Positions 1 through 64,000 of a stretch of 64,000 nucleotides of DNA are shown in pieces. Numbering within the stretch: the stretch's first letter is position 1; the number at the start of each line of letters is the position of its first letter. Under the pieces are notes generated by a model, which saw only the letters and a program-made list of their open reading frames with translations, did no database searches and was not told the origin of the DNA. The stretch covers positions 17,823 to 81,822 of the forward strand of contig NIVC01003264.1 in NCBI GenBank assembly GCA_002269645.1, in the 5' to 3' direction. The stretch comes from Macrostomum lignano. Its lineage: Eukaryota. The position numbers and the translations under genes were made by a program.

Positions 1-366
<366 letters not shown>

Positions 367-1230
367 CCTTGAATTATAAATAGTGAAGCCCCACTCAGGA
401 AAAACTCTACAATACACCAATTGCAGGCTTTAATTATTCACAGCAATTTATTGCATTGCATTCGACTGTGCCACTGCAAAACCGCTTTTACTTGTGGTGC
501 TGCAACTGCAGTTCACAGCTGGTGGATTAAAAATAATTAAATGATTAGCGCAATAAAATACCTGCAGCTGCTCCGTAAGAACACTGCAGGGAACACGGGT
601 TGAGACAGAATACAAGGCAAAACTTATTGTACAAGAGAAGAATAACCTTCACAGCTTGACACAAGGTGAGTAAAGTCAGTCTGTTCGGGTACATGGCCGC
701 CGCTATGTGTTGCATCGGATACCAACGCACAGTGAGGAGGGAAGCACCTTAGTCAGCAGGTAGGAGAATGAGAGGTGAGGTGAGCACTGGCAGAGGAACG
801 CGCGTGAAGGATTTCGGGATGCATTAGCGAGACAGGCATCTTTCAATTGCTAGAAGTACATCGCCTACTTTCTCTCTGTTTATAAAAATGCTCGCAGGTC
901 AGAAGGGCCGTGATTTGCTTAAACAGCGCTTTTAACCTGTCTGTCTCGGATACTTTTTAGGCTTGTGAAACCTTCGGGGCGGAGCAGCTGAGCGGTAAAC
1001 CCGTCTGGCTCTGGCGCCAAGACGCCCCCTGGTTCGATTCCAGCTCTTTTTATTTTTCGCCTTTTTTCAAAAATGAATGTTGGAAAGTCTGAAAGTCAAG
1101 AAAATGAGCAAACTGGCAACTCAAGGCTGAAGGTACAGAATTTCCTGTCTCGCCAATGCGTCTTGGATTCCTAGAAGCCTCTCGCGACTTGCGGGGGGGG
1201 GAGCGCACAGGGCCAACTGGAGCATCGGCC

Positions 1231-2823
1231 TCAGTGCCTGCCCCGTCCAGTCTTGTGCGTGTAGAACTTGTTGAAGTTCTCCGTGATGATCGGCACGGGG
1301 ATCGCCAGGGTCAGCACGCCCGCCACGGCGCACACGGAGCCGACGATCTTGCCCAGCGGGCCCTTCGGCACCTTGTCGCCGTAGCCCACGGTGCACATGG
1401 TGATGACCGCCCACCAGAACGCGTCCGGGATGCTTTCGATCTGAGAGCCGCGCACCTCGCTCTCAACATAGTAGATGGTGGAGGAGAACAGCAGGATGCA
1501 GACTATCAACGCCACCAGGAAGAGTCCGAGACCTTCGATGCTGGCCCGGAAGGTGAGCACCAGCACCTGCAGGTCGGCCGAGTGCTTGGTGAGCTTGAAC
1601 ACCCGGATGAGGCGGACAACTCGCAGGAAGGCCAGCGAGGCGCTCGACCGGGCACCCTCGCAGCTCATCGTGACCAGCACATTAGTGAGGGTGACATAGT
1701 ACGGCACAATGGCCGACAGGTCCACCGCATTCTTGATGTCCTTCATGAACGCCTTCTTGCACGGGCAGACGAGGAAGCGGACCACCAGCTCGATGGTGAA
1801 CCAGGCCGTGCAGGCCGACTCGGCCACGAAGAACGGGTCGAAGAAGTTCGGCAGGCCGGACGGCACGCAGTGCGTTCCTTTGAATTCGTGGAGCGTCTCG
1901 GCGCAGAACAGAATGATTGACAGGATGGTGAAGACCACCGACACGATGGCGATGAGGAAGGCGGGCGCGCTGGTCTCCGGGTACTCGAACAGCATCCAGA
2001 CGGCTCGCTTGAACGGGTGCTCGGGCAGCACGACAGTCTCAGAGATGTAGCCTTCGTCCTTCTTGTAGGCGTCGATGACCTCGCGCTCGATCTCGTAGAA
2101 CTCCAGCTCGGACAGGAAGATGTCGTCCGTGACGGTGGGCGGCCGCTTCAGCTTGCCGCCGTACTGGTAGTAGTTGAATACGGCCTCAAAGGTGGGCCGG
2201 TGCCTGTCAAAGAAGTACTCGTGGCTGCGCCTGTCGAAGTAGCGCGCCCGCTTCTGCGGGTTGCCCAGCAGGGTGCGCGGGTGCTGGTTGAGGACGCCCA
2301 GCCGGGTCTCGAAGTGCATGCCGGACACGTTCAGGCGGACCCGCTCGCAGCCCAGCAGGTGGCAGTCGTGGAAGGCGGATGCCGCCGCTGATGCCGCTGA
2401 CACGGCTGGAAGGTGCCGGGCGGAGGGAATCGGCGGGGACCGGAAGCCGCCGCTGCCGCTGCGCTGCTGTCGGTTGTCGTTGTCGTCTTCGCCCTCTGAA
2501 ACGGTGACAACCGATGCAGCTTCCTCTTCCTCATCGTTGTCCTCGTTCTCTGCCGCTGTCGCCTGCTGCCTCTGCCTGTAGAGGCGCAGATGCGATGTCT
2601 GCGACTCGAACCGCACCAGCTTGGTGCGCCTCGAGGAGCCGCCGCCGTCCCCGCCGCCCCCAAATTTGTTTTTCTGCTGATTCTTCTTCTTCCTCTGGTG
2701 CCGCTTCTGCTGGTGCTGCTGTCGGCTGTCTGACTGCCCGCCAGACATGCTGAGGTCCTCGCGGGAGTGGCTCATTGTGCCCAGGCCGCCGCTGGGGCTC
2801 ATGTAGGAGGGCACGTACAGCAT
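1231..2823 (-). CDS. KCNA: Shaker/Kv1-family voltage-gated K+ channel alpha subunit, intronless, 530 aa
   Basis: T1 domain (RVRLNVSGMHFETR...EYFFDRHRPTFEAVFNYYQ.GGKL.RP), S1-S6, pore DAFWWAVITMCTVGYGD, S6 PVP (LAIPVPII..NF). ATG in GCCATG context with an upstream in-frame stop. Paralog identity not assigned. Confidence 0.95.
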   Translation of the reverse strand: MLYVPSYMSPSGGLGTMSHSREDLSMSGGQSDSRQQHQQKRHQRKKKNQQKNKFGGGGDGGGSSRRTKLVRFESQTSHLRLYRQRQQATAAENEDNDEEEEAASVVTVSEGEDDNDNRQQRSGSGGFRSPPIPSARHLPAVSAASAAASAFHDCHLLGCERVRLNVSGMHFETRLGVLNQHPRTLLGNPQKRARYFDRRSHEYFFDRHRPTFEAVFNYYQYGGKLKRPPTVTDDIFLSELEFYEIEREVIDAYKKDEGYISETVVLPEHPFKRAVWMLFEYPETSAPAFLIAIVSVVFTILSIILFCAETLHEFKGTHCVPSGLPNFFDPFFVAESACTAWFTIELVVRFLVCPCKKAFMKDIKNAVDLSAIVPYYVTLTNVLVTMSCEGARSSASLAFLRVVRLIRVFKLTKHSADLQVLVLTFRASIEGLGLFLVALIVCILLFSSTIYYVESEVRGSQIESIPDAFWWAVITMCTVGYGDKVPKGPLGKIVGSVCAVAGVLTLAIPVPIITENFNKFYTHKTGRGRH

Positions 2824-3086
2824 GGCGATGGTGACTGGCGGCTACTGGCTCAGCTGGGCGGGCTGCTATTGGCTGTCGGTCGCTGCTGCCCGTCAGCCGC
2901 TTGTCGCTCTGGCAGCTGCAGTTGAGTGCGGGAACGGGGCTTGAGTCTTCGAAAAGGGGACTTACTTGAGCAGTTTGTGCGTGTCGGCAGGGTTAGAAGC
3001 TAATCTTTCAGGTCCTCAGAAGCTATAATCATATGAGTTGGACGCTAAGACCTTACGTTGGAAGCTTAATAAATTTGATACTTTAC

Positions 3087-3530
3087 AGGAGCTAATGACA
3101 CTGATCGGAAGCTAATGACACTGGTCGGAAGCTAATGACACTGGTCGGGAGCTAATGACACTGGTCGGAAGCTAATGACACTGGTCGGGAGCTAATGACA
3201 CTAATCGGGAGCTAATGACACTGATCGGGAGCTAATGACACTGATCGGAAGCTAATGACACTGATCGGGAGCTAATGACACTGATCGGGAGCTAATGACA
3301 CTGGTCGGGAGCTAATGACACTGGTCGGGAGCTAATGACACTGATCGGGAGCTAATGACAGTGGTCAGGAGCTAATGACACTGATTAGGAGCTAATGACA
3401 CTAATTGGGAGCTAATGACACTGGTCAGGAGATAATGACACTGATTGGGAGCTAATGACACTGATCGGGAGCTAATGACACTGGTCAGGAGCCAATGACA
3501 CTATTCGGGAGCTAATGACACTGGTTAGAA
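3087..3530. repeat. 20-bp minisatellite (GCTAATGACACTGRTCGGRA)
   Basis: About 22 tandem copies read directly. Confidence 0.97.
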
Positions 3531-4214
3531 GCAAACGACCCACATTGAAAGCTTTTTAAGTTCGGAAGCTAATCCAGATCTCTAGAAGCAGAATCCAATA
3601 ATCCGCAGGCCCGTCGAGCAGACATCAAAGAAACTGAAAAGCGATTTCGCACAGTCTGTCTCCAGCTGCCTCACGATAGAAATTAGGAAATTCATTTCTC
3701 GCCGCCCATCCGCCGTGGAAGTCTCTCAGCCACCCCCCTCGGGAATGCGGAGCGCAGCAACTTCCCAGGTCGAGTTTCCAGGCCGCCCCGCCCAGACCGA
3801 TCGCGATAACTGAGTTACCGAATTGAGTTGCGAATTGCCGCGACCCCCAGGGCCTGACTGATGGACGCGGGCCGCGGTGCTCTATTAAATGCCTCTCAAC
3901 TTACTCGAGTCCCACGGCTTCAAGAAGAGTTGCTTCTTTAATTGAAAAAAGCATTTTGCTTCAACGAAAAATGTCTCCTAACAATTTTCAACAAGTGCGC
4001 CGCGTCGGCCCGCTAGGCTAATGGCGATGACCGAGCTACTTATTATCGGCGACGATTGATTTCTGATTTTACTACTTTTAGTAGCAACGCAATTTTTTGT
4101 GCTGCCATTTCTGCTGAAAGCTACATGTTAAAACTTTAAAATAGAAATTAGACCAGAGAGAACATTTCAGAAGATAGCTAAACGTTATTCTTATAAAGTA
4201 GCTTAGAATTAGCG

Positions 4215-7150
4215 TAGAAAGTAGCTCAGAAAGTACGCTCGTAGCTGGTAGCTCATGCAGTAGCTCAGAAAGAAGCTCAGAAAGTAGCTCAGAAAGTAGC
4301 TCAGAAAGTAGCCCAGAAAGTAGCTCAGAAAGTAGCTCAGAAAGTAGCCCAGAAAGTAGCTCAGAAAGTAGCTCAGAAAGTAGCCCAGAAAGTAGCCCAG
4401 AAAGTACGCTCGTAGCTGGTAGCTCATGCAGTAGCTCATGCAGTAGCTCATGCAGTAGCTCAGAAAGTAGCTCAGAAAGTAGCTCAGAAAGTAGCACAGA
4501 AAGTAGCTCAGAAAGAAGCTCAGAAAGTAGCCCAGACAGTAGCCAAGACAGTAGCCCAGAAAGTAGCTCAGAAAGTAGCTCAGAAAGTACGCTCGTAGCT
4601 GGTAGCTCATGCAGTAGCTCATGCAGTAGCTCAGAAAGTAGCTCAGAAAGTAGCTCAGAAAATAGCTCAGACAGTAGCTCAGAAAGTAGCTCAGAAAGTA
4701 GCCCAGAAAGTAGCCCAGACAGTAGCCCAGAAAGTAGCTCAGAAAGTAGCTCAGAAAGTACGCTCGTAGCTGGTAGCTCATGCAGTAGCTCATGCAGTAG
4801 CTCAGAAAGTAGCTCAGAAAGTAGCTCAGAAAGTAGCTCAGAAAGTTGCTCAGAAAGTAGCCCAGACAGTAGCCCAGAAAGTTGCTCAGAAAGTAGCTCA
4901 GAAAGTACGCTCGTAGCTGGTAGCTCATGCAGTAGCTCATGCAGTAGCTCATGCAGTAGCTCAGAAAGTAGCTGATGCAGTAGCTGATGCAGTAGCTCAT
5001 GCAGTAGCTCATGCAGTAGCTCACAAAGTAGCCCAGACAGTAGCCCAGAAAGTAGCTCAGAAAGTAGCTCAGAAAGTAGCCCAGACATAGCCCAGACAGT
5101 AGCTCAGAAAGTAGCTCAGACAGTAGCTCAGAAAGTAGCTCACAAAGTATCTCAGACAGTAGCTAAGGCAGTAGCTCAGAAAGTAGCTCAGGCAGTAGCT
5201 CAGACAGTAGCTCAGACAGTAGCTCAGAAAGTAGCTGGGGCAGTAGCTCAGAAAGTAGCTCAGACAGTAGCTCAGAAAGTAGCTGGGGCAGTAGCTCAGA
5301 AAGTAGCTCAGAAAGTAGCTCAGAAAGTAGCTCAGAAAGTAGCTCAGACAGTAGCTCAGAAAGTAGCTCAGGCAGTAACTCAGAAAGTACGCTCGTAGCT
5401 GGTAGCTCATTCAGTAGCTCAGAAAGTAGCCCAGAAAGTAGCTCAGAAAGTAGCTCAGAAAATAGCTCAGACAGTAGCTCAGAAAGTAGCTCAGAAAGTA
5501 GCCCAGAAAGTAGCCCAAACAGTAGCCCAGAAAGTAGCCCAGACAGTAGCCCAGAAAGTAGCTCAGAAGTTAGCTCAGAAAGTACGCTCGTAGCTGGTAG
5601 CTCATGCAGTAGCTCATGCAGTAGCTCAGAAAGTAGCTCAGAAAGCAGCTCAGAAAGTAGCTCAGAAAGTAGCTCAGAAAGTAGCACAGAAAGTAGCTCA
5701 GAAAGTAGCTCAGAAAGTAGCCCAGACAGTAGCCCAGACAGTAGCCCAGAAAGTAGCTCAGAAAGTAGCTCAGAAAGTACGCTCGTAGCTGGTAGCTCAG
5801 AAAGTAGCTCAGAAAGTAGCTCAGAAAGTAGCTCAGAAAGTAGCTCAGAAAATAGCTCAGACAGTAGCTCAGAAAGTAGCTCAGAAAATAGCTCAGACAG
5901 TAGCTCAGAAAGTAGCTCAGAAAGTAGCTCAGAAAGTAGCTCAGACAGTACGCTCGTAGCTGGTAGCTCATGCAGTAGCTCATGCAGTAGCTCATGCAGT
6001 AGCTCATGCAGTAGCTCATGCAGTAGCTCAGAAAGTAGCTCAGAAAGTAGCTCAGAAAGTAGCCCAGACAGTAGCCCAGAAAGTAGCTCAGAAAGTAGCT
6101 CAGAAAGTACGCTCGTAGCTGGTAGCTCATGCAGTAGCTCATGCAGTAGCTCATGCAGTAGCTCATGCAGTAGCTCAGAAAGTAGCTGATGCAGTAGCTG
6201 ATGCAGTAGCTCATGCAGTAGCTCATGCAGTAGCTCATGCAGTAGCTCACAAAGTAGCTCAGAAAGTAGCTCACAAAGTAGCCCAGACAGTAGCCCAGAA
6301 AGTAGCTCAGAAAGTAGCTCAGAAAGTAGCCCAGACATAGCCCAGACAGTAGCTCAGAAAGTAGCTCACAAAGTATCTCAGACAGTAGCTAAGGCAGTAG
6401 CTCAGAAAGTAGCTCAGGCAGTAGCTCAGACAGTAGCTCAGACAGTAGCTCAGAAAGTAGCTGGGGCAGTAGCTCAGAAAGTAGCTCAGACAGTAGCTCA
6501 GAAAGTAGCTCAGGCAGTAGCTCAGAAAGTACGCTCGTAGCTGGTAGCTCATTCAGTAGCTCAGAAAGTAGCCCAGAAAGTAGCTCAGAAAGTAGCTCAG
6601 AAAGTTGCTCAGAAAGTAGCCCAGACATAGCCCAGACAGTAGCTCAGAAAGTAGCTTAGACAGTAGCTCACAAAGTAGCTCACAAAGAATCTCAGAGAGT
6701 AGCTAAGGCAGTAGCTCAGAAAGTAGCTCAGGCAGTAGCTCAGACAGTAGCTCAGACAGTAGCTCAGAAAGTAGATGGGGCAGTAGCTCAGAAAGTAGCT
6801 CAGACAGTAGCTCAGAAAGTAGCTGGGGCAGTAGCTCAGAAAGTAGCTCAGAAAGTAGCTCAGAAAGTAGCTCAGACAGTAGCTCAGAAAGTAGCTGAGG
6901 CAGTAGCTCAGAAAGTAGCTCACAAAGTAGCTCAGAAAGTAGCTGGGGCAGTAGCTCAGAAAGTAGCTCAGGCAGTAGCTCAGACAGTAGCTCAGACAGT
7001 AGCTCAGAAAGTAGCTGGGGCAGTAGCTCAGAAATTAGCTGGGGCAGTAGCTCAGAAAGTAGCTCAGACAGTAGCTCAGAAATTAGCTGGGGCAGTAGCT
7101 CAGAAAGTAGCTGAGGCAGTAGCTCAGAAAGTAGCTCAGAAAGAAAATAG
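4215..7150. repeat. 12-bp minisatellite (AGAAAGTAGCTC) with higher-order structure
   Basis: About 2.9 kb array, punctuated 11 times by a 15-bp GTACGCTCG-containing variant unit. Confidence 0.98.
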
Positions 7151-7814
7151 CTCAGCAAGCATAACAGCAGCTAAGGCAGTCACTCTGCTCAGTGCTCACT
7201 GCACAGCAATATTCGATGCACAAATCAAAGTTTTCCAATTATTAAATTCCATTAAATGCCATAATCCGAATCACTACTATAAGTACAGCTAGCGATTGCA
7301 GCAGTGAAAACTATCTACTACCCAGGTGCAATGCCTCCAGATGCAATGCCGCAGTTCTCCCTCAGATCGTGTCCCGATCGAGTCCCCAGAGCAACTGCGG
7401 CTGGGGAGGGGACGGCACGGGCGCTCGAACGTGTCCAACTGAATGAGAACAGAGGCATAATGGGACAGCATCGGCTCTGAGCATTTTGCTTAGGGATTTC
7501 TTATCTAATCTAGTTGGCGGGATCTTGCTCATCAGCGGCTCCTCAGCGTCGGTGGCTCCCGACCTTGCCGGCGGGATGAGAGGATGAGGAATCCGAAAGG
7601 AGACGACGGGGCGGGGATGAAATGGAGTTTTTGAGTAGAGCCCCCGGTGCAGATTTTTCCCAGAGCCGCGAGCTGGCCGAACGAGCCGTGCCGACTCTGG
7701 CGCTTGGCTAAGCATTAATTATTTGATGATGAGGCATGCGGAGCCTGGAAGATTAGCCACACGCTTTTAGGTGAGAAAATTTGCGGCCTAGTGAAACTCT
7801 GAGTGTATGCTCTC

Positions 7815-7990
7815 TAATAGAGAAGAGAGATAAGAGATGAGAGGCGAGAGAGATGAGAGACAAGAAAGATGAGAGAAGAGAGATGAGAGACGAAAAATAA
7901 AAGGCCAGAGGGATGAGAGACGAGAGAAGAGAGGTGAGAGAGATGAGAGAAGAGAGATGATAGGCGAGAGGCGAGAGAAGAGTAGAGATG
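7815..7990. repeat. GA-rich low-complexity tract
   Basis: Degenerate GAGAGA/GATGAGA repeats. Confidence 0.8.
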
Positions 7991-8564
7991 GATGTTGGTC
8001 CTTAGCTCAGCAGGGGCTGGGGAGAGAAGTGACAGCTAGAAGGTAGTCTTAAGAAACAGAGAATGCAGAGGGCCAGTGAGAATAAGGGAAGAAAATCCCA
8101 AAGAGCCACAGCCGAGGGAGGCCGGCAGCTGGTACGAGTGTAGCCGCTCTCCACTTTCGCGCGGCTGTCAGAATTTGGCGTTCAGTGGCGCGGAGCGGTT
8201 CGGGCCGGCACTCTCACCTTTTGCGCCAGACGATTCACCGCGGGCTGTCCGCGCACCTCCGACCCACAGCAGCAATTCAGGTGTTCCTTATTTTATGCGG
8301 CAAAGTTTGACACCACCGCAATTGGGGAGTGCGTGCGGGGCTCGGCGTGGGGCGAAGATTCGATTCAGAGGTGGGTTGTGCGCACTTTTATTGCTGCAGC
8401 GGCATCTGCCCATTGTCTGTACTAATCTGGTCTGCCATAACACAGCCTTTATGGAGTTTGCCTTGGTGTAGCTGCGTGACCTGTATAGTGTCCTACAGTC
8501 TCTTACAATGTGGCTAAAATTATCACACAGTGATTTGCCTCAAACGGGGTCCATACAGCGCCTC

Positions 8565-9750
8565 AGTGTGATCTATACAGTGTGTCAGTGTGATCTATAC
8601 AGTGTGTCAGTGTAATCTATACAGTGTGTCAGTGTGATCTATACAGCGCCTCAGTGTGACCTATACAGTGTGTCAGTGTGATCTATACAGTGTCTCAGTG
8701 TGATCTATACAGTGTGTCAGTGTGATCTATACAGTGCCTCAGTGTAATCTATACAGTGTCTCAGTGTGATCTATACAGTGTCTCAGTGTAATCTATACAG
8801 TGCCTCAGTGTGATCTATACAGTGTCTCAGTGTAATCTATACAGTGCCTCAGTGTGATCTATACAGTGTGTCAGTGTGATCTATACAGTGTGTCAGTGTG
8901 ATCTATACAGTGTGTCAGTGTGATCTATACAGTGTGTCAGTGTGATCTATACAGTGTGTCAGTGTGATCTATACAGTGTCTCAGTGTGATCTATACAGCG
9001 CCTCAGTGTGATCTATACAGTGCCTCAGTGTGATCTATACAGTGTCTCAGTGTCATCTATACAGTGCCTCAGTGTGATCTATACAGTGCCTCAGTGTGAT
9101 CTATACAGTGCCTCAGTGTGATCTATACAGTGCCTCAGTGTGATCTATACAGTGCCTCAGTGTGATCTATACAGTGCCTCAGTGTGATCTATACAGTGTC
9201 TCAGTGTGATCTATACAGTGCCTCAGTGTGATCTATACAGTGCCTCAGTGTGATCTATACAGTGCCTCAGTGTGATCTATACAGTGCCTCAGTGTGATCT
9301 ATACAGTGCCTCAGTGTGATCTATACAGTGCCTCAGTGTGATCTATACAGTGCCTCAGTGTGATCTATACAGTGTCTCAGTGTGGTCTATACATTGCCTC
9401 AATGTGTGATCTATACAGTGCCTCAGTGTGGTCTATACATTGCCTCAATGTGTGATCTATACAGTGCCTCAGTGTGGTCTATACATTGCCTCAATGTGTG
9501 ATCTATACAGTGCCTCAGTGTGGTCTATACATTGCCTCAATGTGTGATCTATACAGTGCCTCAGTGTGGTCTATACATTGCCTCAATGTGTGATCTATAC
9601 AGTGCCTCAGTGTGGTCTATACATTGCCTCAATGTGTGATCTATACAGTGCCTCAGTGTGGTCTATACATTGCCTCAATGTGTGATCTATACAGTGCCTC
9701 AGTGTGATCTATACATTGCCTCAATGTGTGATCTATACAGTGTCTCAATG
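8565..9750. repeat. 22-bp minisatellite (CAGTGTGATCTATACAGTGYST), becoming a 46-bp dimer after about 9370
   Basis: Tandem copies read directly; 22+24-bp alternation in the 3' part. Confidence 0.97.
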
Positions 9751-10098
9751 CACCCCTTTATCCCCCCTTAAAAACGGAGCCAACCATAGTAATGCTTTCT
9801 ATTTAAAAAGTTCATTTCGAAAGGAACCCCTATTAGTCGAACTACGCGCGTGACCCTGAACAGAAATTTTCTAATTTGGCAAAGTTTCTTTTATCCCTTA
9901 TTAGCTATTCTTCTGAGTAGCTACAGGTTAGCAAGCTCAAAGTGACAGGCCATTATTATAATGATTTGCACTAGTTTCATTTTCAGTTTTTCACTCGCAT
10001 GAGAAACTTAATTAATGCGAATGTCTTTGCTAAAATATTCTTCAAAATCCACTTTGAAAAAGATTTAATATCGTACAAATTGTAGTGAGCTAATTAGC

Positions 10099-10915
10099 AG
10101 GATCCTTTGTGATCCTGTGTGATACTGTGTGATCCTTTGTGATACTTTGTGATCCTGTGTGATCTTGTGTGATCCTGTGTGATCCTGTGTGATCCTGTGT
10201 GATCCTGTGTGATCTTGTGTGATCCTGTGTGATCCTGTGTGATCCTGTGTGATCCTGTGTGATCCTGTGTGATCCTTTGTGATCCTGTGTGATCTTGTGT
10301 GATCCTGTGTGATCCTGTGTGATCCTGTGTGATCCTGTGTGATCCTGTATGATCCTGTGTGATCCTGTGTGATCCTATGTGATCCTGTATGGTCCTGTAT
10401 GATCCTGTGTGATCCTGTGTGATCATGTGTGATCCTGTATGATCCTGTGTGATCCTGTGTGATCCTGTGTGATCCTGTGTGATCCTGTGTGATCCTGTGT
10501 GATCCCGTATGATCCTGTATGATCCTGTGTGATCCTGTATGATCCTGTGTGATCCTGTGTGATCCTGTATGATCCTGTATGATCCTGTGTGATCCTGTGT
10601 GATCCTGTATGATCCTGTGTGATCCTATGTGATCCTATGTGATCATGTGTGATCCTGTATGATCCTGTGTGATCCTATGTGATCCTGTATGATCCTGTGT
10701 GATCCTATGTGATCCTGTGTGATCCTGTATGATCCTGTATGATCCTGTATGATCCTATGTGATCCTGTATGATCCTGTATGATCCTGTGTGATCCTATGT
10801 GATCATGTGTGATCCTGTATGATCCTGTGTGATCCTGTGTGATCCTGTATGATCCTGTGTGATCCTGTGTGATCCTGTGTGATCCTGTGTGATCCTGCGT
10901 GATCCTGTGTGATCG
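10099..10915. repeat. 10-bp minisatellite (GATCCTGTRT)
   Basis: About 80 tandem copies. Confidence 0.98.
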
Positions 10916-11444
10916 TGTAAAGAAGATGAATTCAGACACGAAGTTATTTTTCTCCACTTAAATCGCTCGCTTTTAACAAAGAAAGCATTTTTAGAAACTA
11001 CAAATACCTTTGCATTACTATAGCATGCCTGTGCTACAGTCAATATTTATCTTAAAGTGCAAAGCGCTCTACAGCAACAATATTGGAGCTCGCGGCTACA
11101 ATATCGGTTTTTATCCTTGCTGCACTTGCTAATTTGCTTCTGGTTAGACAGGGATCCCAGAATCAGGATTTTTACAATGGTTTGGCTGCACAGGTAGTTA
11201 ATAAAAAATTAAACAGGCGTGGACGTGGCTGTTTCAACATCTCAAATATAGTCAATCGTAAAAGCGGAGACAGGGAGACCGAGAGCTGCCTGATGCAGCA
11301 GCAATCAGCTGATTTTGTGGCTTGAGTTCAATGAATTCAGTGCATCGATCAGTCAGACTCCCCACCAGTTTTGTGTCAAGTACAGCTTAGGAATCAATCA
11401 ATAAACCAATATTTCTAACCGTTTCAAAACCAATCAAAATATCA

Positions 11445-11594
11445 AACAAACAATCAATCAATCAATCAATCAGTCAATCTATCAACCAATCAACCAATCA
11501 ACCAACCAATCAACCAATCAACCAACCAATCAATCAATCAATCAGTCAATCAATCAACCAATCAACCAACCAATCAACCAATCAACCAACCAAT

Positions 11595-11653
<59 letters not shown>

Positions 11654-11689
11654 CCAACCAATCAATCAATCAACCAATCAATCAATCAA

Positions 11690-11769
<80 letters not shown>

Positions 11770-12320
11770 CCAACCAATCAATCAACCAATCAACCAACCA
11801 ATCAACCAACCAATCAATCAAACAATCAATCAGTCAATCAATCAACCAATCAATCAGTCAATCAACCAACCAATCAATCAATCAATCAACCAACCAATCG
11901 ACCAATCAATCAATCAACCAATCAACCAACCAATCAACCAACCAATCAATCAAACAATCAACCAACCAACCAATCAACCAACCAATCAACCATCAATCAA
12001 TCAACCAATCAATCAACCAATCAATCAGTCAATCAACCAACCAATCAACCAACCAATCAACCAACCAATCAATCAAACAATCAACCAACCAATCAACCAT
12101 CAATCAATCAACCAATCAATCAACCAATCAATCAGTCAATCAACCAACCAATCAACCAACCAATCAACCAACCAATCAATCAAACAATCAACCAACCAAT
12201 CAACCATCAATCAATCAACCAATCAATCAACCAATCAATCAGTCAATCAACCAACCAATCAACCAACCAATCAACCAACCAATCAACCAACCAATCAATC
12301 AAACAATCAATCTCCATCAA
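11445..12320. repeat. (CAAT/CAAC)n compound microsatellite
   Basis: Direct reading. Confidence 0.97.
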
Positions 12321-12775
12321 TAAAAAATCAATAATTCAACCAGTTTAACTACGAGCGTAGTTTAATCATTTTGATATTATAATTAGGCCCTACATCAGCA
12401 TTTTGAGAAACGTGAGAAATCTCAAGGTGCAAAGGGGATATTGAGATGAATGGAGACCCTCCGTCCGTCCGACAGTCAGAATTTTCACTTAAACAGATTC
12501 ACAGTTTGTCTTCATCTTAAAACAGCCTCTTCTAACAGACAGAAGCTCAGCGAAAATCAATAATTCTTGAGTTGTGAGGCAGCTCTGTATTAGAAATCTT
12601 GCAGGATTCAGAATGATCGACACAATGACCAAAACTCGATACACTGGACGGACACGACTCCGCACTTAGCACAGGAAAAATTCAATATTTCAGTACTTCG
12701 TAAGAATTGCTAACAAAGGAGAGGTAACATTTAGGAGAATAACTACAAGAAGATTCTGACTTGGATTGTGATATG

Positions 12776-12840
<65 letters not shown>

Positions 12841-13017
12841 GGCAGACTGACAGACTGACAGGCAGACAGTCAGACACGCACAGGCAGACAGGCAGACACG
12901 CACAGACAGACAGGCAGACACGCACAGGCAGACAGGCAGACACGCACAGGCAGACAGGCAGACACGCACAGACAGACAGGCAGACACGCACAGGCAGACA
13001 GGCAGACACGCACAGGC
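12776..13017. repeat. (CAGA)n microsatellite grading into a 22-bp CAGRCAGACAGGCAGACACGCA repeat
   Basis: Direct reading. Confidence 0.93.
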
Positions 13018-13574
13018 ATCAGATCCAGTTCCACGCCATTCGCAGCCTGTCCCAGAGCAGGCGGCAGAGCCCCCAGAGCGCAGCCAAGCCACACAATGGC
13101 GGGCTGCCCAGCAGCTTGGCACTCAGCCGCTCCGCACAGGCGCGGCCAAACAAATTCGCCACTTCCGCAGAATCGCCGGGCAGCGCGGGCTGCCAGCTGT
13201 CAGCCAGGGAGGGAAGGCACCGCGGGGTCGACCAGATCCCCATCCCCACTTTACCTACCTTTCGGGAGTTGTTGTGCTCAGCCTCTTCACTGGGGCCATT
13301 GTTAAAAGCCACTTTGTCACTATGCCAGATAAAGCTCCCAGCCTCTGAGGAAAGCGCTGCGTCAAAGCAGATCGCAGCATGTCATTTTTTGGCTTTCAAT
13401 TCAAAAAGTAAAAAGATTGAAGCTTCTTTTACTCCTTTGTCGAAGCAGACGGCCGCTGCATGATCTGTCAATTAATTTCCACTTTGGCTGCCAGCCTCAG
13501 CACGCATTGCAGCCGCACTAATGAAGCTCTTCTTCTAGATGAACTTGAGGGGGGTTGAGTTTAAAAGCTCAGCC

Positions 13575-14220
13575 TCCGCTCACTGAACTGCCGCTATACC
13601 CCTCGGAGCTCAGTGAACTGCCGCTATACCCCTCGGAGCTCAGTGAACTGCCGCTTTACCCCTCGGAGCTCAGTGAACTGCCGCTTTACCCCTCGGAGCT
13701 CAGTGAACTGCCGCTTTACCCCTCGGAGCTCAGTGAACTGCCGCTATACCCCTCGGAGCTCAGTGAACTGCCGCTTTACCCCTCGGAGCTCAGTGAACTG
13801 CCGCTTTACCCCTCGGAGCTCAGTGAACTGCCGCTTTACCCCTCGGAGCTCAGTGAACTGCCGCTATCCCTCGGAGCTCAGTGAACTGCCGCTATACCCC
13901 TCGGAGCTCAGTGAACTGCCGCTATACCCCTCGGAGCTCAGTGAACTGCCGCTATACCCCTCGGAGCTCAGTGAACTGCCGCTATATCCCTCGGAGCTCA
14001 GTGAACTGCCGCTTTACCCCTCGGAGCTCAGTGAACTGCCGCTATACCCCTCGGAGCTCAGTGAACTGCCGCTATCCCTCGGAGCTCAGTGAACTGCCGC
14101 TATATCCCTCGGAGCTCAGTGAACTGCCGCTATACCCCTCGGAGCTTAGTGAACTGCCGCTATACCCCTCGGAGCTCAGTGAACTGCCGCTATCCCTCGG
14201 AGCTCAGTAAACTGCCGCTA
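13575..14220. repeat. 30-bp minisatellite (CAGTGAACTGCCGCTWTACCCCTCGGAGCT), some 28-bp variants
   Basis: About 21 tandem copies. Confidence 0.97.
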
Positions 14221-14488
14221 TCCAACATCGCTCCCGAAATAGGCGGTGTTCAGTTATTTCAGCACCGCTTGTGTGGCACAAGAGCCTGTCAGAAAACAAA
14301 CAGCTTTGAACCTCTTCAGAATTGAATTGTTGCTTCGATTCGAAGGCCCAATGTACTGAAGTATTAAATATCTGAGCTCTCTCTCTCTCTCTACACCTCG
14401 CACATATAGATAAGGATATAAATATATAATTTATATTCCGCAACACAGAAATCCAATTCCCTAGATTTCTGACTGGGAGCAAGGATGG

Positions 14489-14493
14489 AAGAA

Positions 14494-14540
<47 letters not shown>
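14489..14540. repeat. (GA)n microsatellite
   Basis: Direct reading. Confidence 0.95.
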
Positions 14541-14545
<5 letters not shown>

Positions 14546-17358
14546 CCGCGAAGAAAAGTAGAAGCGGATGCGCGAAGAAGCCTGGAGAGCGGTGGCGGGC
14601 CATTAAGGACTTATCTGATTATGAAAGAGGCGCAGCTCTCCAGCATAAATTAATGCCATAGTCTCATTCAGACAGGCGTCATAGCCTTGGGGGCAAGTGA
14701 TGAAGCGAATGTATATATAGAGAAAGAAGAAATGCAGTCTTTCACTAAAACCGGTGGGTCTCCTATCGCCCATAGCTACCAGGATTCGAACGGGAAGAGC
14801 AAGAGAGCTAGGGGGGTTGGGGGTTCCGCGCACACAGGATCGGCAAAATTCGAATAGAGAAGAAATTCGAAACGACTTGCAGAGATTAGCGACATGCCCA
14901 TGGTAGCGAGGGAACTGGGGAGACGGGGGGACGGGACGAAATCTCATTTTGAATCGAGTTGCGGGGGGAGTCAATCTGTATCAGCTCAGCCTTAATCCTC
15001 AGCTCTGTGACTCTCCCTGCCGTCTGTCATTCTCCGCCACTGCTTCGGGACCGAGTCTGCACGCGAGCCTCTGTTGAAAAGGGCCACTGGGTCGATTCAG
15101 GTAAACGGGGTATTCTTTGTGGAGCTCATTAGGATACATTACACGTAAGGGAAGGGCCGTAGCCTACCAGTAGTCTGGCGGCGGCACTGTGATGTGCCAG
15201 CGGCCCAGGCTCGATTCCAAATGTGCAGTCACATTTATTTGGGGCTAAATTGAAATCTCGGCTTGGCTCTTCTGCTCGTGCAATTCACGGCCTTATAATT
15301 GAGGGCCAACCTCCCAGGCACAGTGAAGTGTACATGCCTAACGATAAATAAAGTTAGGGCCGCTGTACACTCCTGTGTGAGTGCCTGTGCGTATGACTGC
15401 GTACGTATCCGCGCGCTTGCGTGCCTGCTAAGGGGGGTCGGCGGAGTGGACAGTAATGCCTCTCGCTGGTTGGTGACAATGTCGCTTAAAAAGTACTTCA
15501 TACACAAGTAAAAAATGGAGATACATTGAGCAGCTAATTGAAGACTCTGTATGAATCTCAATGGCGATTCTGTGCATGCGGAGCTCATTTGTTAAACTGA
15601 AACTCCAAACTGTATTCTGACGGAGACCAAATCACAAAAATCAAGCCGCCCACTCACGTGCAGTCAGGCGAATCGGAGAGAACAGTACGCTTCGCACACA
15701 ATTAGCCAAAGCCCAATAGTGTTTTGTCCGAGGCAGGCAGGATTCTAATGGTCCGGCAGGTTTTACAATTGCTCAGTCAGTTTTACAACCCAGCGCGGTG
15801 TTTTTGGCAAATTAATGCCGTGCTCGCGGGGCTCCATAGAGCGGACAGCCTCGCTATGCTGCTTTTGTGCAAGGCTGCCTGCTGTGAACGGTTTGGCTGA
15901 AGACCAGCCGGATTGGCCAGGCGGTCAGCCAACCACTTAGGAGATGAGAGCCAGTGCGGGGAGCAGAGAGACGGGAGCAGGGAAGCTGCACGGATGCAAG
16001 GTAAGGTGAAGGGGAAGAGCAGGGCGAAACACGTCCGGTACCCGTCGGAGAGGCGCTGGCAGATCGTGGCAGCCTGGGCTGGGAAATGAAAAAGTAGTAG
16101 AAAAAGGCCGTTCAAATTGAATGGGGTGGCGGCTGAGGGCGATGCCGAGCCATTGCGGCTGACTATGCGAGCGGCTGCAATTTTCTTTTTTCCTCTAGGC
16201 TAAAAATAAAACAAATCAAATCAAATGAAGTCTGCATGGCTCAACGAACAGACGAGTTGACGGATGAGAAAGTCGGAGATAGTGAGACAGCCGGCAACCC
16301 GCAGTCTGCAATATCGAATGAGCGAGACAGATTCCTCGCGTAGGACCAGAGGCGTAGTCCCGTGCGAAAGTTGAGAAGCAACAGACAGACCGGAGTGAGA
16401 TGAGGAGCGAGGGAATTGATTTTTTTCGCAACACTCAAACTCCAGCTCAGAGGGCAGAACCCGCCTGGATGATGGGAGCGGAGGGGAATATAGAATGACC
16501 GTCAGTGAGATTGGTTTAGACTCCAAGCTCGCCACACAAGCATTTGTCCTATTTTATTCCATTGGTCCGCCGCTCTACCGGCTGGGTCCACTTTTCTACT
16601 GAGTGAAATGGAGCGGGGGCAGGGAGGGACCGCAGCAACTGGATGCAGAGAGGACTCGTCAGCATGCGGACTTCAGCCAGGCCTATACCCATGCGGGCCG
16701 CCTCCCCTTTTTAACAAAAAAGCAAGGAAATCCAATCTGCATCAAATTAATTGGCCTCGACTTCGGCTGCCAGAATGCGCGGGCGTCTCCTCCGGCAGAA
16801 GCAGCAGTTAATTTCGCTCGGCAGACCAAACTACGTACAAGGCTTGCCCCGATATGGCTGGCTGGGTAGCAACGGAATTCCAAGGGAAAACTTGTTTTCT
16901 GCAGTACGCGATGAAGCCACAACGTTCGGTCGGGTTACAGAGGATGACGCGTTGGCATGGCAACAGAACTTAGCGGACACGGAAACCGGAGATGAGAGAC
17001 AAACTCCTTCGTCTAAGCCCAGCTGTCGCAATTGGTAGCAAAGTTGCTCAGCTGGTTTGAGTTGCACTGACCGAGCGCGATAATTAGGGTGGCAGCAGAG
17101 TATACGAGCTGTGCTCTCGCTGGGCTTGGCTACGAATTTACTGACTGACTCTGCTTTGTCGCGCGCCAAGTTTGCAGTTTAAATTCTCTGAAAAAAACTA
17201 TATAGAACTGCGCTAGAAAGCTTCATGTACTACTTGGACTGATTTGAAAAGTAGAGTATGTTGCTATTAACTACTATCAGTCTAATAATAATACATGCAT
17301 AGAACTGACGTTATGCATGATTCCCTATCTCAATGCGGTGCAACAGCTTGGCTCGCAC

Positions 17359-17618
17359 CAGGGGCGTCGCCAACGGGGGGGGGGCGACACATGTCCCCCC
17401 CCAGTAAAAGCTATGGGGAATGCCAATGCTGTCTCCCTGCGCCCCACTTTGTGACCCGTTATGGAAATCTTGCTTCAGGGCGCCACAATACGAGCTAAAT
17501 GAGTGCCTGCGGCGCCAAAATGAGTGCCTGCGGCGCCAAAATGAGTGCCTGCGGCGCCAAAATGAGTGCCTGCGGCGCCAAAGAACTCCCCACCATAGAA
17601 TCCATGGCAACGCCACTG
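17359..17618. mobile_element. hAT-like MITE with an internal 21-bp tandem repeat
   Basis: Ends CAGGGGCGTCGCCA / TGGCAACGCCACTG (12/14 inverted match; CAG(G/T)GGCG termini are hAT-like). Four internal GCGGCGCCAAAATGAGTGCCT copies. No 8-bp TSD recovered. Confidence 0.55.
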
Positions 17619-17968
17619 AATAACTAATTGTCGAAAATTCCCCATTAACCAGAAATCAAGCGACTTCTCGAAGCATGCTTTATTTATGGAATTTTTCGCT
17701 CAACCGTGCGGCCAGTTCCAGTGATAGTTGATTTATTGCGAGACAGTAAAAAAATCTAAGCCAGATTTGGCGTTGAAACCAAGAAAACTAAATTTGAAAT
17801 ATTAAATTCAACAAATTTCTGAACTTCTCGATTAGATTACGAGAGTAGTGCCTTGAAAAACTTGTTGCTGGAGTTCAGAAAGAGTTTTGCTTCATCAAAA
17901 ACAGTTTGAAGCAGGATGAAGGCTAACTAAGGCGTTTAACCAAAACTACCAGCCGGACTCCCGAGGCT

Positions 17969-18740
17969 TCAGCCGACGATCCACACATCGCCAGTCTCGT
18001 TGGCGAAGGCGGTGGCGAACCTGCTGAGGCGGCAGAGGCCGCTGCTGCTGTTGAAGCGATAGGAGGAGCAGCTGGCAGACCGGGCGCAGGAGGCTGCGCA
18101 CTGCATCAGACTCTGCGTCTTGACGTCCCAGCCCAAGGAGCCGGCGAATTCGGCAGTGGTGACCAGCGGAGGGGCGGCAGCGGCGGCTAACTTGCGGAAA
18201 TGAAGACTCCGCGGGACTGCACGGGGCAAAATGGGTTCTGCCAATGGACGAGACAGGTTGAGACTTGATAATTCAATTATAATCTCAGCTGAATGTGAAC
18301 TCACTGGTTGAGTACACATTCTCGTAGACAGAGTTTCGGTACGATCCGCCGCAGACTTGGCTAGCATTTCCAGCACACTGGTACATGCACTCAGATTCTG
18401 GTGCCGGACCCCAGGAGCCGTAGCTGGAGTCGCAGGCGCAGTAATTGATGCCCTGCACCGCAGAGTATCGAAAGCCGTCGTAGGTGCAGATTTCGATGCA
18501 CAGATACACCGTCATGTCGCTTCTTCTCACAAACCCGTTGAGCATGTAGGTGACGCTAAACGGTCCAAGCTGGGCGATGCCAAACAGACCCAGCATGTCC
18601 CTGTTAGGTAGAGCATAGTCAACAAAGCAGCCGACATAGACCCGAGTGGCCTTGCGCTGGCACAGCGACTCAGAGGCCAGCAGAGCGACTACTGCAACAA
18701 TAGCGAGGCTAAGACGCATGCCGAGTGGTTTTTGTGGCAT
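17969..18740 (-). CDS. Secreted WSC-domain + PAN/apple-like protein; exons 18740-18305 and 18237-17969, about 234 aa
   Basis: Signal peptide (MRLSLAIVAVVALLA), WSC cysteine pattern (YVGCF...MTVYLCIEIC...Q...CAC...C...C.G...QVCGG). A 67-nt GTGAGT...GCAG phase-1 intron joins in frame to SLMQCAASC...C.S..FNSSSGLCRLS. TATAAA about 50 bp upstream. Confidence 0.85.
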
Positions 18741-19331
18741 TCACTTGTGCAGCTTAACAGGGAGCGCAAAATTTGTTTCAATGTCTGCCGCTTTATAAAT
18801 TGGTGATCAAGAAAGCATTGACTGCACACAATAGCCTCTAGAACGGATGCTAAAGCCTGCCGACGGTTTCCTGGCTAAAAGCAAGAAACCGCAGAAGACC
18901 ACCAGCTTCGCTACCGCTGACAAGAAACATTTTCTTTTCTTAAACAAAGTCAAGACGCGAAGATGAATGCCGGAGGTAGAACATTCCGTAGGAAGGCCTC
19001 CGCGCAGAAACAAGATACAGAAAACGAGTTCCACAGAGAACTTCACCGGAGGCGTCAAAGCTGCGCAGTAACGGAAGGCGTCACAGGCACAAAAGAGAAT
19101 CAAGAAAAGAAAAGCAGGAAAATTGGATGCGAGAGACAGTTAGCGGAGTGGGCGTGAGAATGCCAAGAGGTATGGTAATCGGGTACTCGTACACGGACGC
19201 TTATTTTATCTTGCAATTTGTTATGGCGACATTTTTCGGGCTGTGCGAAAGATTTCGCGATCCAAAACTTTATTAGTCTACTAGTCTCAGTAGTCTAAAT
19301 TGAATCTCACAACATCTCTGGTTTTAAGTCA

Positions 19332-19600
19332 GACGTAGTTGAAGCCTAGTGGTTAGAACATCGGACTCACGACTGGAAAGGTTATGGGTTTGGTTCTCGG
19401 AACAATTTGTGCCCTTGAGCAAGACACTTAACTCTACATTGCTTCAGTTCACCCAGCTGAAACATGGGTACCAGCATTAGCTGGGGTAAATGAGGGCGTG
19501 TGTGGCGACCCCCCAGTCCTTGGACTGAACAGCCGTAAGCAGCCTTCAGATGCGCCGCGCAATAGCTGCGGCTGAGCTGTCGGTTGCACATCTGGCCATA
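19332..19600 (+). mobile_element. tRNA-derived SINE remnant with CORE/Meta-like central domain
   Basis: A-box-like CCTAGTGGTTAG, degenerate B-box, then GTGCCCTTGAGCAAGACACTTAAC...CAGCTGAAACATGGG, resembling conserved SINE central domains. Confidence 0.55.
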
Positions 19601-19908
19601 AAACATTTTTCTTAAGCCAAATATTTGCAACAATCATTTTTACAAATTTTCATATTGACATACTGGACCCTCCGACAGGGGGACCGCGCTGCTGCGGACC
19701 ACCGGCACTACCGGATTGCTGGCAAACGAAGCCTGCTTATACATGCAAATGCCGATAAGAAAATGAGTCACTAAAATAACATCTCGATAATTTTCGTAAC
19801 TAAACATTCAAGGCAGTCATAATTACTATAGTTATTATATTAAAGACTAAAGAGAATAGGAACTCAGTACAAAATGCACTATGCTGAAAATTGCTATATC
19901 GCAAGCGG

Positions 19909-20760
19909 CTATTTCTCCGATTCAAATGCAGTTGAAAACTCCACCAGCACTTGTCTAACAGCTTCGGGATCCAGACGGTTGCTCAGCTGATTGATGCTCG
20001 CAGCCAGCCGCTGCTCCGCTGTAGCGCCTTCGGGACCGTCGCCAGCATCGGCTGTCGATGCCAGTTGAGGAAACGCTTCGACTACCCGGCGGCAAAGGTC
20101 GGCCAGCCCGGCAGTCAGCAGCTCAGCGTCGGCTTCTTCTGCGTCCCGGCGAGCCAGCAGATCAGCGACAGCGTCAGCCAGATCCTCGGTGTGGCGAGCC
20201 CGCAGCAGGGCCTCCTCCTCGCGCACGATGACGGAGCGGCGCAGCTGGCGCGCGAGCTTTTCGCGCTGAGCATTCAGCCGGAGAAAATCGTCCGTGAAAA
20301 TCCGCACAGCGCCTGGCGGCAGCGGCGCCTGCCCACACGGCAACTCCGGGCCGGATGCGGAGCCGCCGCCCCGGGCCCGACGTCGGGACTGGCTGCCACC
20401 TCCGCCGCTGCGGGCGCCACCGCCGCCGCCGCCAGCAGCGCGCGAGCGGCCACCTCCCGCTTTTGTCGCGGGTCTTCGGGCAGCTTTGCCGGACTTTGCC
20501 TTGGCCGTCGCAGAGGTTCGCGATCGCTGGCCGCCGCCCCCTCCGCCTTGATTAACCCGACGTGCAGCCGCTGCCCCGTCCTCCATGGTCAAGATGGGCG
20601 GCTCCTGAAAGGCCGCGTTTGCAGTAACGGAAGCAGCGGGTTCTGCTGAGGAAGAAGCGGATGCTGATGTCGATGTTGCTACTGTCGTTGCTGTGTCGCT
20701 GGACATGACTGCTGGATAGCAGGTGCTGTGGGAGGTTGGGGTCAAAGTCACCATAAACAT
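19909..20760 (-). CDS. HMG20A/B (BRAF35)-like coiled-coil protein lacking the HMG box
   Basis: RIFTDDFLRLNAQREKLARQLRRS...EEEA...RHT matches the HMG20 C-terminal IFTEEFL..NKARE.ELR.LRK...EE......H motif. N-terminal half is G/A/R low-complexity. First in-frame ATG after an AG acceptor at 20810. Confidence 0.65.
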   Translation of the reverse strand: MFMVTLTPTSHSTCYPAVMSSDTATTVATSTSASASSSAEPAASVTANAAFQEPPILTMEDGAAAARRVNQGGGGGGQRSRTSATAKAKSGKAARRPATKAGGGRSRAAGGGGGGARSGGGGSQSRRRARGGGSASGPELPCGQAPLPPGAVRIFTDDFLRLNAQREKLARQLRRSVIVREEEALLRARHTEDLADAVADLLARRDAEEADAELLTAGLADLCRRVVEAFPQLASTADAGDGPEGATAEQRLAASINQLSNRLDPEAVRQVLVEFSTAFESEK

Positions 20761-20815
20761 TGTCAGCCCCACTATCCCAGTCTTGAAGTGTCGCTTTAAA
20801 GACACGCACCTGGTA

Positions 20816-21150
20816 TTGTCAGCTCCGAAATCTCACCCCTTGATTGTCAGCTCCGAAATCTCACCCCTTGATTGTCAGCTCCGAAATCTCACCCCTTGAC
20901 TGTCAGCTCCGAAATCTCACCTCTTGATTGTCAGCTCCGAAATCTCACCCCTTGATTGTCAGCTCCGAAATCTCACACCTAGATTGCCAGCTCCGAAATC
21001 TCACCTCTTAATTGTCAGCTCCGAAATCTCACACCTAGATTGCCAGCTCCGAAATCTCACCCCTAGATTGCCAGCTTCGAAATCTCACCCTAGATTACCA
21101 GCTTCGAAATCTTACCCCTAGATTGCCAGCTCCGAAATCTTACCCCTAGA
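20816..21150. repeat. 28-bp minisatellite (TTGTCAGCTCCGAAATCTCACCCCTTGA)
   Basis: About 12 copies. Confidence 0.95.
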
Positions 21151-21743
21151 TTGTTGGCCAGGAATGTTTTTATTGGCTAGTCAAATGCAACCAGGACAGA
21201 TTACAAGAGTCAGCAAATTATTAATAGCAATAAACATGAGACTTTCTTCAGGGCTGAAGCTGGACGATGCGCCCATCATTAATTATATATTATTAAACGG
21301 CAGTTTAGCCGTCACAAACAAGTCAGCAGTTTATATTCTCATGGCCAGTGTTGCGAATAGCATTGGAACCTGGGTTAAGATTGCAGCGCAATGAGCGATA
21401 TGGCAATGATGCAGAAGCACCATTTAATATATTCAGTTAGGAAATTGTAAAACGCAAAGGACAACAAAAAATTGGCATATATTTTATATAGAATGCTCGG
21501 ACTGGAACATGCAGTGCATGGGTACTGTTATAATAAAACCAAGTCAATGCAAAATGCACAACGAAAACCGTGTTTTTCATATTGCATCGGAAAATATTAA
21601 TAATGAAAATGTCCCATCGATACTACTAGACAGTAGGGAAAATAATTGGCGGAGTTTGCATTGAAAATAACAACCGATAGAACACAGATGGGACCAACAG
21701 AGATCCAACAAAGACTAAATAGAACATAAAAATAGAATCCCGC

Positions 21744-23033
21744 TCAAGCAAAAGACTCCCCGTTCTCCTTGTCGCCGCCCTGCCGCGCTGCTGCTGTCGG
21801 AGTCGCCTGCGGCGGCGGCGAGGCGACGTTTTTAAATTTGCGCTGCAAAGCGGCGGCAATGATGGCGGCCGGGTCGCCGCTGATTGGCGACTGGCGCCGC
21901 TCCTGGCGCCGCGGGTCCTGCGCCCGGTTGCGCGGCTTCAGCGGCGTACCGCCGGGCGACTTGTCCTGCCGGGTTGGCCGCAGGCGGACTTTGCCGATGT
22001 CGGCCAGCAGGGCGCCCATGTCGATAGCCGGCATCGTCGGCGGCTTGGAGCCCGACGGCGAAGCTGCTGCGGCACCGCCATCGCCGGCGTTCCGGCCGCG
22101 GCGCGGAATCACTAACGGGGTTGGCGGCGGCGGCGGTGGTGGCGGCGGAGGCGCAGGTGGCGGTGGCGGCGGCGGCGCACGAAATGGCGCCTGCGGCGGC
22201 TCCTGCTTGGCGGAGCTCTCCTGGGCGGACACGAGGCGGGCCACCTGCTCGCGCAGGGCTGCCAGCTCAGCCTCCAGGCGCTGCAGCTTCTCCAGTGCGG
22301 CCGGATCTGTCGATGCTGGGCATTCGGTAACGACGGCGGCGGCGGCCGCCGAACAGGACGAAGTCCTCGGCCGAGGCGGCTCCGGCGTTGAAGCGTCGCA
22401 GAACGGAGAGTCGGCGTCGGCGTCCTCGGCTGCCAATGGCTGGTTGGTGGGGCTGAGACCGTAGCACAGCCGGTAGGGACCCTGCAGGCGCACCATGCGG
22501 TTGGGCTCCTGCAGCTCCAGCCAGGCCGGCTCCTCAGTCAGCTCGGCGCCGCCGCCCCCCTCGCAGTCCTCCACTTCATCGCCCTCGCTGGCCGACGATG
22601 AGAAACCGTCGCCAAAGACCGACGCGCCCAGGCCGTCGTCGTCGTCCTCGGGAAACAGTCGGCCCTCCTCGTCAAAAAGGACAACTGGCGGGTCCTGCTG
22701 CTCAGCGGCGCAGCTATCGTGCTCAAGCTCATCGCAGACGGCTTCATCAGGCGGTGGCTGCAGCAGCGCCGGCATGAGGCGCAGCCGGCCAGCAGATTCC
22801 GAAGTCCGGCAGACCGGCGCCAATCCGGACAGGGCGCGAAACAGGCGCCGTCTGAGCTTACAAATCAAAGCCGGCGCCAGGCAGCTGTGCAGCCAGGAGG
22901 GCAGCGGCTCGGCGGCCAGTTGCAGCAGCCGCAGGAGGGCAGCGGCCCCGGCTAGGCGACTTGCCAGCAGGCCGGCCCTAGCCAGCTGCCGCGGCAGATG
23001 AGGCTGCTGCCACAGTGCGACAGCCTCGAGCAG
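21744..23033 (-). CDS. MTFR1: Mitochondrial fission regulator (MTFR1/FAM54)-like protein; 5' end uncertain
   Basis: ALEKLQRLEAELAALREQVARLV coiled coil, polyproline, MGALLADIGKVRLR and DPAAIIAAALQRKF motifs typical of the family. Frame stays open up to a phase-0 acceptor at 23034. Confidence 0.8.
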   Translation of the reverse strand: MLEAVALWQQPHLPRQLARAGLLASRLAGAAALLRLLQLAAEPLPSWLHSCLAPALICKLRRRLFRALSGLAPVCRTSESAGRLRLMPALLQPPPDEAVCDELEHDSCAAEQQDPPVVLFDEEGRLFPEDDDDGLGASVFGDGFSSSASEGDEVEDCEGGGGAELTEEPAWLELQEPNRMVRLQGPYRLCYGLSPTNQPLAAEDADADSPFCDASTPEPPRPRTSSCSAAAAAVVTECPASTDPAALEKLQRLEAELAALREQVARLVSAQESSAKQEPPQAPFRAPPPPPPPAPPPPPPPPPPTPLVIPRRGRNAGDGGAAAASPSGSKPPTMPAIDMGALLADIGKVRLRPTRQDKSPGGTPLKPRNRAQDPRRQERRQSPISGDPAAIIAAALQRKFKNVASPPPQATPTAAARQGGDKENGESFA

Positions 23034-26000
23034 CTGAAGAGGCGGGTGTAGACGGGGTCATGTAAGCCCAGTATGTCTTGCTTAACAAGGGGAAGTGATT
23101 GAAAAAAAACAAAAAAGATTAACAAAAGAGACAGAGACCCATAGCATCTGATTAGATTCCGTTGAGCATCCATCGATTGCATAGAAAAAAAGCTTTCGTA
23201 AGGCCGGTTTTTAATCCTCTCTCCTAACACGAGAGTTTCAATGAATTTTGAGCATCTCAAATGGTTCAGTTCAGCAGCCCCGGATTCTGAAAGGCGAGGC
23301 CTCAATTTCCTCAAGTAATTGGAACTGCAGTTTAGGGGAAATTTTGATCATTAGGCGGGCGCGATGGACTGGAGAGAGGCGGACAGACGGAGAAAGGGGA
23401 TTAAATTAAAAACAGAAGTCTGTTAAGCCACCATGCGATCGATTGGAAATGGAATCCAGCAAATTGAACTGATGCCACGCCTATGCAGTCAGAAGGTAAT
23501 ACAAGAGATTGAAAATCCATTTGAGTGAGCTTATAAAATGTACTTTCTAGTGGTAAGATTTCGTTTTCTGATGCGTGCGCCGGCAGATTAGAAAAAGCAT
23601 TTTTGATCGATGAGCAAAAAATTTCACTGCGCCCGAAAAAGTTCGACGTCACATATTTTTCCTAGTTTGCAGTGCAAGAGGTAGGGAGGAAGCAAAGTAG
23701 AAAGCACAGGTAAGACTTGTTCCAGATGGAAATTATTATTATTCTTGTCCACACACACACGCACGAACCAATCGGCCGCGCGATTTCTCCGACCAGACCA
23801 AACCGCGAAAAAAGAGGGCTGTGTGTCCAGAAAGAAAAGGCCTGCCTCGCCTTGTTTCTCTCAGCCTCGTGCCTCCGACCTCTCTGCGGGTCGATTCTAA
23901 GAAAGCAAGAACGCCACGGCAAAGAAAAATGCTGGAGGCAACTAACAGAGGGAGAGGCGGCCGCCTGAGTAGGGCGCTCTACAGCCCCGAGCCCCATCAG
24001 CCAACAAGAGTCCGGCGGGAAAAAACTCAACTCTTCTGTCTATCCGTCTGCTTTTTCCGCCGGCAGCAGCTGGTCAGGAATAGTAGGGCCGTAGCCCCTG
24101 CCCAAATTAAGCCGCAGAGTTCGCTGCTTCCCATCTAGCACTGTTTTGCCGTCATCAGTGCCACCGCTTCTGCTTGCAACCCTCGTCAAATCGAAGTACT
24201 GCTCGGCGTACCACATTCTTACGGTTCTTTCTCTCCCTTCCCAAAACTGCTCCGTGGTCCCAGTCCAAGGCATTGATGGTGATTGCCTGACAAACGAACG
24301 GCACATGCAATATTATATTAACGGCTCATGTGGTCGTCCTTTCTCTCTATTGAGCCTGTGTGTGCGTATGAGCGTGCACAAGATCTGTATATTTAATGTC
24401 TTTGAGTTCTCTGACAAGTCTGTATAGCCTATAGCACTGAAGCGAAATCAGCTCCGCATAGCAACCAGCCGTCGTCTTAGAAACGTTTTTTATGAGCGCA
24501 CAGCTGAGCAATAGAATCTGTTGTTATTGGCGTAGCACAATAAGCCACTTCATGTAAAAATGTGCAGTGCAGTTGTGCAGTTTTTCCTTCGACGTAAGCC
24601 AAACTTTTTGTTCTTCGAGACTGTTTCTTCTGCCGAGACGAAGAATGCCAACTCGCGGAGGATGTCATTTTGTCTATTTTGATGCTCCTAACTCGGCCGC
24701 CCAATCGCTCAAATGTCAATTTTTCAAACTTCAGGCTGACTTGCAATTACAAAACACACGAGTATGCCGAACCAGGGAGTTTACTTTCTATGGTAATCAC
24801 TTTTACTTAGCTTTCACAAGCTACCAGCTTGTATAAAATTGTGATGTCTGTTCTCTGATGACTCCTGCATGCACGAAAGGAGTTTCGAATTTCGGAATGC
24901 AAAGCCGTAGTGCAATCGCATCCACCTGCAGCCGAAAAATAAGTCCCTGTGACAGCTGTGATCCCATCCTAGTCCAGTCAGGAGAGCGCGCACTCCGGAT
25001 ATGAATCAATCGATCAATACACTTCATCCAGAACAAAAATGAAGTCATAATAGCGCTCATATTTCAGCTCATGTGAGCCAGCTAGCCTATTGCCCTCGCA
25101 ATTCCTTCTCATTATTGTAGCTGAACTATTTCACATCGTATTAGAAGTGCAATAAATAAGGTAGCACTTGGTGCATACAGGATACATGAGGAGGGAAAGA
25201 ATACTCGCATAACAGAGGGCAGCCAGTCGAGAGCAAGGCGGATCCAACGCTGCCTCACTGACCGTTTAGAAGTCTTATTTGCTCATTCGACTGGAAAATG
25301 AGAGACCCCCACAACGGAAGGGGTAGGCGAGAGGGAGAGAGAGAGAGTTGGCGCGAGTTTAGGCTCCATGGCCTGGGAGGAATAAAGCCGAACAAAAAAG
25401 AAAAGTAAAAAGTGAAGACAGCTTATTTGCACACGCATTGCATTATCATGGATTATATAGCTCAGGCCGCGTTTGTGAAAAGAAAACAGTAGAAAACTTA
25501 ATTTCCTCCTCCCATCGACACAACCAGAGACGCTCTTGTCACTGCGCGTCAATCCTGCCTAGTTTTTTTCTTTCCTGGGCCATGCCGAGTTTCAGTTTGG
25601 CGAGGGAAAGAGAGGGGGAGCGGGACTCGGATTTGATTGACTGTCGCGCTTTCCGGAGACGGGTGGAGCACAGATACGCACGTAGAAGTCTAGAGCATAG
25701 CTCGTATATAGATACGAGAGATCGGGAAGACTATAAAACATCGATGAATTTAGATCAAACAGCCATGCACAACTCTGGGCGGTAGAAACTGGGATATAGA
25801 CTACCCTGAGAAAACTTTTCTACTTCCGAAAAAGTTGGAGATGGGAAGGGTGGCTCAGAAAGACACAGGGATCATTGATTATTTTATCCTCACAGTCACA
25901 GATCCATGTTAGCATTGAGCTACTGGCTTCGTGCGCAAAAAAACCAGACAATACGGAGAATAAACGATGATTATAGACAGGGAGAACAGGAAAACCAAAG

Positions 26001-28720
26001 GGAGATGTGAGGATATGCCAAGTAGGAAAACTGCCAACGATGACAAGTACTGGTACTGGGGTATCTATTTCATAGTTTACCCAGTATAGTGAAAAAAACC
26101 CAAGGCACACGCTCTAAGTACTTACACTAATACGACAAGCATATTCTAGCCAAAGGACACGAACGCAAAGTTGCACGGTCTGAATTTCACCTTGAGCTCT
26201 TCTCTTTGGAATGCAATAAATCAAACTGACTAACTTTACAATGCACTCACGATAAATAATACAATTGCAGACTAGCTTTCAGCCAGCATCACCGTAAGTA
26301 ATGAGAACTATTTCTCATACGAGGAACAAGATGCAGTGTCAGTAATGTTAGAAATAGCTTTGCCTCAAGCGTGTCAGTAAATAGAAAGGAATGAAGAGTC
26401 AAGAGTAGGTGGATTGAGTCTTCTCTAGGCTGGAGGGCTTCTAAAATATTGATACCAAACTGGCCAGTTGGCGAGACGCTGAGAGGGGTTGACTTGACCA
26501 GATTTGGTAGCATCGCATTACATCCAACCCGTCCTGTCCAATCCATTCTAACAGTAGCTAGAGAAGCATGAAGTCGGGGTTAGTCTGTGTTGCTCAAGCA
26601 TAAGAAAAAAGCCTCAGCTGCAACGGTCTCTTAAGCCTGAGCGCTTCCATTCACTTTAATTAATTGCCTTTCTTTTGTCAAGAAGACAGAACAGAAATAA
26701 GCTGCTCAAGTAGAAGATAATAATTCTCAAATGCAGCCCAGGAGGAAAGGGAAGATGTTGCTTTTTACAGGAATTCCTTTTGCTGAAAAAGAGGTCCAAA
26801 CCCGCTAATTTTCAAGATGCTTTCCTAAAGTGAAGTTTTTTTGTCGCGTAGCCAGTGCATAAGCCGCCTTGATTATACCACTGCTAAATTGACGCAATTA
26901 TTTACTGTTGTCTTAACCAAAACACGAGTAAAGATAAACGTTCAATAGAATAGAAACCAGTAGCAGAGCTACTCTATTGAGTCTTTTCCATGATTTTCTC
27001 CAGTGCGCTGCTACAAGAGTGCAAACAAGCTAAACGTTGCAAATTAAGGTCTGTGATTTTTCTATCTGAAACCCGTTTGCTTATCCAACATAGCCGCTAG
27101 TGCTGTAACGTCACATTTAGAACTGTTTATTAGTAGTTAGAAACTTGTCGAAAATTCAAATAAACAGACAATCACCAAAAGTATGACAAATGAACTCATA
27201 GAAAATTAATCTGTTTGAGAAATACCAACTTGACAAATTATCAGCACGCCTGAATTATATCCATAGTAAGTCAACAAAATGTGAACTATCTAGATAGAAA
27301 ATCTTGCGAATGTAACACAGAGCTGAGGTTGTCATAACACAGATGCTATGCTCAAGATAGCCTTTATAGGTGCTCTTCCAGCCCGTCTGGCACTTGGCGT
27401 ACGCGAGTAAAAAGGCTGAGCTATTGAATCACAACTTCAGGGCGGCAAATATGCGGCCCATACGAAAATAGGTGCCGAACTTTCCAGAATCTGTCATTGT
27501 GCCACGTGAGGAATGGCGTAGACTGGAAACGAGAGCGCACGAGTGGGTGCATGAGGGTAGAGAAAGGTGGGAGAGAGGCGAGATGGAGTGTCCCAGACTC
27601 CCAGAGGAACTGAGCACAGGACGGCGGAAAGCGCGGGATAGGGCAAGTCAGACTCAGGCAGCAACAGAGGATCTAGGAAGGTGCAGTAAGCGGAAACTCC
27701 TTTTTTATTCAGGAAAAATCCCTGCGGCTTACAGTGAATCAGACTCTCTCAGCTGGCCTGGGGAGCATGAGATCGAGGACTTCGAAAGGGAACTGAAAAG
27801 GAAAGCAGGTTAGGCCAAGTCCTGCTGTAGGGAGGACGAGCAGAAGAAAGAGGCTGAAGAAAATCATTACTGTATCAGAGTGGAGCCTTCTGACCCCGAG
27901 CCGAAGCGCTTGAAGACTGGAAGAGGAACTTGACCTGCATTTCGGACACGGTAATTGGCGGTTCGCCCCGTGTTACAAAGCCTGAGCCTTAGCCCCTTTA
28001 TTATCTGCACGAATGGAATTAGACGAGGAGGCAAACGACCGACAGGTGTAGAAGCTACAGGCAACAACAAGCCCAGAGGTTCACCAGAGGCTGGGAAAAT
28101 TAGTAAACCAAAACAAAAAACTCGAGAAAGACGTCAGAAATGGCTGCTGAGGCTTTTTATAGGGACTTTGAAGCAGCAACATAGAGTCTGACAGCACACG
28201 CTTACGCACATAGATTTCCCAGTGCACTTTCTTTACAATGCTCCGTCCGCCAGAGGCGACGCAATAAGGAGGATTAAGAAAAAATGAGGAATTATTTATC
28301 GGACGAGTGAAAGAAAAAATCTTTTTCAGCTAACGGAAAGAAAATCCCAATTGTAAAGCGCAGCCAGTCTTTAGCAATCTGCCAGTAGTCCGGCATTCTC
28401 CCACACTATTCCTCAATTGTGCGCGAAAATCCCCGCCCATTCTGACAGGGGGAATTCCCCAATGCCTATACCGCTATAGTAGCTACGCTAAAAAGCGATT
28501 CAATTCCTTCATCAATTCTTCTAATACGCAGTCCAATACATCAGCTGTCGATGTCTAGACTAAGGGGAGATTAAGGCGGGGCCCAGACATCTAAAAGGAA
28601 GCGGAGGTATGGGACAGGGCTACAATAAGCTTCTGTGCTAAGGCATGAAAGAAAACGGGACATTGATTTGGGGAGAATAAGGCAGGTAAGTAAGGATAGG
28701 GATGGGCGAGGCAGAAGGGA

Positions 28721-30583
28721 CTAAAGCTGAGTCTCAAAGGCGGATGCCGAGGCGGCGACAGCGGAGCAATCGGCCGAGTCATCAGCGGTGGCAGCGGCAG
28801 AGGCATCTGGCGGCACCAGCAGCTTCAGGTGCAGTAGGTAGTCTCTGATAAGCCTGGCCGCGTGCAGAGCCCGCCGAGACTGCAGGGCCAGCTCGCCGGC
28901 GGGACGAAGCCGCAGCTTCAATAGACGCCGGCCCTCGGTGTTGAAGGCTAGAACACAGTCCAGGCGGTAGGACAGGCAGGGCGGACTGGCGGGGTCGGAG
29001 AGTGGCGCCAGCAGGTGAATGCCGGACTCGCCAACCGCCAGAGTGTGGCTCGAATCCGCTCCGACTGACAAGGCAACGCCGACTGCGCAGGAGCCCGAGG
29101 CGGCGAGGACGCGAACGTCAAACTGAGCGCAGCCAAACAGCGGCTGGCAGGATCGGGAGCAGGCTTCGATAAGCATCAAATCGAGATTAAAGCGCTGATC
29201 GGCTTCGCTGACGCTGCCAGTTCCGCTGTTCGAAGTCTCTGCTGCTGCTGCGGCGGCTGTAGCGGCGGCGGCAGCAACTCGCCGCGGCGCAACTTGATCG
29301 CGCCAGGCCAGAGGCAGGACGCGAAGAGCGGCCGAGGGAGAGGAAGCTTCGCGGGCGGCTCGAATGCCGCACAGTTCGGCGGCTAGCCGGGCGTCCAACG
29401 GCAGCCGTCCATCGTAGACATCGGCGAGGCACTGCTGGGCGAGCAGGGCAGCCTCGGCCCGGTCGCCGGCGCCAACCAGCGGCGGAACAAAAAGGCGCTT
29501 CCGGCAGACCAGGCGAACGGGACTTGAAGCGCTGGGTCCGGCCAGCTGGCAGAGCCGCTCCCAGCGAAACAGGACGTCCCCGATGCAGTCAGCTGGTCCG
29601 GTTGGCCGCTCGAGCCTGCCAAGCTGCTCGTAGAGTGCCCAGCCGACTGCGGAGGCGGCCAGAGGGATGCGGGCCAGCACGACCGTCAGAGCCTCTGAGC
29701 CGGTCAGGCGGGCATGGTAGTCAAGCCGGCGCTGGTCACCGTCAGGCAGCTGTACTGAGGCTGATGCGGCGGCGCGGCGGTACAGCGCTAGAAGCTCCGG
29801 CGCCGATGGCGGACACAATCGCGGAGGCCGGCCAGGTAGAAGGCAACGATTGAGACAGCGTAGGCAGAATTGTGCGCACCTGCCAGCCTCGGTGTGGCCT
29901 TCCAGAGCTGCCCGATCCAGGTGGCATCGCAGGTAGGCTAGCACAAGCGGTGCGGACGGCGCGGCAATGGCGCACAGGGCGCACAGCAGCCGGAAGGCGC
30001 GCTCGCAGGCGGCCGACTGCCAGTCGCAGGTGGTCTGGCGCACCAGCAGCAGGCAGAGCTCGCTGCAGAGAGGCCCGCCGCCAATGCAACGCAGCAGGAG
30101 AGCCTGGGCGGTGCGCACCGCGGTCGGCTCGGCCAGAGATTCGACGGCCTCGAGTAGGCGCAAGGCAGCGGGAAATTTCGCGGCGGCGGCCGCCTCCTGA
30201 GCGCCGGCGTGGATCAGAAGCGGCCGAGCGTCTGGTCGACCGGAGCGGCGTCTGGCCCAGTAGGCCGGCCGGTAGCTGGCCGGGTCGTGGCGCCGACCAC
30301 TGCTCCCGTTGCTGCCCGGACTGCCACCGTCGGCACCGCTGACGACGGCTGCAGGCGGCGTTGTCTGGCGTCGTTTCATCGAGCCGCCGCAGGGTCCTCG
30401 AGCCGGCGCTGGCGGTGCTAGCAACCCGGACGCGGCAAGGTCGCGCCTGCAGCGCTGCACATCCTCGGCTAGGCGCTGCCTGTCGGCATCGGTAGTGGCG
30501 ACACGTTGCAGCAGAAGCTGGCTGGCCTGCTGCAGCCGGCCGGTTGAATTGGCACAGTTGCCATGCGGATGCTGCTGCTGCAT
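28721..30583 (-). CDS. MyTH4-FERM protein (PLEKHH/MAX-1-like), single visible exon, no PH domains seen
   Basis: MyTH4 (ELCLLLVRQTT...RAFRLL...PS...YLRCHL...E.G..A.FC...R..PPS..E) followed by FERM (V.LPDG, GWALYE, CIGDVLFRWE, RLVCRKRLF). Start taken at the first ATG; upstream exons not excluded. Confidence 0.8.
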   Translation of the reverse strand: MQQQHPHGNCANSTGRLQQASQLLLQRVATTDADRQRLAEDVQRCRRDLAASGLLAPPAPARGPCGGSMKRRQTTPPAAVVSGADGGSPGSNGSSGRRHDPASYRPAYWARRRSGRPDARPLLIHAGAQEAAAAAKFPAALRLLEAVESLAEPTAVRTAQALLLRCIGGGPLCSELCLLLVRQTTCDWQSAACERAFRLLCALCAIAAPSAPLVLAYLRCHLDRAALEGHTEAGRCAQFCLRCLNRCLLPGRPPRLCPPSAPELLALYRRAAASASVQLPDGDQRRLDYHARLTGSEALTVVLARIPLAASAVGWALYEQLGRLERPTGPADCIGDVLFRWERLCQLAGPSASSPVRLVCRKRLFVPPLVGAGDRAEAALLAQQCLADVYDGRLPLDARLAAELCGIRAAREASSPSAALRVLPLAWRDQVAPRRVAAAAATAAAAAAETSNSGTGSVSEADQRFNLDLMLIEACSRSCQPLFGCAQFDVRVLAASGSCAVGVALSVGADSSHTLAVGESGIHLLAPLSDPASPPCLSYRLDCVLAFNTEGRRLLKLRLRPAGELALQSRRALHAARLIRDYLLHLKLLVPPDASAAATADDSADCSAVAASASAFETQL

Positions 30584-31399
30584 CTGGCGCTGCCCGCCGG
30601 GCCTGGCTAAGAGGCCCGAGGCCGGATCAGTTAACAACCGCTCGCTGACCCGTTAGAGCTGTTAATAATATAAATGGCGGACCCCGAGGCCAGCCTGGCG
30701 CAGCTTCAATACAGCAAATTAAGTGGAGCAGCGACAGACAGAGCTAGCAGAGTGCCAATGCGTTGAGACCGGCAGGCCGGAGAGGACATAAATTGGATGG
30801 TCAAGAGAGGGGGGGGGGTAGAGAGTTCGAGGCTGGGGAAGGATTGGCCGAGAGCCAATAAGAGTCGCATCATAGGTGAGAATAGACAGGTCCCAAAAGT
30901 GACTACTAGTAATACTATATGCCGTGTAAAGGCAACGCTTGCACTCATTTTTTTAATTACTCCCGCTCTAAACTGCTGTACAGTTTGATGCGCAGCGAAT
31001 CATTGCGAGCCAGGTGAGAAAGATGGAAAGTAAAAAAATCTCATACAGCCAAATGTTACACACGCGAGCTGCTGGAATGGGGAGGGCGAGTGTTTGCTCT
31101 CTCTCTCTCTCTCTCGCCTGTCCTTCTGGCACTCAGCTTTCCTATCTGTGCAAAGAGCAATTAATTATTAGGACACCTGGAGAGCACTTGCCAAGTGATA
31201 GACAGCCAGAGAGCAATTCAATTCGATGCCTCTAGCTGAGCGAGAAATGATAAAATAACCGAATGGCTCTGAGTGACAACTGCAGAAATCTAAATCGAAC
31301 AGAAAAAAAAGATTTATATCAGTGAAAAGGGCTCCTTAAATGTGATGCTACTTTAACTTTTCTCCTAATGATTTGATCATATTTATATAAAATTTATTT

Positions 31400-31530
31400 A
31401 TATGAGGGCTGTCCAAAAAGTAGTGTTACTTTTCACTATATCTCTTATTCTGCTAATCCAAATAACATCATTTTGCACAGATTTATAGTGGCAACTCTCT
31501 TCTTCATATTAACTTTAACATGAAAACAAT
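31400..31530. mobile_element. Isolated mariner-like terminal fragment
   Basis: TA-TGAGGGCTGTCCAAAAAGT resembles mariner TIR starts; no partner TIR found. Confidence 0.4.
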
Positions 31531-31557
31531 GGAAACAAAAGTTATAAACTAAAATAT

Positions 31558-32140
31558 AGCAGGACCAAGAGGTTCGTGCCCTGACTAAAATCCTCAGATC
31601 TGATGGTTACCTTCTCAGTTTTGTCAGCCAGATTATCAATGCGTCTGTCACCAAGAAAGTTTCCAGCAATATGAGATCCAGGCAACCAGAGATAGATTCT
31701 TGGGACACTCTGTTGGTTCTCCGATTTTTTGGTAAACATTTCACTTGACTTCAGGAAAAAACTTGAGAAAATGTTTAGCAAATGGCTTAAGTGCACTGTT
31801 AGGATTGTTTTTCACATTGAAAATATTGGTCGCTATGCTAGCAGGCTCAAGTCAGCTGTTCCACTTGCTCTAAGGGGGATTGATAAACTGTTGTTTATCA
31901 ATTTTGCTGCTCTGAGGATCATTGCATTTCGTACATTGGAAAAACAAAGCAACACCTGCACACTAGAGCTAGGGAACATTGGCTAAAAAGCTATGCAATT
32001 AATGACCATCTGCTTGTTTATAAAAAATGTTGTGACAATGAACTGATTCAGCTCTTTAAGTGCTTGATGGGTGCAAATTTGACCATAAGCTTAAGATTAT
32101 TGAAGCTTTGTATATCAGAATGCACAAACCCAGCTTAAAT
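31558..32140 (+). pseudogene. Penelope-like retroelement (PLE) 3' remnant: thumb/linker plus GIY-YIG endonuclease, frameshifted
   Basis: Across frames: EVRALTKILRSDGYLLSFVSQII; FRKKLEKMF...VRIVF...IGRYASRLKSAVPLALR; VVYQFCCSEDHCISYIGKTKQHLHTRAREH...AINDH (from 31890); KLKIIEALYIRMHKPSLN (ends 32140). Confidence 0.85.
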
Positions 32141-32334
32141 GTGCAGCTTGCTGGCAATGGGGTGGAGCGTGAACTTAGAGTACTGTGAGCACAGCCATGC
32201 CTATTTTTCTCTTTCTCCCTTCATTGTGTACTTGGCACTTTTGAAATTCTATTGGACTGTTTTGACCCACCTTTGGACTGTACAGTTTGTTTTGCTTAAA
32301 TATATTAGTGTTGTGAATTATAGGTTAATTGAAT

Positions 32335-32376
32335 TTGCCCTGATGATGTCTTGTGTTTGACAAAATGCATTGGCTA
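32335..32376 (+). ncRNA. Minimal type-I hammerhead ribozyme of the PLE 3' end, probably inactivated
   Basis: TTGCC-CTGATGA-T-GTC(ttgtgttt)GAC-AAAA-TGCA-TT-GGCTA: stem I, CUGAUGA core, 3-bp stem II, GAAA box with G12 changed to A, palindromic ATGCAT stem III. Lies about 200 bp after the PLE endonuclease end. Confidence 0.7.
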
Positions 32377-35300
32377 GAAAGAAAATTTTATTTTTATTTT
32401 GTTTTTGTTGACTTTTATTTTCCTACTATTTGTTAGATGAGCTACACTTCCACAGTTCCACCAGTGAACGAGCCAAGCCTGGCACCATGGAAGGTGGCAT
32501 TGGGCGAGAGCAAGAGAACCCGAGGCCCTACCAAGGTTGAGTAAATAAGTTAGATTGCAATGCATTTTTAAATTTCACATTTTTCACCAAAAAAGTGCTC
32601 TTGTTTTGCAACCATTGTGTTGGGTAAGATATTGATTGATAGAAAACTTTCAGATCTTTGTTTTTTTAGCTTACAGAAAATTATTGGCTAAAACTTTACA
32701 ATAAAGTATTATTTTGAATTTTAAAATGTGCATTATGTCTGACACTTTGTATACATTTTTCATTAATGTATATTAGAACTTATATTTTATTAGATACTTA
32801 TAATATATACTTTCCTAAGTATGATATTTCACTAGTGACACAAAACAAAGTTTTTGCATATAAGATTCAATTGGCTTCCAAAAAGCTCCTTTATTGTCAA
32901 AATTGCAAAAAAGGTTCTTTTATTGTTAAAATTGCAAAAAGGTCCTTTAGTATCACAAAGTAGAAAAACTTGCATATTTAATAATAAGAAACTTGTTATT
33001 ATTAATTTTAAAGAAGTTCTATTCCAAAATTGCCCTGCAAAGATTCTATCCTACTTCTTATTAAATTAAAAGCATTAATAAATTTTGTACAAAGAATAAA
33101 AAACACTATTCTCTATAGGCCCTAGTTGCTTATTGGATATCAATGTTATATTTTATTTTATCAAATAAGATAATAAAGTGACCATGATAGGCAATAAAAG
33201 CAAAGTAACCTTAGGCCTTATAAAGATAGGCCTAAGTTATAGCAATATGACAGTGACAACATATTTTAATAATACCTAGATATATATTGTGTAATAGGCC
33301 TCATTTTTATGCCATTAGTTTCTAGGAATTGTGTATTTTGAAAGTACTACTATTGTTATACTGTACAAATATTATAAATATTTTCCATAAGCGAAATATT
33401 CTATATATTTTGAATATTATCATTTGTTATAAACTGTTGCAAAACTTTATTATGAAAAAGAGCCTACTGGAAGCCAAGAAAAATAAATTGTTTTCATTTC
33501 TATTTCAGTTTACCTTGTCTGTCTTCTTGCTTCAAGCTTGAAATCGTTCTAGTATTTTGAAATTGAAGTCTTGTTCAATACTTATTGACTTAGTTATTTA
33601 GGTAAAAGCATTAAGAAGCCCCAAAAAGGGCCAAAATTGGGAGAGTTCAAACTGTTCTCAGAAGAATGAGAAATCCAGATCTAAAATCTGAGAAATTGCC
33701 CTTAGAAGGCAGGAATCCTACCACAGGGTAGGCCTAGAGAAGTCCAGACTCAGAGTCTGAGAAACCTGCCTCAGGGCAGAATACCCAGCAAATAAGCTGT
33801 GACCCTCTGATCCTAGGAACGCCCAGGACTGAGAGAATAATATCTTTAGAAGGGTATAAGAATAGGATAGACAGTGCTTAAAGACTGCTCAGGCCAGAAA
33901 GTACAATAGAAGTACATATGCTACCAATAGAAGTACATATACTACCAATAGAAGTATATGCGCTACCAGTAGAAAGCCAAGAAAGGCAATTAATAACCAG
34001 TAGATCATTAAGAAATAACCACTGTTACAACTTTGGTGACAGGATATTCAGTAATAGGAAATAGAAAAGTACCCATGTAACAATTACATGCCATAACTCC
34101 TTTCAGTTAGTGTATAACAATAGGCCTACTGAACAAAATGAAAAAAAATGATTTTTACAAAATGACCAAAACCAAATTAGGGTCATTCATAAATACCTTA
34201 CCCTAGTTGATGAAATAATATGACAAAATTACTAGGCCTAGAAACCTTATCTATAATGTATTTTTAATAAAACCTACTTCCTGAAGACTTCCAAAAAATA
34301 TAGGCCTAGTTTCTGCTCCTAATTGAGTAGGCCTAGGCTTAGTCTAAATAAGAGTCTTGGAGACTGACTGAAATAGTAGTTTGATAAGCCTATTATTATA
34401 GGCAACGATACAATTCTGCTGTATAGCTACTAGGCCGTATCTGGGACATGTATTATTAATCATACATCTTTCTCTACAGTTTATAATAACATAGACCTAG
34501 TCTATAGGAATTACTCTGGGATTATAGGGACAAATTTATTTATAGGAAAAATAATTTAACGCGGGAAACTGCATTTATGCCAGTCAAAATATATATATCG
34601 GCTACTAGGGACTTTTCTGTATATAGCCATAACATATAAATATTAAGGTGTTTGTTTTGGTCGGGTCCCTGCCTCTAACTACTTCACGAAATTCAAAATC
34701 ATTTGACGCGTGAAGCATGGGCCGCGATACTATTTGAAAATTTAGTGCACATAAACAAAGCCGTCTGTAAAACGCTCAAATTCCTACGAGTTGCATTTAG
34801 GTCTATAAAGATCAATTAAAACAGAGGTTTTGAAAACAGCGAAAAACATAATGAAACTCTTGCAACGAAGAAAGTTAATTGGTTGCTGAAACCGATTTTT
34901 GACCGACTGTAATTGATTTTTGCCTACCAAGCGCAATCATCGGATTCTTATGCTTAATTGAAAGCATTTCTACATGTCATTCTTGATGAAGGGTAAAGCT
35001 ATGACGAAAGATTGGTTGAGTCACACTAAAAGTGGAGCTGGTTAAAGTCAAACAAACGCGCAGGCAGACCGCGAGACGGCGTGGTTATTTTCTGGCTTGT
35101 TTGCCTTAATCAGCAATTAGCTATAGCCGCTTGCCGTCGTCCTCTCCAATCACTCTTACTCTAAGTTTGCAGATGACTTTTGCTTTCATTTTATTTTGAT
35201 GACATTTTTCGGGCTATGTGAGAGATTTTACGAATAAAATCTTTGTAATTTATTTGTCTGTTTCAGTACGAATATTTTAAATCTCAATTGAACGAGCTAC

Positions 35301-35766
35301 AATAATGGTGAACATGTAATGGTATTAAATAAATGAGGCGTAAAGGCGGTGGTTCATTAATATATATTTGAGAACAAGATAGTTCGCAAGAGGGCAGAAT
35401 AAAGGTAGCCGTTTGATTGTGCATGGGTGCTTTATACTTATAGGCCACTGCATGGTCAGATCGTCATATATTCCACTTCGTCAGATCGGATGATGCAGTG
35501 AAAGGAGCTGGTGGACTTAATTCATTTACTATTTACGAAGGTTATGGTTTTCTAAGTAAATGGAAAATTCATTATCATTCATCACAAAATGGAAAAGGAT
35601 TCTGAAGCAGCGACAGTAGAAAGCGCTCAGCCGCTATCCAGAAAGATTCCGCACAACAACTAGTTAATAAGAGAAGACGTCTAGCAGGAAAGGGTACAAG
35701 CAAAGGGGAGAAAAAAGCAGCGTCGCAGAAGCAGCGCTATTTGAACTTTTTGACTAGTACGCTGCG

Positions 35767-36976
35767 ATGAACTTGCTGCTTGGACCAGAAGCGCTTGCGT
35801 TGAAGAGTGAATTGTCTATATTTGATCCACCCCATGTACAGTCAAGTGTTGTTCAGAGTTAATTTATGCATTATCAACCTCAGCACGGCTTGGCACGAGG
35901 GACTCTCAAATTGAATTTGAACTGCCTCTTCCTGGTCATTTTTACATCAACGCTAAACTGAAAGTTTTGACTGTTGCATTCCGTGTTCGAGATTCAGACA
36001 ATACAGCCATTGACGAGGCCAAAAACTACGTGTCCCTGAGTAATCTTCCTTTGGCGGCTCTTTTTCAAGATGTGCAGCTAAGCATTGGCGACACAGCTCG
36101 TCGATGGCGGGAATTTTCTCTATCCTTACAAATTAGCCTATCCTTACAAATGTCTCTAAGCCTGTTGGAATATGATAAAATTGCTCAAAAGGGACCGATG
36201 AAAGCATGGGGATTCCGAAAAGACACTACAGGAGCAATGGCCGGATGTTGTGGGCGACTTTAATGTCGGCTGCATGCAAAGGCGTGCGCTGATAGCAGAC
36301 GATAGACTCTGTGTCATTTCGGGCCCGCTGTTTCTCGACATTTTTGGTCAGCCCGGCTATCTAATCTCAAAGCTTGGCTTGCGCATCAAGCTGATCCCCG
36401 CAGACGCCAAGTTTGTGCTTCTCGCAGCAAGCATTGGCACGAACTTTCTGAAGGCCTACAATATCGGCATTGTTCGTGCAGAGCTTCGTATGCGCTATAT
36501 TCAACCATCGCCCAGTGTCATTGCAGCACACACGGATGAACTGAAACGACAGAACGCTGTGTACCCGATGAAATCACTGCAGATGGGCATATTCACAGTG
36601 CCGCAGGGAACATCAAGCTACACCAGGGAAAATCTGTTTCAAGGATATGTTCCGAAGCTACTCATAGTAGCGTTTGTGCCAAATCGCGCTTTTAACGCGA
36701 GTCTAGATAGCAATCCCTTCAATTTCGTGCATGCACACGTCTCTTTTTTGGTGTGTATGTGAATGGGGAGCCCTGCCCCGAACGGCCTCTTCAACCAAAT
36801 GTTACAGCAAGATGGATGCGCAATGGAGTACACTTGGCTACGGCAGCAACTGGGTCTGTACTTGCGAAACCGAGATATCGGTTTTGACATGGACGATTAC
36901 TTGACTGGATACTGGTCTTTACGCAGAAAATTTGAGTCCAGAACTCGAAGCTGGTGGTGATGCCCAGCCTATGTAG
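35767..36976 (+). pseudogene. Degenerate Maverick/adintovirus double-jelly-roll major capsid protein
   Basis: M...LKSELSIFDPPHVQSSV*; SQIEFELP...Y; SNLPLAALFQDVQLSI; GPLFLDIFGQ..YL...L.LRIKL; AVYPM...FTVPQG...ENLFQGYVPKLLIVAFVPNRAFNA..DSNPFNF; VNGEPCPERPLQP. Stops, frameshifts, C-terminus missing. Confidence 0.88.
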
Positions 36977-37175
36977 GGACATGGACAACAAGAGTAGACT
37001 ACTCTAGCTGTCCATGAGTAGGGAATGTACGACTGGAGATGAAATTCAGTACCCAGACAGCGGCAGTGTATAACGTAATAATTGGAAGCGTCTTTTACAG
37101 GAAACTGCCATTGACAGAATTTCGAGACGTTGTACCAAGTACATTATGGAATGTAAATGTTCCCATCATATCCCG

Positions 37176-37310
37176 GCCCTCCATTCTCTTACACTATCAT
37201 ACCCTCCATTCTCTCACACTATCATACCCTCCATTCTCTCACACTATCATACCCTCCATTCTCTCACACTATCATACCCTCCATTCTCTCACACTATCAT
37301 ACCCTCCCTT
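37176..37310. repeat. 25-bp minisatellite (ACCCTCCATTCTCTCACACTATCAT)
   Basis: About 5 copies. Confidence 0.9.
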
Positions 37311-38272
37311 CTCTCACATTTATAAACTCACATTCATATCTCACCCCCTCTCACCCCCCTATCTTATATCCTACTTATCCTAATTTTTGTCGATTCAATT
37401 TTTTCTTTCACTCGCTTTAACATGATGCAATTACATTCTTTCCACTTTGGAAGACAGTTGACTTTTCGAACTCAATCAATGTTCGCCGCACACAATAGTA
37501 AATGTATATTAATCAAACATTGACTGTCCTTGGGAAATCTGCAACAACGACGAAGTTATTATCAACGGGGGGGGCTGTGTGGTAGTCGAGTTAGTGTAAA
37601 CTATTTTTTTGTTTTTATTACGAGTAACTAGCTACGGCAAGTAGAACCGATAGATCGAAGGTTTTATCAATCGGGACGACAAAACGACTGGAATTCATGT
37701 AGGATTCCAGGTAAATTATTTTACAAAGCTATTTCGTTCCTAGTCACTTCGTCATCTGATATGACGAAATGAAATATGACGATCTGACCATGCCAGTGAC
37801 CCATGAATTCACTTGGAATTGATACGATTGGTGGATGACGAAATGACTCTCTTCGGGTAGTGGATGCTAATTAAGATGACTAAGTGACCCTAATCGAGTT
37901 GGGTTGATGACACCCCAGATGACGAAATGACTAGGAACCATTTATAGCTTTTTCATGGAACATTCCGGAAGAATGTTTTAGAAAGGGTTCGCGCGGGAAT
38001 TCAAATTACTATGTATGTATTTGGAATATATTTATCGCGGAAATTTCAAGAATGAGATATTTACTGCATGGTTGACAAGTTCGCGAATGTTTAGTACAAA
38101 GTCACTACAAACATTTTAATATAAATTTTCATCCCTGGCACGTACGAATGACCTACTGTACTTTTGTATAGCATATGCAGCTATAGCTATAATATGGCGT
38201 TGTAGTTATATTATACATTTAGCCATGCATACGGTACAGTTTACACATAGACAACTTAAAGCAGTTAATTAA

Positions 38273-40502
<2,230 letters not shown>

Positions 40503-43500
40503 TTCAAGCTCTTTGAGAACTGGTTTTAGTATCCGACTCAAACCAGACTGAGACGGATAAAGTATAGGGAACAAAAACTTAAGGAGCCCAAGAACCACTG
40601 TAGTATAAAGCACGACTGTATAAGCTGTTAAAAAAGCTAGACGAGTGAGGAAACAGATCAGCTTCTCTGTTTGAACTGACTGGGTCTAGGAAAAAGCACG
40701 CTTCTTATACTGTTCGTGTTACCCATCCCTCTTGTACAGGGACCAGTGTGCCTTCAGTCTAGAAACAGGCTACTTAGATGTACAGTTTTGTTTCTTTTTC
40801 TGCCCTAGTCGGCTGAATCTTTTAATAAGCATTGCTTACCATGCCGACCGGAACGGAGAGAAAAAATATCCATGGCTCAGTCAGAAGCCAAATAGTCTAT
40901 GGTAAGCACGGCTAAAAAAGTAATTAAATAAAAAGTTATAAGAAATCATGCATACGCATGCACTTCCTCAACAACCACAGAGCAGAGAAGCCACCATGCT
41001 AGAAGACGAAGACGTTGTTAGCAAAGCCTCGCAGACGACAAGTTGGCGGACACTGCTGGGCGTTTTCTGCGCGGCTGCCGTTGTAGGATTCTGCGCTACC
41101 TCTGCGATCCTCATGCTGATGTCGCGGACTCGAGGAGCTGCGGGTGTTGCGAATTGAACTGCTGCCGGAAGTCCCCAGCTGGCATGTGAGCTGAACGAAA
41201 GTCGATTGACATGCTCCACGCCACAGTTGGTCATTCTGCAGACAAAATGATTGCCGATGGCAAGCATATTCGTTTATCCATTCCTCTGTTGCGTGCATGT
41301 GATACACAAATGATACTCACACGATTTCATATTTTACCGTACGACATCAATATGATTCAATCATTCTAACATGTCTCGTCTATGAATCACTTCCCCGTAA
41401 AGCAATCTCACGTCTGAGAAGACGTTTTCAACGTCCTGTGTGCGACGTCGATTACTTTATTAAGAACAAAGTACTTTTGCAGGACTTTCGATTTTCAACC
41501 GACGTTAGCTAAGGTACCTAAGACGGGGAAAAACAACTTATCTGCACAAAAAAAGAAAAAAAGATGTTTTTGTGCATCTGAATCCGTCATGAGTGTAATG
41601 TAGAAAAATACCCATTTACAATGGAATCGAATTAGTCTAACCGTAGTATCCCTTGCTAAATCTCTAAATATCCGGAACTGTCCCCTGCCAGCTGGTACAA
41701 AATAATTGCAGTCACAGGTAAATTACTCGTAAGAACATATCTCTAGGTTCTACATTCATCTACGTGTCTACATATGCGAGGCTCGTGCATGTACTACAAG
41801 TAAAATAGCTATATACAGTCCTGAAAAATTCCCTCTAGCAAAACATCAGGTCAATGCTTCGAGTGAACTACATGTCCGAAATGTGTACACTTCGTATCCA
41901 TATAGTATGTTTAAATACAGTTTGACAACATTGGCAAGTATCTCCGGTAAAGCAGATGGAGTTTATCGTTAATAAGTATGCGCTCTCGTACAAGACCGAG
42001 AGCGCAGGTTAGCCAGTGTATAGAAATAGTTTACAATGCATTCAGGTACAGGACACAGGACACACCTAAAGGAATTGAGATGAGGCTGCTAAAATCGTGG
42101 ATACGGAGAATAAAGTGAAAACCCTGCATGCTCGCTCAAAAACTAATTTAAGTTATTGCGCGTAAGAGAAATTATAATTAAATGTGTATATGCGCAGGTA
42201 CTTGCTTAAGTTGTCCATGGCGAAGCAGCCACCACATAGGAATAATAAATGACTAATTTGCTTAGCTAGCACTGTTCTACATCTATAAATAGCTGTGAGA
42301 CTCAGCGCTGCAGTGATCAAGTGGGCCCCGATGGCGCATTCTTGACATAAAATTCTAGAAACAAGCGGGACACGCCCGAGGCTTTCGCCAAGAAAGAAAA
42401 TCACTGCCAGCAGACGAAACGGTGGCTAGTAAGCCTCGTCGACGACCAATTGGCAGATCCCGCTGGTTGTCTTCGGTATGGCTGCAGCTGCCGGCTTCTG
42501 CGCAACGTCATTGTGCATCATTCTGTTGTCTCGGACTCAAGCGTCTATACAGACCTGACCTGCAGAGGGTCGAGTTCACTCTTCCAAGTTCCACAAAGTC
42601 GAAAGTTTTACGTCTCGGCGCGGACGACGTGGTCCTAGCTGAAGTGACCTTACATGTACATGCCCGGATTTGTCTGCCGTTACCAACACAGGACTTTACC
42701 TCCAGCTGGTGTCACAAATGCTTTACCGAAGTCGGTATGATATTGAAAATCTCCTCTCATCCTTTGACCCTACGTATTTTCGGTTCTCTCTCAGTACATA
42801 CAGTATACATACAAGGGTACTATCCTACATATTAAATAATTTTTCCTCAAATTGTTTTCATCAAACATTTGATGCGAATAGTTTAATATTAAAAAAATAA
42901 GAAGACTAAAATTATGACTAACATGATAAGATCGAACTATTGAAGTTATCGAAACAGGCTAATTTTCATTTTGTTTTATTCTTTCAAAAATTAAATTGTT
43001 TTTGTTTTACTTAAAGTAGTGTGCTTTAAAAATGAATATTTAGAATAGCTCTTGATTTTATGCGCAAATTGTCTGCATGCGGGTTGGGCTTGTCTTGGGG
43101 CAAATATCAAGGACAACTTAAGCAGATATGTATGTTACTTAAGTAGTCCTTGGCAAATCTACTGTTAATTGTTCGGAAAAAGGAAAGGTTATTGATTCAC
43201 AGATATAGTTAGCTTAGCTACATAAGTACCACATAGTACTGCTAAATAATATATTCTGTACTGTTGTTTACTTTAATAAATTTCTTTGGTGCACAAAACT
43301 GCACAGAATATTTACCGTAAACTCGAAACACGGGTTCGTGCTGCCTTACTTTCCTCTGAAACAAAAATTCCGCGATCCGCAAAACCAAAAATTCCACTTG
43401 AAAGAAGGGCATGCCAGCATGCAACCAGAAGTAGAAAGTGACAATAGCTTAAATAGCTTACTTTTTTCTGGCTGGCTTCCATATCCACAGTATTGTCTAA

Positions 43501-44685
43501 GAATGGGCCAAAACTTGGATAGCTTTAGCAACGCAGATACGACATTTCATACGACTGCAAGGCTAACAGGATGCATCGCAACACGGTCAAAATTGCAATG
43601 AGTGTACAACAAGCAAACGAAACGTCAGTCATATTATCCTGTGCGTGTAGGTTCTCACGTTTTGTTTTTATGTCCCCAGCTGTTTGACCTTTTCTACAGT
43701 CTGTTCGTTCGCGACGTCGATTAATTCAAAAACAAAAATAGACAGAAAAATATTTGAAAAATGACCAATCCTTGCTTATCCTTAGTCGCGGTAAATTGAA
43801 TTCATCCCGTGAGTGCGCGCTCTCCTGTGCAGCAGCTGGGCTGCAAGCTGTGGCATCGAAGACTGCCGTCATGATCCTTTAACTTTAACTTTAACAGCAG
43901 CTGCGCCCGTGACATTTTACTTCGATGCAGGTCGCCAAGATCCTTTATACTCCCGTTCCTTGCTTAATCTTGTCCATATAGAATGTAGCCAACAATTTTC
44001 TACCGGAGAGTGAGTGTTGTGGACTTTCATTATCTTGTGCAGCAGGAAAAGTCGCGCAAGGCTGAAGCATCCACTTTGCTGAACTCGTAGATGATCTAGA
44101 TTGACTCCGCGCGGCCGTCTGCCGTCCTTGCAGCGCATTTGCATTTGATTTCCCGGACTTGCTATGCCACGCTGAACCCGACACCCGCTGCTGGCCCGCG
44201 AACAAATATGCTAATTTCGTGGGAGAGTCAATATATATTCTGCTACAGTCAACAAATCACGCGACTCGGTTAATTTTTGCAGTTTCGATTCTCAAATTTA
44301 TTTCCGGGCTTCAGAAACTTTTGCCTTTCTTCCACTATCAATCACAGATTTGCCAACAACATTAAAAAGTGTTTAATCATTTTTCTGACTAAAACTAAAG
44401 CAGAAACCATTCGCTTTGTCGCAAAACCTTGATATCGAACTTATAATTTAGCGGTGAAAATGTCCGTGGAATAATTATGTTAAAATTCACTACTAGTTTG
44501 AAATTGACTACAAAACAAGTTGTTTTGAAATTACAGAAAATTTAACAAAGAATAGAAGAGAACTATCTGCAATATTAGTGAACTCGAGATACAATCAAAC
44601 GAGTCTATGTCCATACGAGCTGAAGAGTCTTATCTTTAGACAGCCAATTATTGTCCTTTCAAAGCCATTTGTCTTCTTCAAGAAT

Positions 44686-46026
44686 CTACAATTTCAAAGG
44701 CAGCAGGCTCAGAAAAAGCGTCAGGGCCAGCGAAGTCAGCAGCTGAGGCGCCTGAACGCAGAGTTGAGCTGCCCCGCTGACCTGACAGAGCTCCCGGTTG
44801 CCATCATGGCAGGTCAACTGGTGAATGGCGATGCCAAGTGGCCAACTGGCTGAGTAGCCCCTGATGCTGTCCGTGATTAAGAGCGTTTGATTATCCGCGA
44901 ACCTGTAGCCTTCGGTAAGCAGAGTTACCACGTAGACACTGTTCATGCAGAGGTACGGCTCGTACTGACCAGTGACTGGTGGATTGACGCACACTGCCCG
45001 AGCTGCTTGGGCTAGTTCGCCGACTTTGACGTTCCCTGGAACCGAGCTGGACAAGAAGCCTGTTCTATTTAACATAAAGGCAGTGTAGTAGAAGGAGCTG
45101 ATGGCCACAAAGTTGCCCACTCTGACCCCGGGCGGTTGGTGCACGGGCACGATACGCAGCGGGATGCGAGCGATCTCAGAGCACAGACGGTGCCGATCGG
45201 AGCCGGCGATGCCAGCTTCGCCTCCCACGTTGATTGAAACTGTGCCAAAGCTGAAGGTGGACCGGTAGGCCGGGTTAAGGCATGGCGAGGTGTACAGGTC
45301 CTTATTTGGTTCGCTACTGTTGTGGCCGAACATGTATAGAGCGGCCTGTGACATACCCAAGCCGAGGTAGCTGTGCTGGTGTAGGACGTAAGACTTTCCG
45401 CGAACGGTTTTGAACACCTTGCGATATTTGTCGTTCGCGTTGTCAGTTTTGGGCACAAAGGTGATCTGTGTAGAGCCGCCGCCGAGGTCCAGCATGCCGA
45501 AAGTTTCACCGCCGGGCTTATCGAAGGAATCCATGAGGAAGTTGACGGCTACCCAACCAAATTCTGCCTCTTCCTGGCCGCTGATGACGCGCACAGCACG
45601 CTTATCAGTGCTGGGCACCAGGAAGCTGGACCGACGGAGAATCTCGGCAACAGCGCGGACGACACGGTCTCGCTGTTCAGGCGTCAGCAGGCGCAGGCCA
45701 GCCGTGGCGCGCACGATGACGCTAGTTTCGGCGTGGTACTTAGTGGGAACTTTCTCAGTAGCAAATTCCATCAACGGCTTGAGGTTCTCACGAAGTCGGG
45801 GAAGTGCATTAGGAAAGGCCGATAGGCCGGGATTGACTTTCTCCTCCTCGAGGCTCTCGATGCGCAGACCAGTGGAGTGGCTGAAGTCGGTGCGGAATGA
45901 AAACACATTGATGCGGGTCCCCGTGCTGCCGGCGTCAAGCACCAGAATGTACTTCTTATTGGACGAAACAAGAGGCGCTGCTGTCGGCAGCAGGAGCAGC
46001 ATCGGCAGGATCTTCGGCAGCAGCAT
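44686..46026 (-). CDS. GDA1/CD39-family NTPDase (ENTPD5/6-like apyrase), intronless
   Basis: All five apyrase conserved regions: DAGSTGTR, ATAGLRLL, SGQEEAEFGW, DLGGGSTQ, ASWPLG. N-terminal signal peptide and hydrophobic C-terminal tail. Confidence 0.93.
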   Translation of the reverse strand: MLLPKILPMLLLLPTAAPLVSSNKKYILVLDAGSTGTRINVFSFRTDFSHSTGLRIESLEEEKVNPGLSAFPNALPRLRENLKPLMEFATEKVPTKYHAETSVIVRATAGLRLLTPEQRDRVVRAVAEILRRSSFLVPSTDKRAVRVISGQEEAEFGWVAVNFLMDSFDKPGGETFGMLDLGGGSTQITFVPKTDNANDKYRKVFKTVRGKSYVLHQHSYLGLGMSQAALYMFGHNSSEPNKDLYTSPCLNPAYRSTFSFGTVSINVGGEAGIAGSDRHRLCSEIARIPLRIVPVHQPPGVRVGNFVAISSFYYTAFMLNRTGFLSSSVPGNVKVGELAQAARAVCVNPPVTGQYEPYLCMNSVYVVTLLTEGYRFADNQTLLITDSIRGYSASWPLGIAIHQLTCHDGNRELCQVSGAAQLCVQAPQLLTSLALTLFLSLLPLKL

Positions 46027-47050
46027 CTTTGCTGTGTAGAGAAAGTTTCTTTCGAAAACGTCCAATGCAGTTGAATTTAGCTAAGCGTTCGGTACAACAT
46101 ATGAACGCATTCCATTGGCCAGGCAATTCCCTGCCACTGCGCCTCTCTGTGAATGGACCAAAGTCATTGCAAATTTCCTTGTGACATTTTCAACATTACG
46201 GTTCACATCACGGGCGTTTCTGCCTGGTTGCGCGCTGGATAAATAATGATAGTAAGCAGCAACATAAAGCTAAATTGTGCCTGCTGCGGTTGGTAGCTCA
46301 GCGATGGGAACTCGACCGAATATCTCGACCTCGGGGTCATAAATTCATAAATTAGCTGGTTAGAGGAGAGTTCCCAGTGCAGTGACAGCTATTAGAGTGG
46401 CTGATCTACGAAAGTGAGGAGCTAGATACTGCATGAGAATTGCACTTGGTCGTCAAATTGGATATCCGAATTAGAATAATCGAGTTTTAGAGCAAATGTC
46501 ACATTTTAAATTGTGCAATTTCCTGTCCAAATTTGTTATTCCGCTTTTGTTGATAACCGACACTGCTGGTATGAACGCTTGCCAAGTCATGCTTTGACGG
46601 GTCCACAAACTCTGTGAATAGACAACTGCAAACTGCAGCAAATTTGAATGCAACACACACACACACACACACACTTACACGAAAGACTTGGAAAGCCTGT
46701 TTATGGCATGAACCTCTTATGTTTATCCATGCGCTAGCCAGCCTCGCCTCTCGAGCTATAGGACTCCAACAACGAATAAAATCGGGCCGTTGTAAACACA
46801 GGCCATGGCTGCATCTGTAATACGCTATTTCCTCAGGTATGAAGCTCAAGGCACTGTCTAAGCCCATAAAACCTGGCTGCTACACTACCAAATCGGCTTG
46901 TCAAAGTAAGCCGTGGAAATAAAGTAAAATTACAGCAATCACTCCATCCTAGATTGACTTTCGCGATCGATTCAACTTCGCTACCTAATTTGTAATTTCA
47001 TAACATGTTCACCTCATCAAACGAAAAACGAGCGCACCTATGCCCCAATA

Positions 47051-48019
47051 CTTCGGGTGTGTCATAAGTAATGTCACTGATGTGAAAACAGACGAACTTG
47101 CAATCGCAGATGAACAAAACTGTACCACTCAACAACATAGAGTCCCCCAATATTAATCACCCTCTGGCAGTGCTCATACAGCTTGTCCACCTCAGCCTGC
47201 AGGTGTTTTTCCTCCAACTGCCATAACCAGTGCAACGCAGCCTGTTTTACCTCTTCATGGTTTGCGAAACTCTTCTTGGAAAATTCAGCCTTCAGCCATT
47301 TGAACAGGAATCTCTTGCAAAAGTTGAAGTCTGGGCCGTAGGGACTGTCAGAGCAGATTCACTCGCCATGCAGGCAGAAAATTCGAAACAGCCTTCAGGT
47401 GTGCAGCCGTGCGGTGTCCATCTGCCACAGAACCTTGTCCAGGTGACATGGATTTGACCGGAGAGTGCACCAGAGGTCTCCAGTGTGCCGGAAAAAGTCG
47501 ATAAAGTACTGGCCATCGACTTTGGTGTTCGGTGGAGTTGTGCAGATGGAGACTCGTTTGTTTGGCGTGAAGGCTACCAGCAGCATGGTCTTCTTGTCCG
47601 AGATGGACTTCCTAGTCACCATCGGCCTGAAGTCCCCAGCTCCCAACCAGCAGCGATTATCTGCCTTGCTGCCCTTGCCATCCAGGTGGAGCCAGCTTTC
47701 ATCCTCAGCAACCAGGCAGTTTAGGATGTCATTCAAGCCCCGGCTGCTAAACACCTTGCGGATCTGCTTGGTGCAGGCGTCTTGTCAAGATTCATGATGA
47801 TTTTTGTTCGCTGCATAGACGATTTTTCATCGCGTTGCACTTGCTAAATCTGCTTGGCGTATTCTTGCGATAACTTGGGCCATAAACAACCTATGCACGT
47901 CTCAAATGCACTGCTATTGCTTCACTAAGTATACTTTGCAGCTACACTACCCACAAGTCCATGTGCCTACATATTTTAGACAGAGGCCTGCAGTGACATT
48001 ACTTATGACACACCCGAAG
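47051..48019 (-). mobile_element. Mariner element, internally deleted, perfect 29-bp TIRs and TA TSD
   Basis: TA|CTTCGGGTGTGTCATAAGTAATGTCACTG...CAGTGACATTACTTATGACACACCCGAAG|TA. Catalytic remnants AEDESW, QMDTARLH, SPYGPDFN...FLFKWLK. 969 bp total. Confidence 0.92.
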
Positions 48020-48548
48020 TAATATAAGTTTCAATTTTTCTGACTGAATCGCAAAAGGTTGAACGTTCGGAACGTTCGGCATGTGTTCAAATAAGAATCG
48101 ATTGGAAGCTGTCAATCACCACGCTGTGGACTTCTACAGTCAGCAATTCTATAGGTCCTTAAGCAAGATAAATTGCACTTTAGAGGTCGTTGGGGCTCAT
48201 ACCCTCGATGGCCATCTTGGCAGAAAGGCGGAAAACCGGAGTTATTTGAGTGCAATAAAGTCTTTTTTCAATACGCACCCAGTTTCCTGCTTTTAGAAGA
48301 AGTTGACGCCACTGTCAAAGAAAAACGATCTGACCCGTACACAAAATGATCAGCACTCATTCGATGGCAAGATTGTGTGAAAAAAGACTGGTCAAGTTAA
48401 TTGAGACATGATTCGAAAGTTTGCTGTCTTTTTTGCTTATTTAGTAATAAAAAATTGCAAAAGCAGTTCAGTAAATTTAATATATTATTTGATTCAATTC
48501 GATTTTAAGATGATGGATTAGAGTTGTCGCTCGTTTTATATTCAATTT

Positions 48549-51500
48549 TTACACTTGCACAGAAGTTATTGCTGAAGGCGGCTCCTTCCCGCTTCTTTCC
48601 AGTGGAACTGCGTCACTGTCCACCGAATCTCCTCTGTCGTGACGCTCCGTAGTCTCCGAGGTCTCAATCCGCTGCGCAGGATCTGAGTGTACATCTCCGT
48701 CTCTACTATTGTTGGATGTTACTCCGCCTTCCTCCACGAAGACGGTTGACTCGGCTTTCTCGGCGTCCGACTGTGGAATCCTTGCGTCCATTGCGGCCGC
48801 GCAGGTGCAGTGGCTCCACGTGTTGCAGCCGGTTCGGAGACGATCGCTGAAGTAAAATGTTTGATACAAGCAGCGTTCGCAGGCTCCAAATTGAATTGGG
48901 CAAGACGGTAGTCAAGCAACAAGAAGGCAATTAGGAATGTCGTGCACACGTACAGGGTTCACTTTGGCTTTCTCGTCGTCCGGCTTGTACTCACTGTGCT
49001 TTTGGGGTCGGCCCTCTTAGGAGGGGATTGCACAACATACAGTGATGCTTATACTGCAGCTCACTGTGTGTGCCTTTGGGGTTGGCCCTCTTAGGAGGGA
49101 TTGCACAACATACAGTGATGCTTATACTGCAGCTCACACTGTGTGTGCCTTTGGGGTTGGCCTTCTTAGGAGGGATTGCACAACATACAGTGATGCTTAT
49201 ACTGCAGCTCACTGTGTGTGCCTTTGGGGTCGGCCTTCTTAGGAGGGATTGCACAACATACAGTGATGCTTATACTGCAGCTCACTGTGTGTGCCTTTGG
49301 GGTTGGCCTTCTTAGGAGGGATTGCACAACATACAGTAATCTTATACTGCAGCTCACTGTGTGTGCCTTTGGGGTTGGCCTTCTTAGGAGGGATTGCACA
49401 ACATACAGTAATCTTATACTGCAGCTCACTGTGTGTGCCTTTGGGGTTGGCCTTCTTAGGAGGGATTGCACAACATACAGTAATCTTATACTGCAGTCGA
49501 GCTGCAGGTCAATCTAAACCGTACTAAGCCTACCTAAGCCTCGCATGCAGTTTATTTACTTCCCTTTGACTAAAAGCTTACAGAATGAACTCGCCGGTGT
49601 AAAGCAGCGACACTCCAGCGTCCGGAATGCCCAGATTGGACAGGATGCCGATAATTACGATGATGCTGGAGCTCGGCACCGAAGGTAGGGACAAGCCGGA
49701 CACGCCCGCAAGGAATCTGGAAAATTTTAGGACGCTGAAACGACTATGACGATACAGTAGTGCGTAATTTGCAACTCATATATACGAGGATTTATTGCTG
49801 AGGATATGCACCAACTTACTGCAAGTAGGAACGCAAGGATATGAAAAAATTACAGATTGGCTTACTTGACTTACTTACTTTTGGGCCTTACAAGTATATA
49901 GAAATATTTGCAGGAGGGCTCTGGGTACCTTGTCGCAATTCCTTCCGGTTACATTCCGGAGACAATTCTGCATATTTCAACTCACTCCTGGGCACATGCA
50001 AGCGCGCCAACACTGTACGTAGGCACGCACTCATACGCATGCTCACACAGGGTGTGCCGACGCCCTGACTTTCTAATCGTCAGGCATGTACACTCTGTTT
50101 GGGGGGGGGGTACGCCAGTTTTTGTACACAAGCCCCGAATCAAACCAGGGGTTGTGGCGAGTCAGCTACTCCGCTTTACAGGTGAAGGGCTTCGAATCAA
50201 CAAAATTAATTCTTAAGTAACTTTCTTACACAATTAATATGTAGTTTCCAAAGCTAAGTGGCGTGCCAGTCAGCTGAGCCAAGAATGTCACTGAGGCGGC
50301 TATGTAGGCGCACGACCCGTCCGAGTTGGTGTTGCAGCACAGCGGCAGGATGAACCGGGAGATGCGAGGGCGGAGACCCGCGTTGTCGGCGCATTCAAGC
50401 ATCACTGGCAGGGCTGAGACGCTGAATAAAGTGCGAGAGGTGCTAAGCAGGACTGAGGGAGGTGTTGCAGGAGTGAGGGAGGTATTGCAGGAGTGAGGGA
50501 GGTGTTGCAGGAGTGAGGGAGGTGTTGCAGGAGTGAGGGAGGTGTTGCGGGAGTGAGGGAGGTGTTGCAGGAGTGAGGGAGGTATTGCAGGAGTGAGGGA
50601 GGTGTTGCAGGAGTGAGGGAGGTGTTGCAGGAGTGAGGGAGGTGTTGCAGGAGTGAGGGAGGTGTTGCAGGAGTGAGGGAGCTTTTGCTGGATGCAGGTG
50701 TAAAAGAGGTGTTGCAGGTGTAAAAGAGGCGTTGCAGGTGTAAAAGAGGTGTTGCAGGTGTAAAAGAGGTGTTGCAGGTGTAAAAGAGGTGTTGCAGGTG
50801 TAAAAGAGGTGTTGCAGGTGTAAAAGAGGTGTTGCAGGTGTAAAAGAGGTGTTGCAGGAGTGAGGGAGGGGTTGAGCTGGAGTTGGAAGCTTTTAGTTTC
50901 AGGCCAAAGTTTTACGTGGCTTAGAAAGCAAAGCAATGATATATTTTTTTCAAGTACTTCTACAATACTTTTTTTAAGAACAGGTTAACACTAGCAATCC
51001 AGCCCGTTTGGGGAGCGCAAAAATGAAAATGAAAATATGGCTGAAAATAACAAAGAATGGACCCATGCTTCCAGTAAGCCTTGACATCCCAGCAATTCCC
51101 CATGAGCCTTGACATCCCAGCAATTCCCCATAAGCCTTGACATCCCAGCAATTCCCCATAAGCCTTGACATCCCAGCAATTCCCGAATAAGTCTTGACAT
51201 CCCAGCAATTCCCCATAAGCCTTGACATCCCAGCAATTCCCGAATAAGTCTTGACATCCCAGTAATTCCACGTAAGCCTCGACGTCTCAGCAATTCCTCT
51301 AATAAGCCATGAAATCTTAGAAATTTTCCCACCAAGCCTTGGAGTCTGAGCAATTTCCCATAAGCCTTGACATCCCAGCAACTCCTCCCATTAGCCTCGA
51401 CGTCTCAGCAATTCCCCCAGCTGTTAGCCTCATCCCAGCAATTCCCCCAGTAAGCCTTGACATCCCAGCAATTCCCCATAAGCCTTGACAATGACATCTT

Positions 51501-53148
51501 AGCAGTGAAATGTGTAAGCGTTGACATTTCAACAACCCCCATAAGCCTTGAAATCTCAGCAATTTCCCATAAGCCTTGACATCTTGGTATAAAAGAGGTG
51601 TTGCAGGTGTAAAAGAGGTGTTGCAGGTGTAAAAGAGGTGTTGCAGGCGTAAAAGAGGTGTTGCAGGTGTAAAAGAGGTGTTGCAGGTGTAAAAGAGGTG
51701 TTGCAGGAGTGAGGGGGGGTTGAGCTGGAGTTGGAAGCTTGTAGTTTCAGGCCAAAGTTTTATGTGGCTTAGAAAGCAAAGCAATGATATATTTTTTTCA
51801 AGTACTTCTACAATACTCTTTTTAAGAACAGGTTAACATTACTTAATCTACCTGCTATTAGCGCTGAATGCCACCAGGTAGGCCTTCATCATTTTCCAAT
51901 AAAAAGGAAACGGATTACGACGGGCGAAAGCCAGAAACATGGCCAGGTGCACAATGAACTGATTGATAGTTAGAGCTGCCACCACTGTACCAATGAAGGT
52001 GCCGAGACTGATGAAGGTCTGCTCCATGTCCTGAACCTCGGCCAGTGATTTTGCTATGAGGCTCATCAAACCAAGCGGAAGACACCTGTTTGGTAAGGAA
52101 TTGAGGTGCGAATGACCTTGCTGCATTCTTTCCCGAACATTATTACGTATTTCACCTTAGTTTCAGACAGAGGTTGAGCTCATTCGGACTCACCAAATGA
52201 CTTTGCTCAGCAGCAGGATAGTCGCCCTTGTAACCGCGTCGAAAAATTCTCGAAAGGTCTCCGCACTTCGACTACCCATAGCCGATGTGGCCAGTCCGAA
52301 AAGTACACTCACAAAGAGCGCTCCAAGGATGTTCATGCCGCGGCTGGTGCCGTTCTGTCGAACAAAAACTGTGCTACCGTTTTGCAACTGCGGAGTGTAG
52401 ACTGTTTGGCTCTGAAGTGGACAACATTTCAGAAAATATAATTAGCAGCCTAAGATATCAGCATGCCTGTGATTTTTGGCATCAAATGACTACCCTCACT
52501 CTCCCTTTGATCTGCTTTGCTTCCAGTTGACCCTGGGCATCTCAGCAATCCCGCATGACCCACACCAATTCAGCGACCCCCCCTCGTGAGCTTTGTGATC
52601 TCAGCCATTCTCCCCAAGAGTCAGCATTTCAGTGATCTCCCATGAGCCTTGACAACTTAGCAATTCCCCAATAATTAGTCTTCTATGTTCGGCAGGCGAT
52701 TCTTTTATGGTTTAACCCTAACTCCAGGCTCAAAATTCCAGCAATCGTCCCACAAGTCTTGACGTCTCAGCCATTTCCCATGAGCTTAACATGTGCCAAG
52801 CCCATACCCAAAATAATGACGCCACACAGGAAATCGAGTTCAGATCCTCTTGGTATCAGAGACGGTTCGATACCGCTCTGGCAAAGCCCCTCGGATTTAG
52901 TTTTTCAGTTTAGCCTTTCGCCTGTTATCCAGTAAACACGATTTTTGCACTCAATATAATTTCCAAGTTAAGTTTATACCGTCTCGAAAGCCATGGTGAT
53001 GATGTTGTCCGGTATCAGGTTTCTAAAATGCAGTATAGGAGAAACATAGTGCTCTGTTTATTGTAAAAAACTATCGAGTAAAGAGTGCCTTAATTTCAGA
53101 CGGCTCAACCTGAAAAGATCCGTCAGGATGTCAGATGTGGTGAGTCTG
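48549..53148 (-). CDS. SLC1/EAAT-family amino-acid transporter, 3' part. Exons 53148-53110 (truncated), 53022-52980, 52411-52194, 52085-51852, 50421-50230, 49716-49582, 48846-48549
   Basis: All six GT-AG introns join in phase: DILTDLFR|NLIPDNIITMAFET|...GMNILG...W|CLPLG...ANSS|VSALP...NSDGS...|...SVPSSS...GEFIL|DRLRTGCN. The 5' exon is interrupted by the Maverick terminus, so this copy may be disrupted. Confidence 0.9.
48985..49497. repeat. 72-73-bp intronic minisatellite
   Basis: About 7 copies of ACTGCAGCTCACTGTGTGTGCCTTTGGGG...CATACAGT..T.CTTAT. Confidence 0.93.
50455..51840. repeat. Intronic repeat complex: two related 20-bp arrays (GGTGTTGCAGGAGTGAGGGA, GGTGTTGCAGGTGTAAAAGA), a 28-bp array (AGCCTTGACATCCCAGCAATTCCCCATA) and an approximately 250-bp local duplication
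   Basis: Direct reading; 50700-50990 is similar to 51590-51840. Confidence 0.9.
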
Positions 53149-53707
53149 AGTAGTATACGTTTTTTTGACACAAAGCCGATTTCCTTATGGCGAAATACAT
53201 AGTAAGTACAGGCCCAAAAAAATGGCAGAGTCCGAAATTTCATGTGCACGCAGTCTGAAATTCCATGTGCACGCAGTCTGAAATTCCAAGTGCACGCTAA
53301 ATATCTTTTACGCAACGTGATTATTCAGACGAATTGCATATCCACCTGTCCAAAATACAAGTAACCGATTCTAGCAATGGTGACACAAACACACTTCAAA
53401 GGATTCCATTCAAGACAAATTTACTCCAAAGCTATTCACACATTTCAAGTGTTATTGAAATATTGAAAACTTGTGAATATTATCACCCTTTTGAAGAAAG
53501 ATAGTAAATGATCTATTCTTGAGTGCCTATAGAATTTTTGCACCAACTTGAGCAGATGGTTTACAGATACTATGTCAACAACTGCGTCAACATGCTTCTT
53601 CTTTATACTATATATATATACGAACACACTGACACAGAAAATATTAAATAACTTAAACCAAGTTTACATTATACTACTTGTTCAACTATACTTACATCTT
53701 AAGTGAA

Positions 53708-54569
53708 ATGAAGCGATCACGTCAGCAGGAATTGGCCGAGCGCTATGTTAAACAAGGTAAGATAATCACCTACTCTAGTTCAGTTTTCTTTTTTAGATTG
53801 ACTGTTCGCTATAGTTTAGTTTCTAGATTGATTGTTAGTTCGGTTTCTGTTTAGACCGATCCTCTGTTTGTTCAGTCTCTAGATTGATTTTCTGCTAGTT
53901 CGGTTTCTGTTTAGACTAATACTCTGCTAGTTCAGAATTTCTAGATTGATTGTCTGCTAGTTCGGTTTCTGTTTAGACTGATTCTCTGCTAGTTCAGTTT
54001 CTATATACATTGTATACATGCACCTATACCAAATTTCCCTCATCTTATCCATTATTATAGCATTCAAGAATGGTTTCTTCACGCGGCCACCTCCAGATCA
54101 GTGCAAACGCATTTGCCACGACACCACCACATCCAATTCTGCTGCAAGAGCATCATATTCTACATCTCTCGCCAGAGTAACCTCGATTCATGTCGAGAGA
54201 CAGACAACTGAGCTAGATCGCATTTACACAAGAACTGATGTTATTCAGTCAATTAGGCAGCAATCGAACCCACGACCAACTGACCAACTGCAGTATGCAC
54301 CACCACCACCATCACCAACCAGCTACAATGACCCAACAAAGCAAACTTGCAGTAAGCCTACAAGTACCAAACCAACGACAGCAACTGAAACACCATCATC
54401 ATCAATTGCTATTTCTACCCAAGTTCAACCGCTGCTAAACTCGCCAATTATTGTACAGAAGGACATCAAGTCTGTAAAAGTCTCTCAAATGAGCACAGGC
54501 TTCTACCAAGTAGAATTAGCAAAGACCTGTAATACAACTCAAGTATTTGAATATTGGGACCTATCTTAA
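53708..54569 (+). CDS. Maverick ORF of unknown function; exons 53708-53756 and 54061-54569, 185 aa
   Basis: MKRSRQQELAERYVKQ-G|GTAAGA donor and TTATAG acceptor join in phase 1 (GCA) to the long ORF. The intron contains an approximately 61-bp tandem repeat. Confidence 0.6.
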
Positions 54570-54819
54570 AAAGACATTTTTTCTAACTCTTCATAAAATT
54601 TTGCCAGCAATGTGTCCAAGTAATTGCTCTTTTAGTATATATCAAACAAGTCTGTAATCAATAATATAATCTCTATAAATTCATTATTCTAAAAAATTCT
54701 TTCAATTTTATTCGCCATTCATTGAAATTATTTAATTCAATATAAAGTCAATATCTTGTACAGTCATCATTAAACAAAAATTATTAATCCATGCAAATAA
54801 TTTTTTTTTCATACGTTTC

Positions 54820-55520
54820 TTTAGCCATGGTCTGGCTTTTGCCTCAACAGTATGATTTAGCTGTGGTCCAGCTTTTGCCTCAACAGTATGATTTAGCTGT
54901 GGTCCAGCTTTTGCCTCAACAGTTTTTAGCCGTGGTCCGGCTTTTTTGCCTCAGCAGTATGATTTAGCTGTGGTCTAGCTTAAAACTGCATCAACAGTGA
55001 TTTAGCTATAGTCCAGGCTTAACTACCTCAACGATGATTTAGCTATAGTCAAGGCTTAACTGTCTCAACAGTAATTTTAGCTGTTGTCCAGACTTAACTG
55101 CCTCAACAGTGATTTTAGCTGTGGTCCAGGCAACTGTCTCAACAGGGATTTAGCTGTAGTCCGATTAGCTTAACTGTCCAGTTATTTAGCTGTGAGCCAA
55201 GCAGCAGCACCCGTCTCAACAGTGAGAATTAGCTATGGTCAGCTTTACCTCAACTGTGATTTGGCTGCTGTGGTCTAGCATAACTGACTCAACAGTAATT
55301 TTAGCTGTAGTCGTCCAGCTTAACCACCCGTCCAGTTTTATAACCATGGTCCAGCTTAACCACCGTCTCAACGTACAGCGATTTAGTCGTGGTCCAGCTT
55401 AACCGTCTCAACGTACAGTGATTTAGCCATGGGTCTAGTAGCAATTAACCGTATCAATAGTGATTTAGCCGTGGTCCAGCTTAACTGTCTCAACACAGTA
55501 ATTTAGCTTAGTCCAAACAG
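54820..55520. repeat. About 36-bp degenerate tandem array inside the Maverick (GCCTCAACAGTATGATTTAGCTGTGGTCCAGCTTTT)
   Basis: First copies near-identical at 36-bp spacing, diverging progressively 3'-ward. Confidence 0.88.
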
Positions 55521-56165
55521 CATTTGTGTGTCAACTGCACTGACTGCATGCGGTTATAGCAGCGGCAGTCATTATAGTCCCAACAAGCTGCGCGTCGCAG
55601 CATGATAGTGTAACTCTATATAGCTTCTGCTCAATATAGGACTGCAAAAGCTGAGTTACAACTATACCTTTTTCTGTTTGAAAAGTAACACTCTATATAT
55701 AGGTTACTCAAGCAATCTCTTGTCACCGTGCGAGCTAAAAAATTCCAACATGCAAGCAAAACTTTCAATAAATTAATTTCATAGCACCGCGTGCAGCTTA
55801 TTTTTACTCTAAAATCCAAGATTGCTAATTTTTCAAGTCGCAAAATATTTTAATTACATTCTACTTGAGAACAAAACCAATCTAATGAAGCAGCAACCAG
55901 CAGTCTTCTTATTAAACGCTTGCCATCGTGTTACTCTTGCAAATTTATAACTAGTGTGCCTAAGATTCATAAATTTTATTGTATAAAATATGAACCTACA
56001 TTTGCGTAAAATTAGACCTAATCATGCAACCCACCCTAGAAACTTATGCCACCTTTGGCACGCAACAATGTCTTAATCAGCACGCAACAATTAAATTTGT
56101 TTACTAGTTCACAAACAGCATGCAATGCTTGCTATAAATACAAGACCCGAAATGGTCAATTTTTC

Positions 56166-57417
56166 ATGAGCTCAATCATTACAGCAAAAGAAATACTATA
56201 TTCAATTGCTTGTAAGACATGGCAGCTTGCATCAAGACGGAGTCAATTGTACGCTCCGACTCGAGTCCGATTTTTTACGTTGGAGAGCAGTCTACAACCA
56301 CGACTGGTTCGTCCTGCCAGTTTCGATCTATTACGTGGAAACCATCAATCGAGTGTACAAAATGGTACCCAATTATATTGCAAACCAAGGCTCCAATGGA
56401 GCTTTTTCGTGGAATCGCAGAAAGGCCAGAGCTCGATCATCCGTCTTGCAGACACGACTCTCGCGACGCAGTAAGTGTCCAATTTCATCCAGACAGCTGC
56501 GATAAGGAACTCTTCCACTCTCTCCGGTGAGCACCATATTAAATTTATACAATTAATTTTAGGAAACTATATTAATAATTTATATAATGTTTTGCAGTCA
56601 AGTCGAAAAAGGTCTATCGGTCAAGTTGAACGAGATTCAAGATGCTCGACCCTTGGCACGACTAACAAAACCAGCTCATCAGCATGCTAACGACGTCCTC
56701 GAGTTTGTGCCTCAACAATGGCTGGCTATAAAGCCTGCTTACCCTTGTGCCACAATCAGGATCAGCAACGATCATCCACACGGGAAGGAGGTGTCCATTT
56801 CCGATTTCAAAGGTGTCAGCGGTACCTACCAAATGACAGTGCAAGCAACGAGCTTGTATTGTCCAAAAGGCTGCCTCGTCTGGCGCATTACATTCGCTGT
56901 GCGCTCTCTGACACTCATAGAATCTTCCGACAACATGTTGCAGCGCCTCGACATGTTCAAGGGAGTGCTTGCACACCTACCCGCGACCAAGTCAGCAATT
57001 AGAAGCAGGAGTCCGTCCCCAACATCTACCTGTGAGCAAGAAGAAGCAAATGAACAAAGCCTGCAGAATTCAAGCCAGGTGACACCTGCCAAGTCACCTG
57101 CAAAGCGTCGGTCTACCACCACCGTATCGAAGAAGTCGACTACATCGAATGCAGCGCCAGCCTCTATTGAACCGCCGCCTAAAAAGCAAGTTCGAAAACG
57201 CAGCGGTGCAAAACAGCAAAACAATTCTGCCGAAGCTGGTGCAGATGGCACAGACTGGGTGGAGGCTCCACCAGCAAAGATCTTGGTGAGTACACCTGCC
57301 TCTGGAACCAGGGTAGCGTCCAAGGAGACAGCATTTTTAAAGCGTGCTGCTGCGGACGCTACTACAGCTAGCGTGTCTTCATCGGACGACTCGTACAGCA
57401 GCTCTGATGATGAGTAA
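56166..57417 (+). CDS. Maverick ORF, exons 56166-56470 and 56598-57417, about 374 aa; possible OB-fold ssDNA-binding protein
   Basis: A 127-nt GTAAGT...TTTTGCAG intron joins two track ORFs in phase 2 (CA|T). Beta-rich core ending WRITFAVRSLTLIE, S/T/K-rich tail, acidic terminus SSSDDSYSSSDDE. Function is inference; an alternative ATG exists at 56046. Confidence 0.65.
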
Positions 57418-57626
57418 CAAAATTTTGACTAATTTTATCCAAGTTTTAACTAACTTATTCCACTATATTTATCAAATTTTTGGCTAGGGAAATATTATTT
57501 TTTAGGGAAAAGCTCAAAACATTTTTTGCTACTCCTTGTACGCTAACCAGGTTTTGTAATTTAATATTAGAATTTACGATAGTATAGTCATGTTTAACTT
57601 TTCTTATTATTTATTTTCCGTTTTAG

Positions 57627-58184
57627 CGACTTGTCCTATTAATAGTTACTGCGAGTCTGAAGCTGCACCCGTTTGAAAAATTTGATTTAAAGCAGACCAA
57701 ACAGAAGCTACAGACCAGAAACCGGTTTTGCAAACTATTCCTAAGCCGACCAACAATGCTAAAGACAATTTATTCAAATGCTAAAATCCAACTTTATCCA
57801 GCAGGAAAACTAACTATATATGGCTGTAAATCAAATTCTCAGATAGTCTCAGTTTTACGATTTATCAACGACACTATTAATTGTGTAGATTTTGATTCAG
57901 TAAAAATTCAGAGCAGTACCTATGTCGGCTTTATTGGTCATCTTTGGCCAAAATTCGGTTTCTCTAGTCTAAAAAGATATGCAGGCTACTATTCGAATTA
58001 TCTGGTTGGATACGATGCAGAAAATTTCCCACAAGCAGTTTCTGTTAGATCAGCATCAAAACCAAGGCTTTTTTGTAACATATTTTTTTCGAAAAAGTTT
58101 GTTATTATGGGCGTTCAAAACACTCATGAATTGAATAATATTCTTAACCATGTCAAGGATTTTTTAATCTCTGTTAATAACTAA
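57627..58184 (+). CDS. TATA-binding-protein (TBP)-fold protein, 185 aa from the splice acceptor, with no ATG before the first TBP repeat
   Basis: IVTASL...KFDLK ~ IVSTVNL..KLDLK; LYPAGKLTIYGCKS ~ IFSSGKMVCTGAKS; VKIQ ~ FKIQ; YDAENFP ~ YEPELFP; KPRLFCNIFFSKKFVIMG ~ KPRIVLLIFVSGKVVLTG. Confidence 0.82.
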   Translation, partial: RLVLLIVTASLKLHPFEKFDLKQTKQKLQTRNRFCKLFLSRPTMLKTIYSNAKIQLYPAGKLTIYGCKSNSQIVSVLRFINDTINCVDFDSVKIQSSTYVGFIGHLWPKFGFSSLKRYAGYYSNYLVGYDAENFPQAVSVRSASKPRLFCNIFFSKKFVIMGVQNTHELNNILNHVKDFLISVNN

Positions 58185-58407
58185 ACTTAACAAGTAAACA
58201 ATTGCTGTCAAATCGCAGTTGCGATGCATTCTTTTACAAACATTTTGTCTTTTTTTATTTATTTACCAATTGTTTTCTCTAATAGTAAACGTGTCAGCTA
58301 TACCTATAACTAACCAAATCATCATTTTTCTTACAGCCGCAAATGACAAACCGGATCATCTATTAATATTATGCTCGATACGCTCGTTGTCGAGCTAGGT
58401 GCACACA

Positions 58408-59145
58408 ATGCCGCGTGCACAATGCCAAATCTGCAGAAAAAAGTTCAGTAATCAAGCCGAGCTGCATGCTCACTCGCATGGTGCTTGTTTTTCACCGCAA
58501 CGATTACTGACCGGATCGCTGCAAAACCTGATCGAAAACCCACCAGATGGGTGGTCCATCGCTTTGCGCGAGTCAGCTCATCGTGGTCGGGTAAATTTTG
58601 TCGAATTTACTCCCACTCTTGAACAACAAGGCAACAGCTCTGGCGAGTTACTTCCTGGCGAGTTGATTGCGTCTTTAAGAGAACCAATATTTAAAATATT
58701 GGAAAAAATTGGCTCACCCAGTTTATTAATAAGAGTCTGCTTTCACTTGAAAGTGACACTATTTCGACCGAAAACAGCAGCAGACGACAACGATGGCTCG
58801 AGCAGCGAAGAGATCATTTCGGTCTATTTTAATACCAACATTGCGACAATATCATTTGATGAGACGATTGCAAACAGTGACATGCTGTTATCTCCCGAGG
58901 CCTACAATGACTGGTTCGCACGCGTTATTAATCAGTTGTTAATAAAAATTGACAATTTTCAATCTCGAGGTAGTAATTGGCAATATAGAGCAATCGAGCA
59001 GCTAGACTTGATGCTCTGCGTTTATCGCAAAAGCCATGCAAGCACACTGTCAACAAATACGTCCCACGGTGGTGTGGGGGCGGGCGGCGGCAGTGGTGGT
59101 GGTGGCGGCGGTGGTGGTGGTGGTGGTGGCGGCGGTGGTGGTGGT

Positions 59146-59177
<32 letters not shown>

Positions 59178-59508
59178 GCGCGGGGAGTCCGGTCCAGTCC
59201 GGTCCGGTCCAGTCCGGTCCGGTCTGGTTAAGCAGCAATCGTTTAAAGTTCCAGTCTCAATCGGTCGCAAAGCTGGAGCAGTACTGCTTCTAAAGCCGCA
59301 CAGAGCAGTTTAAAGCATCAAGACTATTTAAGAGTCTTACACAAGCGACAACTTGTGTTTTCGCGCATGCAGTCCATTCGTTCTCGAAAACAGAAAGTTT
59401 TTTTTGATGCAACAAAGAAAACTTGCACTAAGCTTCTTCGATACGAAGCGATCCTGGACAAGTTCAATTAATTCGCTACCCTTTGGACACTGGCACTTGG
59501 CTAATTAA
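58408..59508 (+). pseudogene. Protein-primed family-B DNA polymerase, internally deleted (N-terminal ZnF/terminal-protein region plus extreme C-terminus)
   Basis: C2H2-like CQICRKKF.....LHAH; ESAHRGR; YFNT; KIDNFQSRGSNW; poly-Gly; then from about 59292 in other frames LKHQDYLRVL...MQSIRSRKQKVF/LMQQRKLALSFFDTKR......SLPFGHW*. No Exo or Pol A/B/C motifs. Confidence 0.8.
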
Positions 59509-59800
59509 TTAACAATATGCTCTGATCTCTTTTGTTGTACAAAGTAATAGCATGCTATAGAAGACTGTAACCCATCATTAATTTTTTCATTGATCATTAT
59601 TTACAATAAATAAATGATACCGGCATTCGTTTAAATTATAATTTTAGCACTTTTTTGTGTTTAATTATTTGAAAAAGTATATTTTTTATAGTTAGATTCT
59701 CAAGACTAAGCTTGTGTTTGTAGTAGACGTAAATGTAGTGCTATCGTTCATGTTTCAAGAAAAAAAACTTTTTTTTAAACTTTCAGCTACAAGAATCGAC

Positions 59801-60283
59801 ATGAATCCCGAGCAGCAGCAGCAACAACAACTAACTGATCGTAAGCTTTTAGTTGAACGTCTATACGATTCGGCAACGATTCCGACCCGAAAAACTGTCG
59901 GGTCGATCGGGTATGATCTTTGCGCTGGCGTCGATGGTACCATTCCGGCCTACGAGTCCCGGAGTGTGCGAACCGGACTCAAAATTCGCTTACCGCCTGG
60001 TACCTATGGCAGGATAGCGGGACGTTCCAGCATGGCTCTGCACAGCTTATTTGTTGGCGGTGGCGTAATCGACCCCGACTATACTGGTGAAATCTGTATA
60101 GTCTTGTTTAATTACAGTCCGGAAGACTTTGAGTACTATGCCGGGCTCAGTATTGCACAACTGGTTCTGGAGCAGGCCGTGCTTGCTTCAGTCTATGTGA
60201 CTGAAGCAGACAATTCGATTCGGATGATTGAGCCGCCGACCAAGCGGCGCGGCTTTGGCGGCTTTGGCAGCACTGGCCAATAA
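59801..60283 (+). CDS. dut: Trimeric dUTPase
   Basis: All five motifs: GYDL, GRSS, GVIDPDYTGEI, IAQLV, RGFGGFGSTG. Confidence 0.96.
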   Translation: MNPEQQQQQQLTDRKLLVERLYDSATIPTRKTVGSIGYDLCAGVDGTIPAYESRSVRTGLKIRLPPGTYGRIAGRSSMALHSLFVGGGVIDPDYTGEICIVLFNYSPEDFEYYAGLSIAQLVLEQAVLASVYVTEADNSIRMIEPPTKRRGFGGFGSTGQ

Positions 60284-60398
60284 GTATAATAATAATAATA
60301 AACTGATTTTTTTCTTTGGTGATTGGTGCACTATGCGAGAGCTTTGTAAATACTATAAGCAATTTTAAAAATTTATGCCTAAAATATATGTTGTAAAA

Positions 60399-60818
60399 AT
60401 GTCTCCAGCGAAAGATCGAGGTTTTAAAAAGAAAAAGAAGAGCATTCGTAAAAAGAAGAAATCTATTAGAAAGATTAATAAAAAGCAACAAGGTTATGGT
60501 GTCGTAAATTGGTTAATTAATCATTTACCATTTGAAGCACATTTACCCGGCGGATATCAGTTTTGTGGTCCAGGTACGCAACTGCAAGCTAGGCTAGCAA
60601 AAGGACAACGAGGAATTAATCGGCTTGACAATTTGTGCATGCTTCACGACGTGGCCTATGATAAAAATTCTGACGTGCAAGAGAGGTTAAAAGCTGATAA
60701 GCTATTAGAATCTGGTGCACGAGAGATTGCCCACGATCCGTCTACTGGTTGGAAAGAAAAACTAGCTGCGAAGTTGGTTACCAAGGTTATGCAAGTTAAG
60801 CAACGCTTTGGTGCTTGA
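60399..60818 (+). CDS. Parvovirus-VP1u-like phospholipase A2 virion protein with basic N-terminus
   Basis: Ca-loop YQFCGPGT, catalytic HDVAY, ADKLL; K/R-rich N-terminus. Alternative ATG at 60375. Confidence 0.9.
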   Translation: MSPAKDRGFKKKKKSIRKKKKSIRKINKKQQGYGVVNWLINHLPFEAHLPGGYQFCGPGTQLQARLAKGQRGINRLDNLCMLHDVAYDKNSDVQERLKADKLLESGAREIAHDPSTGWKEKLAAKLVTKVMQVKQRFGA

Positions 60819-60820
60819 AA

Positions 60821-61510
60821 ATGCAGCAGCCATACAATATGCAACTAGCTCACGATTCTACATTTATTATTGCTGGACCTTCAAACTCGGGTAAAACTGA
60901 ATGGACGTTGCGTTTGTTGACTGAACGAAAAGAATTATTTGATAAAAAACCGTGCCGTCTTGTTTGGTGCCATGGATCAAGTTTGAAACCAGACGATCAA
61001 CAACGAATTAGAACATGCTGGCAAAAAAGCGGTCTTGACCCTATTGTTTTTGTACCCGAATTCACACCACAGATGATTAATCGTTTTTTACCACACGATT
61101 TGGTTGTTGTTGACGACTTGCAAAGCGAGATTGCTAAGTTGCCAGAATTTACTAGTATGTTTACAAAGCATGCGCATCATATCCCTTTGACTTGTCTGTA
61201 CCTTTGTCAAGGTCTTTTTAACAAGTCTGATCCAGAAGCACGCATGCGAAGTTTATCAGCTAGTTATATTTGTCTAACTCGTAGTGTGCGCGATCGAACC
61301 ACAGTTGAACATCTCGGTCGACAAATGTATCCGCGTAATAGTAGGTTTCTAGTGAATGTGTATGAAGACGCAACAAATAACAAACCTTTTTCATATTTAT
61401 TCATTGACCTGCGGCAAGTGACACCAGATTTTTTACGATTGAGAACAGGAATATTTTCTGGTGATGAACAAGTTGTCTATACTCGTGAATGTGATGCAAA
61501 GTTTGTGTAA
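60821..61510 (+). CDS. A32-like (FtsK-HerA) genome-packaging ATPase
   Basis: Walker A GPSNSGKT, Walker B VVVDD, FTKHAHH...YLCQGLF, PFSYLFIDL....PD.LRLRTGIF. Confidence 0.95.
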   Translation: MQQPYNMQLAHDSTFIIAGPSNSGKTEWTLRLLTERKELFDKKPCRLVWCHGSSLKPDDQQRIRTCWQKSGLDPIVFVPEFTPQMINRFLPHDLVVVDDLQSEIAKLPEFTSMFTKHAHHIPLTCLYLCQGLFNKSDPEARMRSLSASYICLTRSVRDRTTVEHLGRQMYPRNSRFLVNVYEDATNNKPFSYLFIDLRQVTPDFLRLRTGIFSGDEQVVYTRECDAKFV

Positions 61511-61567
61511 TATTATTATAAGCAAATTATAAACTGTTGTCAATATTAGTTTGTGTTTTATTTCAAA

Positions 61568-62557
61568 ATGAGTTTTTACGTTTTTTTGCCGTCAAACGAT
61601 ATCAGTTACGAAACCAACTCGCCTAATGAATTTCGAGTGCGACTAACTGAACCAATAAATTTATTGAACGGATTCTTCGAGGTTGCACTAGTTGAATTAC
61701 TGTGCCATGGAGCAATTACGACGCCAAATGCTCATCGTGAGCGTCGATTTGAAGTTCCATATTTTGCGGACATTGACTCAATAATACGATTAAAGAAAAA
61801 CTATTGGGGTCGTGTTTGGGCAGAGGCAGACTTGGATGCTTACGTTTCCTGGCAACCGTCTGGTACAGATGAAAAATTTGCCTGGCTTTTACGAAATTCA
61901 GGCGAAAAAACTATTGGATTAGAACTACCAGTTACATTTATGGACGCTTTCAAATTTGACTCTTGGAAGAAACTTTCTGGACTTGTCTCGGAAAAATTAT
62001 CAAAACCTGCCGCTGGTAGTGTACAACCACCGGATGGTTCATACTTGGATTTGATAAAAAGTCTCGACAATACTCTAGCGCTAGTACCTGAGAACTATTA
62101 TGTTTTTTATTGTGTTCTATCGCCTGGTGAAGCTATACGACTTGTTTCGCATGGAGACTATCTTCGAAAAACGGAAGGAGAAGTGTACATCAAAGTACAC
62201 CAATATTGGTTGAGAAATCGTGTTTGGCGCATTAACAAAACCTACTTGGATGCTGTGCTACCTTCTCCGATGCCTAGTAAAACGGTTTACATGTACTGTT
62301 ACACAGATATAATCGAGTATCAAGCAGTGGGAAGTACATCAGTACCGTTGCTTCGAGTTGTGGAACTCCAACAAAAGAAAAACGGAGAACTTATACGCGA
62401 TAGCAGTGCATTGCAAACACCCTACTACTTGAAAACAAATCGACAACAAATTCACGAGATTTCGATTCGACTATCGGACCAGCGCGGAAAACCGTTTAAT
62501 TTTGATCCGGGAGCACACGTTGTTGTCGTACTGCATTTTAAACATAGGTCGGACTAA
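61568..62557 (+). CDS. Minor capsid protein (penton, single jelly roll)
   Basis: FYVFLPSN...N.PNEF.VRL..PI.L...FEVALVE N-terminus; YCYTDIIEYQAVG...VPLLRVV...Y......I.I.L.DQ.G.PF.F...VVVVLHFK C-terminus. Confidence 0.9.
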   Translation: MSFYVFLPSNDISYETNSPNEFRVRLTEPINLLNGFFEVALVELLCHGAITTPNAHRERRFEVPYFADIDSIIRLKKNYWGRVWAEADLDAYVSWQPSGTDEKFAWLLRNSGEKTIGLELPVTFMDAFKFDSWKKLSGLVSEKLSKPAAGSVQPPDGSYLDLIKSLDNTLALVPENYYVFYCVLSPGEAIRLVSHGDYLRKTEGEVYIKVHQYWLRNRVWRINKTYLDAVLPSPMPSKTVYMYCYTDIIEYQAVGSTSVPLLRVVELQQKKNGELIRDSSALQTPYYLKTNRQQIHEISIRLSDQRGKPFNFDPGAHVVVVLHFKHRSD

Positions 62558-62613
62558 TTTATAAGCAAAGATTAATTGTGTAATAGAAAATTTTGTGAAT
62601 TTGTTTTGTAAGA

Positions 62614-63018
62614 ATGAGCGAACTAACAGAAAAAGGAAAACAAAATGCTCGCTCATTGTGTCAGTGTGCTTTTTTACTACAAATTGTTTATCGGCTAAAG
62701 CATCCAAAGCAGAGAAAAAGTTTTTTACAAACACTTTCAGAGTCGGAGATACGATGTCTAGTAGACTTTCTGTTTAATATTATTAGTGGACGTATTAAAA
62801 TTAGTAACTGTAACAAAAGACGACTTGAGAAGCATCGCAGATATATACGCCAGCTTTTGGAACAGAAGACTCCAATTACTGCAAAAAGGAAAATACTTGT
62901 CCAACACGGAGGATTTTTACCTTTTTTGGCTCCAATTATTGCCGCTCTACCTGCTATAAGCACTGCGCTTGGGATAACGTCTGGAGTAGTTGGTACCGCG
63001 CGGGAGCAGCGAATTTAA
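62614..63018 (+). CDS. Small basic Maverick virion protein with an adenovirus pX-like hydrophobic C-terminus
   Basis: KQRK.FL.......I.CL.....NI..G.I......K..L.KH...IR.L...K.....KRKILVQHGGFLPFLAPIIAALPAI. Confidence 0.8.
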   Translation: MSELTEKGKQNARSLCQCAFLLQIVYRLKHPKQRKSFLQTLSESEIRCLVDFLFNIISGRIKISNCNKRRLEKHRRYIRQLLEQKTPITAKRKILVQHGGFLPFLAPIIAALPAISTALGITSGVVGTAREQRI

Positions 63019-63051
63019 TACGATCAATTCAACGAAAGTAGTAGGAATATA

Positions 63052-63717
63052 ATGCGAACTAACGAGAGTAGTAGTTTTCAACGAATGTATCTAGTACCTG
63101 AATCTGTGTATCAATCTGCATGTCAAGGTGCAGAGCAAGGATCGTCACCAACTGCTGAGACACCTCGAAAAACTGAAGTTTTAGACGCACCGCAAGATGC
63201 TCTGGCAAAAAATATGGTGGAAATGAGAGACCAAATGGATAACTTGGACAAGGAAATGGAAAAGGAGCCAAATTACACAGCTCAATTGAAACGAAGCAGA
63301 TTGGAAGACAAACTTTTAAAATTGCGCAAAGTCTATCGCACTGGAGACGAGGACAATCTGTCACTTGTTCGCAAAGGGACTACTGTAAGAAGTTCATATG
63401 CCAGCGAATCAAGGGAAATTCCTAAAGTTTTTTTACCACGTTTCGAAGCTCTCGCTCAAAACCTATTTTCGGACATGGACAAGAATGCAGAACCAATGCT
63501 GGCTAATTTGACTGATGCCGAGATACAAGATCTCATGGAATATGTTGTTCGAGACAGACCGCTTAAGCGACACGAGACTCAACCGCCTAGTGGACTAAAA
63601 ACATTTTTAGACTTTCTTCGAAAACGTGGAATCGCAGCAAACCAAATCGGGCGTCATGTACGAAACGAGCTAATGTCTGCTCCAAAACTGTTGCAAAGGA
63701 GGATCTTATCTGTTTGA
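63052..63717 (+). CDS. Conserved Maverick/adintovirus hypothetical protein
   Basis: RMYLVPE N-terminal motif, LDKEM, and I.DL...V.R.R.....P.G...FL..L....I....IG C-terminal motif recurrent in Maverick ORFs. Confidence 0.7.
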   Translation: MRTNESSSFQRMYLVPESVYQSACQGAEQGSSPTAETPRKTEVLDAPQDALAKNMVEMRDQMDNLDKEMEKEPNYTAQLKRSRLEDKLLKLRKVYRTGDEDNLSLVRKGTTVRSSYASESREIPKVFLPRFEALAQNLFSDMDKNAEPMLANLTDAEIQDLMEYVVRDRPLKRHETQPPSGLKTFLDFLRKRGIAANQIGRHVRNELMSAPKLLQRRILSV

Positions 63718-64000
63718 AAATTATCAAACACTGAATTAAGTTGTTTTAAAATTACAGATTACGTTTTAACAAAATTGATTCGAGCACTATAAGCTTTTTA
63801 AAAAGGTTAATTTTTTGTTTATGAAAAATATATAGTTTAATAAGACAAACCATGTCATCTATCTTCCAAAAACTTTTGATTCGTCTCTGTGAGTTTTTTG
63901 CATAAAATCTGAATGTGTGCCGTTTCTGGGAAAGGACAGCAACGAGGATACTGACGGAGATTCGATCGAGGCTTCGTTCTTTTGTTGCAACTGTCAAACG

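What the first reader, a model, noticed from the sequence alone, without database searches (positions are those of the whole stretch)
53110..53160. The Maverick terminus splits a host SLC1 exon; a 6-bp TSD is predictable
Seen: on the minus strand the transporter exon ...RLTTSDILTDLFR ends (5' side) exactly at AGTAGT (53149-53154), with only A-rich sequence and no pyrimidine tract in front of it. TM1-3 exons are absent from the window. Established: Mavericks begin with AGT-type repeats and make 6-bp TSDs. Inference: integration into coding sequence, with the far end beyond 64000 reading ...ACTACT followed by AGTCTG and then the rest of the exon and gene. This would be an insertional knockout of one allele or paralog.
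Basis: partly seen in the sequence, partly recalled or inferred. Interest (0 to 1): 0.7.

Follow-up and report, generated by a model that had tools for sequence, protein, structure and literature searches.

The report
Maverick element splits a transporter exon

Summary
The finding is confirmed. The window is the last 64 kb of Macrostomum lignano contig NIVC01003264.1, and that contig ends at 64000, inside the element.

- **5' half of the gene.** The missing SLC1 half (TM1-3) lies on contig NIVC01000641.1. There its exon runs ...GTTAG CAGACT straight into AGTAGTATACG..., the inverted copy of the window's terminus.
- **Repeats.** The terminal inverted repeat is 84 nt perfect and 100/104 overall. 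The 6-bp target-site duplication is CAGACT, which reads AGTCTG at window 53143-53148.
- **Empty site.** A third contig (NIVC01003783.1) carries an intact 520-aa gene that reads ...GTTAG CAGACT CACCAC..., with one CAGACT and a continuous reading frame.
- **The CAG.** The CAG at 53148-53146 is therefore coding sequence, not a splice acceptor.
- **Copy number.** The insertion is present in two of three paralogous copies of the locus. It looks like a single recent event: the two element copies differ at 5 of 7,875 bases.
- **The element.** It has Maverick ends ((AGT)2...(ACT)2), an rve-plus-chromodomain integrase, a packaging ATPase, PLA2, an adenovirus-pX-like protein and a dUTPase. Only the last ~40 codons of its DNA polymerase B gene remain, so it is a polymerase-deleted derivative.

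This is a new member of a known kind, of modest interest.

The parts
53143..53148 (.). One copy of the 6-bp target-site duplication. It reads AGTCTG on the + strand and CAGACT in gene orientation.
   Evidence: The same CAGACT precedes the other element end on L003 (11305-11310). It occurs once at the empty site, L008 5708-5713. BLAST of L008 to L003 ends at 5713 and to the window copy starts at 5708.
53149..53252 (+). Terminal inverted repeat of the element, beginning AGTAGT.
   Evidence: Identical to L003 11311-11394 for 84 nt, and 100/104 overall. The end motif (AGT)2 is the one reported for vertebrate Mavericks (PMC8097293).
53229..53297 (+). Subterminal tandem repeat, 23 bp x 3.
   Evidence: The other end has a single unit.
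53149..64000 (+). The part of the Maverick-type element held in the window: 10,852 bp of about 14,750 bp. The contig ends inside it.
   Evidence: Window 57773-64000 equals L003 21434-15212 in reverse orientation, at 99.7% identity. Within that overlap, 3,128 nt were checked base by base and showed 0 mismatches. A further 3,901 bp is present only on L003.
53110..53148 (-). The 3' piece of the split SLC1 exon, 39 nt including the TSD. It encodes (S)RLTTSDILTDLF(R).
   Evidence: It is contiguous with ...GAACCTCCCGTTAG in the empty-site copy.
53149..53243 (-). TIR sequence that GenBank model BOX15_Mlig025348g1 (P0025) uses as its start codon and first 32 codons. This is a chimeric model.
   Evidence: P0025 begins MKFRTLPFFWACTYYVFRHKEIGFVSKKRILL, then RLTTSD.... 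The ATG is at 53243-53241.
52980..53022 (-). SLC1 exon (NLIPDNIITMAFET).
   Evidence: AG/GT borders.
52194..52411 (-). SLC1 exon.
   Evidence: PF00375 profile positions 133-179.
51852..52085 (-). SLC1 exon.
   Evidence: PF00375 profile positions 180-254.
50230..50421 (-). SLC1 exon.
   Evidence: PF00375 profile positions 255-320.
49582..49716 (-). SLC1 exon.
48549..48846 (-). Last SLC1 exon, including the stop codon.
   Evidence: The spliced translation matches P0040 residues 136-520 at 384/385 positions.
59386..59505 (+). Remnant of the protein-primed DNA polymerase B gene. Only the last ~40 codons are recognisable (one large truncation).
   Evidence: 65% identity, E 2e-12, to the C-terminus of the PF03175 PolB of relative L013. 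No PolB signal elsewhere in the element.
59714..60283 (+). dUTPase ORF.
   Evidence: PF00692, E 1.8e-29.
60375..60818 (+). ORF with a parvovirus-type phospholipase A2 domain.
   Evidence: PF08398, E 3.4e-9. Typical of Alpha adintovirus virion modules (PMC8502044).
60815..61510 (+). Packaging ATPase (A32/FtsK type).
   Evidence: The Walker A motif GPSNSGKT is read directly. Relatives at E 1e-31 to 1e-36 carry PF04665/PF02456.
61553..62557 (+). 334-aa ORF, candidate vertex (penton) protein.
   Evidence: Position and synteny with L009 and L010 only. No family or structure match.
62614..63018 (+). ORF resembling adenovirus core protein X.
   Evidence: PF05829, E 7e-7.
63052..63717 (+). Conserved ORF of unknown function.
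   Evidence: Homolog in L009.
57756..58184 (+). ORF with a TATA-binding-protein-like domain (cargo).
   Evidence: PF00352, E 2.3e-7.
58399..59313 (+). ORF with one weak C2H2 zinc-finger match and a long poly-Gly tract (cargo).
53812..55507 (+). Non-coding tandem arrays inside the element (about 62-bp and 36-40-bp units).

Best explanation
A Maverick/Polinton-type (adintovirus-like) element of about 14.75 kb integrated into the third coding exon of an SLC1-family amino-acid transporter gene of Macrostomum lignano.

**Shown**
- The element's two ends are inverted repeats beginning AGTAGT. They are flanked by a direct 6-bp duplication, CAGACT, of sequence that occurs once in an uninterrupted paralogous copy.
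- The insertion falls within the codons AGC-AGA-CTC (Ser-Arg-Leu), between TM3 and the conserved T-x-D-x-L-x-D-L-x-R motif.
- The 5' gene fragment (TM1-3) and the 3' fragment (the rest of the transporter) ended up on two contigs, because the assembly broke inside the element.

**Inferred**
- The element's own rve-type integrase joined the 3' ends of a linear double-stranded element to target phosphates staggered by 6 bp. Gap repair then produced the duplication.
- The interrupted copies cannot make a transporter. The upstream fragment reads 40 codons into the repeat and stops. The downstream fragment has no native start.
- The cost to the animal is buffered by the intact third copy.
- The element was probably already polymerase-less when it integrated. 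If so, it depended on a polymerase supplied from elsewhere.
For: - **Three-way junction comparison.**
  - L008 (empty site): ...CCTCCCGTTAG CAGACT CACCACATCTGAC...
  - L003: ...CCTCCCGTTAG CAGACT|agtagtatacg...
  - Window, gene orientation: ...cgtatactact|CAGACT CACCACATCTGAC...
  - The L008 alignments to the two sides overlap by exactly 6 bp (5708-5713).
- **TIR.** 84 nt perfect, 100/104 overall.
- **One insertion on two contigs.** The two contigs overlap across window 57773-64000 (99.7% identity); the 3,128 nt checked base by base had 0 mismatches.
- **Intact paralog.** P0040 (520 aa) reads ...GGEPPVSRLTTSDILTDLFRNLIPDN....
- **Window exons.** They encode P0040 residues 136-520 at 384/385 identity, and nothing in the window matches residues 1-135.
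- **Outgroup.** On scaffold L004, TM1-3 through ...TTQDTILDLIR form one uninterrupted ORF, with a phase-2 intron immediately after the R, as in the window.
- **Element genes.**
  - Integrase with rve and Chromo domains.
  - ATPase relatives carry PF04665.
  - PLA2, pX-like protein and dUTPase.
  - 10-gene synteny with L009.
  - The protease ortholog matches ASFV S273R.
- **Family traits in the literature.** End motif and 6-bp TSD match published Maverick traits (PMC8097293).
- **Second filled copy (L002).** It has an identical junction, and its element differs at 5 of 7,875 bases.
Against: - No read-level or cDNA data were available. The contiguity of the two half-loci rests on a mismatch-free overlap in an assembly known to be redundant and fragmented (PMC10733133).
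- Loss of function was not measured.
- A WormBase/UniProt model (P0026) joins ...GGEPP directly to SQTVY..., an in-frame skip of 29 residues. Some aberrantly spliced product therefore cannot be excluded.
- Capsid identity of the 446-aa and 334-aa proteins was not demonstrated.
- PolB is absent, so strict Maverick membership is incomplete.
Confidence: 0.95

Rival explanations
1. The element lies in an intron, and CAG 53148-53146 is the ordinary 3' splice site of a short exon. The gene would then be intact apart from a long intron.
For: - A CAG directly precedes the reading frame, and the downstream introns all have GT...AG borders.
- All neighbouring junctions could be read as phase 2.
Against: - In the empty-site copy the CAG lies in the middle of continuous coding sequence, GTT AGC AGA CTC ACC, with no intron there.
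- The upstream contig carries the same CAGACT fused to the other TIR.
- Splicing from ...CCC|GT to CAG|ACT would be out of frame and would hit a stop (read directly).
- The outgroup L004 has no intron at this point.
Confidence: 0.01
2. The junction is an assembly artefact: a chimeric contig joins a repeat to a gene, and no real insertion exists in the animal.
For: - Mlig_3_7 is fragmented and redundant (PMC5730564; PMC10733133).
- All three contigs that carry the element end inside it.
- Two contigs covering the same DNA differ by indels.
Against: - Two independent contigs (the window and L002) share the identical 3' junction.
- A third contig has the complementary 5' junction.
- The two junctions together reproduce a perfect 6-bp TSD around perfect TIR ends. 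That is an integrase signature which misassembly does not create.
Confidence: 0.02
3. The two filled contigs record two independent insertions into the same site of two paralogs, that is, a target-site hotspot.
For: The host flanks of the two filled copies differ by about 1% a few kb downstream, while the elements are nearly identical.
Against: - The junction and TSD are identical.
- The first ~1.5 kb of flank is identical between the two filled copies, while both differ from the empty copy at 18 of 1,467 sites.
- Farther out the three copies form a mosaic.
- This pattern fits one event carried on a shared haplotype block, later exchanged between copies by recombination or gene conversion, or represented redundantly in the assembly.
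Confidence: 0.02

Closest known systems
Vertebrate Mavericks (Barreat & Katzourakis 2021, PMC8097293; end motifs after Kapitonov & Jurka 2006)
   Same: - 5'-(AGT)2 ... (ACT)2-3' ends, a perfect 6-bp TSD and TIRs.
- The published ranges are 46-1,447 bp for TIRs (104 bp here) and 12.7-24.6 kb for length (~14.75 kb here).
- An rve integrase, a packaging ATPase, a protease and capsid-module genes are present.
   Different: - The host is a flatworm.
- The polymerase B gene is reduced to a ~40-codon remnant.
- The element carries a dUTPase, PLA2, a pX-like protein, a TBP-like ORF and a C2H2/poly-Gly ORF.
- Capsid folds were not verified here.
Alpha-type adintoviruses (Starrett et al. 2021, PMC8502044)
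   Same: - Virion module with a parvovirus-type PLA2 domain and an adenovirus pX-like domain.
- rve integrase, FtsK/A32-type ATPase and an adenain-like protease.
- Animal host.
   Different: - PLA2 and pX are in two separate ORFs here, rather than one fused PLA2X gene.
- No PolB and no OTU-PolB domain.
- Found integrated with a TSD, not as a free genome.
Unnamed environmental or related-host elements L009 (JGI metagenome 3300040801) and L013 (Logan SRR22198361)
   Same: - L009 has ten genes in the same order: dUTPase, PLA2, ATPase, p302, pX, p241, integrase, p119, p442, protease. Protein identity is 27-58%.
- The L013 ATPase is 67% identical.
   Different: - L013 has a PF03175 PolB of at least 763 aa immediately upstream of its dUTPase, where the M. 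lignano copy has cargo ORFs and repeats.
- The termini of these relatives are not available.

Membership tests
Maverick / Polinton (adintovirus-type) element | Terminal inverted repeats | tested here: met
   84 nt perfect and 100/104 overall, between window 53149-53252 and L003 11311-11414.
Maverick / Polinton (adintovirus-type) element | 6-bp target-site duplication | tested here: met
   CAGACT flanks both ends and occurs once at the empty site L008 5708-5713.
Maverick / Polinton (adintovirus-type) element | Conserved end motif 5'-(AGT)2 ... (ACT)2-3' | tested here: met
   Both ends read AGTAGT from outside inwards. The motif is described in PMC8097293.
Maverick / Polinton (adintovirus-type) element | Retrovirus-like (rve) integrase | tested here: met
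   L003:14032-15192(-), 386 aa, has PF00665 at 4.5e-8 and a Chromo domain at 1e-6. The gene starts about 20 bp beyond the window end.
Maverick / Polinton (adintovirus-type) element | Protein-primed DNA polymerase B (PF03175) | tested here: not met
   - A six-frame Pfam scan of 53149-57800 found nothing.
- tblastn with two relatives' PolB found only a ~40-codon C-terminal remnant at 59386-59505.
- The closest relative, L013, has the gene.
Maverick / Polinton (adintovirus-type) element | FtsK/A32-type packaging ATPase | tested here: met
   The window 60815-61510 protein has homologs at E 1e-31 to 1e-36 that carry PF04665/PF02456, and its Walker A motif is read directly. The protein itself gave no Pfam match above threshold.
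Maverick / Polinton (adintovirus-type) element | Adenain/Ulp1-like cysteine protease | tested here: inconclusive
   - The 210-aa ortholog in L009 matches ASFV S273R protease at E 1.3e-4 and PF02902 weakly, at 0.009.
- The M. lignano copy aligns over only the middle part and is split over two frames on contig L003.
- That assembly is known to contain indel errors.
Maverick / Polinton (adintovirus-type) element | Double-jelly-roll major capsid protein and penton protein | tested here: inconclusive
   - The candidates (446 aa on L003; 334 aa at window 61553-62557) are conserved and syntenic.
- They gave no PDB sequence or profile match.
- The single-sequence AlphaFold model had pLDDT 35.
SLC1 / sodium:dicarboxylate symporter family (host gene) | Match to PF00375 across the transporter core | tested here: met
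   - The exons match profile positions 133-320.
- P0025, P0026, P0037 and P0040 are annotated with PF00375.
- The binding-site motifs are divergent (for example CCNTNSDG where canonical SLC1 has a GATxNMDG-type motif; this comparison is from my own knowledge). Transport function itself is untested.
Exonic transposon insertion (gene disruption) | The empty site is continuous coding sequence, and the filled site separates it | tested here: met
   The outgroup ORF is continuous at this point.

The most novel reading that the evidence does not exclude
The element may have been polymerase-less at the moment it integrated. On this reading the family includes satellite-like Mavericks that kept the integrase and the virion module but swapped PolB for cargo (a TBP-like ORF, a zinc-finger/poly-Gly ORF, tandem arrays). 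Such elements would have been propagated very recently in M. lignano with the help of a polymerase-bearing relative.

Arguments in favour:
- The near-identity of the two copies (5 differences in 7,875 bases).
- The open cargo ORFs.
- The intact ends.

A deletion after insertion is not excluded.
Probability: 0.45. Interest if true: 0.55.

Novelty: new member of a known kind. Interest (0 to 1): 0.35.

Why it matters
- **A textbook-quality integration event.** Both junctions, the TSD and the empty site are found within one genome assembly. This shows that Maverick-type elements were active very recently in M. lignano, a flatworm used as a model for regeneration and transgenesis. The library searched holds no paper describing such elements in this species.
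- **An annotation problem explained.** Two GenBank gene models (BOX15_Mlig025348g1/g2 and BOX15_Mlig019478g1) are halves of one interrupted gene, each extended into the element's terminal repeat.
- **A marker for the paralogous copies.** The presence/absence pattern among the three copies of this neopolyploid genome is a ready-made marker for how those copies exchange sequence.
- **A question about non-autonomous Mavericks.** The polymerase-deleted structure raises the question of how non-autonomous Mavericks spread.

None of this changes what is known about how Mavericks work.

Tried and rejected
- **Extending the contig.** An exact look-up of the window's 221-aa ORF found nothing on record. 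The window turned out to end at the contig end.
- **Other element copies in the window.** blastn of 53100-54100 against the window found only internal tandem repeats.
- **ATPase search.** It returned no M. lignano protein. The GenBank annotation excluded transcripts overlapping repeats (PMC5730564).
- **Six-frame Pfam scan by DNA reference.** It was repeated with X marking the stops and gave no family.
- **PHROGs.** The element proteins gave nothing useful.
- **PDB searches for the capsid candidates.** Single-sequence and 3-sequence profile searches gave only chance-level hits, or none.
- **AlphaFold.** The single-sequence model of the 334-aa ORF had pLDDT 35, so no fold search was run on it.
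- **Literature.** Searches for Macrostomum with Maverick or Polinton gave nothing relevant.
- **Unused search.** I considered using the one representative-library search to look for other gene models ending in TIR-encoded peptides, as a proxy for other insertions. I dropped it because 50% clustering would hide such chimeras.
- **Rejected readings.** An intronic insertion, an assembly chimera and two independent insertions are all rejected; see the rival explanations.
Full report
**1. Where the window comes from**

A search with the joined SLC1 exons returned two near-identical Macrostomum lignano proteins. The exact look-up of one of them, P0025 (BOX15_Mlig025348g1), gave contig NIVC01003264.1 of assembly GCA_002269645.1. 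The reverse complement of the window matches that locus base for base. The distance from the model's start codon to the contig end equals the distance from 53243 to 64000. The window is therefore the last 64 kb of that contig, and the contig stops at 64000.

**2. The observation**

- AGTAGT is at 53149-53154.
- On the minus strand the frame (S)RLTTSDILTDLF(R) runs from 53148 to a GT donor at 53109-53108.
- Six further exons follow, at 53022-52980, 52411-52194, 52085-51852, 50421-50230, 49716-49582 and 48846-48549.
- All have AG/GT borders. Their spliced translation equals residues 136-520 of the intact paralog at 384 of 385 positions.
- Three of them match Pfam PF00375 profile positions 133-320.
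- Nothing in the window matches residues 1-135, which include TM1-3.

The hexamer by itself is worthless as evidence. It occurs 32 times in the window on both strands, about as often as expected from base composition.

**3. The other half of the gene and the other end of the element**

The N-terminal 133 residues of P0026 found P0037 (BOX15_Mlig019478g1, 176 aa) on contig NIVC01000641.1, fetched as L003.

- Its third exon reads ...GAA CCT CCC GTT AGC AGA CT and continues directly into AGTAGTATACGTTTTTTTGACAC....
- From the terminus inwards this sequence is identical to window 53149 onward for 84 nt, and matches at 100 of 104 positions.
- The six host bases before it, CAGACT, are the reverse complement of window 53143-53148 (AGTCTG).
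- The last 40 residues of P0037 are a translation of the terminal repeat.
- The first 32 residues of P0025 are a translation of the same repeat read outwards, from an ATG at 53243.

The two GenBank models are therefore the two halves of one interrupted gene.

**4. The empty site**

The 90% cluster of P0025 has a second member, P0040 (BOX15_Mlig003570g1, 520 aa). It reads ...GGGEPPVSRLTTSDILTDLFRNLIPDNIITMAFETSQTVY... without interruption.

- Its gene spans 5.8 kb on contig NIVC01003783.1 (L008), and the TIR is absent from that locus.
- At the site the DNA reads ...CCTCCCGTTAG CAGACT CACCACATCTGAC..., with one CAGACT.
- BLAST of L008 to L003 stops at 5713, and BLAST to the window copy starts at 5708. 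The 6-bp overlap is the duplication.
- The CAG at 53148-53146, which could have been a splice acceptor, is thus part of the codons AGC-AGA-CTC inside an exon.
- An outgroup supports the same exon structure. On a metagenomic eukaryote scaffold (L004), one uninterrupted ORF encodes TM1-3 through ...KVTTQDTILDLIR. A phase-2 intron then follows at the same place as the donor at 53109.

**5. One insertion, two contigs, three gene copies**

- Window 57773-64000 matches L003 21434-15212 in reverse orientation.
- Over 3,128 nt compared base by base there are no mismatches, only nine gap positions. The two contigs describe the same insertion, and the assembler broke inside it.
- Adding the 3,901 bp present only on L003 gives an element of about 14.75 kb.
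- A second filled copy, L002 (NIVC01001135.1), has the identical junction, and its element differs at 5 of 7,875 aligned bases.
- In the first ~1.5 kb downstream of the site the two filled copies are identical, while each differs from the empty copy at 18 of 1,467 sites. Farther away the three copies form a mosaic.
- This fits what is published for this assembly: about 70% of it lies in three-copy paralogous blocks of a neopolyploid genome (PMC10733133; PMC5704211).

The simplest reading is a single, recent insertion on a haplotype block that is now present in two of the three copies. The spread could be by recombination, by gene conversion, or by redundant representation in the assembly. I cannot tell which.

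**6. What the element is**

Genes within the window:
- dUTPase, 59714-60283 (PF00692, E 1.8e-29).
- Parvovirus-type PLA2 domain protein, 60375-60818 (PF08398, E 3.4e-9).
- ATPase with a Walker A motif, 60815-61510.
- A 334-aa ORF, 61553-62557.
- An adenovirus protein-X-like ORF, 62614-63018 (PF05829, E 7e-7).
- A 221-aa ORF, 63052-63717.

Relatives of the ATPase carry the poxvirus A32 and adenovirus IVa2 families.

Genes on L003:
- A 386-aa integrase with rve and chromo domains.
- A basic 163-aa protein.
- A 446-aa protein.
- A protease-like region.

Relatives:
- All ten genes of metagenomic contig L009 have counterparts in the same order.
- L009's last gene matches the ASFV S273R cysteine protease at E 1.3e-4.
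- More distant relatives (L010-L012) show the classical layout of PolB (PF03175), integrase and ATPase.

Published family traits:
- The (AGT)2/(ACT)2 ends, the 6-bp duplication, and the TIR and total lengths fall within published Maverick traits (PMC8097293).
- PLA2 together with pX is the mark of the Alpha adintovirus virion module (PMC8502044).

**7. What is missing or broken**

- **DNA polymerase B.** No polymerase B gene is present. A six-frame Pfam scan of 53149-57800 is empty, and tblastn with the PolB of L010 finds nothing. The closest available relative, L013 (ATPase 67% identical), has a PF03175 PolB of at least 763 aa immediately upstream of its dUTPase. Only the last ~40 codons of that gene are recognisable in the window, at 59386-59505. 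That is one large truncation.
- **What sits in its place.** A TBP-like ORF, a zinc-finger/poly-Gly ORF, a 276-aa ORF and about 1.7 kb of tandem arrays.
- **Protease.** The protease-like gene is split over two reading frames on L003 (at least one frameshift).
- **Two ORFs ending early.** Two ORFs end earlier in the window than in the overlapping contig.
- **Caveat.** The two contigs describe the same DNA and differ only by indels. These small frame differences may therefore be sequencing noise and should not be read as decay.
- **Capsids.** Capsid identity of the 446-aa and 334-aa proteins rests on conservation and position only. PDB searches gave nothing, and a single-sequence model had pLDDT 35.

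**8. Mechanism and consequences**

Shown: the ends, the duplication and the position in the coding sequence.

Inferred from what is established for rve integrases and Mavericks: the 3' ends of a linear element were joined to target bonds staggered by 6 bp, and repair created the duplication.

Consequences for the gene, inferred from structure:
- The upstream fragment would give TM1-3 plus 40 repeat-encoded residues.
- The downstream fragment lacks its own promoter and start codon.
- Clean removal of the element by splicing is not possible in frame using CAG 53146-53148.
- An in-frame skip of 29 residues, as drawn in UniProt model A0A1I8J571 (P0026), would delete the conserved D-L-x-R-N-L-I-P segment.

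The GenBank models are derived from transcript assemblies (PMC5730564). Chimeric exon-repeat transcripts are therefore plausible, but multi-mapping among three near-identical copies prevents a firm conclusion. The intact third copy presumably covers the function.

**9. Verdict**

The corrections are:
- The contig ends at 64000.
- Two of three copies are hit.
- The element is a polymerase-deleted derivative.

This is a new member of a known kind. It is useful for annotation and as a marker in this genome, but it is not surprising to a specialist.

Noticed in passing
window 35761-37149 (+): A second, unrelated relic. It is a single-frame match (40% identity, E 5e-96) to the element's 446-aa capsid-like protein, interrupted by 10 stop codons. 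No other element genes lie nearby, so it looks like a solitary decayed fragment of a different Maverick-type family.
   Followed up: partly
window 59386-59505 (+), and L013 3-2294: Only the last ~40 codons of a polymerase B gene survive upstream of the dUTPase. The closest relative has the full-size PF03175 gene at that position.
   Followed up: yes
window 57756-58184 (+): An ORF inside the element has a TATA-binding-protein-like domain (PF00352, E 2.3e-7, two stretches). This is an unusual cargo for a Maverick.
   Followed up: no
window 58399-59313 (+): ORF with one weak C2H2 finger match and a ~40-residue poly-Gly tract encoded by a GGT/GGC array at 59067-59165.
   Followed up: no
window 53149-53243 (-) and L003 11311-11434: GenBank models BOX15_Mlig025348g1/g2 and BOX15_Mlig019478g1 are chimeric. 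One takes its start codon and 32 codons from the terminal repeat. The other takes its last 40 codons and its stop from the same repeat.
   Followed up: yes
window 57773-64000 versus L003 15212-21434: Two contigs covering the same DNA differ by indels: 0 mismatches and 9 gap positions in the 3,128 nt compared base by base, and 99.7% identity over the whole overlap. Frameshifts seen in this PacBio-based assembly are therefore not reliable evidence of gene decay.
   Followed up: partly
window 48995-49496, 50447-50874, 51075-51707; L003 10160-10730: The SLC1 introns are filled with tandem arrays (73-bp, 20-bp and 28-bp units; a 20-bp unit repeated about 28 times in intron 1 on L003). These create long spurious ORFs on both strands.
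   Followed up: no
window 44686-46065 (-): A single-exon 459-aa GDA1/CD39 nucleoside phosphatase gene lies just downstream of the SLC1 gene (PF01150, E 8.8e-68).
   Followed up: no
window 40015-40407 (-): Fragment of a piggyBac-type transposase (PF13843, E 3e-10).
   Followed up: no
L001, L002 and L008, the first ~10 kb downstream of the insertion site: The three paralogous copies are a mosaic. Blocks where the window copy equals L002, equals L008, or where L002 equals L008 alternate over a few kb. This suggests recombination or gene conversion among the copies.
   Followed up: partly

What the first reader, a model, noticed from the sequence alone, without database searches (positions are those of the whole stretch)
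57600..57760. The viral TBP gene has no start codon and may borrow the host spliced-leader AUG
Seen: TBP homology begins right after a U-rich tract ending TTTTAG (57626). That TAG is also the in-frame stop, the next codon is in phase 0, and the first in-frame ATG (57756) would delete about 43 aa of repeat 1. The upstream gene's possible donor (GA|GTAAC, 57414) is phase 2 and would hit a stop. Established: flatworm spliced leaders end in AUG, which can act as the initiator Met. Inference: trans-splicing would give M-RLVLLIV..., a complete TBP core, making the viral gene dependent on host SL trans-splicing. This relies on the host being a flatworm, which is itself inferred.
Basis: partly seen in the sequence, partly recalled or inferred. 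Interest (0 to 1): 0.8.

Follow-up and report, generated by a model that had tools for sequence, protein, structure and literature searches.

The report
Viral TBP exon joins upstream gene

Summary
In detail: a TBP-like frame (57627-58184) of a Maverick/Polinton begins right after a splice acceptor, and its first ATG lies 43 codons in. The host premise holds too: its SL genes end ATG|GTAAG. That donor sits at the same position in 6 of 6 lineages only 24-35% identical, against 1 of 14 other Val-Ser pairs. The frame is therefore most likely an alternative last exon of the upstream gene, which has its own TATA box, ATG and an RNA-supported first intron. That gene likely encodes an ssDNA-binding protein, so one splice choice would swap its acidic tail for a TBP-like domain (375 or 517 aa). 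The fusion is not shown: contigs from runs guessed to be RNA, and 10 of 10 database gene models, show only the short form. One contig carries the host SL at the next gene's acceptor (58337), where the SL AUG is out of frame. A free TBP started by the SL AUG stays possible but is not required. The scan noted this TBP and its splicing before, on other copies in this genome.

The parts
53149..64000 (+). Left part of a ~19-kb Maverick/Polinton copy (begins AGTAGT; runs off the window and contig end)
   Evidence: sister copy on C593 has ~110-bp inverted ends and a 6-bp target duplication
56133..56138 (+). TATAAA box of the upstream gene
   Evidence: sequence; a TATA-like box lies about 60-100 nt before the ATG in 6 of 6 lineages
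56219..56526 (+). Coding exon 1 with the gene's own ATG
   Evidence: Met1 invariant in 5 of 5 aligned lineages; UniRef model P0121 starts here
56527..56597 (+). Intron 1 (71 nt, GT-AG, phase 2)
   Evidence: joint in 3 of 4 runs
56598..57285 (+). Exon 2: rest of the likely ssDNA-binding fold plus a low-complexity basic linker
57286..57291 (+).
57286..57417 (+). 43-codon Ser/acidic tail of the short form (inside predicted intron 2)
   Evidence: open for 42-50 codons in 6 of 6 lineages; present in 5 of 5 UniRef representatives
57418..57626 (+). AT-rich spacer, branch-point-like words, pyrimidine tract and acceptor TAG
57627..58184 (+). TBP-like exon, two repeats, 185 codons; first ATG at 57756
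58335..58366 (+). Acceptor that received the host SL in one contig; the SL AUG would open a 10-codon frame ending at 58366
   Evidence: table 7 (run X7); SL sequence in PMC8629364 and L098-L101
58408..59313 (+). Zinc-finger-like 5' part of the polymerase gene; the frame ends after a GGY repeat and no polymerase domain follows in this family
   Evidence: the C297 copy has the same N-terminus followed by PF03175

Best explanation
The TBP-like frame is likely an alternative last exon of the upstream Maverick gene, which would be joined by ordinary cis-splicing from the conserved donor at 57286 to the acceptor at 57626, so that its start codon would be the viral ATG at 56219. Shown: the gene has its own TATA box, ATG and a spliced first intron; donor and acceptor are both phase 0 and conserved across lineages; the short form (375 aa, acidic tail) is what contigs and gene models show. 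Inferred: the N-terminal domain is a viral ssDNA-binding (SSB-type) protein. Predicted: use of the internal donor replaces the acidic tail with the TBP-like domain (517 aa by exon arithmetic). Inferred: the switch is regulated and off in the sampled worms, and the TBP-like domain recognises the TATAAG box in front of the particle genes, so the splice choice would act as an early-to-late switch. Some SL trans-splicing at the same acceptor may coexist as a minor route.
For: Donor K-x-L|GTRAG at the homologous position in 16 of 16 loci (the script selected on K-x-L, and alignment A3 confirms the position) and in 32 of 32 close copies that retain the acceptor, of 34 examined. In six lineages the Val codon is always GTR and the Ser codon always AGY; other Val-Ser pairs read GTRAG in 1 of 14 cases; chance 9e-5 for five lineages, or 0.016 on the Val third position alone. 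It is an invariant island (K227, L229, V230, S231) in an otherwise poorly aligned linker. Exon 2 plus tail holds only 1-2 GTRAG per lineage and this is the only phase-0 one in each. Intron length varies from 259 to 619 nt in all three phases, as an intron's may. Exon sum 1554 nt is a multiple of three. GT[G/A]AG is the top donor motif in this host (PMC8629364), and that paper cites that an acceptor with an upstream cis donor is not mainly trans-spliced. SSB-like reading: half-domain model hits phage ssDNA-binding domains and NCLDV proteins (best E 8e-3); Atlas first hit 0.92 with 210 shared features, NCLDV clusters, with DUF2738 (51% of one cluster) and Pox_I3 (12%) lower down; acidic tails. 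TATAAG: 8 of 9 matches in L092 are on the + strand, most shortly before an ORF; none lies in the spacer before the TBP exon.
Against: The fusion itself is not shown. Contigs bridge the donor unspliced in 5 of 8 runs (X1, X2, X7, X9, X11) and the acceptor unspliced in 3 of 8 (X1, X2, X6) by the tool's 31-letter rule (table 8 hid 21 records; X1 shows no spliced intron 1 and may be DNA). The 10 UniRef models are 313-378 aa and the 5 read all end in the short tail. The tail is itself conserved (a G-x-R-V-x-x-K motif in 4 of 6 lineages), so K-x-L-V-S could partly be a protein motif; Ser codon class is inherited (the other invariant Ser is TCN in 6 of 6), so the stronger p-value overstates the case. 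The total TATAAG count is not above chance (13 of 200 shuffles reach 9). The SSB call rests on weak scores and a half-domain model of pLDDT 62.
Confidence: 0.67

Rival explanations
1. One reading: the primary transcript is resolved like an operon; the short upstream mRNA is cleaved in the spacer and the host SL is trans-spliced to 57627, its AUG starting a free ~186-aa TBP core. This is the main or only route.
For: Host SL ends in ATG. SL was seen on this element family at 58337. Phase 0 fits SL as well as the cis donor. Spacers of 139-490 nt fit operon distances in this host (PMC8629364: peak ~100 bp, threshold 1 kb); AATAAA lies 71-75 nt before the acceptor in 2 of 6 lineages. Stand-alone 190-aa TBP-like proteins that start at the first strand exist in metagenomes (P0005, P0006). 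Flatworm acceptors often take both cis and trans partners (PMC12582326 section 11); the SL AUG is in frame in 28% of trans-spliced S. mansoni transcripts (PMC9851317 passages).
Against: It does not explain the conserved phase-0 donor. None of ten poly(A)-like hexamers occurs in the window family's spacer. At the one SL site seen, the SL AUG is out of frame with the viral ORF. Operon-resolving acceptors show the least cis-splicing in parasitic flatworms, so a maintained upstream donor is unexpected.
Confidence: 0.18
2. Translation starts at the internal Met44 (57756) or at a near-cognate codon on an unspliced or internally started RNA.
For: Met44 is invariant in 6 of 6 lineages; contigs cross the acceptor unspliced in 3 of 8 runs.
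Against: Residues 1-43 hold five invariant positions and a strand, helix and strand modelled with block pLDDT 73-95. The same Met sits inside stand-alone relatives that start further upstream (P0006, P0010), so it looks structural. The acceptor would be unexplained.
Confidence: 0.05
3. The exon was once spliced but is now silent in this polymerase-less family and is only carried along in recent copies.
For: This family has no polymerase domain after the zinc-finger ORF and lacks the dNK gene of other lineages; most copies are 99-100% identical, so intact frames prove little.
Against: The frame and both splice signals are intact in the ~97% subfamily too (L024-L026), and the domain is as conserved here as in the other lineages.
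Confidence: 0.1

Closest known systems
SL-AUG-initiated ORFs of flatworms (Cheng et al. 2006, seen only as cited in PMC9851317 and PMC12582326)
   Same: AUG-terminated SL in the host; phase-0 acceptor before an ATG-less domain start.
   Different: A conserved in-frame cis donor and a viral ATG lie upstream; no SL junction is shown at this site.
SL trans-splicing onto transposon transcripts in Hydra (PMC12220107, passages: about 30% of TE long reads carry SL)
   Same: A mobile element's RNA receives the host SL (58337, one contig).
   Different: Here on the polymerase gene of a Maverick in a flatworm; the passages read do not single out Mavericks.
Beta/gamma-herpesvirus viral TBP mimic, KSHV ORF24 (PMC12529657, abstract)
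   Same: Divergent TBP-like domain inside a larger viral protein, linked to a non-standard TATA-like box.
   Different: Unrelated virus group; here the partner domain is likely an SSB and the fusion would be made by alternative splicing; no function tested.
Cellular TBP family (PF00352) and TBP-like genes in MELD viruses (figure legend of PMC8502044)
   Same: Two-repeat TBP fold.
   Different: About 20% identical to cellular TBP; several DNA-contact residues differ; encoded as an exon.
NCLDV ssDNA-binding proteins (DUF2738 and Pox_I3 clusters; their link to T7 gp2.5-type SSBs is recalled, the paper was not held)
   Same: Language-model features, partial fold and acidic C-terminal tail.
   Different: Split by an intron and optionally fused to a TBP-like domain; no sequence-level match.

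Membership tests
Maverick/Polinton | Terminal inverted repeats starting AGTAGT and a 6-bp target duplication | tested here: met
   C593 copy: ~110-bp inverted ends and the same 6 bp on both flanks, span 19.3 kb; flanks of the C297 copy did not match; the window copy's right end is off the contig
Maverick/Polinton | Retroviral-type integrase | tested here: met
   PF00665 E 4.5e-8 plus chromodomain in L092:6536-7696
Maverick/Polinton | Protein-primed PolB | tested here: inconclusive
   PF03175 E 5e-12 in the related C297 copy; the window's family keeps only the 5' part, so it looks like a non-autonomous derivative
Maverick/Polinton | Capsid, packaging ATPase and protease genes | tested here: inconclusive
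   Adenovirus protease E 0.019 (below cut-off), PLA2-like E 3.6e-9, protein X-like E 7.5e-7; capsid and ATPase were assigned by position and Walker A motif only (no Pfam or PDB hit)
TBP family | Two-repeat saddle fold | tested here: met
   repeat orientation poorly modelled (pTM 0.62, TM 0.33-0.44)
TBP family | Four intercalating Phe and two Asn (roles recalled) | tested here: not met
   against fetched TBP P0007, both Phe of repeat 2 are kept in 6 of 6 lineages, one Phe of repeat 1 is Tyr, the other aligns uncertainly, and both Asn are replaced: TBP-like, not canonical
TBP family | Binds a TATA-type box | not testable with these tools
   needs a binding assay
SL-AUG-initiated ORF | Host SL ends in AUG | tested here: met
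   4 of 4 array loci read ATG|GTAAG; 4 other loci of the 58 matches lack the donor and look like retrocopies
SL-AUG-initiated ORF | Acceptor without an upstream cis donor | tested here: not met
   conserved phase-0 donor at 57286
SL-AUG-initiated ORF | SL junction at the acceptor in RNA | tested here: inconclusive
   contig data show presence, not absence
Viral SSB (NCLDV / phage type) | OB-type ssDNA-binding fold | tested here: inconclusive
   weak viral-library hits (E 8e-3) and Atlas 0.92; only the exon-2 half was folded
Viral SSB (NCLDV / phage type) | Acidic C-terminal tail | tested here: met
   last 20 residues hold 3-7 D/E and 0-1 K/R in 6 of 6 lineages

The most novel reading that the evidence does not exclude
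A Maverick uses one gene and one acceptor as a switch: unspliced it makes an SSB with an acidic tail for replication; cis-spliced it makes an SSB-TBP fusion (SSB-TBP-kinase in one lineage) that ties recognition of the TATAAG late box to replicating viral DNA; and the same acceptor can also take the host SL, whose AUG yields a free mini-TBP. The element would be a DNA virus whose polycistronic RNA is resolved by host trans-splicing.
Probability: 0.2. Interest if true: 0.85.

Novelty: new variant of a known kind. Interest (0 to 1): 0.55.

Why it matters
How Mavericks order their gene expression is poorly known. A splice choice that swaps an SSB tail for a TBP-like domain is a concrete early-to-late mechanism that can be tested by RT-PCR in a laboratory flatworm, and the SL-capped contig shows these elements use the host's trans-splicing. 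The striking headline, a viral gene that cannot start without the host's AUG, is not needed to explain the sequence.

Tried and rejected
RNA: the look-up of sequencing runs listed no holder on record as RNA; 8 of the 14 holders guessed to be RNA were laid, all as contigs. No 57285-57627 joint and no SL loose end at 57627 appeared in these 8; contigs drop rare forms, so this is not evidence of absence for either route. Contigs starting at 57615 in X7 and X8 are better explained by a copy variant just upstream than by splicing. Other cis routes rejected by frame (sequence): intron-1 donor and the 57414 donor are phase 2 and meet a stop; the ATG at 57590 is out of frame and absent from L024 and L029. 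Word-based protein searches found no TBP-like record, near or longer; a metagenome locus scan found none; the four close environmental relatives (P0001-P0004) came without DNA context. Upstream domain: no informative Pfam, PHROGs or PDB match; VIA best Z 3.3 and Foldseek PDB no match under E 0.001. Ten further degraded loci gave the donor in 5 and the acceptor in 4; they were left out of the lineage count, as were L027 and L028. No intron-less copy was seen among the loci fetched. Literature: searches (listings and abstract starts) showed no paper on Macrostomum Mavericks, spliced Maverick TBP or SL on Maverick mRNA; a recalled paper on NCLDV SSB families was not held. Supplements were not read.

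Full report
Observation. The frame is TBP-like by Pfam, by profile search of the PDB and by predicted fold. Residues 1-43 carry a strand, a helix and a strand of repeat 1 and five invariant positions, so a start upstream of 57627 is needed.

Setting. The region lies in a Maverick/Polinton that begins at 53149. A sister copy spans 19.3 kb between ~110-bp inverted ends with a 6-bp target duplication and encodes an rve integrase. The genome search returned 40 DNA matches of 40 candidates scored and 83 protein matches, which include five more lineages at 40-46% identity. The window's family keeps only the 5' part of the polymerase gene; a related lineage has the PolB domain. The host is Macrostomum lignano by UniRef label. 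The SL sequence printed in PMC8629364 (parts 1-3 of 4 of the text read) matches 58 places in G000; four array loci read ATG|GTAAG.

The missed donor. Inside the upstream ORF lies TTG|GTGAGT at 57286, the only full-consensus donor between 56598 and 57560, in phase 0. It recurs at K-x-L|V-S in 16 of 16 loci and in 32 of 32 close copies that keep the acceptor, of 34 examined. Across six lineages whose exon 2 is 24-35% identical to the window's, Val is always GTR and Ser always AGY, while other Val-Ser pairs give GTRAG in 1 of 14 cases. Counting five lineages, chance is 9e-5, or 0.016 if only the Val third position is used; the second figure is the safer one because Ser codon class is inherited. 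The upstream gene has a TATA box and ATG in every lineage, and its first intron is spliced in 3 of 4 runs. Exons of 308, 688 and 558 nt sum to an open 517-aa product; the unspliced form is 375 aa.

Two products. The 42-50 codons after the donor stay open, GC-rich and acidic in 6 of 6 lineages, so the short form is real. It is also the only form seen: contigs bridge the donor unspliced in 5 of 8 runs and the acceptor in 3 of 8, and the 10 UniRef models are of short-form length, the 5 read ending in the tail. The fusion is thus a prediction from conserved signals, probably rare or stage-limited.

What the upstream domain is. A model of the exon-2 half (pLDDT 62) hits phage ssDNA-binding domains and NCLDV proteins weakly; the Atlas places the full protein nearest NCLDV clusters (0.92), with DUF2738 and Pox_I3 clusters below (one source of evidence). 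With the acidic tail this makes an SSB likely but unproven. That these families are SSBs is recalled; the paper could not be read.

SL trans-splicing on the element. One contig (run X7, 1 of 8 runs) has 23 letters of the SL joined at 58336/58337, the acceptor before the polymerase 5' ORF; its far end matches the ~97% subfamily. There the SL AUG opens a 10-codon frame and the viral ORF has its own ATG at 58408. So the element's RNA can be trans-spliced, as transposon RNAs are in Hydra (PMC12220107, passages), but the one documented case does not borrow the AUG. Because flatworm acceptors often take both kinds of partner (PMC12582326, section 11 and passages) and phase 0 suits both, a free SL-started TBP remains possible.

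Mechanism. Shown: promoter-like box, ATG, intron 1, short form, conserved donor and acceptor, SL at 58337. Predicted: the cis junction 57285-57627. Inferred: SSB function, regulation of the splice choice, and a role of the TBP-like domain at the TATAAG box; 8 of 9 such words in L092 are on the coding strand, most shortly before ORFs, though their number alone is not above chance. The late-promoter idea came from earlier notes of this scan and was tested only this far. KSHV ORF24 (PMC12529657, abstract) is the closest working analogy.

Verdict. Observation confirmed; interpretation partly supported; best explanation alternative cis-splicing (0.67), SL AUG as main route 0.18. New variant of a known kind; interest 0.55.

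Noticed in passing
L075:7440-equivalent frame (L089:7440-8846, minus), also L076, L084: In one lineage the TBP-like frame runs on into a deoxynucleoside kinase domain (PF01712 E 6.7e-24); in four other lineages a dNK-like ORF follows or overlaps it as a separate frame, and the window's family has none.
   Followed up: partly
window 58337-59313: The SL-receiving transcript starts the polymerase gene, which in this family ends after a long GGY repeat; the family has many near-identical copies, so it may be mobilised by polymerase-bearing relatives.
   Followed up: partly
window 59777-59803: The dUTPase ATG (59801) is preceded by a T-rich tract and TTTCAG (59781-59786), a candidate outron acceptor; an SL AUG here would be out of frame. 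Not covered by the RNA stretches laid.
   Followed up: no
L094-L097: Four genomic matches to the SL end lack the GTAAG donor and run into other sequence; they look like retrocopies of trans-spliced mRNAs. True SL genes sit in arrays spaced about 11.4 kb.
   Followed up: no
window 58298-58312 and L075 spacer: The same word AGCTATACCTATAACT lies about 40 nt before the SL acceptor in the window and just after the short-form stop in L075/L076; meaning unknown.
   Followed up: no
window 56170-56505 and 56040-56474: All three frames over exon 1 are open for 100 codons or more in the window's family; only the frame with the ATG at 56219 is conserved in other lineages.
   Followed up: yes
window 54820-55520: Tandem repeat near the element's left end; the C593 copy carries a duplicated left end with an N gap, possibly an assembly artefact.
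   Followed up: no
window 44686-46080 (minus): A 464-codon uninterrupted GDA1/CD39 apyrase frame among host genes left of the element.
   Followed up: no

What the first reader, a model, noticed from the sequence alone, without database searches (positions are those of the whole stretch)
57627..58184. A Maverick/adintovirus-like element encodes its own TBP-fold protein
Seen: a 185-aa frame aligning by eye over both TBP repeats (KFDLK, GKLTIYGCKS, KIQ, YDAENFP, KPR, IFFSKKFVIMG), lying between a spliced accessory ORF and pPolB inside the element. Established: TBP-like genes occur in some giant viruses (NCLDV), but Mavericks are usually described as relying on host transcription; I do not know of a Maverick TBP. 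The repeat-2 intercalating Phe pair is kept (ENFP, IFFS), repeat 1 has Tyr and lacks the other Phe, and both Asn of the QNIV/QNMV motifs are lost (LLIV, QSST). Inference: a virus-specific promoter-recognition factor or a decoy for host TFIIA/TFIIB/TAFs, with altered DNA specificity.
Basis: partly seen in the sequence, partly recalled or inferred. Interest (0 to 1): 0.9.

Follow-up and report, generated by a model that had tools for sequence, protein, structure and literature searches.

The report
Maverick's own TBP, spliced, with matching box
A virus-like Maverick element of a flatworm carries its own altered TATA-binding protein, likely spliced onto an upstream early protein, and most of its particle-building genes sit behind a non-standard TATA-like box that this protein likely reads as a built-in late-gene switch.

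Summary
The TBP fold is real: Pfam E 2e-7, AlphaFold pLDDT 92.5, TM 0.7-0.76 to TBPs. It is no stand-alone 185-aa gene: the frame has no start codon and begins at a phase-0 splice acceptor kept in six diverged Maverick lineages. All six have a matching phase-0 donor inside the upstream early gene orfA, predicting a 517-aa orfA-TBP fusion; that junction was not seen in 8 runs. The exon is under purifying selection. It keeps the C-lobe phenylalanines and TFIIB-contact acids but has a polar DNA face and no basic N-lobe patch. TATAAG(C/T)A stands before most structural genes (22 sense, 0 antisense, 0.6 expected); a second Maverick group pairs a different TBP with CTTAAGAA; a family without detected TBP lacks the box. 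Best reading (0.65, untested): a herpesvirus-like late-gene TBP. A TBP label exists in one adintovirus paper's figure legend. This scan noted TBP-plus-box before, in this and other genomes; the splice fusion and a spliced leader on pPolB RNA were not in the notes I saw.

The parts
57627..58184 (+). TBP-fold exon, 185 codons plus stop, no own start codon
   Evidence: 22 copies identical in protein, the window's own included, among 83 matches of 97 candidates
57600..57626 (+). Polypyrimidine tract and TAG splice acceptor, phase 0
   Evidence: same position before the first Arg in six lineages; intact in 29 of 29 near-identical copies where the exon start was found, of 30 loci examined
57286..57291 (+). 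Internal phase-0 splice donor (GTGAGT) in orfA exon 2 at K-x-L|V-S; predicted intron 57286-57626
   Evidence: 12 of 12 orfA frames from six lineages; K, L, V, S invariant in a variable region; junction not seen in RNA contigs
56133..56140 (+). Canonical TATA box before orfA (predicted early promoter)
   Evidence: TATAAA or TATATAA before the first gene in all six lineages printed
56219..56526 (+). orfA exon 1
   Evidence: joint in 3 of 4 runs
56598..57417 (+). orfA exon 2: folded N-part, low-complexity linker, acidic tail; short isoform 375 aa. Possibly a single-strand DNA-binding protein (lead only)
58331..58336 (+). Acceptor used for spliced-leader trans-splicing before pPolB
   Evidence: one contig in 1 of 8 runs carries 23 nt of the host leader before 58336; leader matches PMC8629364; leader genes with donor in 3 of 3 array loci fetched
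58408..59313 (+). pPolB remnant (zinc finger N-part, poly-Gly), most of the gene deleted
   Evidence: longer copy L054 hits DNA_pol_B_2
59801..60283 (+). dUTPase, with a pyrimidine-CAG acceptor at 59781-59786
60354..60361 (+). TATAAGCA box before the phospholipase A2-like gene (60375-60818)
60821..61510 (+). P-loop packaging ATPase (label from motif and position; recalled); no box within 250 nt
61517..61524 (+). TATAAGCA box before the putative minor capsid gene (61568-62557; label recalled, no Pfam hit)
62560..62567 (+). TATAAGCA box before the protein X-like gene (62614-63018, Adeno_PX E 7e-7)
62955..62962 (+). TATAAGCA box before the ORF 63052-63717; at this place in this lineage only
53149..53252 (+). 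Left terminal inverted repeat, 104 bp, starting AGTAGT
   Evidence: 96% match to the right ends of three other copies; end motif as in PMC8097293

Best explanation
This is a TBP-fold exon conserved across the Mavericks of a flatworm, likely spliced onto the upstream early gene orfA, and its product likely acts as the element's own late-gene TATA-binding protein. Steps: (1) host TBP would start the early unit at the canonical TATA box before orfA (inferred). (2) The unit orfA - TBP - (kinase) - pPolB - dUTPase is processed by cis-splicing (intron 1 shown) and by the host spliced leader (shown once, for pPolB). (3) Use of the internal donor would give a 517-aa orfA-linker-TBP protein beside the 375-aa orfA (inferred from conserved sites). 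(4) The kept C-lobe (F134, P135, F153) would grip the 5' TATA half, and the altered, polar N-lobe (P42, Q55, Y57, T63) would accept the G and C of TATAAG(C/T)A that host TBP handles poorly (inferred). (5) D130/E132 would recruit host TFIIB and polymerase II, while loss of the basic N-lobe patch would evade Mot1, NC2 and TAF1 (inferred).
For: Fold. Conservation: six lineages at 28-65% identity, same gene order. Selection: of 28 pairs, 22 are saturated at silent sites; the four between-lineage pairs with an estimate give dN/dS 0.14-0.21 (two of them near saturation); group 2, 15 of 15 pairs 0.15-0.41. Splice sites: acceptor, donor in 12 of 12 frames against 24 of 69 Val-Ser pairs that look donor-like elsewhere. 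Box: TATAAG(C/T)A 22 sense, 0 antisense, 0.6 expected in 5 loci; TATAAGC is the top 7-mer de novo; TATAAG within 250 nt of 8 of 9 late-block genes in L063 and of neither pPolB nor dUTPase; none in window 55500-59700; mostly 43-58 nt before the ATG, as fits a TATA box. Co-variation: group 2 has CTTAAGAA (30 sense, 0 antisense, 1.2 expected in 10 stretches), no group-1 box, and lacks P191, which PMC12529657 says favours T at position 1. A family with capsid-type genes and no TBP hit (L129/L130) has no such word within 200 nt of 6 of 6 genes. Polar swaps parallel KSHV ORF24.
Against: No binding, start site or timing was measured; 'early' and 'late' are inferred from gene type. No contig showed the orfA-TBP junction (donor lay inside the laid stretch for only 4 of 8 runs) or a leader on the TBP exon; a search for longer fused proteins found none (weak). 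One of four intercalating Phe and both Asn are lost, whereas herpesvirus vTBPs keep all. The ATPase has no box; one lineage (L107/L109) lacks it before PZ. In group 2 the box also precedes the TBP gene itself, so a strict early-to-late order does not hold there. The first stirrup acid is N or S in 4 of 4 outside group-1 homologues. The motif was picked on the same loci it was counted on, lineages share descent, and the TBP-less control is one family. Host TBP or TRF2 could read the box.
Confidence: 0.65

Rival explanations
1. Same function, other start: the host spliced leader, which ends in AUG, is trans-spliced to the phase-0 acceptor and supplies the start codon of a stand-alone 186-aa TBP. 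Both routes may coexist.
For: The leader ends in ATG and can give a start codon in flatworms (PMC12582326, passage); the element uses the leader before pPolB; the acceptor is in frame in six lineages; group 2 and 3 TBPs are stand-alone genes.
Against: A conserved in-phase cis donor lies 259-619 nt upstream in all six lineages; PMC8629364 says trans-splicing is favoured where no donor lies upstream; no leader seen at 57627 in 8 runs.
Confidence: 0.2
2. Host TBP or TRF2 reads the box, and the viral TBP does something else, such as binding the termini or origin with the orfA domain during replication.
For: The gene sits among replication genes and is fused in frame to a deoxynucleoside kinase in one lineage; orfA resembles viral DUF2738/DUF5871 clusters (lead); solved structures of plant TBP on G-variant boxes exist (titles).
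Against: Box sequence changes with the TBP type, and the TBP-less family lacks it; TFIIB acids are kept; the exon is intact in a family whose examined copies lost pPolB but kept the late block (4 of 5 copies).
Confidence: 0.17
3. Decoy that titrates host TFIIB or other TBP partners without reading DNA.
For: Lost Asn pair and F99; kept stirrup acids.
Against: The concave face has its own invariant residues (Q55, T63, T98, N151 in 6 of 6 lineages); the TFIIA/TAF1/Mot1 patch is gone; a decoy does not explain the box.
Confidence: 0.1
4. The box is a 3'-end or termination signal of the preceding gene, not a promoter.
For: Several boxes lie at or just behind the upstream stop codon.
Against: Others lie inside coding sequence 124-166 nt before the capsid ATG; distance is steadier to the next ATG; the word starts with TATA.
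Confidence: 0.07
5. A one-off captured, neutrally decaying piece of host TBP.
For: None beyond low identity to host TBP (14-21%).
Against: Six lineages, purifying selection, three Maverick groups, tree position away from host TBP.
Confidence: 0.01

Closest known systems
Beta/gamma-herpesvirus vTBP (KSHV ORF24 with the TATT late box; PMC12529657: abstract, outline and first half of Results read; EBV BcRF1 and HCMV UL87 recalled)
   Same: Viral TBP fold inside a longer protein, polar DNA face, variant TATA box before late genes, host polymerase II assumed.
   Different: ORF24 keeps four Phe and both Asn, lacks the TFIIB acids and needs five more viral factors; this protein lost F99 and both Asn, keeps the acids, and no partner factors were found. 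No sequence link was tested.
Cellular TBP/TRF family (PF00352)
   Same: Two-lobed saddle, F190/P191/F207, E188.
   Different: F99P, F116Y, N69 and N159 lost, T124 and T215 replaced, basic helix-2 patch lost; 14-21% identity to host TBP.
TBP label in MELD viruses with adintovirus-like PolB (PMC8502044, section 3.4 read whole; preprint 10.1101/697771, passages)
   Same: A TBP-like gene in a Polinton-related element.
   Different: Only a legend label; which virus is not visible to me; no function, box or splicing in the text read.
NCLDV TBP-like proteins (PMC7221094, passages; Atlas clusters)
   Same: Viral TBP fold; N-lobe regulatory patch not conserved.
   Different: They come with viral TFIIB and lose the host-TFIIB signature; no TFIIB-like gene was seen in this 15-19 kb element (Pfam scans of most, not all, ORFs).
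Mavericks/Polintons/adintoviruses (PMC8097293, passages)
   Same: AGTAGT terminal repeat, pPolB, rve integrase, ATPase, protein X-like gene.
   Different: One-strand layout with an early block, own TBP, spliced leader use.

Membership tests
TBP fold family (PF00352) | Profile score above curated cut-off | tested here: met
   31 bits against 22.9
TBP fold family (PF00352) | Two-lobed saddle structure | tested here: met
   pLDDT 92.5; 44 PDB matches at E<=0.001, those listed all TBP-containing
Canonical cellular TBP | Four intercalating Phe | tested here: not met
   P42, Y57, F134, F153
Canonical cellular TBP | Asn pair N69/N159 and Thr pair T124/T215 | tested here: not met
   L4, S96, Y65, M161
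Canonical cellular TBP | Acidic TFIIB stirrup (human E284/E286) | tested here: met
   D130/E132 in 6 of 6 lineages; first acid is N/S in 4 outside homologues
Canonical cellular TBP | Basic N-lobe patch for TFIIA/TAF1/Mot1/NC2 | tested here: not met
   one Arg at five positions in the window protein, none in the other five lineages
Herpesvirus-type late vTBP | Variant TATA box before late genes | tested here: met
Herpesvirus-type late vTBP | Four Phe and both Asn conserved; TFIIB acids absent | tested here: not met
Herpesvirus-type late vTBP | Binds the box and is needed for late transcription | not testable with these tools
   needs binding and knock-down tests
Herpesvirus-type late vTBP | Works in a six-protein viral complex | not tested
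   no profile search for these factors was run
Maverick/Polinton | pPolB and rve integrase | tested here: met
   L054 DNA_pol_B_2 E 6e-20, L063 rve E 4.5e-8; window copy has pPolB deleted
Maverick/Polinton | Terminal inverted repeats with AGTAGT | tested here: met
Maverick/Polinton | Jelly-roll capsids and maturation protease | tested here: inconclusive
   conserved ORFs in the expected places, no Pfam hit; labels recalled
Viral OB-fold SSB (for orfA) | OB fold | tested here: inconclusive
   Atlas 0.92-0.93 to clusters with 10-15% DUF2738/DUF5871; half-domain model pLDDT 61; no fold search obtained; no Pfam, PHROGs or PDB hit; link of these DUFs to SSBs is recalled

The most novel reading that the evidence does not exclude
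Mavericks run their own early-to-late switch: an alternatively spliced early gene gives a single-strand DNA-binding protein and an SSB-TBP fusion, which tethers a private TBP to replicating genomes and starts host polymerase II at group-specific boxes (TATAAGCA, CTTAAGAA, TATAAGAA) that changed together with the TBP, while the host spliced leader resolves the early operon.
Probability: 0.25. Interest if true: 0.9.

Novelty: new variant of a known kind. Interest (0 to 1): 0.72.

Why it matters
How animal Mavericks switch on their particle genes is open, and whether they make particles at all is still debated (PMC8097293, abstract start). A matched TBP and box gives a direct test in a transgenic model animal and a marker for when and where particles could form. 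It would be another viral route to late transcription by TBP mimicry, apparently through host TFIIB, in a genome under 20 kb. Several natural TBP-box pairs in one genome also offer a set for learning how TBP specificity changes.

Tried and rejected
I first favoured the leader-AUG start; the conserved cis donor demoted it. Homologue searches with the single frame (0 of 36 candidates) and for longer fused forms (0 of 8000) found nothing. Viral contig scans: A2 none of 38, capsid none of 8, P0101 none of 4, P0066 one distant large-virus contig; the metagenome scan gave one short match in an unrelated-looking contig, so no context outside this genome was obtained. No run is on record as RNA; lack of cover between the exons in some runs is not used as evidence. 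A 15-nt word shared by two lineages before different genes was absent from the other four. Of 58 genomic matches to the leader, the first six fetched lacked the donor; three array copies had it. The complex prediction with host TFIIB was not available; fold searches in the viral library and for the orfA model were not obtained. One search crashed and was rerun. PC4-plus-pPolB elements without capsid genes (L135-L140, L147) gave no TBP hit and were not used as a control. Twelve of 167 proteins (fragments, chimeric models, tandem duplicates) were left out; 40 were chosen by hand for the tree.

Full report
Observation. The frame 57627-58184 (+) is open for 185 codons and holds the quoted motifs. 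Pfam gives TBP at 31 bits, E 2.2e-7; all 7 PDB sequence matches up to E 10 are TBPs or TBP fusions, one at E<0.001. AlphaFold on a 12-row alignment gives pLDDT 92.5 and the TBP order of strands and helices; Foldseek gives 44 matches at E<=0.001, the best at TM 0.72-0.76. The Atlas returns only TBP clusters (recognition value below its reliable range).

Setting. The host is a Macrostomum flatworm, judged from names on homologues and from the spliced leader. The element starts at 53149 with a 104-bp inverted repeat and AGTAGT. Order in the family: orfA, TBP exon, pPolB, dUTPase, phospholipase, ATPase, minor capsid, protein X-like, an ORF, integrase, an ORF, major capsid, protease (capsid and protease labels are recalled from position, no Pfam hit). 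The window copy lacks about 3.16 kb of pPolB. The own genome gives 83 matches of 97 candidates, 22 identical in protein (some may be duplicated chromosome copies, but three right flanks differ). They fall into six lineages at 28-65% identity, five with a deoxynucleoside kinase after or fused to the TBP.

Selection and origin. Of 28 pairs, 22 are saturated at silent sites, all pairs with the window among them (pS 0.75-0.86, pN 0.38-0.47); four between-lineage pairs give dN/dS 0.14-0.21. A family search found two more Maverick groups with stand-alone TBP genes (150 of 330 candidates scored, 20 fetched). A YPxG word at the F116 site marks 19 Maverick-type proteins and none of the other 136 listed. 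In a quick tree of 62 rows, the three groups and four unnamed proteins form one branch (SH-aLRT 87, long branches, not tested further), apart from host TBP. So this is an old viral lineage, not a fresh capture; its source is not resolved. All named close hits are Macrostomum.

Gene structure. No lineage has a conserved start codon; in the window the first ATG is codon 44. All six have a pyrimidine tract and YAG directly before the first Arg. All 12 orfA frames examined have GT(A/G)AG(C/T) in phase 0 at an invariant K-x-L|V-S, 42-50 codons before the stop; elsewhere 24 of 69 Val-Ser pairs look like this, so about 0.002 for six lineages if independent. Both sites are intact in 29 of 29 near-identical copies. 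This predicts 517 aa for the fusion and 375 aa for short orfA. Contigs of runs guessed to be RNA show intron 1 in 3 of 4 runs and the leader before pPolB in 1 of 8, but no joint at the TBP acceptor in 8 of 8. The fusion is therefore inferred, with the leader-AUG start as rival (PMC12582326, passage). What orfA is stays open: an Atlas lead to viral DUF2738/DUF5871 clusters, an acidic tail, and a weak half-domain model suggest a single-strand binding protein; the DUF-SSB link is recalled.

Surfaces. Against yeast numbering: F190, P191, F207 and E188 are kept, E186 is Asp; F99 is Pro, F116 Tyr; L114, V122, V161 and L205 are Gln, Thr, Thr and Asn in all six lineages; the basic helix-2 patch is gone. 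PMC7221094 (passages) ties the acids to TFIIB and the patch to TFIIA, TAF1, Mot1 and NC2. PMC12529657 shows polar swaps at these sites in KSHV ORF24 and says P191 favours T at box position 1, which places the C-lobe on the 5' half; that the N-lobe covers the 3' half is established knowledge, recalled.

Candidate target. orfA has a canonical TATA box in all six lineages. The structural genes instead have TATAAG(C/T)A: 22 sense, 0 antisense, 0.6 expected in five loci; four sites in the window, none in the early block, one on the + strand of the 53-kb host part. In L063, TATAAG lies within 250 nt of 8 of 9 late-block genes. Group 2 has CTTAAGAA instead (30, 0, 1.2) and lacks P191; group 3 has TATAAG(A/C) (3, 0, 0.4; one copy). 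One family without a TBP hit has no such word before 6 of 6 genes. The 5' half of the group-1 box is standard and the 3' half is not, which matches the kept C-lobe and changed N-lobe. Limits: motif chosen on the same data, shared descent, one control, and the group-2 TBP gene has the box itself.

Literature. Six searches (open-access library only) found TBP with Polintons only as a figure-legend label in PMC8502044 and its preprint. Term look-ups found no TBP or TATA in 10.64898/2026.06.19.733378, PMC11131425, 10.1101/2023.08.22.554363, 10.64898/2026.10.13.758929 and PMC8097293, and no TBP in 10.1101/2022.07.28.501842. PMC8629364: parts 1-2 of 4 read. Supplements and figures were not seen and may hold TBP annotations; Repbase was not searched. 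Earlier notes of this scan, looked up after I had found the box, report TBP with a box in this genome and in others (unchecked AI notes, 8 of 27 shown for this genome); none of those shown mentions the splice fusion.

Verdict. It works like a herpesvirus late vTBP (inferred, 0.65) but is not a member of that family, nor a canonical TBP. New variant of a known kind; interest 0.72.

Noticed in passing
window 58336: A contig carries the host spliced leader at the acceptor before pPolB; kinase and dUTPase genes have similar acceptors in most lineages. No paper on leader use by Mavericks came up (listing only).
   Followed up: partly
L039:3940-5319, L040, L033:5345-6007: A deoxynucleoside kinase is fused in frame to the TBP domain in one lineage, is a separate overlapping ORF in four, and is absent from the window family.
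   Followed up: partly
window ~59306; L051, L059, L063: The same 3.16-kb pPolB deletion is in 4 of 5 window-family copies examined: a non-autonomous family that spread and kept TBP and the late block.
   Followed up: partly
L078-L096, L112-L114: Group 2 Mavericks: stand-alone TBP, PC4-like first gene behind a canonical TATA box, CTTAAGAA boxes.
   Followed up: partly
L093: A third TBP type with TATAAGAA-like words; close homologues in unnamed ENA, Logan and JGI records.
   Followed up: partly
L129-L134: AT-rich Maverick family without detected TBP; A-rich leaders directly before the ATG and a galactose-binding fibre gene.
   Followed up: partly
L135-L140, L147: Many short elements with a PC4-like gene and pPolB but no capsid-type ORF seen in the stretches fetched.
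   Followed up: no
L097-L102: Leader-like sequences without splice donor at repeated loci, perhaps retroposed or carried by another repeat.
   Followed up: no
window 54818-55513: Array of 36-43 bp imperfect repeats in the left arm of the element.
   Followed up: no
window 44686-46026 (-): Intronless host apyrase (GDA1/CD39, E 8e-68).
   Followed up: no
window 47049-48021: Perfect 31-bp inverted repeat around 911 bp, likely a small DNA transposon.
   Followed up: no
P0056, P0066, P0101, P0131: Unnamed short TBP-likes with the same Arg-Pro change at F99 that group with the Maverick proteins; hosts unknown.
   Followed up: partly
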